Of a stretch of DNA of 64,000 nt, positions 1 through 64,000 are shown one piece after another (the stretch's first letter is position 1; the number at the start of each line of letters is the position of its first letter). The notes beneath the pieces were generated by a model. That model was given only the letters and a program-made list of their open reading frames with translations. It searched no databases and had not been told where the DNA came from. This DNA comes from Yuukianura sp. NJ FZ-2021. Its lineage: Eukaryota. Location: the NCBI GenBank assembly GCA_046563655.1, contig JAJCTO010000011.1:62001-126000 (forward strand), given 5' to 3'. The translations under genes were made by a program, and so were the position numbers.

Positions 1-3000
1 CTTGCTGTGTCGTCCATCATCTTGTTACCTTTATTTATGAAAATTCATGTTTCAAAACAAAAAATTCAAAAGAAATGCATTCCGGAACAATGTTGGGTAA
101 AAGTCAACTATATTTTTGGAATCCTCATAAAAAGTGCTACAGGAACCCACGTTCAGTTGCTGTGTCGTCCCTCATCTCGTGACCCTTTTTTTATGAAAAT
201 TTGTTTCAAAACAAATCAATCGAAAAACCTCCACGCGGAGCGATGCCGGGCGAAAATGAGTTACTTTTCTGAAATCCTGCTGAAAAGTACTACAGGAACC
301 AAAGTTTAATTGGCGTGGATAGATTGCAATTAAATCTGGTTAGAGCGTACTTAAAAGTCTGAATGAAACGCTCAACTTCGGATTTTATCTCGGGTTGGAA
401 TACGGCACCCAGGGCAATGTCGAGCACCATTTTGACACAAAACGACTTAAATTTGTGAGAGTGAACATGCAAATGTGAGAATGAACAGAAAGTAAATTAC
501 ATTTTTGAAATCCTCATAAAAAGTGCTACAGGAACCCACTTTCACTTGCTGTGTCGTCCATCATCTTGTTACCTTTATTTATGAAAATTCATGTTTCAAA
601 ACAAAAAATTCAAAAGAAATGCATTCCGGAACGATGCTGGGTAAAAGTCAACTATACTTTTGAAATCCTCATAAAAAGTGCTACAGGAACCCACTTTCAC
701 TTGCTGTGTCGTCCATCATCTTGTTACCTTTATTTATGAAAATCCATGTTTCAAAACATAGAATTCAAAAGAAATGCATTCCGGAACGATGCTTAGGTAA
801 AAGTCAACTATATTTTTGGAATCCTCATAAAAAGTGCTACAGGAACCCACGTTCAGTTGCTGTGTCGTCCCTCATCTCGTGACCCTTTTTTTATGAAAAT
901 TTGTTTCAAAACAAACCAATCGAAAAACCTCCACGCGCAGCGATGCCGGGCAAAAATGAGTTACTTTTCTGAAATCCTGCTGAAAAGTACTACAGGAACA
1001 CAAGTTTAATTGGCGTGGATAGATCGCAATTAAATCTGGTTAAAGCGTACTTACAAGTCTGAATGAACCGCTCTGCCTCGGATTTTACCTTGGGTTGGTA
1101 TACGCCACACAGGGCAATGTCGAGCACCATTTTGACGCAGAACGACTTAAATTTGTGAGATTGAATATGCAAATGTGAGAATGAACAGAAAGTAAATTAC
1201 ATTTTTGAAATCCTCATAAAAAGGGCTACAGCAACCCACTTTCACTTGCTGTGTCGTCCATCATCTTGTTACCTGTATTTATGAAAATCCATGTTTCAAA
1301 ACAAAAAATTCAAAAGAAATGCATTCCGGAACAATGCTGGGTAAAAGTCAACTATATTTTTGGAATCCTCATAAAAAGTGCTACAGGAACCCACGTTCAG
1401 TTGCTGTGTCGTCCCTCATCTCGTGACCCTTTTTTTATGAAAATTTGTTTCAAAACAAATCAATCGAAAAACCTCCACGCGAAGCGATGCCGGGCGAAAA
1501 TGAGTTACTTTTCTGAAATCCTGCTGAAAAGTACTACAGGAACCAAAGTTTAATTGGCGTGGATAGATTGCAATTAAATCTGGTTAGAGCGTACTTAAAA
1601 GTCTGAATGAAACGCTCAACTTCGGATTTTATCTCGGGTTGGAATACGGCACCCAGGGCAATGTCGAGCACCATTTTGACACAAAACGACTTAAATTTGT
1701 GAGAGTGAACATGCAAATGTGAGAATGAACAGAAAGTAAATTACATTTTTGAAATCCTCATAAAAAGTGCTACAGGAACCCACTTTCACTTGCTGTGTCG
1801 TCCATCATCTTGTTACCTTTATTTATGAAAATTCATGTTTCAAAACAAAAAATTCAAAAGAAATGCATTCCGGAACGATGCTGGGTAAAAGTCAACTATA
1901 CTTTTGAAATCCTCATAAAAAGTGCTACAGGAACCCACTTTCACTTGCTGTGTCGTCCATCACCTTGTTACCTTTATTTATGAAAATTCATGTTTCAAAA
2001 CAAAGAATTCAAAAGAAATGCATTCCGGAACGATGCTTGGGTAAAAGTCAACTATATTTTTGGAATCCTCATAAAAAGTGCTACAGGAACCCACGTTCAG
2101 TTGCTGTGTCGTCCCTCATCTCGTGACCCTTTTTTTATGAAAATTTGTTTCAAAACAAATCAATCGAAAAACCTCCACGCGGAGCGATGCCGGGCGAAAA
2201 TGAGTTACTTTTCTGAAATCCTGCTGAAAAGTACTACAGGAACCAAAGTTTAATTGGCGTGGATAGATTGCAATTAAATCTGGTTAGAGCGTACTTAAAA
2301 GTCTGAATGAAACGCTCAACTTCGGATTTTATCTCGGGTTGGAATACGGCACCCAGGGCAATGTCGAGCACCATTTTGACACAAAACGACTTAAATTTGT
2401 GAGAGTGAACATGCAAATGTGAGAATGAACAGAAAGTAAATTACATTTTTGAAATCCTCATAAAAAGTGCTACAGGAACCCACTTTCACTTGCTGTGTCG
2501 TCCATCATCTTGTTACCTTTATTTATGAAAATTCATGTTTCAAAACAAAAAATTCAAAAGAAATGCATTCCGGAACGATGCTGGGTAAAAGTCAACTATA
2601 CTTTTGAAATCCTCATAAAAAGTGCTACAGGAACCCACTTTCACTTGCTGTGTCGTCCATCACCTTGTTACCTTTATTTATGAAAATCCATGTTTCAAAA
2701 CAAAGAATTCAAAAGAAATGCATTCCGGAACGATGCTTGGGTAAAAGTCAACTATATTTTTGGAATCCTCATAAAAAGTGCTACAGGAACCCACGTTCAG
2801 TTGCTGTGTCGTCCCTCATCTCGTGACCCTTTTTTTATGAAAATTTGTTTCAAAACAAATCAATCGAAAAACCTCCACGCGGAGCGATGCCGGGCAAAAA
2901 TGAGTTACTTTTCTGAAATCCTCCTGAAAAGTACTACAGGAACCAAAGTTTAATTGGCGTGGATAGATCGCAATTAAATCTGGTTAGAGCGTACTTAAAA

Positions 3001-6000
3001 GTCTTAATGAACCGCTCAACCTCGGATTTTATCTCGGGTTGGAATACGGCACCCAGGGCAATGTCGAGCACCATTTTGACACAAAACGACTTAAATTTGT
3101 GAGAGTGAACAAGCAAATGTGAGAATGAACAGAAAGTAAATTACATTTTTGAAATCCTCATAAAAAGTGCAACAGGAACCCACTTTCACTTGCTGTGTCG
3201 TCTATCATCTTGTTACCTTTATTTATGAAAATTCATGTTTCAAAACAAAAAATTCAAAAGAAATGCATTCCGGAACGATGCTGGGTAAAAGCCAACTATA
3301 TTTTTGAAATCCTCATAAAAAGTGCTACAGGAACCCACTTTCACTTGCTGTGGCGTCCATCATCTTGTTACCTTTATTATGAAAATCCATGTTTCAAAAC
3401 AAAAAATTCAAAAGAAATGCATTCCGGAACAATGCTGGGTAAAAGTCAACTATATTTTTGGAATCCTCATAAAAAGTGCTACAGGAACCCACGTTCAGTT
3501 GCTGTGTCGTCCCTCATCTCGTGACCCTTTTTTTATGAAAATTTGTTTCAAAACAAATCAATTGAAAAACCGCCACGAGGAGCGATGACGGGCGAAAATG
3601 AGTAACTTTTCTGAAATCCTCCTGAAAAGTACTACAGGTACCCACGTTCAGTTGCTGTGTCGTCCCTCATCTCGTTACCCTTTATTTATGAAAATTTGTG
3701 TCGAAACAAATCATTCAAAAAAACCTCCACGCGGAGCGATGCCGGGTGAAAATGAGTAACTTTTCTGAAATCCTCCTGAAAAGTACTACAGGAACCCAAG
3801 TTTAATTGGCGTGGATAGATTGCAATTAAATCTGGTTAGAGCGTACTTAAAAGTCTGAATGAAACGCTCAACTTCGGATTTTATCTCGGGTTGGAATACG
3901 GCACCCAGGGCAATGTCGAGCACCATTTTGATACAAAACGACTTAAATTTGTGAGAGTGAACATGCAAATATGAGAATGAACAGAAAGTAAATTACATTT
4001 TTGAAATCCTCATAAAAAGTGCTACAGGAACCCACTTTCACTTGCTGTGTCGTCCATCATCTTGTTACCTTTATTTATGAAAATCCATGTTTCAAAACAA
4101 AGAATTCAAAAGAAATGCATTCCGGAACGATGCTGGGTAAAAGTCAACTATACTTTTGAAATCCTCATAAAAAGTGCTACAGGAACCCACGTTCAGTTGC
4201 AGTGTCGTCCCTCATCTCGTGACCCTTTTTTTATGAAAATTTGTTTCAAAACAAATCAATCGAAAAACCTCCACGCGGAGCGATGCCGGGCAAAAATGAG
4301 TTACTTTTTTGAAATCCTGCTGAAAAGTACTACAGAAACCAAAGTTTAATTGGCGTGGATAGATTGCAATTAAATCTGGTTAGAGCGTACTTAAAAGTCT
4401 GAATGAAACGCTCAACTTCGGATTTTATCTCGGGTTGGAATACGGCACCCAGGGCAATGTCGAGCACCATTTTGACACAAAACGACTTAAATTTGTGAGA
4501 GTGAACATGCAAATGTGAGAATGAACAGAAAGTAAATTACATTTTTGAAATCCTCATAAAAAGTGCTACAGGAACCCACTTTCACTTGATGTGTCGTCCA
4601 TCATCTTGTTACCTTTATTTATGAAAATTCATGTTTCAAAACAAAGAATTCAAAAGAAATGCATTCCGGAACGATGCTGGGTAAAAGTCATTTATATTTT
4701 TGGAATCCTCATAAAAAGTGCTACCGGAACCCACGCACGTTGGGAAATAGGAGAGAAAAAGGCGACAAGGTTTTACATGTGTTTAAATGGGATTTCTTGT
4801 CGCATTTTTCTCTCCTATTTCCCAACGTGCCACGTTCAGTTGTTGTGTCGTCCCTCATCTCGTGACCCTTTTTTATGAAAATTTGTTTCAAAACAAATCA
4901 ATCGAAAAACCTCCACGCGGAGCGATGCCGGGCGAAAATGAGTTACTTTTTTGAAATCCTCCTGAAAAGTACTACAGGAACCCACGTTCATTTGCTGTGT
5001 CGTCCCTCATCTCGTGACCCTTTATTTATGAAAATTTGTGTCGAAACAAATCATTCAAAGAAACCTCCACGCGAAGCGATGCCGGGTGAAAATGAGTAAC
5101 TTTTCTGAAATCCTCCTGAAAAGTACTACAGGAACCCAAGTTTAATTGGCGTGGATAGATCGCAATTAAATCTGGTTAGAGCGCACTTAAAAGTCTGAAT
5201 GAAACGCTCAACTTCGGATTATATCTCGGGTTGGAATACGGCACCCAGGGCAATGTCGAGCACCATTTTGACACAAAACGACTTAAATTTATGAGAGTGA
5301 ACATGCAAATGTGAGAATGAACAGAAAGTAAATTACATTTTTGAAATCCTCCTGAAAAGTACTACAGGAACCCAAGTTTAATTGGCGTGGATAGATCGCA
5401 ATTAAATCTGGTTAGAGCGCACTTAAAAGTCTGAATGAACCGCTCAACCTCGGATTTTATCTCGGGTTGGAATACGGCACCCAGGGCAATGTCGAGCACC
5501 ATTTTGACACAAAACGACTTAAATTTATGAGAGTGAACATGCAAATGTGAGAATGAACAGAAAGTAAATTACATTTTTGAAATCCTCATAAAAAGTGCTA
5601 CAGGAACCCGCTTTCACTTGCTGTGTCGTCCATCATCTTGTTACCTTTATTTATGAAAATTCATGTTTCAAAACAAAAAATTCAAAAGAAATTCATTCCG
5701 GAACGATGCTGGGTAAAAGTCAACTATACTTTTGAAATCCTCATAAAAAGTGCTACAGGAACCCACGTTCAGTTGCTGTGTCGTCCTTCATCTCGTGACC
5801 CTTTTTTTATGAAAATTTGTTTCAAAACAAATCAATCGAAAAACCTCCACGCGGAGCGATGCCGGGCGAAAATGAGTTACTTTTCTGAAATCCTGCTGAA
5901 AAGTACTACAGGAACCAAAGTTTAATTGGCGTGGATAGATTGCAATTAAATCTGGTTAGAGCGTACTTAAAAGTCTGAATGAAACGCTCAACTTCGGATT

Positions 6001-9000
6001 TTATCTCGGGTTGGAATACGGCACCCAGCGCAATGTCGAGCACCATTTTGACACAAAACGACTTAAATTTGTGAGAGTGATTATGCAAATGTGAGAATGA
6101 ACAGAAAGTAAATTACATTTTTGAAATCCTCATAAAAAGTGCTACAGGAACCCACTCTCACTTGCTGTGTCGTCCATCATCTTGTTAACTTTATTTATGA
6201 AAATTCATGTTTCAAAACAAAGAATTCAAAAGAAATGCATTCCGGAACGATGCTGGGTAAAAGTCATTTATATTTTTGGAATCCTCATAAAAAGTGCTAC
6301 AGGAACCCACATTCAGTTGCTGTGTCGTCCCTCATCTCGTGACCCTTTTTTTATGAAAATTTGTTTCAAAACAAATCAATCGAAAAACCTCCACGCGGAG
6401 CGATGCCGGGCGAAAATGAGTTACTTTTCTGAAATCCTGCTGAAAAGTACTGCAGGAACCAAAGTTTAATTGGCGTGGATAGATTGCAATTAAATCTGGT
6501 TAGAGCGTACTTAAAAGTCTGAATGAAACGCTCAACTTCGGATTTTATCTCGGGTTGGAATACGGCACCCAGCGCAATGTCGAGCACCATTTTGACACAA
6601 AACGACTTAAATTTGTGAGAGTGAATATGCAAATGTGAGAATGAACAGAAAGTAAATTACATTTTTGAAATCCTCATAAAAAGTGCTACAGGAACCCACT
6701 TTCACTTGCTGTGTCGTCCATCATCTTGTTACTTTATTTATAAAAATTCATGTTTCAAAACAAAGAATTCAAAAGAAATGCATTCCGGAACGATGCTGGG
6801 TAAAAGTCATTTATATTTTTGGAATCCTCATAAAAAGTGCTACAGGAACCCACATTCAGTTGCTGTGTCGTCCCTCATCTCGTGACCCTTTTTTTATGAA
6901 AATTTGTTTCAAAACAAATCAATCGAAAAACCTCCACGCGGAGCGATGCCGGGCGAAAATGAGTTACTTTTCTGAAATCCTGCTGAAAAGTACTGCAGGA
7001 ACCAAAGTTTAATTGGCGTGGATAGATTGCAATTAAATCTGGTTAGAGCGTACTTAAAAGTCTGAATGAAACGCTCAACTTCGGATTTTATCTCGGGTTG
7101 GAATACGGCACCCAGGGCAATGTCGAGCACCATTTTGACACAAAACGACTTAAATTTGTGAGAGTGAACATGCAAATGTGAGAATGAACAGAAAGTAAAT
7201 TACATTTTTGAAATCCTCATAAAAAGTGCTACAGGAACCCGCTTTCACTTGCTGTGTCGTCCATCATCTTGTTACCTTTATTTATGAAAATTCATGTTTC
7301 AAAACAAAAAATTCAAAAGAAATGCATTCCGGAACGATGCTGGGTAAAAGTCAACTATACTTTTGAAATCCTCATAAAAAGTGCTACAGGAACCCACGTT
7401 CAGTTGCTGTGTCGTCCCTCATCTCGTGACCCTTTTTTTATGAAAATTTGTTTCAAAACAAATCAATCGAAAAACCTCCACGCGGAGCGATGCCGGGCGA
7501 AAATGAGTTACTTTTCTGAAATCCTGCTGAAAAGTACTACAGGAACCAAAGTTTAATTGGCGTGGATAGATTGCAATTAAATCTGGTTAGAGCGTACTTA
7601 AAAGTCTGAATGAAACGCTCAACTTCGGATTTTATCTCGGGTTGGAATACGGCACCCAGGGCAATGTCGAGCACCATTTTGACACAAAACGACTTAAATT
7701 TGTGAGAGTGAACATGCAAATGTGAGAATGAACAGAAAGTAAATTACATTTTTGAAATCCTCATAAAAAGTGCTACAGGAACCCACTTTCACTTGCTGTG
7801 TCGTCCATCATCTTGTTACCTTTATTTATGAAAATTCATGTTTCAAAACAAAAAATTCAAAAGAAATGCATTCCGGAACGATGCTGGGTAAAAGTCAACT
7901 ATACTTTTGAAATCCTCATAAAAAGGGCTACAGGAACCCACGTTCAGTTGCTGTGTCGTCCCTCATCTCGTGACCCTTTTTTATAAAAATTTTTTTCAAA
8001 ACAAATCACACGAAAAACCTCCACGCGGAGCGATGCCGGGCGAAAATGAGTTACTTTTCTGAAATCCTGCTGAAAAGTACTACAGGAACCAACGTTTAAT
8101 TGGCGTGGATAGATTGCAATTAAATCTGGTTAGAGCGTACTTAAAAGTCTGAATGAAACGCTCAACTTCGGATTTTATCTCGAGTTGGAATACGCCACCC
8201 AGGGCAATGTCGAGCACCATTTTGACGCAAAGCGACTTAAATTTGTGAGAATGAACATGCAAATGTGAGAATGAACAGAAAGTAAATTACATTTTTGAAA
8301 TCCTCATAAAAAGTGCTACAGGAACCCACTTTCACTTGCTGTGTCGTCCCTTATCTTGTTACCATTGTTTATGAAAATTCATGTTTCAAAACAAAAAATT
8401 CAAAAGAAATGCATTCCGGAACAATGCTGGGTAAAAGTCAACTATATTTTTGGAATCCTCATAAAAAGTGCTACAGGAACCCACGTTCAGTTGCTGTGTC
8501 GTCCCTCATCTCGTGACCCTTTTTTTATGAAAATTTGTTTCAAAACAAATCAATCGAAAAACCTCCACGCGGAGCAATGCCGGGCGAAAATGAGTTACTT
8601 TTCTGAAATCCTGCTGAAAAGTACTACAGGAACCAAAGTTTAATTGGCGTGGATAGATTGCAATTAAATCTGGTTAGAGCGTACTTAAAAGTCTGAATGA
8701 AACGCTCAACTTCGGATTTTATCTCGGGTTGGAATACGGCACCCAGGGCAATGTCGAGCACCATTTTGACACAAAACGACTTAAATTTGTGAGAGTGAAC
8801 ATGCAAATGTGAGAATGAACAGAAAGTAAATTACATTTTTGAAATCCTCATAAAAAGTGCTACAGGAACCCGCTTTCACTTGCTGTGTCGTCCATCATCT
8901 TGTTACCTCTATTTATGAAAATTCATGTTTCAAAACAAAAAATTCAAAAGAAATGCATTCCGGAACGATGCTGGGTAAAAGTCAACTATACTTTTGAAAT

Positions 9001-12000
9001 CCTCATAAAAAGTGCTACAGGAACCCACGTTCAGTTGCTGTGTCGTCCCTCATCTCGTGACCCTTTTTTTATGAAAATTTGTTTCAAAACAAATCAATCG
9101 AAAAACCTCCACGCGGAGCGATGCCGGGCGAAAATGAGTTACTTTTCTGAAATCCTGCTGAAAAGTACTACAGGAACCAAAGTTTAATTGGCGTGGATAG
9201 ATTGCAATTAAATCTGGTTAGAGCGTACTTAAAAGTCTGAATGAAACGCTCAACTTCGGATTTTATCTCGGGTTGGAATACGGCACCCAGGGCAATGTCG
9301 AGCACCATTTTGACGCAGAACGACTTAAATTTGTGAGATTGAATATGCAAATGTGAGAATGAACAGAAAGTAAATTACATTTTTGAAATCCTCATAAAAA
9401 GTGCTACAGGAACCCACTTTCACTTGCTGTGTCGTCCATCATCTTGTTACCTTTATTTATGAAAATTCATGTTTCAAAACAAAAAATTCAAAAGAAATGC
9501 ATTCCGGAACGATGCTGGGTAAAAGTCAACTATACTTTTGAAATCCTCATAAAAAGTGCAACAGGAACCCACTTTCACTTGCTGTGTCGTCCATCATCTT
9601 GTTACCTTTATTTATGAAAATTCATGTTTCAAAACAAAAAATTCAAAAGAAATGCATTCCGGAACGATGCTGGGTAAAAGTCAACTATACTTTTGAAATC
9701 CTCATAAAAAGTGCTACAGGAACCCACGTTCAGTTGCTGTGTCGTCCCTCATCTCGTGACCCTTTTTTTATGAAAATTTGTTTCAAAACAAATCAATCGA
9801 AAAACCTCCACGCGGAGCGATGCCGGGCGAAAATGAGTTACTTTTCTGAAATCCTGCTGAAAAGTACTACAGGAACCCAAGTTTAATTGGCGTGGATAGA
9901 TTGCAATTAAATCTGGTTAGAGCGTACTTAAAAGTCTGAATGAAACGCTCAACTTCGGATTTTATCTCGGGTTGGAATACGGCACCCAGGGCAATGTCGA
10001 GCACCATTTTGACACAAAACGACTTAAATTTGTGAGAGTGAACATGCAAATGTGAGAATGAACAGAAAGTAAATTACATTTTTGAAATCCTCATAAAAAG
10101 TGCTACAGGAACCCACTTTCACTTGCTGTGTCGTCCATCATCTTGTTACCTTTATTTATGAAAATTCATGTTTCAAAACAAAAAATTCAAAAGAAATGCA
10201 TTCCGGAACGATGCTGGGTAAAAGTCAACTATACTTTTGAAATCCTCATAAAAAGTGCTACAGGAACCCACTTTCACTTGCTGTGTCGTCCATCATCTTG
10301 TTACCTTTATTTATGAAAATCCATGTTTCAAAACATAGAATTCAAAAGAAATGCATTCCGGAACGATGCTTAGGTAAAAGTCAACTATATTTTTGGAATC
10401 CTCATAAAAAGTCCTACAGGAACCCACGTTCAGTTGCTGTGTCGTCCCTCATCTCGTGACCCTTTTTTTATGAAAATTTGTTTCAAAACAAACCAATCGA
10501 AAAACCTCCACGCGCAGCGATGCCGGGCAAAAATGAGTTACTTTTCTGAAATCCTTCTGAAAAGTACTACAGGAACACAAGTTTAATTGGCGTGGATAGA
10601 TCGCAATTAAATCTGGTTAAAGCGTACTTACAAGTCTGAATGAACCGCTCTGCCTCGGATTTTACCTTGGGTTGGTATACGCCACACAGGGCAATGTCGA
10701 GCACCATTTTGACGCAAAGCGACTTAAATTTGTGAGAATGAACATGCAAATGTGAGAATGAACAGAAAGTAAATTACATTTTTGAAATCCTCATAAAAAG
10801 TGCTACAGGAACCCACTTTCACTTGCTGTGTCGTCCATCATCTTGTTACCATTATTTATGAAAATTCATGTTTCAAAACAAAAAATTCAAAAGAAATGCA
10901 TTCCGGAACAATGCTGGGTAAAAGTCAACTATATTTTGGAATCCTCATAAAAAGTGCTACAGGAACCCACGTTCAGTTGCTGTGTCGTCCCTCATCTCGT
11001 GACCCTTTTTTTATGAAAATTTGTTTCAAAACAAATCAATCGAAAAACCTCCACGCGAAGCGATGCCGGGCGAAAATGAGTTACTTTTCTGAAATCCTGC
11101 TGAAAAGTACTACAGGAACCAAAGTTTAATTGGCGTGGATAGATTGCAATTAAATCTGGTTAGAGCGTACTTAAAAGTCTGAATGAAACGCTCAACTTCG
11201 GATTTTATCTCGGGTTGGAATACGGCACCCAGGGCAATGTCGAGCACCATTTTGACACAAAACGACTTAAATTTGTGAGAGTGAACATGCAAATGTGAGA
11301 ATGAACAGAAAGTAAATTACATTTTTGAAATCCTCATAAAAAGTGCTACAGGAACCCACTTTCACTTGCTGTGTCGTCCATCATCTTGTTACCTTTATTT
11401 ATGAAAATTCATGTTTCAAAACAAAAAATTCAAAAGAAATGCATTCCGGAACGATGCTGGGTAAAAGTCAACTATACTTTTGAAATCCTCATAAAAAGTG
11501 CTACAGGAACCCACTTTCACTTGCTGTGTCGTCCATCACCTTGTTACCTTTATTTATGAAAATCCATGTTTCAAAACAAAGAATTCAAAAGAAATGCATT
11601 CCGGAACGATGCTTGGGTAAAAGTCAACTATATTTTTGGAATCCTCATAAAAAGTGCTACGGGAACCCACGTTCAGTTGCTGTGTCGTCCCTCATCTCGT
11701 GACCCTTTTTTTATGAAAATTTGTTTCAAAACAAATCAATCGAAAAACCTCCACGCGGAGCGATGCCGGGCAAAAATGAGTTACTTTTCTGAAATCCTCC
11801 TGAAAAGTACTACAGGAACCAAAGTTTAATTGGCGTGGATAGATCGCAATTAAATCTGGTTAGAGCGTACTTAAAAGTCTGAATGAACCGCTCAACCTCG
11901 GATTTTATCTCGGGTTGGAATACGGCACCCAGTGCAATGTCGAGCACCATTCTGACACAAAACGACTTAAATTTGTGAGAGTGAACAAGCAAATGTGAGA

Positions 12001-15000
12001 ATGAACAGAAAGTAAATTACATTTTTGAAATCCTCATAAAAAGTGCAACAGGAACCCACTTTCACTTGCTGTGTCGTCTATCATCTTGTTACCTTTATTT
12101 ATGAAAATTCATGTTTCAAAACAAAAAATTCAAAAGAAATGCATTCCGGAACGATGCTGGGTAAAAGCCAACTATATTTTTGAAATCCTCATAAAAAGTG
12201 CTACAGGAACCCACTTTCACTTGCTGTGGCGTCCATCATCTTGTTACCTTTATTATGAAAATCCATGTTTCAAAACAAAAAATTCAAAAGAAATGCATTC
12301 CGGAACAATGCTGGGTAAAAGTCAACTATATTTTTGGAATCCTCATAAAAAGTGCTACAGGAACCCACGTTCAGTTGCTGTGTCGTCCCTCATCTCGTGA
12401 CCCTTTTTTTATGAAAATTTGTTTCAAAACAAATCAATCGAAAAACCTCCACGCGAAGCGATGCCGGGCGAAAATGAGTTACTTTTCTGAAATCCTGCTG
12501 AAAAGTACTACAGGAACCAAAGTTTAATTGGCGTGGATAGATTGCAATTAAATCTGGTTAGAGCGTACTTAAAAGTCTGAATGAAACGCTCAACTTCGGA
12601 TTTTATCTCGGGTTGGAATACGGCACCCAGGGCAATGTCGAGCACCATTTTGACACAAAACGACTTAAATTTGTGAGAGTGAACATGCAAATGTGAGAAT
12701 GAACAGAAAGTAAATTACATTTTTGAAATCCTCATAAAAAGTGCTACAGGAACCCACTTTCACTTGCTGTGTCGTCCATCATCTTGTTACCTTTATTTAT
12801 GAAAATTCATGTTTCAAAACAAAAAATTCAAAAGAAATGCATTCCGGAACGATGCTGGGTAAAAGTCAACTATACTTTTGAAATCCTCATAAAAAGTGCT
12901 ACAGGAACCCACTTTCACTTGCTGTGTCGTCCATCACCTTGTTACCTTTATTTATGAAAATCCATGTTTCAAAACAAAGAATTCAAAAGAAATGCATTCC
13001 GGAACGATGCTTGGGTAAAAGTCAACTATATTTTTGGAATCCTCATAAAAAGTGCTACAGGAACCCACGTTCAGTTGCTGTGTCGTCCCTCATCTCGTGA
13101 CCCTTTTTTTATGAAAATTTGTTTCAAAACAAATCAATCGAAAAACCTCCACGCGGAGCGATGCCGGGCAAAAATGAGTTACTTTTCTGAAATCCTCCTG
13201 AAAAGTACTACAGGAACCAAAGTTTAATTGGCGTGGATAGATCGCAATTAAATCTGGTTAGAGCGTACTTAAAAGTCTGAATGAACCGCTCAACCTCGGA
13301 TTTTATCTCGGGTTGGAATACGGCACCCAGGGCAATGTCGAGCACCATTTTGACACAAAACGACTTAAATTTGTGAGAGTGAACAAGCAAATGTGAGAAT
13401 GAACAGAAAGTAAATTACATTTTTGAAATCCTCATAAAAAGTGCAACAGGAACCCACTTTCACTTGCTGTGTCGTCTATCATCTTGTTACCTTTATTTAT
13501 GAAAATTCATGTTTCAAAACAAAAAATTCAAAAGAAATACATTCCAGAACGATGCTGGGTAAAAGTCAACTATATTATTGAAATCCTCATAAAAGGTGCT
13601 ACAGGAACCCACTTTCATTTGCTGTGTCGTCCATCACCTTGTTACCTTTATTTATGAAAATCCATGTTTCAAAACAAAGAATTCAAAAGAAATGCATTCC
13701 GGAACGATGCTTGGGTAAAAGTCAACTATATTTTTGGAATCCTCATAAAAAGTGCTACAGGAACCCACGTTCAGTTGCTGTGTCGTCCCTCATCTCGTGA
13801 CCCTTTTTTTATGAAAATTTGTTTCAAAACAAATCAATCGAAAAACCTCCACGCGGAGCGATGCCGGGCAAAAATGAGTTACTTTTCTGAAATCCTCCTG
13901 AAAAGTACTACAGGAACCAAAGTTTAATTGGCGTGGATAGATCGCAATTAAATCTGGTTAGAGCGTACTTAAAAGTCTGAATGAACCGCTCAACCTCGGA
14001 TTTTATCTCGGGTTGGAATACGGCACCCAGGGCAATGTCGAGCACCATTTTGACACAAAACGACTTAAATTTGTGAGAGTGAACAAGCAAATGTGAGAAT
14101 GAACAGAAAGTAAATTACATTTTTGAAATCCTCATAAAAAGTGCAACAGGAACCCACTTTCACTTGCTGTGTCGTCTATCATCTTGTTACCTTTATTTAT
14201 GAAAATTCATGTTTCAAAAGAAAAAATTCAAAAGAAATGCATTCCGGAACGATGCTGGGTAAAAGCCAACTATATTTTTGAAATCCTCATAAAAAGTGCT
14301 ACAGGAACCCACTTTCACTTGCTGTGGCGTCCATCATCTTGTTACCTTTATTATGAAAATCCATGTTTCAAAACAAAAAATTCAAAAGAAATGCATTCCG
14401 GAACAATGCTGGGTAAAAGTCAACTATATTTTTGGAATCCTCATAAAAAGTGCTACAGGAACCCACGTTCAGTTGCTGTGTCGTCCCTCATCTCGTGACC
14501 CTTTTTTTATGAAAATTTGTTTCAAAACAAATCAATTGAAAAACCGCCACGAGGAGCGATGACGGGCGAAAATGAGTAACTTTTCTGAAATCCTCCTGAA
14601 AAGTACTACAGGTACGCACGTTCAGTTGCTGTGTCGTCCCTCATCTCGTTACCCTTTATTTATGAAAATTTGTGTCGAAACAAATCATTCAAAAAAACCT
14701 CCACGCGGAGCGATGCCGGGTGAAAATGAGTAACTTTTCTGAAATCCTCCTGAAAAGTACTACAGGAACCCAAGTTTAATTGGCGTGGATAGATTGCAAT
14801 TAAATCTGGTTAGAGCGTACTTAAAAGTCTGAATGAAACGCTCAACTTCGGATTTTATCTCGGGTTGGAATACGGCACCCAGGGCAATGTCGAGCACCAT
14901 TTTGATACAAAACGACTTAAATTTGTGAGAGTGAACATGCAAATGTGAGAATGAACAGAAAGTAAATTACATTTTTGAAATCCTCATAAAAAGTGCTACA

Positions 15001-15369
15001 GGAACCCACTTTCACTTGCTGTGTCGTCCATCATCTTGTTACCTTTATTTATGAAAATCCATGTTTCAAAACAAAGAATTCAAAAGAAATGCATTCCGGA
15101 ACGATGCTGGGTAAAAGTCAACTATATTTTTGAAATCCTCATAAAAAGTGCTACAGGAACCCACTTTCACTTGCTGTGTCGTCCATCATCTTGTTACCTT
15201 TATTTATGAAAATCCATGTTTCAAAACAAAGAATTCAAAAGAAATGCATTCCGGAACGATGCTTAGGTAAAAGTCAACTATATTTTTGGAATCCTCATAA
15301 AAAGTGCTACAGGAACCCACGTTCAGTTGCTGTGTCGTCCCTCATCTCGTGACCCTTTTTTTATGAAAA
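1..15369 (+). repeat. Composite satellite array, left arm (monomers A ~155 bp, B/B' ~153-154 bp, C 236 bp; higher-order units ~544/700/852 bp)
   Basis: Monomer starts at the shared motif ...ctacaGGAACC fall at 142 (B, 153 bp), 295 (C, 236 bp), 531 (A, 155 bp) and 686. C-to-C spacings are 700, 544, 700, 700, 852, 544 and so on. The array ends part-way through a B monomer at ...ttatgaaaa|ggacg (15369/15370). Confidence 0.98.
4736..4829. mobile_element. 94-bp non-autonomous DNA transposon (MITE), Transib-like, inserted in a satellite monomer
   Basis: 34-bp TIRs with 1 mismatch (CACGTTGGGAAATAGGAGAGAAAAAGGCGACAAG 4736-4769; inverse 4796-4829). The 5-bp direct repeat CCACG lies at 4731-4735 and 4830-4834. 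The empty site ggaacCCACGttcagt is present in other B monomers. Confidence 0.9.
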
Positions 15370-15417
15370 GGACGTTTTCGATTATTACGGGTAAATTGGG
15401 CCCTCTTGAATCTGGGG

Positions 15418-15512
15418 AAGGACTACTGGCCACATCACAAAAATTTCACAGTAGATCAACCATGGCCTTAGCAAGTAAGGGCCGAAATTTCGTGATGTGG
15501 CCAGGAGTCCTT
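15418..15512. mobile_element. Short inverted-repeat element (MITE-like), ~29-bp arms
   Basis: aaggactactggccacatcacaaaaatttc ... gaaatttcgtgatgtggccaggagtcctt. The arms are near-perfect reverse complements. No clear TSD. Confidence 0.6.
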
Positions 15513-15650
15513 GTATATGAATTTGGCCATTGCCTCTTGGCACTTTCACCGCAAAAGTTGCACTTTCGCTAAAAATCTTAAGAAATGCCTAGTCAACGTT
15601 TGTTGCTTTGTATATTTTATGTTGAAATAACAAACTGAAGTCGCCAAAGT

Positions 15651-16190
15651 TTGGAATTGTACTGCACGCAAAACCGAAAAGTGGAATTTGTGCAGGAGAA
15701 AGACCAAAAAGTGTTATTTGTGCAGGAGAAAAACCAAAAGTGTTATTTGTGCAGCATAAAAACTGAAAAGCGGTCAATTGTGCATCTCTTAAAACTAAAT
15801 AATTTGAAATTGTGCAACATCAGAAACTAAAAACATTGCACTTTATACAATATAAAAACGCAAAAGTATGCAGGTGCATCATGCCGATAACCGAAAAGGA
15901 GGGACGATTCGTGTTAAAAATAGAAAAGGTTTAAAGTTTGCAGTGCACAAATTCAAAAATTTGAAATTGTGCAATGTCCAAAACTGGAAACCTGCGAATT
16001 GTTCAGTCCGTCAACCAAAAGTTTAAGTGTGCAGCTTAAAAAAACCTAAAAGTGGTACTTGTGCAATATAACAACCCGAAATGTGGTACATGGTGCAATG
16101 TAAAAACCCGAAAAGTGGAATATGTGCAATGTAAAAACCCGAAAAATGGAATTTGTGCAACTCAAAACCCAGAAGGTGGTAATTGCGCAA
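15651..16190 (+). repeat. Degenerate ~30-31-bp minisatellite (approximate consensus GTGCAnnnnAAAACCnAAAAGTGGnATTT)
   Basis: GTGCA recurs every ~30 bp, e.g. gtgcaggagaaagaccaaaaagtgttattt, gtgcaggagaaaaaccaaaagtgttattt, gtgcaatgtaaaaacccgaaaagtggaatat, gtgcaatgtaaaaacccgaaaaatggaattt. Confidence 0.8.
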
Positions 16191-16278
16191 TTTAGAAATA
16201 CAAAATTTTTAATTTACACATGGCCCAATGCAAATCAATGCTTTTGCATTCAGTTTTGGCCCAGAGATCGAAACTGTC

Positions 16279-16445
16279 CTTTAGGAAACAACTTGATCTA
16301 GTACCCTGTCGGAGAAAAATTACACAATTTTAGTTCTAACCTTGAAAAAAATTAACCCAAACATCCCACCTCCATATTTACATAGACAGAACTAAAATTT
16401 TGTAGTTTTCTCCGACAGGGTACTAGATCAAGTCTTTTCCTAAAG
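16279..16445. repeat. Inverted repeat with ~58-bp arms and ~50-bp spacer (MITE-like)
   Basis: ctttaggaaacaacttgatctagtaccctgtcggagaaaaattacacaattttagttct (16279-16337) pairs with agaactaaaattttgtagttttctccgacagggtactagatcaagtcttttcctaaag (16388-16445). Confidence 0.8.
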
Positions 16446-16920
16446 TTTGATATATTGTGGGTCACTGTACGACATTCCTACGCTGACCTAGACCATTTCA
16501 ATGTCACAGTTTCACAAAAGTTTTTTACAATACCCAAACGACGGCAACCGAACTTTAGTCAGTATTTCGTTTGAAAGTGCCCACTTTTTTTATCTACTTT
16601 GCACTGAACGTTTTTCGCCACTTTCGAGTGTGTTTCTTTTTGTCGATGTCTGCAACTTTTACTAACTGCACAAGTTCGGTTATCGTGGTTACTAAATTTA
16701 ACGACAATTGTTTATTAGACGCATAACACACGTCCTTAACTCGACATTTCGGCTGATTAGAAAACTTTACGTAACTCCGTAACACCGCTTCCTTCCTCCA
16801 CTTTTTATTCCTTACTTCAACCAATTCAATTTCAAAGTTTCTTCGATTTTTGAAAAAAATTGAGACTAGCAGTATTTTGTTCAATTTTTTTTTTAAAATG
16901 CACCAACTTTATTTGGTTGT

Positions 16921-17680
16921 CATCTGCGCCTAACCAAAGTGCGCCTCTCCAATATGCGCCTCTCAATATGCGCCTAAAAAATGTGCGCCTCCATCCAAAG
17001 TGCGCCTACAGCCAAAGTGCGCCTCCATCAATATGCGCCTAAAAAATGTGCGCCTCCATCCAAAGTGCGCCTACAGCCAAAGTGCGCCTCCAATCAAACA
17101 GTGCCCTCAGATCCAATTAAAAACCAATAATAACACTAACGAAACCTCAGCAGAAACCCTCCAGAAGTAATCAGTATTTCGAACTTTAAACAAACGTAAC
17201 TTACCCAATCTAAACCCTGGAGACGTAATCAGTATTGCGAATTTAAAAACCTAACACCGCGCCTTCGGCGCGGAAACTCCTGGATTGTGGATAACTACCC
17301 TTGTTGGACAACTCCAACTTGTAATTGAATTAAACCAAATATACGCTGAATCTATACTTTTCCGTTCCCGTGCCATTCTACGCAAAAACTTTGTGGTAGG
17401 CCACCATAGCAACGTCGTGAATTAGCGAAAGCGCTAAATAAAAAATAGAACAGGAAGGCCTACGACAAAGCTTTTGCATGGAATGGCACGGGAACGGAAA
17501 AGTATAGATTCAGCGATACCTGGTATTTAATTGGAGCTGGAGGCGCATTTTGGCTTGGGGCGCATCTTGGATGGAGGAGCATATTTTCAAAGCGCATATT
17601 GATGGAGGCCCATTTTGGCTGGAGGCGCACTTTGGATGGAGGCGCATATTGGAGAGGCGCACTTTGGTTAGGCGCTGATG
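16921..17680. mobile_element. Foldback-type non-autonomous element with long modular TIRs made of ~15-17-bp TGCGCCT sub-repeats
   Basis: Left arm catctgcgcctaaccaaagtgcgcctctccaatatgcgcc... (~11 TGCGCCT cores) is mirrored by the right arm ...ggcgcatattggagaggcgcactttggttaggcgctgatg. The inner ends also match (tccaattaaaaacca / tggtatttaattgga). Both flanks contain (G)GTTG, a possible TSD. Confidence 0.85.
17344..17515. mobile_element. MITE nested in the foldback element; 59-bp TIRs, 3-bp ATA TSD
   Basis: cgctgaatctatacttttccgttcccgtgccattctacgcaaaaactttgtggtaggcc versus the inverse of ggcctacgacaaagcttttgcatggaatggcacgggaacggaaaagtatagattcagcg (4 mismatches). ATA at 17341-17343 and 17516-17518. 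Confidence 0.88.
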
Positions 17681-17840
17681 GGTTGCTGTTGCTACTTGCT
17701 ACGCTTTATTTTGTGCTTTTGAACATCTTAAGGTGAATGCTACTTTTTAACAATAGAAAAAGTTCTCCGAGTCGAGCTATGTTCAGGTTTGAACAAATCA
17801 GCGATCTGAAGTTGGAAAGTGAATATAAATAAAACAAAAA

Positions 17841-18340
17841 TTAATTTCTGGAGATTTTCTCCAGAAATTTGTGGAGAGTGGATTCGATTCGATTGTACTT
17901 TGACTCCATTTCGTCAGTGGAGCTGGGATCTGTTGTGGTATAAGTTGAGGCTGTGGAACAGTCGCTAAACTTCCGACTTAGGTCGAATGTTCCAGAGGTG
18001 ACTGTGATTGTGCTGGAGCGAACTCTCCTATTGTCCACCGAAGATCTCTTTCTGTGACCACAAATGTGGGAGAGCGTACACAACTGGAAGCAGAAGAGCA
18101 CATGCGCAAAGCGTCAACCGATTTCCAAACGACGGACAAAACTTGCTTCTCTGACTTCCTATCTCCAGCGCATCTTGTTCTGAAACAGGTGAAAATGCTA
18201 ATAATGATTTTTTTTTTATAAAAACTTACTATCATCTACGTAAGGAGAGATGTCTGTCCGGGGCTGGCTAAAGGTCGGATTTGTCTGACTCCTCTGATTT
18301 CTTTGAGTGGGTGCACGCAGACTGAGACTGAGTTGCTATT
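17841..18340 (-). pseudogene. Possible degraded spliced gene fragment (one 50-nt GT-AG intron), product unknown
   Basis: Minus strand 18229-18180 reads GTAAGTTTT...TTTTCACCTGTTTCAG: strong donor, AT-rich body, pyrimidine tract and CAG, flanked by more GC-rich sequence. No continuous recognisable ORF. Confidence 0.3.
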
Positions 18341-18358
18341 TCTATCCTATTAGTTCGA

Positions 18359-18392
18359 GCGCCGCCGGTAGGCGGCGCCACGGATTGCCTAG
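18359..18392 (+). mobile_element. Helitron-type 3' terminus (GC hairpin + CTAG)
   Basis: GCGCCGCC-GGTA-GGCGGCGC perfect 8-bp stem at 18359-18378, a 10-nt spacer, then CTAG (18389-18392) followed by T. This is the canonical Helitron 3' end geometry. The 5' TC end was not located. Confidence 0.7.
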
Positions 18393-19102
18393 TTTGATAT
18401 AATGCGATGGATTTACCGCGCTGGCGCTCTAGGAGCAACGATAGCTTTTTGAATTACCCCTTTAGCTGCCTGCATGTGTTTGGCTTGCAAGTGAAAATGA
18501 TGAAGATCCAGAGACCTGGCAAGGCATTTATGATATCAAACGGAATGAAGGTGTCTTATAGCGGTTTATTTGAACTGTAAACTTCCACAATCCAGCTGAT
18601 GATCTGGAAAATCATAATACGCCCGTTACAATGAAAATCGTCATGAAGAGCACAAACCTAAAAAAATCAAATCAGAATTGGTATCGAACTAATTACAAGT
18701 GCAGAATGTTGCTTGATACTGCAATTCCTGGTAGTATTTTGGTTGAAATTTTTCAAGTGTAGCGCGCGCTAGTAGGTCTGTTGAGCCTACTTCTAGTCGC
18801 CTCTCTGTGCAACAACCCCGCAGTCCCTGTGACCGAAACTGAGATTTCCTCTACAGGGAAATCTGCAGTTCAGGTCAACTCTTCTCTTCAGGAAGATTTG
18901 ACCTGAGGTCAACAATGCTAGGTTCTCCTGTTGAGCCAACATCAACTGAGAAATGAAATGGTCGTGACAACAACAGTGAACTAATGGAATAGACTTTTAT
19001 TTAGGTGTTCACTTGTTGAAGGTTGGGAAGAGACTCCCGTACAGAAAATATGAAAAGAATAATGTTTCTGTAACCTGTGCTAGAACATAAACTCCTACTC
19101 CT

Positions 19103-19384
19103 CTACCTATCCCTACCTACTCGGTTTAGGCCGGAGTTCCGAATCCGTCCGTCGTCGGTCCCTCTCAGCTTCATATTGCGCCCGGGAAATACGCCTCCAT
19201 CAGCGCCATCCTCATGCGCGGTCCTCCGACCTCGACAAGCGGACAAAATCTTCGTCTTCTTCTCGCCTCGTTTCCACTCGACACGTCTGGAATTCCTGGA
19301 TGAGCATGCAGAATTCCTAGATGAACGTGCAGAATTCTCAGATGATCGTTTTTTCTTAATTTTCTCCCGTCTTTTCACGTTCAT
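19103..19384 (-). CDS. Putative 93-aa basic Arg/Lys/Ser-rich protein (MNVKRREKIKKKRSSENSARSSRNSACSSRNSRR...)
   Basis: ATG in aaaATG context. TATATAAA lies 44 nt upstream, with an Inr-like GCATTT 30 nt downstream of the TATA, and AATAAA lies ~100 nt after the stop (18996-19001, minus strand). About 30% K+R. No recognised homolog. Confidence 0.35.
   Translation of the reverse strand: MNVKRREKIKKKRSSENSARSSRNSACSSRNSRRVEWKRGEKKTKILSACRGRRTAHEDGADGGVFPGRNMKLRGTDDGRIRNSGLNRVGRDR
19290..19346 (+). repeat. 21-bp tandem repeat x~3
   Basis: gaattcctggatgagcatgca / gaattcctagatgaacgtgca / gaattctcagatgat. It encodes the 7-aa SS(R/E)NSA(R/C) repeat on the minus strand. Confidence 0.8.
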
Positions 19385-19394
19385 TTTATGAGTC

Positions 19395-19428
19395 AAATGC
19401 GTTCTTTTTTCTGGATGTTTTTTATATA
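19395..19428 (-). promoter_or_regulatory. TATA box + initiator-like core promoter
   Basis: Minus-strand TATATAAA at 19428-19421. GCATTT has its A at 19398, 30 nt from the first T of the TATA box, the canonical TATA-Inr spacing. Confidence 0.45.
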
Positions 19429-19896
19429 GCACGGGTAATGAGAATTGGGTTAGCATGTGTATGTTTATTGGGGGGAGCAGTCACCTATAATTAGGTGACT
19501 GACTCACGCTGAGCATACGCTTATGGTATATTTCAGACCTAACCCTTTAGAAACAGCGTTATTTTTTGTCCTTTATGAGCAAATACACATTATGGTAATC
19601 TGAATGCTATCATCCTACGGAGGTCGTCCGTATCCCGATAAGCAAATCAGATTGAATGAGTATTTTTTGCTTAATGGACTGCTTCAAGGAGTAGTGACCG
19701 GCAACCACCACCCTTCCCCCCCCCCCTAGTTGGCCAAGGCCACCCCCCACCTTCCTTCCGTCGGATACCCCATCCTCAGTATTCTCCCCTCCCCCTGTCA
19801 CTATGCCCCCTCCCCCCCTGACTGGCTCTTCCTACACACAAGTATGAGATTAATAACTCAAACGTTTACCCCAGACTCGGCCTGCCCCCCAGAATG

Positions 19897-20662
19897 TCAA
19901 GGTCGCGCCAATCCTTTAACCCCCCAAGGTCACGGCACATGTAATAGGGAAATGAACTTTCACCGGGATCCCGACATTGCCTTTATCAACACCTCCCCTT
20001 CGAGGTCACACGATTCCCTGCACCCCATTCTCAAGGTCACGTTTGGGAGAAAAGCTTTCACTACATGACTTGAACTTGACCCATCTCAAGGTCCCGTGAG
20101 CAAATGAAAAACAGTAGCTTTACCAAATGACTTTCACTTACCCCGAGATCAAGGAAGCAATTTTGAGGGTGCAGTGTAAACTCAAATGCAACCATTGGAC
20201 ATGCGCCCGTTATAGAACAACACTATACATGGTCGTAGCATATAAAAGTAAATGCAAATTCAAAATGTGACACTTGTATTGTGGGAATTGGTGGTAGGTG
20301 CATTTTCCGCGTTCCCTTCGCTTCCGTCACGCGTCCCTTTCTCCACGCACTGCTTTCTCTGACCAACAGACAATACCCCCACATTACCACATGATTACAC
20401 ATGTACACATTACACATAACACATGATTTTTTTTTTTTAAAAAAAATCAATTTTTGAAAAAAAAATCAATTTTTGAAAAAAAAAAGAATTTTTTCTGCCA
20501 CTTCCATTAGCTGTGGTTTTGATAACTGGGAAAGCCAAGAAGGGTGGGCGGGACAACTCAAATAGGTCAAAGGTCAAATATCCGAGTGACACTACGCCGG
20601 GGGGCGTGGCAAGCCTCAGTCTTTGGCCAGTCAGTCTTTAGCATTTCAATGGGGGGCGTGGC
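19897..20662 (+). promoter_or_regulatory. Cluster of nuclear-receptor half-sites (YCAAGGTCR, perfect DR1 AGGTCAaAGGTCA) and GC boxes
   Basis: tcaaggtcg 19897, ccaaggtca 19924, cgaggtca 20001, tcaaggtca 20031, tcaaggtcc 20086, aggtcaaaggtca 20564-20576. GC boxes: ggggggcgtggc at ~20599 and ~20651, gggcggg at ~20546. Confidence 0.45.
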
Positions 20663-20672
20663 CAAAGGAAAT

Positions 20673-21109
20673 TGTTAGGATGGCAATAATTTAGAAGTTA
20701 GATTAGACTATGTTAAATTTCTGTTCTAGAGTTTTTCTTTTAAAGGTAAAAATTAGACGATAAATTAGGGCCACCGACCATTAGGTTAAGAAATATTTGT
20801 TAACAGTATTGGAACAATAGGTTCAGCTTAGTTTTCTGCTCTTGTCAATTTGAGACATAATTTGAGTGGGAAACCAAAAAGTCGTCCGCGTCCTGTGTGA
20901 GTGTGTGTGGCGTGGTTCCTTTGTTTTTTAGTAATAATAAGAAGTAAGGTTTTAGAGCTAGGAGAGAATAGGTGTGGGAAGTATTGTCCTCTTAGCATTT
21001 AATTGAATAGAAGAATAAATTAACAAGAAATCAACCCTTTTTCGATCACGTCCTTCCAAATTCAGTGTTCCGGTAGTCAACGGGTAGTCGACTACGACCG
21101 AGCCTAACA
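20673..21109 (+). repeat. 5' LTR (437 bp)
   Basis: Bounded by the perfect 7-bp inverted termini TGTTAGG...CCTAACA. AATAAA at 21014-21019. Immediately followed by a PBS. Confidence 0.85.
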
Positions 21110-21112
21110 TTT

Positions 21113-21131
21113 TGGTGACCCTGGCCGGACT
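21113..21131 (+). promoter_or_regulatory. Primer-binding site TGGTGACCCTGGCCGGACT
   Basis: Begins with TGG 3 nt after the LTR end. The reverse complement AGT-CCGGC-CAGGGTC-A-CCA has the layout of a tRNA 3' end (T-loop, T-stem, acceptor strand, discriminator, CCA). Confidence 0.75.
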
Positions 21132-21342
21132 GCAGTGTTCGAGAAAGGTCAAGAAGGAAGTACTGGACGATTCATCCGTGCCGTGTGGAGGAACTAGTAT
21201 CAATTGATTTACGTCCTGCCACTTTGTGGGCCCCACCCTGAGCATTCGGGGGTGGATAAGGTGAAAACGTTCCAGCTTAAGCTTAATTTGAATCGAATTA
21301 ATCGGATTTTTCCGTTCTCTTGAGTCTTCCAACAGCTGATAA

Positions 21343-21552
21343 ATGGATCGAGTCAAGAAAGAAAGAAAGGTGGTTCGTAGCACGGTCACGAAGATCACGA
21401 ATGAAGTGGATCGAGAACTAGCCAAGGACGAGGTTAGCACAACCATCCTTCAAGCGAAGTTCACCCGGCTGGATCAACTTCATCATGACATTCAACGTTT
21501 GGATCGTGAAGTGCTGTATGGTCTGCTGGATAGTGAAGCGGATGACGAGACG
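21343..21552 (+). pseudogene. gag: Truncated gag N-terminus (BEL/Pao-like), 70 codons
   Basis: MDRVKKERKVVRSTVTKITNEVDRELAKDEVSTTILQAKFTRLDQLHHDIQRLDREVLYGLLDSEADDET is the helical basic-then-acidic N-terminus typical of BEL/Pao Gag, and it lies downstream of the LTR/PBS. The remainder of the called ORF is satellite read-through. Confidence 0.75.
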
Positions 21553-24500
21553 TTCAGGAGGATTTCAGAAAAGTTACTCATTTTCGCCCGGCATCGCTCC
21601 GCGTGGAGGTTTTTCGATTGATTTGTTTTGAAACAAATTTTCATAAGAAAAAGGGTCACGAGATGAGGGACGACACAGCAAATGAACGTGAGTTCCTGTA
21701 GCACTTTTTATGAGGATTCCAAAAATATAGTTGACTTTTACCCAGCATCGTTCCGGAATGCATTTCTTTTGAATTCTTTGTTTTGAAACATGGATTTTCA
21801 TAAATAAAGGTAACAAGATGATGGACGACACAGCAAGTGAAAGTGGGTTCCTGCACTTTTTATGAGGATTTCAAAAGTATAGTTGACTTTTACCCAGCAT
21901 CGTTTCGGAATGCATTTCTTTTGAATTTTCTGTTTTGAAACATGAATTTTCATAAATAAAGGTAACAAGATGATGGACGACACAGCAAGTGAAAGTGGGT
22001 TCCTGTAGCACTTTTTATGAGGATTTCAAAAATGTAATTTACTTTCTGTTCATTCTCACATTTGCATGTTCACTCCCACAAATTTAAGCCGTTTTGTGTC
22101 AAAATGGTGCTCGACATTGCCCTGGGTGCCGTATTCCAACCCAAGATAAAATCCGAGGTTGAGCGTTTCATTCAGACTTTTAAGTACGCTCTAACCAGAT
22201 TTAATTGCGATCTATCCACGCCAATTAAACTTGGGTTCCTGTAGTACTTTTCAGGAGGATTTCAGAAAAGTTACTCATTTTCACCCGGCAGCGCTCCGCG
22301 TGGAGGTTTTTTGAATGATTTGTTTCGACAAATTTTCATAAATAAAGGGTCACGAGATGAGGGACGACACAGCAAATGAACGTGGGTTCCTGTAGTACTT
22401 TTCAGGAGGATTTCAAAAAAGTAACTCATTTTCGCCCGTCATCGCTCCGCGTGGAGGTTTTTCGATTGATTTGTTTTGAAACAAATTTTCATAAAAAAAG
22501 GGTCACGAGATGAGGGACGACACAGCAACTGAACGTGGGTTCCTGTAGCACTTTTTATGAGGATTCCAAAAATATAGTTGACTTTTACCCAGCATCGTTC
22601 CGGAATGCATTTCTTTTGAATTCTTTGTTTTGAAACATGGATTTTCATAAATAAAGGTAACAAGATGATGGACGACACAGCAAGTGAAAGTGGGTTCCTG
22701 CACTTTTTATGAGGATTTCAAAAGTATAGTTGACTTTTACCCAGCATCGTTTCGGAATGCATTTCTTTTGAATTCTTTGTTTTGAAACATGGATTTTCAT
22801 AAATAAAGGTAACAAGATGATGGACGACACAGCAAGTGAAAGCGGGTTCCTGTAGCACTTTTTATGAGGATTTCAAAAATGTAATTTACTTTCTGTTCAT
22901 TCTCACATTTGCATGTTCACTCCCACAAATTTAAGTCGTTTTGTGTCAAAATGGTGCTCGACATTGCCCTGGGTGCCGTATTCCAACCCAAGATAAAATC
23001 CGAGGTTGAGCGTTTCATTCAGACTTTTAAGTACGCTCTAACCAGATTTAATTGCGATCTATCCACGCCAATTAAACTTGGGTTCCTGTAGTACTTTTCA
23101 GGAGGATTTCAGAAAAGTTACTCATTTTCACCCGGCAGCGCTCCGCGTGGAGGTTTTTCGATTGATTTGTTTTGAAACAAATTTTCATAAAAAAAAGGGT
23201 CACGAGATGAGGGACGACACAGCAAATGAACGTGAGTTCCTGTAGCACTTTTTATGAGGATTCCAAAAATATAGTTGACTTTTACCCAGCATCGTTCCGG
23301 AATGCATTTCTTTTGAATTCTTTGTTTTGAAACATGGATTTTCATAAATAAAGGTAACAAGATGATGGACGACACAGCAAGTGAAAGTGGGTTCCTGCAC
23401 TTTTTATGAGGATTTCAAAAGTATAGTTGACTTTTACCCAGCATCGTTTCGGAATGCATTTCTTTTGAATTTTCTGTTTTGAAACATGAATTTTCATAAA
23501 TAAAGGTAACACGATGATGGACGACACAGCAAGTGAAAGTGGGTTCCTGTAGCACTTTTTATGAGGATTTCAAAAATGTAATTTACTTTCTGTTCATTCT
23601 CACATTTGCATGTTCACTCCCACAAATTTAAGTCGTTTTGTGTCAAAATGGTGCTCGACATTGCCCTGGGTGCCGTATTCCAACCCAAGATAAAATCCGA
23701 GGTTGAGCGTTTCATTCAGACTTTTAAGTACGCTCTAACCAGATTTAATTGCGATCTATCCACGCCAATTAAACTTGGGTTCCTGTAGTACTTTTCAGGA
23801 GGATTTCAGAAAAGTTACTCATTTTCACCCGGCATCGCTCCGCGTGGAGGTTTTTTTGAATGATTTGTTTCGACAAATTTTCATAAATAAAGGGTCACGA
23901 GATGAGGGACGACACAGCAAATGAACGTGGGTTCCTGTAGTACTTTTCAGGAGGATTTCAAAAAAGTAACTCATTTTCGCCCGTCATCGCTCCGCGTGGA
24001 GGTTTTTCGATTGATTTGTTTTGAAACAAATTTTCATAAAAAAAGGGTCACGAGATGAGGGACGACACAGCAACTGAACGTGGGTTCCTGTAGCACTTTT
24101 TATGAGGATTCCAAAAATATAGTTGACTTTTACCCAGCATCGTTCCGGAATGCATTTCTTTTGAATTCTTTGTTTTGAAACATGGATTTTCATAAATAAA
24201 GGTAACAAGATGATGGACGACACAGCAAGTGAAAGTGGGTTCCTGCACTTTTTATGAGGATTTCAAAAGTATAGTTGACTTTTACCCAGCATCGTTTCGG
24301 AATGCATTTCTTTTGAATTCTTTGTTTTGAAACATGGATTTTCATAAATAAAGGTAACAAGATGATGGACGACACAGCAAGTGAAAGCGGGTTCCTGTAG
24401 CACTTTTTATGAGGATTTCAAAAATGTAATTTACTTTCTGTTCATTCTCACATTTGCATGTTCACTCCCACAAATTTAAGTCGTTTTGTGTCAAAATGGT

Positions 24501-27500
24501 GCTCGACATTGCCCTGGGTGCCGTATTCCAACCCAAGATAAAATCCGAGGTTGAGCGTTTCATTCAGACTTTTAAGTACGCTCTAACCAGATTTAATTGC
24601 GATCTATCCACGCCAATTAAACTTGGGTTCCTGTAGTACTTTTCAGGAGGATTTCAGAAAAGTTACTCATTTTCACCCGGCATCGCTCCGCGTGGAGGTT
24701 TTTTTGAATGATTTGTTTCGACAAATTTTCATAAATAAAGGGTCACGAGATGAGGGACGACACAGCAAATGAACGTGGGTTCCTGTAGTACTTTTCAGGA
24801 GGATTTCAAAAAAGTAACTCATTTTCGCCCGTCATCGCTCCGCGTGGAGGTTTTTCGATTGATTTGTTTTGAAACAAATTTTCATAAAAAAAGGGTCACG
24901 AGATGAGGGACGACACAGCAACTGAACGTGGGTTCCTGTAGCACTTTTTATGAGGATTCCAAAAATATAGTTGACTTTTACCCAGCATCGTTCCGGAATG
25001 CATTTCTTTTGAATTCTTTGTTTTGAAACATGGATTTTCATAAATAAAGGTAACAAGATGATGGACGACACAGCAAGTGAAAGTGGGTTCCTGCACTTTT
25101 TATGAGGATTTCAAAAGTATAGTTGACTTTTACCCAGCATCGTTTCGGAATGCATTTCTTTTGAATTTTCTGTTTTGAAACATGAATTTTCATAAATAAA
25201 GGTAACACGATGATGGACGACACAGCAAGTGAAAGTGGGTTCCTGTAGCACTTTTTATGAGGATTTCAAAAATGTAATTTACTTTCTGTTCATTCTCACA
25301 TTTGCATGTTCACTCCCACAAATTTAAGTCGTTTTGTGTCAAAATGGTGCTCGACATTGCCCTGGGTGCCGTATTCCAACCCAAGATAAAATCCGAGGTT
25401 GAGCGTTTCATTCAGACTTTTAAGTACGCTCTAACCAGATTTAATTGCGATCTATCCACGCCAATTAAACTTGGGTTCCTGTAGTACTTTTCAGGAGGAT
25501 TTCAGAAAAGTTACTCATTTTCACCCGGCATCGCTCCGCGTGGAGGTTTTTTTGAATGATTTGTTTCGACAAATTTTCATAAATAAAGGGTCACGAGATG
25601 AGGGACGACACAGCAAATGAACGTGGGTTCCTGTAGTACTTTTCAGGAGGATTTCAAAAAAGTAACTCATTTTCGCCCGTCATCGCTCCGCGTGGAGGTT
25701 TTTCGATTGATTTGTTTTGAAACAAATTTTCATAAAAAAAGGGTCACGAGATGAGGGACGACACAGCAACTGAACGTGGGTTCCTGTAGCACTTTTTATG
25801 AGGATTCCAAAAATATAGTTGACTTTTACCCAGCATCGTTCCGGAATGCATTTCTTTTGAATTCTTTGTTTTGAAACATGGATTTTCATAAATAAAGGTA
25901 ACAAGATGATGGACGACACAGCAAGTGAAAGTGGGTTCCTGCACTTTTTATGAGGATTTCAAAAGTATAGTTGACTTTTACCCAGCATCGTTTCGGAATG
26001 CATTTCTTTTGAATTCTTTGTTTTGAAACATGGATTTTCATAAATAAAGGTAACAAGATGATGGACGACACAGCAAGTGAAAGCGGGTTCCTGTAGCACT
26101 TTTTATGAGGATTTCAAAAATGTAATTTACTTTCTGTTCATTCTCACATTTGCATGTTCACTCCCACAAATTTAAGTCGTTTTGTGTCAAAATGGTGCTC
26201 GACATTGCCCTGGGTGCCGTATTCCAACCCAAGATAAAATCCGAGGTTGAGCGTTTCATTCAGACTTTTAAGTACGCTCTAACCAGATTTAATTGCGATC
26301 TATCCACGCCAATTAAACTTGGGTTCCTGTAGTACTTTTCAGGAGGATTTCAGAAAAGTTACTCATTTTCACCCGGCATCGCTCCGCGTGGAGGTTTTTT
26401 CGAATGATTTGTTTCGACACAAATTTTCATAAATAAAGGGTCACGAGATGAGGGACGACACAGCAAATGAACGTGGGTTCCTGTAGTACTTTTCAGGAGG
26501 ATTTCAAAAAAGTAACTCATTTTCGCCCGTCATCGCTCCGCGTGGAGGTTTTTCGATTGATTTGTTTTGAAACAAATTTTCATAAAAAAAGGGTCACGAG
26601 ATGAGGGACGACACAGCAACTGAAAGTGGGTTCCTGTAGCACTTTTTATGAGGATTTCAATAATATAGTTGACTTTTACCCAGCATCGCTCCGGAATGCA
26701 TTTCTTTTGAATTCTTTGTTTTGAATCATGAATTTTCATAAATAAAGGTAACAAGATGATGGACGACACAGGAAGTGAAAGTGGGTTCCTGCACTTTTTA
26801 TGAGGATTTCAAAAGTATAGTTGACTTTTACCCAGCATCGTTTCGGAATGCATTTCTTTTGAATTCTTTGTTTTGAAACATGGATTTTCATAAATAAAGG
26901 TAACAAGATGATGGACGACACAGCAAGTGAAAGCGGGTTCCTGTAGCACTTTTTATGAGGATTTCAAAAATGTAATTTACTTTCTGTTCATTCTCACATT
27001 TGCATGTTCACTCCCACAAATTTAAGTCGTTTTGTGTCAAAATGGTGCTCGACATTGCCCTGGGTGCCGTATTCCAACCCAAGATAAAATCCGAGGTTGA
27101 GCGTTTCATTCAGACTTTTAAGTACGCTCTAACCAGATTTAATTGCGATCTATCCACGCCAACTAAACTTGGGTTCCTGTAGTACTTTTCAGGAGGATTT
27201 CAGAAAAGTAACTCGTTTTCATCAGGCATCTCTCCGCGTAGAGGTTTCTTTGAATGATTTGTTTCGACAAATTTTCATAAATAAAGGGTCACGAGATGAG
27301 GGACGACACAGCAAATGAACGTGGGTTCCTGTAGTACTTTTCAGGAGGATTTCAAAAAAGTAACTCATTTTCGCCCGGCATCGCTCCGCGTGGAGGTTTT
27401 TCGATTGATTTGTTTTGAAACAAATTTTCATAAAAAAAGGGTCACGAGATGAGGGACGACACAGCAACTGAACGTGGGTTCCTGTAGCACTTTTTATGAG

Positions 27501-30500
27501 GATTCCAAAAATATAGTTGACTTTTACCCAGCATCGTTCCGGAATGCATTTCTTTTGAATTCTTTGTTTTGAAACATGGATTTTCATAAATACAGGTAAC
27601 AAGATGATGGACGACACAGCAAGTGAAAGTGGGTTCCTGCACTTTTTATGAGGATTTCAAAAGTATAGTTGACTTTTACCCAGCATCGTTTCGGAATGCA
27701 TTTCTTTTGAATTTTCTGTTTTGAAACATGAATTTTCATAAATAAAGGTAACACGATGATGGACGACACAGCAAGTGAAAGTGGGTTCCTGTAGCACTTT
27801 TTAAGAGGATTTCAAAAATGTAATTTACTTTCTGTTCATTCTCACATTTGCATGTTCACTCCCACAAATTTAAGTCGTTTTGTGTCAAAATGGTGCTCGA
27901 CATTGCCCTGGGTGCCGTATTCCAACCCAAGATAAAATCCGAGGTTGAGCGTTTCATTCAGACTTTTAAGTACGCTCTAACCAGATTTAATTGCGATCTA
28001 TCCACGCCAATTAAACTTGGGTTCCTGTAGTACTTTTCAGGAGGATTTCAGAAAAGTTACTCATTTTCACCCGGCATCGCTCCGCGTGGAGGTTTTTTTG
28101 AATGATTTGTTTCGACAAATTTTCATAAATAAAGGGTCACGAGATGAGGGACGACACAGCAAATGAACGTGGGTTCCTGTAGTACTTTTCAGGAGGATTT
28201 CAAAAAAGTAACTCATTTTCGCCCGGCATCGCTCCGCGTGGAGGTTTTTCGATTGATTTGTTTTGAAACAAATTTTCATAAAAAAAGGGTCACGAGATGA
28301 GGGACGACACAGCAACTGAACGTCGGTTCCTGTAGCACTTTTTATGAGGATTCCAAAAATATAGTTGACTTTTACCCAGCATTGTTCCGGAATGCATTTC
28401 TTTTGAATTCTTTGTTTTGAAACATGGATTTTCATAAATAAAGGTAACAAGATGATGGACGACACAGCAAGTGAAAGTGGGTTCCTGTAGCACTTTTTAT
28501 GAGGATTTCAAAAATGTAATTTACTTTCTGTTCATTCTCACATTTGCATGTTCATTCTCACAAATTTAAGTCGTTTTGCGTCAAAATGGTGCTCGACATT
28601 GCCCTGTGTGGCGTATACCAACCCAAGGTAAAATCCGAGGCAGAGCGGTTCATTCAGACTTGTAAGTACGCTCTAACCAGATTTAATTGCGATCTATCCA
28701 CGCCAATTAAACTTGTGTTCCTGTAGTACTTTTCAGGAGGATTTCAGAAAAGTAACTCATTTTCACCCGGCATCGCTCCGCGTGGAGGTTTCTTTGAATG
28801 ATTTGTTTCGACACAAATTTTCATAAATAAAGGGTCACGAGATGAGGGACGACACAGCAAATGAACGTGGGTTCCTGTAGTACTTTTCAGGAGGATTTCA
28901 AAAAAGTAACTCATTTTCGCCCGGCATCGCTCCGCGTGGAGGTTTTTCGATTGATTTGTTTTGAAACAAATTTTCATAAAAAAAAAGGGTCACGAGATGA
29001 GGGACGACACAGCAACTGAACGTGGGTTCCTGTAGCACTTTTTATGAGGATTCCAAAAATATAGTTGACTTTTACCCAGCATTGTTCCGGAATGCATTTC
29101 TTTTGAATTCTTAGTTTTGAAACATGGATTTTCATAAATAAAGGTAACAAGATGATGGACGACACAGCAAGTGAAAGTGGGTTCCTGTAGCACTTTTTAT
29201 GAGGATTTCAAAAGTATAGTTGACTTTTACCCAGCATTGTTCCGGAATGCATTTCTTTTGAATTCTTTGTTTTGAAACATGGATTTTCATAAATAAAGGT
29301 AACAAGATGATGGACGACACAGCAAGTGAAAGTGGGTTCCTGTAGCACTTTTTATGAGGATTTCAAAAATGTAATTTACTTTCTGTTCATTCTCACATTT
29401 GCATGTTCATTCTCACAAATTTAAGTCGTTTTGCGTCAAAATGGTGCTCGACATTGCCCTGTGTGGCGTATACCAACCCAAGGTAAAATCCGAGGCAGAG
29501 CGGTTCATTCAGACTTGTAAGTACGCTCTAACCAGATTTAATTGCGATCTATCCACGCCAATTAAACTTGTGTTCCTGTAGTACTTTTCAGGAGGATTTC
29601 AGAAAAGTAACTCATTTTCACCCGGCATCGCTCCGCGTGGAGGTTTCTTTGAATGATTTGTTTCGACACAAATTTTCATAAATAAAGGGTCACGAGATGA
29701 GGGACGACACAGCAACTGAACGTGGGTTCCTGTAGTACTTTTCAGGAGGATTTCAAAAAAGTAACTCATTTTCGCCCGGCATCGCTCCGCGTGGAGGTTT
29801 TTCGATTGATTTGTTTTGAAACAAATTTTCATAAAAAAAGGGTCACGAGATGAGGGACGACACAGCAACTGAACGTGGGTTCCTGTAGCACTTTTTATGA
29901 GGATTCCAAAAATATAGTTGACTTTTACCCAGCATTGTTCCGGAATGCATTTCTTTTGAATTCTTTGTTTTGAAACATGGATTTTCATAAATAAAGGTAA
30001 CAAGATGATGGACGACACAGCAAGTGAAAGTGGGTTCCTGTAGCACTTTTTATGAGGATTTCAAAAGTATAGTTGACTTTTACCCAGCATTGTTCCGGAA
30101 TGCATTTCTTTTGAATTCTTTGTTTTGAAACATGGATTTTCATAAATAAAGGTAACAAGATGATGGACGACACAGCAAGTGAAAGTGGGTTCCTGTAGCA
30201 CTTTTTATGAGGATTTCAAAAATGTAATTTACTTTCTGTTCATTCTCACATTTGCATGTTCATTCTCACAAATTTAAGTCGTTTTGCGTCAAAATGGTGC
30301 TCGACATTGCCCTGTGTGGCGTATACCAACCCAAGGTAAAATCCGAGGCAGAGCGGTTCATTCAGACTTGTAAGTACGCTCTAACCAGATTTAATTGCGA
30401 TCTATCCACGCCAATTAAACTTGTGTTCCTGTAGTACTTTTCAGGAGGATTTCAGAAAAGTAACTCATTTTCACCCGGCATCGCTCCGCGTGGAGGTTTC

Positions 30501-33500
30501 TTTGAATGATTTGTTTCGACACAAATTTTCATAAATAAAGGGTCACGAGATGAGGGACGACACAGCAACTGAACGTGGGTTCCTGTAGTACTTTTCAGGA
30601 GGATTTCAAAAAAGTAACTCATTTTCGCCCGGCATCGCTCCGCGTGGAGGTTTTTCGATTGATTTGTTTTGAAACAAATTTTCATAAAAAAAGGGTCACG
30701 AGATGAGGGACGACACAGCAACTGAACGTGGGTTCCTGTAGCACTTTTTATGAGGATTCCAAAAATATAGTTGACTTTTACCCAGCATTGTTCCGGAATG
30801 CATTTCTTTTGAATTCTTTGTTTTGAAACATGGATTTTCATAAATAAAGGTAACAAGATGATGGACGACACAGCAAGTGAAAGTGGGTTCCTGTAGCACT
30901 TTTTATGAGGATTTCAAAAGTATAGTTGACTTTTACCCAGCATTGTTCCGGAATGCATTTCTTTTGAATTCTTTGTTTTGAAACATGGATTTTCATAAAT
31001 AAAGGTAACAAGATGATGGACGACACAGCAAGTGAAAGTGGGTTCCTGCACTTTTTATGAGGATTTCAAAAGTATAGTTGACTTTTACCCAGCATCGTTT
31101 CGGAATGCATTTCTTTTGAATTCTTTGTTTTGAAACATGGATTTTCATAAATAAAGGTAACAAGATGATGGACGACACAGCAAGTGAAAGCGGGTTCCTG
31201 TAGCACTTTTTATGAGGATTTCAAAAATGTAATTTACTTTCTGTTCATTCTCACATTTGCATGTTCACTCCCACAAATTTAAGTCGTTTTGTGTCAAAAT
31301 GGTGCTCGACATTGCCCTGGGTGCCGTATTCCAACCCAAGATAAAATCCGAGGTTGAGCGTTTCATTCAGACTTTTAAGTACGCTCTAACCAGATTTAAT
31401 TGCGATCTATCCACGCCAACTAAACTTGGGTTCCTGTAGTACTTTTCAGGAGGATTTCAGAAAAGTTACTCATTTTCACCCGGCATCGCTCCGCGTGGAG
31501 GTTTTTTTGAATGATTTGTTTCGACAAATTTTCATAAATAAAGGGTCACGAGATGAGGGACGACACAGCAAATGAACGTGGGTTCCTGTAGTACTTTTCA
31601 GGAGGATTTCAAAAAAGTAACTCATTTTCGCCCGGCATCGCTCCGCGTGGAGGTTTTTCGATTGATTTGTTTTGAAACAAATTTTCATAAAAAAAGGGTC
31701 ACGAGATGAGGGACGACACAGCAACTGAACGTGGGTTCCTGTAGCACTTTTTATGAGGATTCCAAAAATATAGTTGACTTTTACCCAGCATCGTTCCGGA
31801 ATGCATTTCTTTTGAATTCTTTGTTTTGAAACATGGATTTTCATAAATAAAGGTAACAAGATGATGGACGACACAGCAAGTGAAAGTGGGTTCCTGCACT
31901 TTTTATGAGGATTTCAAAAGTATAGTTGACTTTTACCCAGCATCGTTTCGGAATGCATTTCTTTTGAATTTTCTGTTTTGAAACATGAATTTTCATAAAT
32001 AAAGGTAACAAGATGATGGACGACACAGCAAGTGAAAGTGGGTTCCTGTAGCACTTTTTATGAGGATTTCAAAAATGTAATTTACTTTCTGTTCATTCTC
32101 ACATTTGCATGTTCACTCTCACAAATTTAAGTCGTTTTGTGTCAAAATGGTGCTCGACATTGCCCTGGGTGCCGTATTCCAACTCGAGATAAAATCCGAA
32201 GTTGAGCGTTTCATTCAGACTTTTAAGTACGCTCTAACCAGATTTAATTGCGATCTATCCACGCCAATTAAACTTGGGTTCCTGTAGTACTTTTCAGGAG
32301 GATTTCAGAAAAGTTACTCATTTTCACCCGGCATCGCTCCGCGTGGAGGTTTTTTGAATGATTTGTTTCGACAAATTTTCATAAATAAAGGGTCACGAGA
32401 TGAGGGACGACACAGCAAATGAACGTGGGTTCCTGTAGTACTTTTCAGGAGGATTTCAAAAAAGTAACTCATTTTCGCCCGGCATCGCTCCGCGTGGAGG
32501 TTTTTCGATTGATTTGTTTTGAAACAAATTTTCATAAAAAAGGGTCACGAGATGAGGGACGACACAGCAACTGAACGTGGGTTCCTGTAGCACTTTTTAT
32601 GAGGATTCCAAAAATATAGTTGACTTTTACCCAGCATTGTTCCGGAATGCATTTCTTTTGAATTCTTTGTTTTGAAACATGGATTTTCATAAATAAAGGT
32701 AACAAGATGATGGACGACACAGCAAGTGAAAGTGGGTTCCTGTAGCACTTTTTATGAGGAATGTAGCACTTTTTATGAGGATTTCAAAAATGTAATTTAC
32801 TTTCTGTTCATTCTCACATTTGCATGTTCATTCTCACAAATTTAAGTCGTTTTGCGTCAAAATGGTGCTCGACATTGCCCTGTGTGGCGTATACCAACCC
32901 AAGGTAAAATCCGAGGCAGAGCGGTTCATTCAGACTTTTACGTACGCTCTAACCAGATTTAATTGCGATCTATCCACGCCAATTAAACTTGGGTTCCTGT
33001 AGTACTTTTCAGGAGGATTTCAGAAAAGTTACTCATTTTCACCCGGCATCGCTCCGCGTGGAGGTTTCTTTGAATGATTTGTTTCGACACAAATTTTCAT
33101 AAATAAAGGGTCACGAGATGAGGGACGACACAGCAAATGAACGTGGGTTCCTGTAGTACTTTTCAGGAGGATTTCAAAAAAGTAACTCATTTTCGCCCGG
33201 CATCGCTCCGCGTGGAGGTTTTTCTATTGATTTGTTTTGAAACAAATTTTCATAAAAAAAAGGGTCACGAGATGAGGGACGACACAGCAACTGAACGTGG
33301 GTTCCTGTAGCACTTTTTATGAGGATTCCAAAAATATAGTTGACTTCTACCCAGCATTGTTCCGGAATGCATTTCTTTTGAATTCTTTGTTTTGAAACAT
33401 GGATTTTCATAAATAAAGGTAACAAGATGATGGACGACACAGCAAGTGAAAGTGGGTTCCTGTAGCACTTTTTATGGGGATTTCAAAAGTATAGTTGACT

Positions 33501-36500
33501 TTTACCCAGCATTGTTCCGGAATGCATTTCTTTTGAATTCTTTGTTTTGAAACATGGATTTTCATAAATAAAGGTAACAAGATGATGGACGACACAGCAA
33601 GTGAAAGTGGGTTCCTGTAGCACTTTTTATGAGGATTTCAAAAATGTAATTTACTTTCTGTTCATTCTCACATTTGCATGTTCATTCTCACAAATTTAAG
33701 TCGTTTTGCGTCAAAATGGTGCTCGACATTGCCCTGTGTGGCGTATACCAACCCAAGGTAAAATCCGAGGCAGAGCGGTTCATTCAGACTTGTAAGTACG
33801 CTCTAACCAGATTTAATTGCGATCTATCCACGCCAATTAAACTTGTGTTCCTGTAGTACTTTTCAGGAGGATTTCAGAAAAGTTACTCATTTTCACCCGG
33901 CATCGCTCCGCGTGGAGGTTTCTTTGAATGATTTGTTTCGACACAAATTTTCATAAATAAAGGGTCACGAGATGAGGGACGACACAGCAACTGAACGTGG
34001 GTACCTGTAGTACTTTTCAGGAGGATTTCAAAAAAGTAACTCATTTTCGCCCGGCATCGCTCCGCGTGGAGGTTTTTCGATTGATTTGTTTTGAAACAAA
34101 TTTTCATAAAAAAAGGGTCACGAGATGAGGGACGACACAGCAACTGAACGTGGGTTCCTGTAGCACTTTTTATGAGGATTCCAAAAATATAGTTGACTTT
34201 TACCCAGCATTGTTCCGGAATGCATTTCTTTTGAATTCTTTGTTTTGAAACATGGATTTTCATAAATAAAGGTAACAAGATGATGGACGACACAGCAAGT
34301 GAAAGTGGGTTCCTGTAGCACTTTTTATGAGGATTTCAAAAATATAGTTGACTTTTACCCAGCATTGTTCCGGAATGCATTTCTTTTGAATTCTTTGTTT
34401 TGAAACATGGATTTTCATAAATAAAGGTAACAAGATGATGGACGACACAGCAAGTGAAAGTGGGTTCCTGTAGCACTTTTTATGAGGATTTCAAAAATGT
34501 AATTTACTTTCTGTTCATTCTCACATTTGCATGTTCATTCTCACAAATTTAAGTCGCTTTGCGTCAAAATGGTGCTCGACATTGCCCTGTGTGGCGTATA
34601 CCAACCCAAGGTAAAATCCGAGGCAGAGCGGTTCATTCAGACTTGTAAGTACGCTCTAACCAGATTTAATTGCGATCTATCCACGCCAATTAAACTTGTG
34701 TTCCTGTAGTACTTTTCAGGAGGATTTCAGAAAAGTTACTCATTTTCACCCGGCATCGCTCCGCGTGGAGGTTTCTTTGAATGATTTGTTTCGACACAAA
34801 TTTTCATAAATAAAGGGTCACGAGATGAGGGACGACACAGCAAATGAACGTGGGTTCCTGTAGTACTTTTCAGGAGGATTTCAAAAAAGTAACTCATTTT
34901 CGCCCGGCATCGCTCCGCGTGGAGGTTTTTCTATTGATTTGTTTTGAAACAAATTTTCATAAAAAAAAGGGTCACGAGATGAGGGACGACACAGCAACTG
35001 AACGTGGGTTCCTGTAGCACTTTTTATGAGGATTCCAAAAATATAGTTGACTTTTACCCAGCATTGTTCCGGAATGCATTTCTTTTGAATTCTTTGTTTT
35101 GAAACATGGATTTTCATAAATAAAGGTAACAAGATGATGGACGACACAGCAAGTGAAAGTGGGTTCCTGTAGCACTTTTTATGAGGATTTCAAAAGTATA
35201 GTTGACTTTTACCCAGCATTGTTCCGGAATGCATTTCTTTTGAATTCTTTGTTTTGAAACATGGATTTTCATAAATAAAGGTAACAAGATGATGGACGAC
35301 ACAGCAAGTGAAAGTGGGTTCCTGTAGCACTTTTTATGAGGATTTCAAAAATGTAATTTACTTTCTGTTCATTCTCACATTTGCATGTTCATTCTCACAA
35401 ATTTAAGTCGTTTTGCGTCAAAATGGTGCTCGACATTGCCCTGTGTGGCGTATACCAACCCAAGGTAAAATCCGAGGCAGAGCGGTTCATTCAGACTTGT
35501 AAGTACGCTCTAACCAGATTTAATTGCGATCTATCCACGCCAATTAAACTTGTGTTCCTGTAGTACTTTTCAGGAGGATTTCAGAAAAGTAACTCATTTT
35601 CACCCGGCATCGCTCCGCGTGGAGGTTTCTTTGAATGATTTGTTTCGACACAAATTTTCATAAATAAAGGGTCACGAGATGAGGGACGACACAGCAACTG
35701 AACGTGGGTACCTGTAGTACTTTTCAGGAGGATTTCAAAAAAGTAACTCATTTTCGCCCGGCATCGCTCCGCGTGGAGGTTTTTCGATTGATTTGTTTTG
35801 AAACAAATTTTCATAAAAAAAGGGTCACGAGATGAGGGACGACACAGCAACTGAACGTGGGTTCCTGTAGCACTTTTTATGAGGATTCCAAAAATATAGT
35901 TGACTTTTACCCAGCATTGTTCCGGAATGCATTTCTTTTGAATTCTTTGTTTTGAAACATGGATTTTCATAAATAAAGGTAACAAGATGATGGACGACAC
36001 AGCAAGTGAAAGTGGGTTCCTGTAGCACTTTTTATGAGGATTTCAAAAATGTAATTTACTTTCTGTTCATTCTCACATTTGCATGTTCATTCTCACAAAT
36101 TTAAGTCGTTTTGCGTCAAAATGGTGCTCGACATTGCCCTGGGTGGCGTATAGCAACCCAAGATAAAATCCGAGGCAGAGCGGTTCATTCAGACTTTTAA
36201 GTACGCTCTAACCAGATTTAATTGCGATCTATCCACGCCAATTAAACTTGGGTTCCTGTAGTACTTTTCAGGAGGATTTCAGAAAAGTTACTCATTTTCA
36301 CCCGGCATCGCTCCGCGTGGAGGTTTCTTTGAATGATTTGTTTCGACACAAATTTTCATAAATAAAGGGTCACGAGATGAGGGACGACACAGCAACTGAA
36401 CGTGGGTACCTGTAGTACTTTTCAGGAGGATTTCAAAAAAGTAACTCATTTTCGCCCGGCATCGCTCCGCGTGGAGGTTTTTCGATTGATTTGTTTTGAA

Positions 36501-39500
36501 ACAAATTTTCATAAAAAAAGGGTCACGAGATGAGGGACGACACAGCAACTGAACGTGGGTTCCTGTAGCACTTTTTATGAGGATTCCAAAAATATAGTTG
36601 ACTTTTACCCAGCATTGTTCCGGAATGCATTTCTTTTGAATTCTTTGTTTTGAAACATGGATTTTCATAAATAAAGGTAACAAGATGATGGACGACACAG
36701 CAAGTGAAAGTGGGTTCCTGTAGCACTTTTTATGAGGATTTCAAAAGTATAGTTGACTTTTACCCAGCATTGTTCCGGAATGCATTTCTTTTGAATTCTT
36801 TGTTTTGAAACATGGATTTTCATAAATAAAGGTAACAAGATGATGGACGACACAGCAAGTGAAAGTGGGTTCCTGTAAAACTTTTTATGAGGATTTCAAA
36901 AATGTAATTTACTTTCTGTTCATTCTCACATTTGCATGTTCATTCTCACAAATTTAAGTCGTTTTGCGTCAAAATGGTGCTCGACATTGCCCTGTGTGGC
37001 GTATACCAACCCAAGGTAAAATCCGAGGCAGAGCGGTTCATTCAGACTTGTAAGTACGCTCTAACCAGATTTAATTGCGATCTATCCACGCCAATTAAAC
37101 TTGTGTTCCTGTAGTACTTTTCAGGAGGATTTCAGAAAAGTTACTCATTTTCACCCGGCATCGCTCCGCGTGGAGGTTTCTTTGAATGATTTGTTTCGAC
37201 ACAAATTTTCATAAATAGAGGGTCACGAGATGAGGGACGACACAGCAACTGAACGTGGGTACCTGTAGTACTTTTCAGGAGGATTTCAAAAAAGTAACTC
37301 ATTTTCGCCCGGCATCGCTCCGCGTGGAGGTTGTTTGATTGATTTGTTTTGAAACAAATTTTCATAAAAAAAGGGTCACGAGATGAGGGACGACACAGCA
37401 ACTGAACGTGGGTTCCTGTAGCACTTTTTATGAGGATTCCAAAAATATAGTTGACTTTTACCCAGCATTGTTCCGGAATGCATTTCTTTTGAATTCTTTG
37501 TTTTGAAACATGGATTTTCATAAATAAAGGTAACAAGATGATGGACGACACAGCAAGTGAAAGTGGGTTCCTGTAGCACTTTTTATGAGGATTTCAAAAA
37601 TGTAATTTACTTTCTGTTCATTCTCACATTTGCTTGTTCACTCTCACAAATTTAAGTCGTTTTGTGTCAAAATGGTGCTCGACATTGCCCTGGGTGCCGT
37701 ATTCCAACCCGAGATAAAATCCGAGGTTGAGCGGTTCATTCAGACTTTTAAGTACGCTCTAACCAGATTTAATTGCGATCTATCCACGCCAATTAAACTT
37801 GGGTTCCTGTAGTACTTTTCAGGAGGATTTCAGAAAAGTTACTCATTTTCGCCCGGCATCGCTCCGCGTGGAGGTTTTTCGATTGATTTGTTTTGAAACA
37901 AATTTTCATAAAAAAAGGGTCACGAGATGAGGGACGACACAGCAACTGAACGTGGGTTCCTGTAGCACTTTTTATGAGGATTCCAAAAATATAGTTGACT
38001 TTTACCCAGCATCGTTCCGGAATGCATTTCTTTTGAATTCTTTGTTTTGAAACATGGATTTTCATAAATAAAGGTAACAAGATGATGGACGACACAGCAA
38101 GTGAAAGTGGGTTCCTGTAGCACTTTTTATGAGGATTTCAATAATATAGTTGACTTTTACCCAGCATCGTTCCGGAATGCATTTCTTTTGAATTCTTTGT
38201 TTTGAAACATGAATTTTCATAAATAAAGGTAACAAGATGATGGACGACACAGCAAGTGAAAGTGGGTTCCTGTAGCACTTTTTATGAGGATTTCAAAAAT
38301 GTAATTTACTTTCTGTTCATTCTCACATTTGCATGTTCATTCTCACAAATTTAAGTCGTTTTGCGTCAAAATGGTGCTCGACATTGCCCTGTGTGGCGTA
38401 TACCAACCCAAGGTAAAATCCGAGGCAGAGCGGTTCATTCAGACTTGTAAGTACGCTCTAACCAGATTTAATTGCGATCTATCCACGCCAATTAAACTTG
38501 TGTTCCTGTAGTACTTTTCAGGAGGATTTCAGAAAAGTAACTCATTTTCACCCGGCATCGCTCCGCGTGGAGGTTTTTTGAATGATTTGTTTTGAAACAA
38601 ATTTTCATAAAAAAGGTCACGAGATGAGGGACGACACAGCAACTGAAAGTGGGTTCCTGTAGCCCTGTTTATGAGGATTTCAAAAATATAGTTGACTTTT
38701 ACCCAGCATTGTTCTGGAATGTATTTCTTTTGAATTCTTTGTTTTGAAACATGGATTTTTATAAAAAAAGGGTAACAAGATGATGGACGACACAGCAAGT
38801 GAAAGTGGGTTCCTGTAGCACTTTTTATGAGGATTTCAAAAATATAGTTGACTTTTACCCAGCATTGTTCCGGAATGCATTTCTTTTGAATTCTTTGTTT
38901 TGAAACATGAATTTTCATAAATAAAGGTAACAAGATGATGGACGACACAGCAAGTGAAAGTGGGTTCCTGTAGCACTTTTTATGAGGATTTCAAAAATGT
39001 AATTTACTTTCTGTTCATTCTCACATTTGCATGTTCATTCTCACAAATTTAAGTCGTTTTGCGTCAAAATGGTGCTCGACATTGCCCTGTGTGGCGTATA
39101 CCAACCCAAGGTAAAATCCGAGGCAGAGCGGTTCATTCAGACTTGTAAGTACGCTCTAACCAGATTTAATTGCGATCTATCCACGCCAATTAAACTTGTG
39201 TTCCTGTAGTACTTTTCAGGAGGATTTCAGAAAAGTTACTCATTTTCACCCGGCATCGCTCCGCGTGGAGGTTTCTTTGAATGATTTGTTTCGACACAAA
39301 TTTTCATAAATAAAGGGTCACGAGATGAGGGACGACACAGCAAATGAACGTGGGTTCCTGTAGTACTTTTCAGGAGGATTTCAAAAAAGTAACTCATTTT
39401 CGCCCGGCATCGCTCCGCGTGGAGGTTTTTCGATTGATTTGTTTTGAAACAAATTTTCATAAAAAAGGGTCACAAGATGAGGGACGACACAGCAACTGAA

Positions 39501-42500
39501 CGTGGGTTCCTGTAGCACTTTTTATGAGGATTCCAAAAATATAGTTGACTTTTACCCAGCATTGTTCCGGAATGCATTTCTTTTGAATTCTTTGTTTTGA
39601 AACATGGATTTTCATAAATAAAGGTAACAAGATGATGGACGACACAGCAAGTGAAAGTGGGTTCCTGTAGCACTTTTTATGAGGATTTCAAAAGTATAGT
39701 TGACTTTTACCCAGCATTGTTCCGGAATGCATTTCTTTTGAATTCTTTGTTTTGAAACATGGATTTTCATAAATAAAGGTAACAAGATGATGGACGACAC
39801 AGCAAGTGAAAGTGGGTTCCTGTAGCACTTTTTATGAGGATTTCAAAAATGTAATTTACTTTCTGTTCATTCTCACATTTGCATGTTCATTCTCACAAAT
39901 TTAAGTCGTTTTGCGTCAAAATGGTGCTCGACATTGCCCTGTGTGGCGTATACCAACCCAAGGTAAAATCCGAGGCAGAGCGGTTCATTCAGACTTGTAA
40001 GTACGCTCTAACCAGATTTAATTGCGATCTATCCACGCCAATTAAACTTGTGTTCCTGTAGTACTTTTCAGGAGGATTTCAGAAAAGTTACTCATTTTCA
40101 CCCGGCATCGCTCCGCGTGGAGGTTTCTTTGAATGATTTGTTTCGACACAAATTTTCATAAATAAAGGGTCACGAGATGAGGGACGACACAGCAACTGAA
40201 CGTGGGTACCTGTAGTACTTTTCAGGAGGATTTCAAAAAAGTAACTCATTTTCGCCCGGCATCGCTCCGCGTGGAGGTTTTTCGATTGATTTGTTTTGAA
40301 ACAAATTTTCATAAAAAAAGGGTCACGAGATGAGGGACGACACAGCAACTGAACGTGGGTTCCTGTAGCACTTTTTATGAGGATTCCAAAAATATAGTTG
40401 ACTTTTACCCAGCATTGTTCCGGAATGCATTTCTTTTGAATTCTTTGTTTTGAAACATGGATTTTCATAAATAAAGGTAACAAGATGATGGACGACACAG
40501 CAAGTGAAAGTGGGTTCCTGTAGCACTTTTTATGAGGATTTCAATAATATAGTTGACTTTTACCCAGCATCGTTCCGGAATGCATTTCTTTTGAATTCTT
40601 TGTTTTGAAACATGAATTTTCATAAATAAAGGTAACAAGATGATGGACGACACAGCAAGTGAAAGTGGGTTCCTGTAGCACTTTTTATGAGGATTTCAAA
40701 AATGTAATTTACTTTCTGTTCATTCTCACATTTGCATGTTCATTCTCACAAATTTAAGTCGTTTTGCGTCAAAATGGTGCTCGACATTGCCCTGTGTGGC
40801 GTATACCAACCCAAGGTAAAATCCGAGGCAGAGCGGTTCATTCAGACTTGTAAGTACGCTCTAACCAGATTTAATTGCGATCTATCCACGCCAATTAAAC
40901 TTGTGTTCCTGTAGTACTTTTCAGGAGGATTTCAGAAAAGTTACTCATTTTCACCCGGCATCGCTCCGCGTGGAGGTTTCTTTGAATGATTTGTTTCGAC
41001 ACAAATTTTCATAAATAAAGGGTCACGAGATGAGGGACGACACAGCAACTGAACGTGGGTACCTGTAGTACTTTTCAGGAGGATTTCAAAAAAGTAACTC
41101 ATTTTCGCCCGGCATCGCTCCGCGTGGAGGTTTTTCGATTGATTTGTTTTGAAACAAATTTTCATAAAAAAAGGGTCACGAGATGAGGGACGACACAGCA
41201 ACTGAACGTGGGTTCCTGTAGCACTTTTTATGAGGATTCCAAAAATATAGTTGACTTTTACCCAGCATTGTTCCGGAATGCATTTCTTTTGAATTCTTTG
41301 TTTTGAAACATGGATTTTCATAAATAAAGGTAACAAGATGAGGGGCGACACAGCAAGTAAAAGTGGGTTCCTGTAGCCCATTTTATGAGGATTTCAAAAA
41401 TATAGTTAACTGTTACCCATCATCGTTCCGGAATGCGTTCATTTTGAATTTTTTGTTTTGAAACATGAATTTTCATAAATAAAGGTAACAAGATGATGGA
41501 CGACACAGCAAGTGAAAGTGGGTTCCTGTAGCACTTTTTATGAGGATTTCAAAAATGTAATTTACTTTCTGTTCATTCTCACATTTGCATGTTCATTCTC
41601 ACAAATTTAAGTCGTTTTGCGTCAAAATGGTGCTCGACATTGCCCTGTGTGGCGTATACCAACCCAAGGTAAAATCCGAGGCAGAGCGGTTCATTCAGAC
41701 TTGTAAGTACGCTCTAACCAGATTTAATTGCGATCTATCCACGCCAATTAAACTTGTGTTCCTGTAGTACTTTTCAGGAGGATTTCAGAAAAGTAACTCA
41801 TTTTCACCCGGCATCGCTCCGCGTGGAGGTTTCTTTGAATGATTTGTTTCGACACAAATTTTCATAAATAAAGGGTCACGAGATGAGGGACGACACAGCA
41901 AATGAACGTGGGTTCCTGTAGTACTTTTCAGGAGGATTTCAAAAAAGTAACTCATTTTCGCCCGGCATCGCTCCGCGTGGAGGTTTTTCGATTGATTTGT
42001 TTTGAAACAAATTTTCATAAAAAAAAAGGGTCACAAGATGAGAGACGACACAGCAACTGAACGTGGGTTCCTGTAGCACTTTTTATGAGGATTCCAAAAA
42101 TATAGTTGACTTTTACCCAGCATTGTTCCGGAATGCATTTCTTTTGAATTCTTTGTTTTGAAACATGGATTTTCATAAATAAAGGTAACAAGATGATGGA
42201 CGACACAGCAAGTGAAAGTGGGTTCCTGTAGCACTTTTTATGAGGATTTCAAAAGTATAGTTGACTTTTACCCAGCATTGTTCCGGAATGCATTTCTTTT
42301 GAATTCTTTGTTTTGAAACATGGATTTTCATAAATAAAGGTAACAAGATGATGGACGACACAGCAAGTGAAAGTGGGTTCCTGTAGCACTTTTTATGAGG
42401 ATTTCAAAAATGTAATTTACTTTCTGTTCATTCTCACATTTGCATGTTCATTCTCACAAATTTAAGTCGTTTTGCGTCAAAATGGTGCTCGACATTGCCC

Positions 42501-45500
42501 TGTGTGGCGTATACCAACCCAAGGTAAAATCCGAGGCAGAGCGGTTCATTCAGACTTGTAAGTACGCTCTAACCAGATTTAATTGCGATCTATCCACGCC
42601 AATTAAACTTGTGTTCCTGTAGTACTTTTCAGGAGGATTTCAGAAAAGTAACTCATTTTCACCCGGCATCGCTCCGCGTGGAGGTGTCTTTGAATGATTT
42701 GTTTTGAAACAAATTTTCATAAAAAAAGGTCACGAGATGAGGGACGACACAGCAAGTGAAGGTGGGTTCTTGTAGCCCTTTTTATGAGTATTTCAAAAAT
42801 ATAGTTGACTTTTACCCAGCATCGTTCTGGAATGTATTTCTTTTCAATTCTTTGTTTTGAAACATGAATTTTTATAAATAAAGTAACAAGATGATGGACG
42901 ACACAGCAAGTGAAAGTGGGTTCCTGTAGCACTTTTTATGAGGATTTCAATAATATAGTTGACTTTTACCCAGCATCGTTCCGGAATGCATTTCTTTTGA
43001 ATTCTTTGTTTTGAAACATGAATTTTCATAAATAAAGGTAACAAGATGATGGACGACACAGCAAGTGAAAGTGGGTTCCTGTAGCACTTTTTATGAGGAT
43101 TTCAAAAATGTAGTCGATTTTCTGTTCATTCTCACATTTGCATGTTCATTCTCACAAATTTAACTCGTTTTGTGTCAAAATGGTGCTCGACATTGCCCTG
43201 GGTGGCGCACACCAACCCAAGATAAAATCCGAGGTTGAGCGGTTCATTCAGACTTTCAAGTACGCTCTAACCAGATTTAATTGCGATCTATCCACGCCAA
43301 TTAAACTTGGGTTCCTGTAGTACTTTTCAGGAGGATTTCAGAAAAGTAACTCATTTTCACCCGGCATCGCTCCGCGTGGAGGTTTTTCGATTGATTTGTT
43401 TTGAAACAAATTTTCATAAAAAAAGGGTCACGAGATGAGGGACGACACAGCAACTGAACGTGGGTTCCTGTAGCACTTTTTATGAGGATTCCAAAAATAT
43501 AGTTGACTTTTACCCAGCATTGTTCCGGAATGCATTTCTTTTGAATTCTTTGTTTTGAAACATGGATTTTCATAAATAAAGGTAACAAGATGATGGACGA
43601 CACAGCAAGTGAAAGTGGGTTCCTGTAGCACTTTTTATGAGGATTTCAAAAGTATAGTTGACTTTTACCCAGCATCGTTCCGGAATGCATTTCTTTTGAA
43701 TTTTTTGTTTTGAAACATGAATTTTCATAAATAAAGGTAACAAGATGATGGACGACACAGCAAGTGAAAGTGGGTTCCTGTAGCACTTTTTATGAGGATT
43801 TCAAAAATGTAATTTACTTTCTGTTCATTCTCACATTTGCATGTTCATTCTCACAAATTTAAGTCGTTTTGCGTCAAAATGGTGCTCGACATTGCCCTGT
43901 GTGGCGTATACCAACCCAAGGTAAAATCCGAGGCAGAGCGGTTCATTCAGACTTGTAAGTACGCTCTAACCAGATTTAATTGCGATCTATCCACGCCAAT
44001 TAAACTTGTGTTCCTGTAGTACTTTTCAGGAGGATTTCAGAAAAGTAACTCATTTTCACCCGGCATCGCTCCGCGTGGAGGTTTCTTCGATTGATTTGTT
44101 TTGAAACAAATTTTCATAAAAAAAGGGTCACGAGATGAGGGACGACACAGCAACTGAACGTGGGTTCCTGTAGCACTTTTTATGAGGATTCCAAAAATAT
44201 AGTTGACTTTTACCCAGCATTGTTCCGGAATGCATTTCTTTTGAATTCTTTGTTTTGAAACATGGATTTTCATAATAAAGGTAACAAGATGATGGACGAC
44301 ACAGCAAGTGAAAGTGGGTTTCTGTAGCACTTTTTATGAGGATTTCAATAATATAGTTGACTTTTACCCAGCATCGTTCCGGAATGCATTTCTTTTGAAT
44401 TCTTTGTTTTGAAACATGAATTTTCATAAATAAAGGTAACAAGATGATGGACGACACAGGAAGTGAAAGTGGGTTCCTGTAAAACTTTTTATGAGGATTT
44501 CAAAAATGTAATTTACTTTCTGTTCATTCTCACATTTGCATGTTCACTCTCACAAATTTAAGTCGTTTTGTGTCAAAATGGTGCTCGACATTGCCCTGTG
44601 TGGCGTATACCAACCCAAGGTAAAATCCGAGGCAGAGCGGTTCATTCAGACTTGTAAGTACGCTCTAACCAGATTTAATTGCGATCTATCCACGCCAATT
44701 AAACTTGTGTTCCTGTAGTACTTTTCAGGAGGATTTCAGAAAAGTAACTCATTTTCACCCGGCATCGCTCCGCGTGGAGGTTTCTTTGAATGATTTGTTT
44801 CGACACAAATTTTCATAAATAAAGGGTCACGAGATGAGGGACGACACAGCAAATGAACGTGGGTTCCTGTAGTACTTTTCAGGAGGATTTCAAAAAAGTA
44901 ACTCATTTTCGCCCGGCATCGCTCCGCGTGGAGGTTTTTCGATTGATTTGTTTTGAAACAAATTTTCATAAAAAAGGGTCACGAGATGAGGGACGACACA
45001 GCAACTGATCGTGGGTTCCTGTAGCACTTTTTATGAGGATTCCAAAAATATAGTTGACTTTTACCCAGCATCGTTCTGGAATGTATTTCTTTTGAATTCT
45101 TTGTTTTGAAACATGAATTTTTATAAATAAAGTAACAAGATGATGGACGACACAGCAAGTGAAAGTGGGTTCCTGTAGCACTTTTTATGAGGATTTCAAT
45201 AATATAGTTGACTTTTACCCAGCATCGTTTCGGAATGCATTTCTTTTGAATTTTCTGTTTTGAAACATGAATTTTCATAAATAAAGGTAACAAGATGATG
45301 GACGACACAGCAAGTGAAAGTGGGTTCCTGTAGCACTTTTTATGAGGATTTCAAAAATGTAATTTACTTTCTGTTCATTCTCACATTTGCATATTCATTC
45401 TCACACAAATTTAAGTCGTTTTGTGTCAAAATGGTGCTCGACATTGCCCTGGGTGCCGTATTCCAACCCAAGATAAAATCCGAGGTTGAGCGTTTCATTC

Positions 45501-48500
45501 AGACTTTTAAGTACGCTCTAACCAGATTTAATTGCGATCTATCCACGCCAATTAAACTTGGGTTCCTGTAGTACTTTTCAGGAGGATTTCAGAAAAGTTA
45601 CTCATTTTCACCCGGCATCGCTCCGCGTGGAGGTTTTTCGATTGATTTGTTTTGAAACAAATTTTCATAAAAAAAGGTCACGAGATGAGGGACGACACAG
45701 CAACTGAACGTGGGTTCCTGTAGCACTTTTTATGAGGATTCCAAAAATATAGTTGACTTTTACCCAGCATCGTTCTGGAATGTATTTCTTTTGAATTCTT
45801 TGTTTTGAAACATGAATTTTTATAAATAAAGTAACAAGATGATGGACGACACAGCAAGTGAAAGTGGGTTCCTGTAGCACTTTTTATGAGGATTTCAATA
45901 ATATAGTTGACTTTTACCCAGCATCGTTTCGGAATGCATTTCTTTTGAATTTTCTGTTTTGAAACATGAATTTTCATAAATAAAGGTAACAAGATGTTGG
46001 ACGACACAGCAAGTGAAAGTGGGTTCCTGTAGCACTTTTTATGAGGATTTCAAAAATGTAATTTACTTTCTGTTCATTCTCACATTTGCATGTTCACTCC
46101 CACAAATTTAGGTCGTTTTGTGTCAAAATGGTGCTCGACATTGCCCTGGGTGCCGTATTCCAACCCAAGATAAAATCCGAGGTTGAGCGTTTCATTCAGA
46201 CTTTTAAGTACGCTCTAACCAGATTTAATTGCGATCTATCCACGCCAATTAAACTTGGGTTCCTGTAGTACTTTTCAGGAGGATTTCAGAAAAGTAACTC
46301 ATTTTCACCCGGCATCGCTCCGCGTGGAGGTTTTTCGAATGATTTGTTTTGAAACAAATTTTCATAAAAAAAGGTCACGAGATGAGGGACGACACAGCAA
46401 CTGAAAGTGGGTTCCTGTAGCCCTGTTTATGAGGATTTCAAAAATATAGTTGACTTTTACCCAGCATCGTTCCGGAATGCATTTCTTTTGAATTTTTTGT
46501 TTTGAAACATGAATTTTCATAAATAAAGGTAACAAGATGATGGACGACACAGGAAGTGAAAGTGGGTTCCTGTAGCACTTTTTATGAGGATTTCAAAAAT
46601 GTAATTTACTTTCTGTTCATTCTCACATTTGCATGTTCACTCTCACAAATTTAAGTCGTTTTGTGTCAAAATGGTGCTCGACATTGCGCTGGGTGCCGTA
46701 TTCCAACCCGAGATAAAATCCGAAGTTGAGCGTTTCATTCAGACTTTTAAGTACGCTCTAACCAGATTTAATTGCAATCTATCCACGCCAATTAAACTTG
46801 GGTTCCTGTAGTACTTTTCAGGAGGATTTCAGAAAAGTTACTCATTTTCACCCGGCATCGCTCCGCGTGGAGGTTTTTTTGAATGATTTGTTTCGACAAA
46901 TTTTCATAAATAAAGGGTCACGAGATGAGGGACGACACAGCAACTGAACGTGGGTTCCTGTAGTACTTTTCAGGAGGATTTCAAAAAAGTAACTCATTTT
47001 CGCCCGTCATCGCTCCTCGTGGAGGTTTTTCGATTGATTTGTTTTGAAACAAATTTTCATAAAAAAAGGGTCACGAGATGAGGGACGACACAGCAACTGA
47101 ACGTGGGTTCCTGTAGCACTTTTTATGAGGATTCCAAAAATATAGTTGACTTTTACCCAGCATTGTTCCGGAATGCATTTCTTTTGAATTCTTTGTTTTG
47201 AAACATGGATTTTCATAATAAAGGTAACAAGATGATGGACGACACAGCAAGTGAAAGTGGGTTCCTGTAGCCCATTTTATGAGGATTTCAAAAATATAGT
47301 TGACTTTTACCCAGCATCGTTCCGGAATGCATTTCTTTTGAATTTTTTGTTTTGAAACATGAATTTTCATAAATAAAGGTAACAAGATGATGGACGACAC
47401 AGCAAGTGAAAGTGGGTTCCTGTAGCACTTTTTATGAGGATTTCAAAAATGTAATTTACTTTCTGTTCATTCTCACATTTGCATGTTCACTCTCACAAAT
47501 TTAAGTCGTTTTGTGTCAAAATGGTGCTCGACATTGCCCTGGGTGCCGTATTCCAACCCGAGATAAAATCCGAAGTTGAGCGTTTCATTCAGACTTTTAA
47601 GTACGCTCTAACCAGATTTAATTGCGATCTATCCACGCCAATTAAACTTGGGTTCCTGTAGTACTTTTCAGGAGGATTTCAGAAAAGTTACTCATTTTCA
47701 CCCGGCATCGCTCCGCGTGGAGGTTTCTTTGAATGATTTGTTTCGACACAAATTTTCATAAATAAAGGGTCACGAGATGAGGGACGACACAGCAACTGAA
47801 CGTGGGTTCCTGTAGTACTTTTCAGGAGGATTTCAAAAAAGTAACTCATTTTCGCCCGTCATCGCTCCTCGTGGAGGTTTTTCGATTGATTTGTTTTGAA
47901 ACAAATTTTCATAAAAAAAAGGTCACGAGATGAGGGACGACACAGCAACTGAACGTGGGTTCCTGTAGCACTTTTTATGAGGATTCCAAAAATATAGTTG
48001 ACTTTTACCCAGCATTGTTCCGGAATGCATTTCTTTTGAATTCTTTGTTTTGAAACATGGATTTTCATAATAAAGGTAACAAGATGATGGACGACACAGC
48101 AAGTGAAAGTGGGTTCCTGTAGCCCATTTTATGAGGATTTCAAAAATATAGTTGACTTTTACCCAGCATCGTTCCGGAATGCATTTCTTTTGAATTTTTT
48201 GTTTTGAAACATGAATTTTCATAAATAAAGGTAACAAGATGATGGACGACACAGCAAGTGAAAGTGGGTTCCTGTAGCACTTTTTATGAGGATTTCAAAA
48301 ATGTAATTTACTTTCTGTTCATTCTCACATTTGCATGTTCACTCTCACAAATTTAAGTCGTTTTGTGTCAAAATGGTGCTCGACATTGCGCTGGGTGCCG
48401 TATTCCAACCCGAGATAAAATCCGAAGTTGAGCGTTTCATTCAGACTTTTAAGTACGCTCTAACCAGATTTAATTGCAATCTATCCACGCCAATTAAACT

Positions 48501-51500
48501 TGGGTTCCTGTAGTACTTTTCAGGAGGATTTCAGAAAAGTTACTCATTTTCACCCGGCATCGCTCCGCGTGGAGGTTTTTTTGAATGATTTGTTTCGACA
48601 AATTTTCATAAATAAAGGGTCACGAGATGAGGGACGACACAGCAACTGAACGTGGGTTCCTGTAGTACTTTTCAGGAGGATTTCAAAAAAGTAACTCATT
48701 TTCGCCCGTCATCGCTCCTCGTGGAGGTTTTTCGATTGATTTGTTTTGAAACAAATTTTCATAAAAAAAAGGGTCACGAGATGAGGGACGACACAGCAAC
48801 TGAACGTGGGTTCCTGTAGCACTTTTTATGAGGATTCCAAAAATATAGTTGACTTTTACCCAGCATTGTTCCGGAATGCATTTCTTTTGAATTCTTTGTT
48901 TTGAAACATGGATTTTCATAATAAAGGTAACAAGATGATGGGCGACACAGCAAGTGAAAGTGGGTTCCTGTAGCACTTTTTATGAGGATTTCAAAAATAT
49001 AGTTGGCTTTTACCCAGCATCGTTCCGGAATGCATTTCTTTTGAATTTTTTGTTTTGAAACATGAATTTTCATAAATAAAGGAACAAGATGATAGACGAC
49101 ACAGCAAGTGAAAGTGGGTTCCTGTAGCACTTTTTATGAGGATTTCAAAAATGTAATTTACTTTCTGTTCATTCTCACATTTGCATGTTCACTCTCACAA
49201 ATTTAAGTCGTTTTGTGTCAAAATGGTGCTCGACATTGCCCTGGGTGCCGTATTCCAACCCGAGATAAAATCCGAAGTTGAGCGTTTCATTCAGACTTTT
49301 AAGTACGCTCTAACCAGATTTAATTGCAATCTATCCACGCCAATTAAACTTGGGTTCCTGTAGTACTTTTCAGGAGGATTTCAGAAAAGTTACTCATTTT
49401 CACCCGGCATCGCTCCGCGTGGAGGTTTTTCGAATGATTTGTTTTGAAACAAATTTTCATAAAAAAAGGGTCACGAGATGAGGGACGACACAGCAACTGA
49501 ACGTGGGTTCCTGTAGCACTTTTTATGAGGATTCCAAAAATATAGTTGACTTTTACCCAGCATTGTTCCGGAATGCATTTCTTTTGAATTCTTTGTTTTG
49601 AAACATGGATTTTCATAATAAAGGTAACAAGATGATGGACGACACAGCAAGTGAAAGTGGGTTGCTGTAGCCCTTTTTATGAGGATTTCAAAAATATAGT
49701 TGGCTTTTACCCAGCATCGTTCCGGAATGCATTTCTTTTGAATTTTTTGTTTTGAAACATGAATTTTCATAAATAAAGGTAACAAGATGATAGACGACAC
49801 AGCAAGTGAAAGTGGGTTCCTGTAGCACTTTTTATGAGGATTTCAAAAATGTAATTTACTTTCTGTTCATTCTCACATTTGCATGTTCACTCTCACAAAT
49901 TTAAGTCGTTTTGTGTCAAAATGGTGCTCGACATTGCCCTGGGTGCCGTATTCCAACCCGAGATAAAATCCGAAGTTGAGCGTTTCATTCAGACTTTTAA
50001 GTACGCTCTAACCAGATTTAATTGCAATCTATCCACGCCAATTAAACTTGGGTTCCTGTAGTACTTTTCAGGAGGATTTCAGAAAAGTTACTCATTTTCA
50101 CCCGGCATCGCTCCGCGTGGAGGTTTTTTTGAATGATTTGTTTCGACAAATTTTCATAAATAAAGGGTCACGAGATGAGGGACGACACAGCAACTGAACG
50201 TGGGTACCTGTAGTACTTTTCAGGAGGATTTCAAAAAAGTAACTCATTTTCGCCCGTCATCGCTCCTCGTGGAGGTTTTTCGATTGATTTGTTTTGAAAC
50301 AAATTTTCATAAAAAAAGGGTCACGAGATGAGGGACGACACAGCAACTGATCGTGGGTTCCTGTAGCACTTTTTATGAGGATTCCAAAAATATAGTTGAC
50401 TTTTACCCAGCATCGTTCCGGAATGCATTTCTTTTGAATTCTTTGTTTTGAAACATGGATTTTCATAAATAAAGGTAACAAGATGATGGACGACACAGCA
50501 AGTGAAAGTGGGTTCCTGTAGCACTTTTTATGAGGATTTCAATAATATAGTTGACTTTTACCCAGCATCTTTCTGGAATGCATTTCTTTTGAATTCTTTG
50601 TTTTGAAGCATGAATTTTCATAACTAAAGGTAACAAGATGATGGACGACATAGCAAGTGAAAGTGGGTTCCTGTAGCACTTTTTATGAGGATTTCAAAAA
50701 TGTAATTTACTTTCTGTTCATTCTCACATTTGCATGTTCACTCCCACAAATTTAGGTCGTTTTGTGTCAAAATGGTGCTCGACATTGCCCTGGGTGCCGT
50801 ATTCCAACCCAAGATAAAATCCGCGGTTGAGCGTTTCATTCAGACTTTTAAGTACGCTCTAACCAGATTTAATTGCGATCTATCCACGCCAATTAAACTT
50901 GGGTTCCTGTAGTACTTTTCAGGAGGATTTCAGAAAAGTTACTCATTTTCACCCGGCATCGCTCCGCGTGGAGGTTTGTAACTCATTTTCGCCCGGCATC
51001 GCTCCGCGTGGAGGTTTTTCGATTGATTTGTTTTGAAACAAATTTTCATAAAAAAAGGGTCACGAGATGAGGGACGACACAGCAACTGAACGTGGGTTCC
51101 TGTAGCACTTTTTATGAGGATTCCAAAAATATAGTTGACTTTTACCCAGCATCGTTCTGGAATGTATTTCTTTTGAATTCTTTGTTTTGAAACATGAATT
51201 TTTATAAATAAAGTAACAAGATGATGGACGACACAGCAAGTGAAAGTGGGTTTCTGTAGCACTTTTTATGAGGATTTCAATAATATAGTTGACTTTTACC
51301 CAGCATCGTTTCGGAATGCATTTCTTTTGAATTTTCTGTTTTGAAACATGAATTTTCATAAATAAAGGTAACAAGATGATGGACGACACAGCAAGTGAAA
51401 GTGGGTTCCTGTAGCACTTTTTATGAGGATTTCAAAAATGTAATTTACTTTCTGTTCATTCTCACATTTGCATGTTCACTCCCACAAATTTAGGTCGTTT

Positions 51501-54500
51501 TGTGTCAAAATGGTGCTCGACATTGCCCTGGGTGCCGTATTCCAACCCAAGATAAAATCCGAGGTTGAGCGTTTCATTCAGACTTTTAAGTACGCTCTAA
51601 CCAGATTTAATTGCGATCTATCCACGCCAATTAAACTTGGGTTCCTGTAGTACTTTTCAGGAGGATTTCAGAAAAGTAACTCATTTTCACCTGCCATCGC
51701 TCCGCGTGGAGGTTTTTCGAATGATTTGTTTTGAAACAAATTTTCATAAAAAAAGGTCACGAGATGAGGGACGACACAGCAACTGAACGTGGGTTCCTGT
51801 AGCACTTTTTATGAGGATTTCAAAAATATAGTTGGCTTTTACCCAGCATCGTTCCGGAATGCATTTCTTTTGAATTTTTTGTTTTGAAACATGAATTTTC
51901 ATAAATAAAGGTAACAAGATGATGGACGACACAGCAAGTGAAAGTGGGTTCCTGTAGCACTTTTTATGAGGATTTCAAAAATGTAATTTACTTTCTGTTC
52001 ATTCTCACATTTGCATGTTCACTCTCATAAATTTAAGTCGTTTTGTGTCAAAATGGTGCTCGACATTGCGCTGGGTGCCGTATTCCAACCCGAGATAAAA
52101 TCCGAAGTTGAGCGTTTCATTCAGACTTTTAAGTACGCTCTAACCAGATTTAATTGCAATCTATCCACGCCAATTAAACTTGGGTTCCTGTAGTACTTTT
52201 CAGGAGGATTTCAGAAAAGTTACTCATTTTCACCCGGCATCGCTCCGCGTGGAGGTTTTTTTGAATGATTTGTTTCGACAAATTTTCATAAATAAAGGGT
52301 CACGAGATGAGGGACGACACAGCAACTGAACGTGGGTACCTGTAGTACTTTTCAGGAGGATTTCAAAAAAGTAACTCATTTTCGCCCGTCATCGCTCCTC
52401 GTGGAGGTTTTTCGATTGATTTGTTTTGAAACAAATTTTCATAAAAAAAGGGTCACGAGATGAGGGACGACACAGCAACTGAACGTGGGTTCCTGTAGCA
52501 CTTTTTATGAGGATTCCAAAAATATAGTTGACTTTTACCCAGCATTGTTCCGGAATGCATTTCTTTTGAATTCTTTGTTTTGAAACATGGATTTTCATAA
52601 ATAAAGGTAACAAGATGATGGGCGACACAGCAAGTGAAAGTGGGTTCCTGTAGCACTTTTTATGAGGATTTCAAAAATATAGTTGGCTTTTACCCAGCAT
52701 CGTTCCGGAATGCATTTCTTTTGAATTTTTTGTTTTGAAACATGAATTTTCATAAATAAAGGAACAAGATGATAGACGACACAGCAAGTGAAAGTGGGTT
52801 CCTGTAGCACTTTTTATGAGGATTTCAAAAATGTAATTTACTTTCTGTTCATTCTCACATTTGCATGTTCACTCTCACAAATTTAAGTCGTTTTGTGTCA
52901 AAATGGTGCTCGACATTGCCCTGGGTGCCGTATTCCAACCCGAGATAAAATCCGAAGTTGAGCGTTTCATTCAGACTTTTAAGTACGCTCTAACCAGATT
53001 TAATTGCAATCTATCCACGCCAATTAAACTTGGGTTCCTGTAGTACTTTTCAGGAGGATTTCAGAAAAGTTACTCATTTTCACCCGGCATCGCTCCGCGT
53101 GGAGGTTTTTTTGAATGATTTGTTTCGACAAATTTTCATAAATAAAGGGTCACGAGATGAGGGACGACACAGCAACTGAACGTGGGTACCTGTAGTACTT
53201 TTCAGGAGGATTTCAAAAAAGTAACTCATTTTCGCCCGTCATCGCTCCTCGTGGAGGTTTTTCGATTGATTTGTTTTGAAACAAATTTTCATAAAAAAAG
53301 GTCACGAGATGAGGGACGACACAGCAACTGAACGTGGGTTCCTGTAGCACTTTTTATGAGGATTCCAAAAATATAGTTGACTTTTACCCAGCATTGTTCC
53401 GGAATGCATTTCTTTTGAATTCTTTGTTTTGAAACATGGATTTTCATAATAAAGGTAACAAGATGATGGACGCCACAGCAAGTGAAAGTGGGTTCCTGTA
53501 GCACTTTTTATGAGGATTTCAAAAATATAGTTGGCTTTTACCCAGCATCGTTCCGGAATGCATTTCTTTTGAATTTTTTGTTTTGAAACATGAATTTTCA
53601 TACATAAAAGTAACAAGATGATAGACGACACAGCAAGTGAAAGTGGGTTCCTGTAGCACTTTTTATGAGGATTTCAAAAATGTAATTTACTTTCTGTTCA
53701 TTCTCACATTTGCTTGTTCACTCTCACAAATTTAAGTCGTTTTGTGTCAAAATGGTGCTCGACATTGCGCTGGGTGCCGTATTCCAACCCGAGATAAAAT
53801 CCGAAGTTGAGCGTTTCATTCAGACTTTTAAGTACGCTCTAACCAGATTTAATTGCAATCTATCCACGCCAATTAAACTTGGGTTCCTGTAGTACTTTTC
53901 AGGAGGATTTCAGAAAAGTTACTCATTTTCACCCGGCATCGCTCCGCGTGGAGGTTTTTTTGAATGATTTGTTTCGACAAATTTTCATAAATAAAGGGTC
54001 ACGAGATGAGGGACGACACAGCAACTGAACGTGGGTACCTGTAGTACTTTTCAGGAGGATTTCAAAAAAGTAACTCATTTTCGCCCGTCATCGCTCCTCG
54101 TGGAGGTTTTTCGATTGATTTGTTTTGAAACAAATTTTCATAAAAAAAAGGTCACGAGATGAGGGACGACACAGCAACTGAACGTGGGTTCCTGTAGCAC
54201 TTTTTATGAGGATTCCAAAAATATAGTTGACTTTTACCCAGCATTGTTCCGGAATGCATTTCTTTTGAATTCTTTGTTTTGAAACATGGATTTTCATAAT
54301 AAAGGTAACAAGATGATGGACGCCACAGCAAGTGAAAGTGGGTTCCTGTAGCACTTTTTATGAGGATTTCAAAAATATAGTTGGCTTTTACCCAGCATCG
54401 TTCCGGAATGCATTTCTTTTGAATTTTTTGTTTTGAAACATGAATTTTCATACATAAAAGTAACAAGATGATAGACGACACAGCAAGTGAAAGTGGGTTC

Positions 54501-57500
54501 CTGTAGCACTTTTTATGAGGATTTCAAAAATGTAATTTACTTTCTGTTCATTCTCACATTTGCTTGTTCACTCTCACAAATTTAAGTCGTTTTGTGTCAA
54601 AATGGTGCTCGACATTGCCCTGGGTGCCGTATTCCAACCCGAGATAAAATCCGAGGTAGAGCGGTTCATTCAGATTTTTAAGTACGCTCTAACGAGATTT
54701 AATTGCGATCTATTCACGCCAATTAAACTTGGGTTCCTGTAGTACTTTTCAGGAGGATTTCAGAAAAGTTACTCATTTTCGCCCGGCATCGCTCCGCGTG
54801 GAGGTTTTTCGATTGATTTGTTTTGAAACAAATTTTCATAAAAAAAGGGTCACGAGATGAGGGACGACACAGCAAATGAACGTGAGTTCCTGTAGCACTT
54901 TTTATGAGGATTCCAAAAATATAGTTGACTTTTACCCAGCATCGTTCCGGAATGCATTTCTTTTGAATTCTTTGTTTTGAAACATGGATTTTCATAAATA
55001 AAGGTAACAAGATGATGGACGACACAGCAAGTGAAAGTGGGTTCCTGCACTTTTTATGAGGATTTCAAAAGTATAGTTGACTTTTACCCAGCATCGTTTC
55101 GGAATGCATTTCTTTTGAATTTTCTGTTTTGAAACATGAATTTTCATAAATAAAGGTAACAAGATGATGGACGACACAGCAAGTGAAAGTGGGTTCCTGT
55201 AGCACTTTTTATGAGGATTTCAAAAATGTAATTTACTTTCTGTTCATTCTCACATTTGCATGTTCACTCCCACAAATTTAGGTCGTTTTGTGTCAAAATG
55301 GTGCTCGACATTGCCCTGGGTGCCGTATTCCAACCCAAGATAAAATCCGAGGTTGAGCGTTTCATTCAGACTTTTAAGTACGCTCTAACCAGATTTAATT
55401 GCGATCTATCCACGCCAATTAAACTTGGATTCCTGTAGTACTTTTCAGGAGGATTTCAGAAAAGTTACTCATTTTCACCCGGCATCGCTCCGCGTGGAGG
55501 TTTTTCGATTGATTTGTTTTGAAACAAATTTTCATAAAAAAAGGGTCACGAGATGAGGGACGACACAGCAACTGAACGTGGGTTCCTGTAGCACTTTTTA
55601 TGAGGATTCCAAAAATATAGTTGACTTTTACCCAGCATTGTTCCGGAATGCATTTCTTTTGAATTCTTTGTTTTGAAACATGGATTTTCATAATAAAGGT
55701 AACAAGATGATGGGCGACACAGCAAGTGAAAGTGGGTTCCTGTAGCACTTTTTATGAGGATTTCAAAAATATAGTTGGCTTTTACCCAGCATCGTTCCGG
55801 AATGCATTTCTTTTGAATTTTTTGTTTTGAAACATGAATTTTCATAAATAAAGGAACAAGATGATAGACGACACAGCAAGTGAAAGTGGGTTCCTGTAGC
55901 ACTTTTTATGAGGATTTCAAAAATGTAATTTACTTTCTGTTCATTCTCACATTTGCATGTTCACTCTCACAAATTTAAGTCGTTTTGTGTCAAAATGGTG
56001 CTCGACATTGCCCTGGGTGCCGTATTCCAACCCGAGATAAAATCCGAAGTTGAGCGTTTCATTCAGACTTTTAAGTACGCTCTAACCAGATTTAATTGCA
56101 ATCTATCCACGCCAATTAAACTTGGGTTCCTGTAGTACTTTTCAGGAGGATTTCAGAAAAGCTACTCATTTTCACCCGGCATCGCTCCGCGTGGAGGTTT
56201 TTTTGAATGATTTGTTTTGAAACAAATTTTCATAAAAAAAGGGTCACGAGATGAGGGACGACACAGCAACTGAGCGTGGGTTCCTGTAGCACTTTTTATG
56301 AGGATTCCAAAAATATAATTGACTTTTACCCAGTATTGTTCCGGAATGCATTTCTTTTGAATTCTTTGTTTTGAAACATGGATTTTCATAATAAAGGTAA
56401 CAAGATGATGGACGCCACAGCAAGTGAAAGTGGGTTCCTGTAGCACTTTTTATGAGGATTTCAACAATATAGTTGGCTTTTACCCAGCATCGTTCCGGAA
56501 TGCATTTCTTTTGAATTTTTTGTTTTGAAACATGAATTTCCATAAATAAAAGTAACAAGATGATAGACGACACAGCAAGTGAAAGTGGGTTCCTGTAGCA
56601 CTTTTTATGAGGATTTCAAAAATGTAATTTACTTTCTGTTCATTCTCACATTTGCTTGTTCACTCTCACAAATTTAAGTCGTTTTGTGTCAAAATGGTGC
56701 TCGACATTGCCCTGGGTGCCGTATTCCAACCCGAGATGAAATCCGAGGTTGAGCGGTTCATTCAGACTTTTAAGTACGCTCTAACCAGATTTAATTGCGA
56801 TCTATCCACGCCAATTAAACTTGGGTTCCTGTAGTACTTTTCAGGAGGATTTCAGAAAAGTTACTCATTTTCGCCCGGCATCGCTCCGCGTGGAGGTTTT
56901 TCGATTGATTTGTTTTGAAACAAATTTTCATAAAAAAAGGGTCACGAGATGAGGGACGACACAGCAAATGAACGTGAGTTCCTGTAGCACTTTTTATGAG
57001 GATTCCAAACATATAGTTGACTTTTACCCAGCATCGTTCCGGAATGCATTTCTTTTGAATTCTTTGTTTTGAAACATGGATTTTCATAAATAAAGGTAAC
57101 AAGATGATGGACGACACAGCAAGTGAAAGTGGGTTCCTGCACTTTTTATGAGGATTTCAAAAGTATAGTTGACTTTTACCCAGCATCGTTTCGGAATGCA
57201 TTTCTTTTGAATTTTCTGTTTTGAAACATGAATTTTCATAAATAAAGGTAACAAGATGATGGACGACACAGCAAGTGAAAGTGGGTTCCTGTAGCACTTT
57301 TTATGAGGATTTCAAAAATGTAATTTACTTTCTGTTCATTCTCACATTTGCATGTTCACTCCCACAAATTTAGGTCGTTTTGTGTCAAAATGGTGCTCGA
57401 CATTGCCCTGGGTGCCGTATTCCAACCCAAGATAAAATCCGAGGTTGAGCGCTTCATTCAGACTTTTAAGTACGCTCTAACCAGATTTAATTGCGATCTA

Positions 57501-60500
57501 TCCACGCCAATTAAACTTGGGTTCCTGTAGTACTTTTCAGGAGGATTTCAGAAAAGTTACTCATTTTCACCCGGCATCGCTCCGCGTGGAGGTTTTTCGA
57601 ATGATTTGTTTTGAAACAAATTTTCATAAAAAAAGGTCACGAGATGAGGGACGACACAGCAACTGAACGTGGGTTCCTGTAGCACTTTTTATGAGGATTC
57701 CAAAAATATAGTTGACTTTTACCCAGCATCGTTCCGGAATGCATTTCTTTTGAATTCTTTGTTTTGAAACATGGATTTTCATAAATAAAGGTAACAAGAT
57801 GATGGACGACACAGCAAGTGAAAGTGGGTTCCTGCACTTTTTATGAGGATTTCAAAAGTATAGTTGACTTTTACCCAGCATCGTTTCGGAATGCATTTCT
57901 TTTGAATTTTCTGTTTTGAAACATGAATTTTCATAATTAAAGGTAACAAGATGTTGGACGACACAGCAAGTGAAAGTGGGTTCCTGTAGCACTTTTTATG
58001 AGGATTTCAAAAATGTAATTTACTTTCTGTTCATTCTCACATTTGCATGTTCACTCCCACAAATTTAGGTCGTTTTGTGTCAAAATGGTGCTCGACATTG
58101 CCCTGGGTGCCGTATTCCAACCCAAGATAAAATCCGAGGTTGAGCGTTTCATTCAGACTTTTAAGTACGCTCTAACCAGATTTAATTGCGATCTATCCAC
58201 GCCAATTAAACTTGGGTTCCTGTAGTACTTTTCAGGAGGATTTCAGAAAAGTAACTCATTTTCACCCGGCATCGCTCCGCGTGGAGGTTTTTCGAATGAT
58301 TTGTTTTGAAACAAATTTTCATAAAAAAAGGTCACGAGATGAGGGACGACACAGCAACTGAACGTGGGTTCCTGTAGCACTTTTTATGAGGATTTCAAAA
58401 ATATAGTTGGCTTTTACCCAGCATCGTTCCGGAATGCATTTCTTTTGAATTTTTTGTTTTGAAACATGAATTTCCATAAATAAAAGTAACAAGATGATAG
58501 ACGACACAGCAAGTGAAAGTGGGTTCCTGTAGCACTTTTTATGAGGATTTCAACAATATAGTTGGCTTTTACCCAGCATCGTTCCGGAATGCATTTCTTT
58601 TGAATTTTTTGTTTTGAAACATGAATTTCCATAAATAAAAGTAACAAGATGATAGACGACACAGCAAGTGAAAGTGGGTTCCTGTAGCACTTTTTATGAG
58701 GATTTCAAAAATGTAATTTACTTTCTGTTCATTCTCACATTTGCTTGTTCACTCTCACAAATTTAAGTCGTTTTGTGTCAAAATGGTGCTCGACATTGCC
58801 CTGGGTGCCGTATTCCAACCCGAGATGAAATCCGAGGTTGAGCGGTTCATTCAGACTTTTAAGTACGCTCTAACCAGATTTAATTGCGATCTATCCACGC
58901 CAATTAAACTTGGGTTCCTGTAGTACTTTTCAGGAGGATTTCAGAAAAGTTACTCATTTTCGCCCGGCATCGCTCCGCGTGGAGGTTTTTCGATTGATTT
59001 GTTTTGAAACAAATTTTCATAAAAAAAGGGTCACGAGATGAGGGACGACACAGCAAATGAACGTGAGTTCCTGTAGCACTTTTTATGAGGATTCCAAACA
59101 TATAGTTGACTTTTACCCAGCATCGTTCCGGAATGCATTTCTTTTGAATTCTTTGTTTTGAAACATGGATTTTCATAAATAAAGGTAACAAGATGATGGA
59201 CGACACAGCAAGTGAAAGTGGGTTCCTGCACTTTTTATGAGGATTTCAAAAGTATAGTTGACTTTTACCCAGCATCGTTTCGGAATGCATTTCTTTTGAA
59301 TTTTCTGTTTTGAAACATGAATTTTCATAAATAAAGGTAACAAGATGATGGACGACACAGCAAGTGAAAGTGGGTTCCTGTAGCACTTTTTATGAGGATT
59401 TCAAAAATGTAATTTACTTTCTGTTCATTCTCACATTTGCATGTTCACTCCCACAAATTTAGGTCGTTTTGTGTCAAAATGGTGCTCGACATTGCCCTGG
59501 GTGCCGTATTCCAACCCAAGATAAAATCCGAGGTTGAGCGCTTCATTCAGACTTTTAAGTACGCTCTAACCAGATTTAATTGCGATCTATCCACGCCAAT
59601 TAAACTTGGGTTCCTGTAGTACTTTTCAGGAGGATTTCAGAAAAGTTACTCATTTTCACCCGGCATCGCTCCGCGTGGAGGTTTTTCGAATGATTTGTTT
59701 TGAAACAAATTTTCATAAAAAAAGGTCACGAGATGAGGGACGACACAGCAACTGAACGTGGGTTCCTGTAGCACTTTTTATGAGGATTTCAAAAATATAG
59801 TTGACTTTTACCCAGCATCGTTCCGGAATGCATTTCTTTTGAATTCTTTGTTTTGAAACATGAATTTTTATAAATAAAGTAACAAGATGATGGACGACAC
59901 AGCAAGTGAAAGTGGGTTCCTGTAGCACTTTTTATGAGGATTTCAATAATATAGTTGACTTTTACCCAGCATCGTTTCGGAATGCATTTCTTTTGAATTT
60001 TCTGTTTTGAAACATGAATTTTCATAAATAAAGGTAACAAGATGTTGGACGACACAGCAAGTGAAAGTGGGTTCCTGTAGCACTTTTTATGAGGATTTCA
60101 AAAATGTAATTTACTTTCTGTTCATTCTCACATTTGCATGTTCACTCCCACAAATTTAGGTCGTTTTGTGTCAAAATGGTGCTCGACATTGCCCTGGGTG
60201 CCGTATTCCAACCCAAGATAAAATCCGAGGTTGAGCGTTTCATTCAGACTTTTAAGTACGCTCTAACCAGATTTAATTGCGATCTGTCCACGCCAATTAA
60301 ACTTGGGTTCCTGTAGTACTTTTCAGGAGGATTTCAGAAAAGTAACTCATTTTCACCCGGCATCGCTCCGCGTGGAGGTTTTTCGAATGATTTGTTTTGA
60401 AACAAATTTTCATAAAAAAAGGTCACGAGATGAGGGACGACACAGCAACTGAACGTGGGTTCCTGTAGCACTTTTTATGAGGATTTCAAAAATATAGTTG

Positions 60501-63500
60501 GCTTTTACCCAGCATCGTTCCGGAATGCATTTCTTTTGAATTTTTTGTTTTGAAACATGAATTTCCATAAATAAAAGTAACAAGATGATAGACGACACAG
60601 CAAGTGAAAGTGGGTTCCTGTAGCACTTTTTATGAGGATTTCAAAAATGTAATTTACTTTCTGTTCATTCTCACATTTGCTTGTTCACTCTCACAAATTT
60701 AAGTCGTTTTGTGTCAAAATGGTGCTCGACATTGCCCTGGGTGCCGTATTCCAACCCGAGATAAAATCCGAGGTTGAGCGGTTCATTCAGACTTTTAAGT
60801 ACGCTCTAACCAGATTTAATTGCGATCTATCCACGCCAATTAAACTTGGGTTCCTGTAGTACTTTTCAGGAGGATTTCAGAAAAGTTACTCATTTTCGCC
60901 CGGCATCGCTCCGCGTGGAGGTTTTTCGATTGATTTGTTTTGAAACAAATTTTCATAAAAAAAGGGTCACGAGATGAGGGACGACACAGCAAATGAACGT
61001 GAGTTCCTGTAGCACTTTTTATGAGGATTCCAAAAATATAGTTGACTTTTACCCAGCATCGTTCCGGAATGCATTTCTTTTGAATTCTTTGTTTTGAAAC
61101 ATGGATTTTCATAAATAAAGGTAACAAGATGATGGACGACACAGCAAGTGAAAGTGGGTTCCTGCACTTTTTATGAGGATTTCAAAAGTATAGTTGACTT
61201 TTACCCAGCATCGTTTCGGAATGCATTTCTTTTGAATTTTCTGTTTTGAAACATGAATTTTCATAAATAAAGGTAACAAGATGATGGACGACACAGCAAG
61301 TGAAAGTGGGTTCCTGTAGCACTTTTTATGAGGATTTCAAAAATGTAATTTACTTTCTGTTCATTCTCACATTTGCATGTTCACTCCCACAAATTTAGGT
61401 CGTTTTGTGTCAAAATGGTGCTCGACATTGCCCTGGGTGCCGTATTCCAACCCAAGATAAAATCCGAGGTTGAGCGTTTCATTCAGACTTTTAAGTACGC
61501 TCTAACCAGATTTAATTGCGATCTATCCACGCCAATTAAACTTGGGTTCCTGTAGTACTTTTCAGGAGGATTTCAGAAAAGTTACTCATTTTCACCCGGC
61601 ATCGCTCCGCGTGGAGGTTTTTCGATTGATTTGTTTTGAAACAAATTTTCATAAAAAAAGGGTCACGAGATGAGGGACGACACAGCAACTGAACGTGGGT
61701 TCCTGTAGCACTTTTTATGAGGATTCCAAAAATATAGTTGACTTTTACCCAGCATCGTTCCGGAATGCATTTCTTTTGAATTCTTTGTTTTGAAACATGG
61801 ATTTTCATAAATAAAGGTAACAAGATGATGGACGACACAGCAAGTGAAAGTGGGTTCCTGCACTTTTTATGAGGATTTCAAAAGTATAGTTGACTTTTAC
61901 CCAGCATCGTTTCGGAATGCATTTCTTTTGAATTTTCTGTTTTGAAACATGAATTTTCATAAATAAAGGTAACAAGATGTTGGACGACACAGCAAGTGAA
62001 AGTGGGTTCCTGTAGCACTTTTTATGAGGATTTCAAAAATGTAATTTACTTTCTGTTCATTCTCACATTTGCATGTTCACTCCCACAAATTTAGGTCGTT
62101 TTGTGTCAAAATGGTGCTCGACATTGCCCTGGGTGCCGTATTCCAACCCAAGATAAAATCCGAGGTTGAGCGTTTCATTCAGACTTTTAAGTACGCTCTA
62201 ACCAGATTTAATTGCGATCTATCCACGCCAATTAAACTTGGGTTCCTGTAGTACTTTTCAGGAGGATTTCAGAAAAGTTACTCATTTTCACCCGGCATCG
62301 CTCCGCGTGGAGGTTTTTCGATTGATTTGTTTTGAAACAAATTTTCATAAAAAAAGGGTCACGAGATGAGGGACGACACAGCAACTGAACGTGGGTTCCT
62401 GTACCACTTTTTATGAGGATTTCAAAAATATAGTTGGCTTTTACCCAGCATCGTTCCGGAATGCATTTCTTTTGAATTTTTTTGTTTTGAAACATGAATT
62501 TTCATAAATAAAGGTAACAAGATGATAGACGACACAGCAAGTGAAAGTGGGTTCCTGTAGCACTTTTTATGAGGATTTCAAAAATATAGTTGGCTTTTAC
62601 CCAGCATCGTTCCGGAATGCATTTCTTTTGAATTTTTTTGTTTTGAAACATGAATTTTCATAAATAAAGGTAACAAGATGATAGACGACACAGCAAGTGA
62701 AAGTGGGTTCCTGTAGCACTTTTTATGAGGATTTCAAAAATGTAATTTACTTTCTGTTCATTCTCACATTTGCTTGTTCACTCTCACAAATTTAAGTCGT
62801 TTTGTGTCAAAATGGTGCTCGACATTGCCCTGGGTGCCGTATTCCAACCCGAGATAAAATCCAAGGTTGAGCGGTTCATTCAGACTTTTAAGTACGCTCT
62901 AACCAGATTTAATTGCGATCTATCCACGCCAATTAAACTTGGGTTCCTGTAGTACTTTTCAGGAGGATTTCAGAAAAGTTACTCATTTTCGCCCGGCATC
63001 GCTCCGCGTGGAGGTTTTTCGATTGATTTGTTTTGAAACAAATTTTCATAAAAAAAGGGTCACGAGATGAGGGACGACACAGCAAATGAACGTGAGTTCC
63101 TATAGCACTTTTCATGAGGATTCCAAAAATATAGTTGACTTTTACCCAGCATTGTTCCGGAATGCATTTCTTTTGAATTCTTTGTTTTGAAACATGGATT
63201 TTCATAAATAAAGGTAACAAGATGATTTACGACACAGCAAGTGAAAGTGGGTTTCTGTAGCACTTTTTATGAGGATTTCAAAAATGTAATTTACTTTCTG
63301 TTCATTGTCACATTTGCATGTTCATTCTCACAAATTTAAGTCGTTTTGTGTCAAAATGGTGCTCGACATTGCCCTGGGTGCCGTATTCCAACCCGAGATA
63401 AAATCCAAGGTTGAGCGGTTCATTCAGACTTTTAAGTACGCTCTAACCAGATTTAATTGCGATCTATCCACGCCAATTAAACTTGGGTTCCTGTAGTACT

Positions 63501-64000
63501 TTTCAGGAGGATTTCAGAAAAGTTACTCATTTTCGCCCGGCATCGCTCCGCGTGGAGGTTTTTCGATTGATTTGTTTTGAAACAAATTTTCATAAAAAAA
63601 GGGTCACGAGATGAGGGACGACACAGCAAATGAACGTGAGTTCCTATAGCACTTTTCATGAGGATTCCAAAAATATAGTTGACTTTTACCCAGCATTGTT
63701 CCGGAATGCATTTCTTTTGAATTCTTTGTTTTGAAACATGGATTTTCATAAATAAAGGTAACAAGATGATTTACGACACAGCAAGTGAAAGTGGGTTTCT
63801 GTAGCACTTTTTATGAGGATTTCAAAAATGTAATTTACTTTCTGTTCATTGTCACATTTGCATGTTCATTCTCACAAATTTAAGTCGTTTTGCGTCAAAA
63901 TGGTGCTCGACATTGCCCTGGGTGGCGTATAGCAACCCAAGATAAAATCCGAGGCAGAGCGGTTCATTCAGACTTTTAAGTACGCTCTAACCAGATTTAA
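21553..64000 (-). repeat. Same composite satellite in inverted orientation, right arm (~56 higher-order units; 543, ~697, ~850 bp and rare odd lengths)
   Basis: Reverse complement of the left-arm monomers (e.g. gggttcctgtagcactttttatgaggatttcaaaa). Starts abruptly at gacgagacg|ttcaggaggatttcag and continues to the window end. Confidence 0.98.

What the first reader, a model, noticed from the sequence alone, without database searches (positions are those of the whole stretch)
15369..21553. Satellite polarity switch: two arrays converge on a 6.2-kb transposon island, forming a giant inverted repeat
Seen: the same satellite runs + on the left and - on the right. Both arms stop inside or at the end of a B monomer, and the spacer is almost all TE fragments. 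No TSD or shared TIR brackets the island, so it is not one simple insertion. Established: orientation switches in satellite arrays often coincide with TE insertions, and Drosophila centromeres form on retroelement-rich islands embedded in satellite. Inference: this is an inversion breakpoint and a candidate centromere or pericentromere island.
Basis: partly seen in the sequence, partly recalled or inferred. Interest (0 to 1): 0.75.

Follow-up and report, generated by a model that had tools for sequence, protein, structure and literature searches.

The report
Satellite strand switch at a junk island
One complex satellite repeat runs forward on the left and backward on the right of a 6.2-kb non-coding island that ends in a cut-off retrotransposon gene; this is a real but fairly ordinary rearrangement scar in repeat-rich DNA, and nothing in the sequence shows it is a centromere.

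Summary
The core observation holds at the stated coordinates. The same satellite is on the + strand at 1-15369 and on the - strand at 21553-64000, and 15370-21552 (6183 bp) has no satellite similarity. All 24 spacer elements on the left are +, and all 56 on the right are -.

The left arm breaks after base 88 of a 154-bp B monomer. The right arm breaks 20 nt past a complete B monomer and abuts codon 70 of a Bel/Pao gag reading frame. No target-site duplication or terminal repeat brackets the island. A 94-bp MITE at 4736-4829 does have a clean 5-bp duplication and serves as an internal control.

"Almost all TE fragments" could not be verified. About 27% of the island is structurally TE-like, and 0 of 91 ORFs carries a credible Pfam domain.

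The arms are not mirror copies. Units facing each other across the island are 96.0-97.6% identical, against 99-100% for within-arm best matches.

My best reading is an end-joined inversion-type breakpoint in a heterogeneous array. The inverted arms can now recombine. The centromere idea is untested and has no sequence support here. This is a known kind of feature, of low to moderate interest.

The parts
1..15369 (+). Left satellite arm. Units are S (199 bp) + A + (A) + B + (B) + a 33-37-nt truncated monomer, in classes of about 544, 700 and 850 bp. It runs off the window's left edge.
   Evidence: 24 of 24 S copies are +. A vs A2 monomers are 96.8% identical; A vs B are 83.2%.
4736..4829 (.). 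94-bp MITE inserted in a B monomer. It has perfect 25-nt terminal inverted repeats and a 5-bp target-site duplication, CCACG (4731-4735 and 4830-4834). It is an internal control for what a true insertion into this array looks like.
   Evidence: this is the only other stretch not covered by satellite. The monomer continues in phase and on the same strand on both sides.
15282..15369 (+). Last, truncated B monomer of the left arm (positions 1-88 of 154). The left junction is at 15369|15370.
15370..21552 (.). Non-satellite island, 6183 bp. GC 0.423 against 0.38 in the arms; CpG observed/expected 0.86.
   Evidence: Island vs satellite blastn gives only two hits, at E 0.10 and 0.36, which is chance level.
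15418..15512 (.). Hairpin with 28-nt arms (89% complementary) and a 39-nt loop. Nature unknown.
   Evidence: (I14)
15640..16198 (+). Degenerate 30-31-bp tandem repeat, 60-76% identity to the reference copy.
   Evidence: (D1, D2)
16279..16445 (.). 167-bp almost perfect palindrome: outer arms 40 nt at 95%, inner arms 33 nt at 79%. MITE-like. No clear TSD seen.
   Evidence: I8, I11. One search gives only sub-threshold miRNA-hairpin hits.
16921..17680 (.). 760-bp foldback-like element. It has 42-nt termini (98% complementary), long arms built of 17-bp subrepeats, and an inner 59-nt palindrome at 17344-17515. It is flanked by GGTTGT and GGTTGC.
   Evidence: (I1-I4, I7, I2)
17681..20893 (.). 3.2 kb of unassigned non-coding sequence. 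It includes a C-rich tract at about 19690-19830 and a T/A-rich short-repeat tract at 20423-20490.
   Evidence: no Pfam domain, and no homologue for the ORF at 17844-18113(-).
20894..21130 (+). Putative 5' LTR (TGT...ACA, ending at 21109) followed 3 nt later by a TGG-initiated primer-binding-site-like stretch (21113-21130). The LTR's 5' limit is a guess.
   Evidence: Read from the sequence. This is inference from recalled LTR/PBS conventions. There is no second LTR copy in the window to confirm it.
21343..21552 (+). N-terminal 70 codons of a Bel/Pao-type gag. The frame is open from the ATG and is cut by the satellite about 60 residues before the DUF1759 domain would begin.
   Evidence: 14 hits at E 1.9e-6 to 6.7e-4. 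Twelve align from their own residue 1; the two polyproteins (P0007, P0013) align from residues 89 and 1029; of the 8 hits scanned, 4 carry DUF1759, and 2 of those also carry Peptidase_A17 and RVT_1; the fragment itself has no Pfam hit and no word-index hit.
21553..21726 (-). Right junction at 21552|21553. It is followed by 20 nt of the truncated monomer and one complete B monomer, on the reverse strand.
21553..64000 (-). Right satellite arm, running off the window's right edge. It has three domains by S-element identity to the left-arm reference: 21.5-28 kb (97.5-98%), 28.5-45 kb (mostly 94-95.5%) and 45-64 kb (94-100%, mostly 96.5-100%).
   Evidence: 56 of 56 S copies are -.

Best explanation
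This is a genuine strand switch, that is, a rearrangement breakpoint, inside a large heterogeneous array of a complex satellite in an animal genome. It has no function of its own.

Shown:
- One satellite family lies on opposite strands either side of a 6.2-kb non-coding island.
- Both junctions cut through the interior of a unit. One is inside a B monomer. The other is between a satellite monomer and codon 70 of a Bel/Pao gag.
- No target-site duplication is present.

Inferred:
- The junctions were made by double-strand breaks and non-homologous end joining. The most economical route is an inversion with one break in the array and one in a neighbouring cluster of decayed mobile elements.
- The reciprocal junction would then lie outside the window.
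- The array was already diversified into sub-families when this happened.
- Each arm has since been homogenised on its own by unequal exchange or segmental duplication. That process cannot cross an orientation switch.

Consequence (inferred): the arms are at least 15 kb and 42 kb long and share exact inverted matches of up to 331 bp. They are therefore a substrate for ectopic recombination that would flip the island or seed further inversions.
For: - Orientation and coordinates: 24 of 24 S copies +, 56 of 56 -; skew reversal.
- Exact junctions and monomer phase: and (left at B position 88 of 154; right at B + 20 nt).
- Right junction inside a retrotransposon gene. The ORF at 21343-21552 matches 14 proteins at E 1.9e-6 to 6.7e-4. 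Of the 8 I scanned, 4 carry DUF1759, and 2 of those also carry Peptidase_A17 and RVT_1.
- The sequence upstream of the putative LTR is not satellite. The element therefore did not insert into the array.
- A true insertion in the same array looks different. The 94-bp MITE at 4736-4829 has a 5-bp TSD and same-strand, in-phase flanks.
- It is not a mirror copy or a read-hairpin artefact. The facing pairs are 0.961 (L13920 vs R23079), 0.960 (L13220 vs R23776) and 0.976 (the two partial units). Each of these units has a within-arm partner at 0.983-0.998.
- 84 right-arm windows of 500 bp gave a full-length match to the left arm. They reach 93.2-99.0% to that arm, against 95.0-100% elsewhere in their own arm.
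- Sub-families are shared between arms. In the tree of 31 units of the 700-bp class, the left-arm units fall with the distal and proximal right-arm units (support 100/99), and the middle right-arm units fall outside.
- Recombination substrate: the longest exact inverted match is 331 bp, and 870 positions carry matches of 200 bp or more.
- Precedent (passages read): strand switches counted as inversion breakpoints in human satellite arrays, and enriched together with TEs in divergent alpha satellite (10.1101/2021.07.12.452052). Inverted satellite arrays mediating inversions in deer mice (10.1101/2024.05.29.596518).
Against: - Only one breakpoint region is visible, so the reciprocal junction that an inversion predicts cannot be checked.
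- A junction inside a TE could also come from a deletion.
- Going outward from the island, both arms show the same first three units: a partial A-A-B unit, then an 850-class unit, then a 700-class unit. This hints at an inverted duplication. By my estimate from the class frequencies, two matching full units in a row has a chance probability of about 0.05.
- Divergence between the arms does not date the event. Domains within the right arm differ from each other as much or more (RR minimum 0.903).
- The tree does not force the arms to be polyphyletic. The AU test does not reject a single left-arm clade (p = 0.363).
- No read-level evidence was available, so an assembly join cannot be excluded.
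- The nature of about 3.9 kb of the island is unknown.
Confidence: 0.55

Rival explanations
1. Assembly chimera: two real satellite loci, or two haplotypes, were wrongly joined through or next to the island.
For: Arrays whose units are 99-100% identical over tens of kb are a classic source of mis-joins. No read data could be consulted.
Against: Both junctions are satellite-to-unique sequence, and the island is only 6.2 kb of non-repeated DNA. Ordinary long reads would span it together with both flanks. The arms are not the same sequence assembled twice: the best cross-arm identity is 93.2-99.0%. A missed-adapter hairpin read would give a perfect palindrome with no spacer. The window holds no N.
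Confidence: 0.1
2. Fold-back inverted duplication. After a break, replication or repair copied the adjacent array backwards and left the island as the spacer. The arms later diverged.
For: The first three units outward from the island have the same architecture on both sides (partial AAB, 850 class, 700 class). The break points lie only 86 nt apart in the unit's register.
Against: Mirror partners are not each other's closest relatives. L13920 vs R23079 is 0.961, which ranks 15th of 25 right-arm units. L13220 vs R23776 is 0.960, which ranks 16th of 22. The architecture diverges from the fourth unit on, 700 against 848 bp. The island is asymmetric and ends inside a gag ORF, which this model does not explain. 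The architectural match has a chance probability of about 0.05 by my estimate.
Confidence: 0.1
3. Two arrays arose or expanded independently on either side of a pre-existing TE-rich spacer. For example, a mobile element carrying the repeat seeded each side in opposite orientations.
For: Satellites can be seeded from transposon-borne repeats (10.64898/2026.09.17.752431, passages). Each arm has its own dominant unit classes: 544 and 700 on the left, 850 and 700 on the right.
Against: The arms end at different internal positions of the unit and share no common non-satellite flank. Several unit sub-families and even 100%-identical S copies occur in both arms. A single-seed origin per arm would not predict this. 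The edge units are not decayed; their best within-arm matches are 0.992 and 0.996.
Confidence: 0.1
4. The island is functionally important: a centromere core, or a centromere-organising element like the retroelement islands of Drosophila or the 'centroids' of cichlids.
For: A non-satellite island sits exactly at a satellite strand switch, as cichlid centroids do (PMC13652916; abstract and section 7 read). Bel-Pao elements are reported among the transposons found within metazoan centromeric arrays (10.64898/2026.09.17.752431, passage). The monomer is about 155 bp, near nucleosome size.
Against: Nothing intrinsic supports it. The only retroelement coding remnant is 70 codons long, and 0 of 91 ORFs has a credible domain. 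There is no RNA gene and no CENP-B-box match. At 6.2 kb the island is much smaller than the roughly 15-kb centroids. Recurrence on other chromosomes, CENP-A occupancy and chromosomal position are all unknown.
Confidence: 0.08

Closest known systems
Strand switches (inversion breakpoints) in human satellite arrays, T2T-CHM13 (10.1101/2021.07.12.452052; passages read)
   Same: One satellite family changes strand within an array. In human divergent alpha satellite, such switches and TE insertions are enriched together. Flank orientation is used there, as here, to tell inversions from insertions.
   Different: The organism and the satellite are different: here 155-bp A and B monomers plus a 199-bp S element in 544-, 700- and 850-bp units. 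Here a 6.2-kb non-satellite spacer sits at the switch, and one junction lies inside a Bel/Pao gag.
Cichlid 'centroids' (PMC13652916; abstract and section 7 read)
   Same: A non-satellite element lies between blocks of the centromeric satellite in opposite orientation. The element resembles non-autonomous DNA transposon material; here, foldback-like and MITE-like pieces lie inside the island.
   Different: Centroids are about 15 kb. They recur as inverted pairs about 200 kb apart on most chromosomes, carry putative CENP-B boxes, and bracket a methylation dip. Here there is one 6.2-kb island, recurrence is unknown, there is no CENP-B-box match, and the right end is a truncated retrotransposon.
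Inverted centromeric satellite arrays as inversion substrates in deer mice (10.1101/2024.05.29.596518; passages read)
   Same: Highly similar satellite arrays lie in inverted orientation on one chromosome and can recombine ectopically.
   Different: The deer-mouse arrays are over 100 kb and megabases apart. Here the arms are 6.2 kb apart, so recombination would flip only the island. No polymorphism data exist for this locus.
Retroelement islands of Drosophila centromeres (PMC6516634; search listing only; details recalled)
   Same: Complex, TE-bearing DNA is embedded in satellite.
   Different: As I recall, the Drosophila islands are about 100 kb or more, rich in intact or recent non-LTR elements, and occupied by CENP-A. 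Here the island is 6.2 kb, almost entirely non-coding, and has only a 70-codon gag remnant.
Ordinary TE insertion into a satellite monomer
   Same: The 94-bp MITE at 4736-4829 in the same array is a textbook case, with a TSD and in-phase flanks.
   Different: The island fails every criterion for an insertion. It has no TSD, its flanks are on opposite strands and 86 nt out of register, and one end lies inside a TE gene.

Membership tests
Satellite-array strand switch / inversion breakpoint | The same satellite family lies on both sides | tested here: met
   the same S, A and B components occur on both sides. Cross-arm unit identity averages 0.957-0.965.
Satellite-array strand switch / inversion breakpoint | Opposite strand on the two sides, consistently | tested here: met
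   24 of 24 S copies + on the left, 56 of 56 - on the right..
Satellite-array strand switch / inversion breakpoint | A reciprocal second breakpoint exists elsewhere on the chromosome | not testable with these tools
   Both arms run off the 64-kb window, and no eukaryotic assembly was available.
Satellite-array strand switch / inversion breakpoint | The junctions are supported by spanning reads, so they are not an assembly join | not testable with these tools
   No read data. Indirect evidence only: unique junctions, a 6.2-kb spacer, and arms that are not identical.
Simple or nested TE insertion into a continuous array | Target-site duplication, with flanks co-oriented and in monomer phase | tested here: not met
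   the flanks are on opposite strands. The left ends at B position 88 and the right at B + 20 nt. There is no TSD. Positive control: the MITE at 4736-4829.
Palindrome / fold-back inverted duplication | The arms are collinear mirror copies and mirror partners are each other's nearest relatives | tested here: not met
   the architecture mirrors for three units only; mirror pairs are 0.960-0.976 and rank mid-table among cross-arm comparisons; their best within-arm partners are 0.983-0.998.
Bel/Pao LTR retrotransposon (the fragment at the right end of the island) | A gag homologous to that of DUF1759-bearing Pao polyproteins | tested here: met
   14 hits at E 1.9e-6 to 6.7e-4; 4 of 8 scanned hits carry DUF1759, and 2 of those also carry Peptidase_A17 and RVT_1. 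The fragment itself stops before the DUF1759 region and has no Pfam hit.
Bel/Pao LTR retrotransposon (the fragment at the right end of the island) | Two LTRs, a PBS, and protease, RT and integrase | tested here: not met
   There is no second LTR copy and no pol domain in 91 ORFs. Only a 5' fragment is present. The LTR and PBS are read from the sequence by recalled conventions.
Centromere core island (Drosophila type) | CENP-A/CenH3 occupancy | not testable with these tools
   Needs ChIP or CUT&Tag.
Centromere core island (Drosophila type) | The island is rich in retroelements | tested here: not met
   0 of 91 ORFs of 40 aa or more has a credible Pfam domain. The only retroelement coding remnant is 70 codons long.
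Cichlid-type centroid | A recurrent element, paired in inverted orientation, on many chromosomes | not testable with these tools
   Only one window is available, and there is no second copy of any island segment in it.
Cichlid-type centroid | Putative CENP-B boxes | tested here: not met
   0 matches to the recalled consensus TTCGNNNNANNCGGG in 64 kb.

The most novel reading that the evidence does not exclude
The island is not a random scar but a recurrent organiser of the array, an invertebrate counterpart of the cichlid 'centroid'. On this reading, a foldback- and MITE-bearing non-satellite element marks where the centromeric satellite changes strand. The inverted arms let it flip by ectopic recombination. 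It could then delimit the kinetochore-forming domain and generate inversion polymorphism. Nothing here excludes this. Recurrence, CENP-A occupancy and population orientation are all untested.
Probability: 0.06. Interest if true: 0.7.

Novelty: new member of a known kind. Interest (0 to 1): 0.27.

Why it matters
If the junctions are real, the locus gives base-pair-resolved breakpoints of a rearrangement inside a satellite array. One break is inside a monomer and one is inside a retrotransposon gag. It also shows that the two arms were homogenised separately afterwards.

That makes it a small, usable case for studying how orientation switches block array-wide homogenisation, and how inverted arrays prime further inversions. 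It can also serve as an anchor of unique sequence for assembling, genotyping or FISH-mapping an otherwise featureless array.

It does not by itself say anything about centromere identity.

Tried and rejected
- Pfam on the 12 longest island ORFs and on all 91 stop-to-stop ORFs of 40 aa or more. Nothing reached a curated cut-off. The best was Meleagrin at E 0.0083, 16.4 bits against a cut-off of 25, which I treat as chance.
- Word-index protein search of the gag fragment against longer proteins, and of ORF 17844-18113(-). No hits.
- ESM Atlas on ORF 17844-18113(-). No usable hit.
- Rfam at E up to 1 on 12500-23500. Only sub-threshold miRNA-like matches to the palindromes. Rfam at gathering thresholds on the whole window gave 0, and ARAGORN gave 0. 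The S element is therefore not detectably tRNA-, rRNA- or snRNA-derived, although by eye it looked vaguely tRNA-like.
- Full-text search for a 20-nt satellite string. 0 papers, so I could not tie the satellite to a published family.
Names and sources of the gag relatives therefore stayed unchecked.
- A recent large duplication in the left arm as a dating tool. The long diagonals are only 97.7-98.5% identical, so I drew no timing inference.
- Arm divergence as a clock. Rejected, because domains within the right arm differ as much or more.
- CENP-B box. 0 matches.
- The YCAAGGTCV motif. 4 matches, which is not more than chance in number (27 of 100 shuffles reach 4), though all four lie within 200 bp.
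- No eukaryotic DNA collection or TE library was available. The copy number and TE identity of the island's segments stayed unchecked.

Full report
**What is there**

The window is almost entirely one complex satellite. Tandem Repeats Finder reports 152-156-bp periods across the window. The consensus units to the right of about 21.6 kb are the reverse complement of those on the left.

A blastn self-map with a 1.4-kb satellite query gives + strand hits only at 1-4735 and 4830-15369, and - strand hits only at 21553-64000. It leaves 4736-4829 and 15370-21552 uncovered. The window has no N.

The repeat is built from three components:
- a 199-bp element I call S;
- 155-bp A monomers (two A copies are 96.8% identical);
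- 154-bp B monomers (83.2% identical to A).

A truncated 33-37-nt monomer precedes each S. Units come in three main classes:
- about 544 bp: S-A-B;
- about 700 bp: S-A-A-B;
- about 850 bp: S-A-A-B-B.

There are a few odd units of 236, 715, 738, 796 and 1005 bp.

All 24 S copies left of the island are +, and all 56 on the right are -. AT and GC skew reverse across the island, and GC rises from about 0.38 to 0.40-0.48 within it.

**The junctions**

I aligned both junctions with intact reference units.
- On the left, satellite homology ends exactly at 15369, after position 88 of a 154-nt B monomer.
- On the right, it begins exactly at 21553. Read in satellite orientation, this is a complete B monomer plus 20 nt of the truncated monomer.

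In the unit's register the two breaks are 86 nt apart. The flanks are on opposite strands.

No direct repeat flanks the island. The only inverted pair that touches its edges is the satellite itself (I5). The island's own blastn self-map shows no match between its two ends.

A useful internal control lies in the left arm. The other uncovered stretch, 4736-4829, is a 94-bp MITE. It has perfect 25-nt terminal inverted repeats and a 5-bp duplication (CCACG), and the B monomer continues in phase and on the same strand on both sides. A real insertion into this array looks like that, and the island does not.

**What the island is made of**

The island is 6183 bp and has no similarity to the satellite. 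The only two hits are at E 0.10 and 0.36. The recognisable pieces are:
- a hairpin at 15418-15512;
- a degenerate 30-31-bp tandem repeat at about 15640-16198;
- a 167-bp near-perfect palindrome at 16279-16445;
- a 760-bp foldback-like element at 16921-17680. It has 42-nt termini (98% complementary), arms made of 17-bp subrepeats, an inner 59-nt palindrome, and flanks GGTTGT and GGTTGC;
- at the right end, an ORF that opens with ATG at 21343 and runs uninterrupted to the junction, 70 codons in all.

That ORF has no Pfam hit of its own and no word-index hit. An exhaustive phmmer search of 1.84 billion representatives found 14 proteins at E 1.9e-6 to 6.7e-4, with 29-56% identity. Twelve of them align from their own residue 1. 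The two polyproteins (P0007, P0013) align from residues 89 and 1029.

I scanned 8 of the 14 with Pfam. Four carry DUF1759, which begins about 105 to 133 residues in, or about 128 residues after the aligned stretch in P0007. Two of those four are full polyproteins with the Pao peptidase A17 and reverse transcriptase domains. The ORF is therefore the N-terminus of a Bel/Pao-type gag, cut about 60 residues before its DUF1759 region.

Upstream, a TGT...ACA stretch ends at 21109 and is followed 3 nt later by a TGG-initiated tract. This looks like a 5' LTR plus primer-binding site. That reading rests on recalled conventions, and the LTR's 5' limit is a guess.

I could not assign the rest:
- 0 of 91 stop-to-stop ORFs of 40 aa or more has a credible Pfam domain.
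- The most gene-like ORF, 17844-18113 on the - strand, has no relatives.
- There are no RNA genes.

Structurally TE-like pieces thus add up to about 1.7 kb (27%), and the minisatellite to another 0.56 kb. 'Almost all TE fragments' may well be true, but it needs a TE library and genome-wide copy numbers, which I did not have.

**Are the arms a true inverted repeat?**

They are inverted in orientation only. I cut both arms into S-to-S units and compared units of the same class.
- The units facing each other across the island are 0.961 (L13920 vs R23079) and 0.960 (L13220 vs R23776). The two partial edge units are 0.976.
- These values rank mid-table among cross-arm comparisons: 15th of 25 and 16th of 22.
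- Each of these units has a within-arm partner at 0.983-0.998.
- The 84 right-arm windows of 500 bp that gave a full-length match reach 93.2-99.0% to the left arm, against 95.0-100% elsewhere in their own arm.

The arms are therefore not mirror copies. They are also not the same sequence assembled twice, and not a hairpin-read artefact.

The edge units are not decayed. Their best within-arm matches are 0.992 and 0.996.

Going outward, both arms begin with the same three unit types: a partial A-A-B unit, then 850, then 700. They then differ, 700 against 848. From the class frequencies, I estimate about 0.05 for two full units matching by chance. This is a weak hint of a fold-back origin, and the sequence comparison does not back it.

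**History of the array**

By S-element identity the right arm has three domains:
- a proximal one (21.5-28 kb);
- a divergent middle one (28.5-45 kb);
- a distal one (45-64 kb).

The distal domain resembles the left arm most. It shares the 544- and 700-bp unit classes, and its unit identities to the left arm reach 0.98.

In an ML tree of the 31 units of the 700-bp class:
- the left-arm units group with the distal and proximal right-arm units (support 100/99);
- the middle right-arm units fall outside;
- 7 of the 9 left-arm units form a clade (95/93);
- the AU test does not reject a single left-arm clade (p = 0.363).

A tree of the first 354 nt of 79 units needs 5 L/R changes, but its branches are weakly supported. 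S copies 100% identical to the left-arm reference occur in the right arm at 37602-37800 and 60649-60847.

I read this as follows. The array was already diversified when the arms were separated, or the arms still exchange by conversion. Since then, each arm has been homogenised mainly within itself. Because right-arm domains differ from each other as much as the arms do (RR minimum 0.903), arm divergence cannot date the switch.

**Mechanism**

The right junction joins the interior of a retrotransposon gene to the interior of a satellite unit. The left junction joins the interior of a B monomer to unrelated sequence. The sequence upstream of the putative LTR is not satellite, so the retrotransposon did not insert into the array. 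Together with the missing TSD and the opposite strands, this points to breakage and non-homologous joining.

The most economical route is an inversion with one break in the array and one in an adjacent cluster of decayed mobile elements. This step is inferred, because the reciprocal junction lies outside the window. Deletion-plus-inversion and more complex repair are not excluded.

The present structure has a predictable consequence. The arms share exact inverted matches of up to 331 bp, and 870 positions carry matches of 200 bp or more. Ectopic recombination between them could therefore invert the island or seed larger inversions. Recombination of this kind between inverted satellite arrays has been proposed for deer mice (10.1101/2024.05.29.596518, passages).

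**Comparison with what is known**

- Strand switches in satellite arrays are counted as inversion breakpoints in the human T2T analysis. They are enriched together with TEs in divergent alpha satellite, and flank orientation is used there to separate inversions from insertions (10.1101/2021.07.12.452052, passages).
- A recent atlas preprint states that satellite centromeres tend to keep one strand. It also lists Bel-Pao among the transposons found within metazoan centromeric arrays (10.64898/2026.09.17.752431, passages).
- The closest structured analogue is the cichlid 'centroid'. This is a non-satellite element of about 15 kb, resembling a non-autonomous DNA transposon. It is flanked by satellite blocks of opposite orientation, recurs in inverted pairs, and brackets the methylation dip (PMC13652916, abstract and section 7). 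The present island shares only the position at a strand switch and some foldback- and MITE-like content. Recurrence is unknown and no CENP-B-box match exists.
- I know the Drosophila retroelement islands (PMC6516634) here only from the search listing and from recall. They are much larger and retroelement-rich, and this island is neither.

**Organism**

I could not name it. Bel/Pao elements point to an animal (recalled knowledge). CpG observed/expected of 0.86-0.97 argues against a heavily CpG-methylated genome such as a vertebrate's. A 20-nt satellite string is in none of the searched papers.

**Verdict**

The 'rearrangement breakpoint' reading is supported. The 'transposon island' label is only partly verifiable. 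The centromere reading is untested speculation. This is a new example of a known kind of feature, and its interest is low to moderate.

Noticed in passing
window 4736-4829: A 94-bp MITE with perfect 25-nt terminal inverted repeats (CACGTTGGGAAATAGG...) and a 5-bp target-site duplication, CCACG. It is inserted in a B monomer of the left arm and is the only clean TE insertion in about 58 kb of satellite.
   Followed up: yes
window 5102-5609 (unit L05138, 236 bp): A unit with no full monomers. S is followed by only a 37-nt monomer stub and then the next S, which gives a local 236-bp period (97% matches, 2.2 copies).
   Followed up: partly
window 21553-64000: The right arm has three domains by S-element identity to the left-arm reference: 21.5-28 kb (97.5-98%), 28.5-45 kb (mostly 94-95.5%) and 45-64 kb (94-100%, mostly 96.5-100%). 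The distal domain is the one most like the left arm, both in sequence and in its 544- and 700-bp unit classes.
   Followed up: partly
window 37602-37800 and 60649-60847 vs 13220-13418: S copies in the - arm are 100% identical to an S copy in the + arm. At 37602-37800 the rest of the unit is of the divergent middle-domain type. This suggests mosaic units, either from conversion between inverted arms or from retained ancestral variants.
   Followed up: no
window 30423-31427, 32276-32990, 50901-51638: Odd-length units of 1005 bp (S-AAABB), 715 bp and 738 bp. The 738-bp unit contains a 40-bp tandem duplication at 50941-51017 (97% matches).
   Followed up: no
window 16921-17680: A foldback-like element whose long inverted arms are built of 17-bp subrepeats (GTGCGCCTCCATCCAAA-like) around an inner 59-nt palindrome. 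Elements of this architecture are known, from my recall, to promote rearrangements. Whether this one played a part in the strand switch is unknown.
   Followed up: partly
window 19897-20094: Four YCAAGGTCV motifs lie within 200 bp and there are none elsewhere in the 64 kb. The number is not above chance (27 of 100 shuffles reach 4), but the clustering suggests a degenerate tandem repeat of about 30-100 bp.
   Followed up: partly
whole window: There is no CpG depletion: observed/expected is 0.97 in the left arm, 0.86 in the island and 0.94 in the right arm. This argues for a host without heavy germline CpG methylation. A methylation-dip test for the centromere may therefore not be applicable.
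   Followed up: partly
window 1-4352 vs 9578-15329: A higher-order pattern of units (700-700-852 and their neighbours) recurs in the left arm at 97.7-98.5% identity over 1.8-3.7 kb. It runs to within 40 bp of the left junction, so the arm's edge is part of the regular array structure and not a decayed margin.
   Followed up: partly
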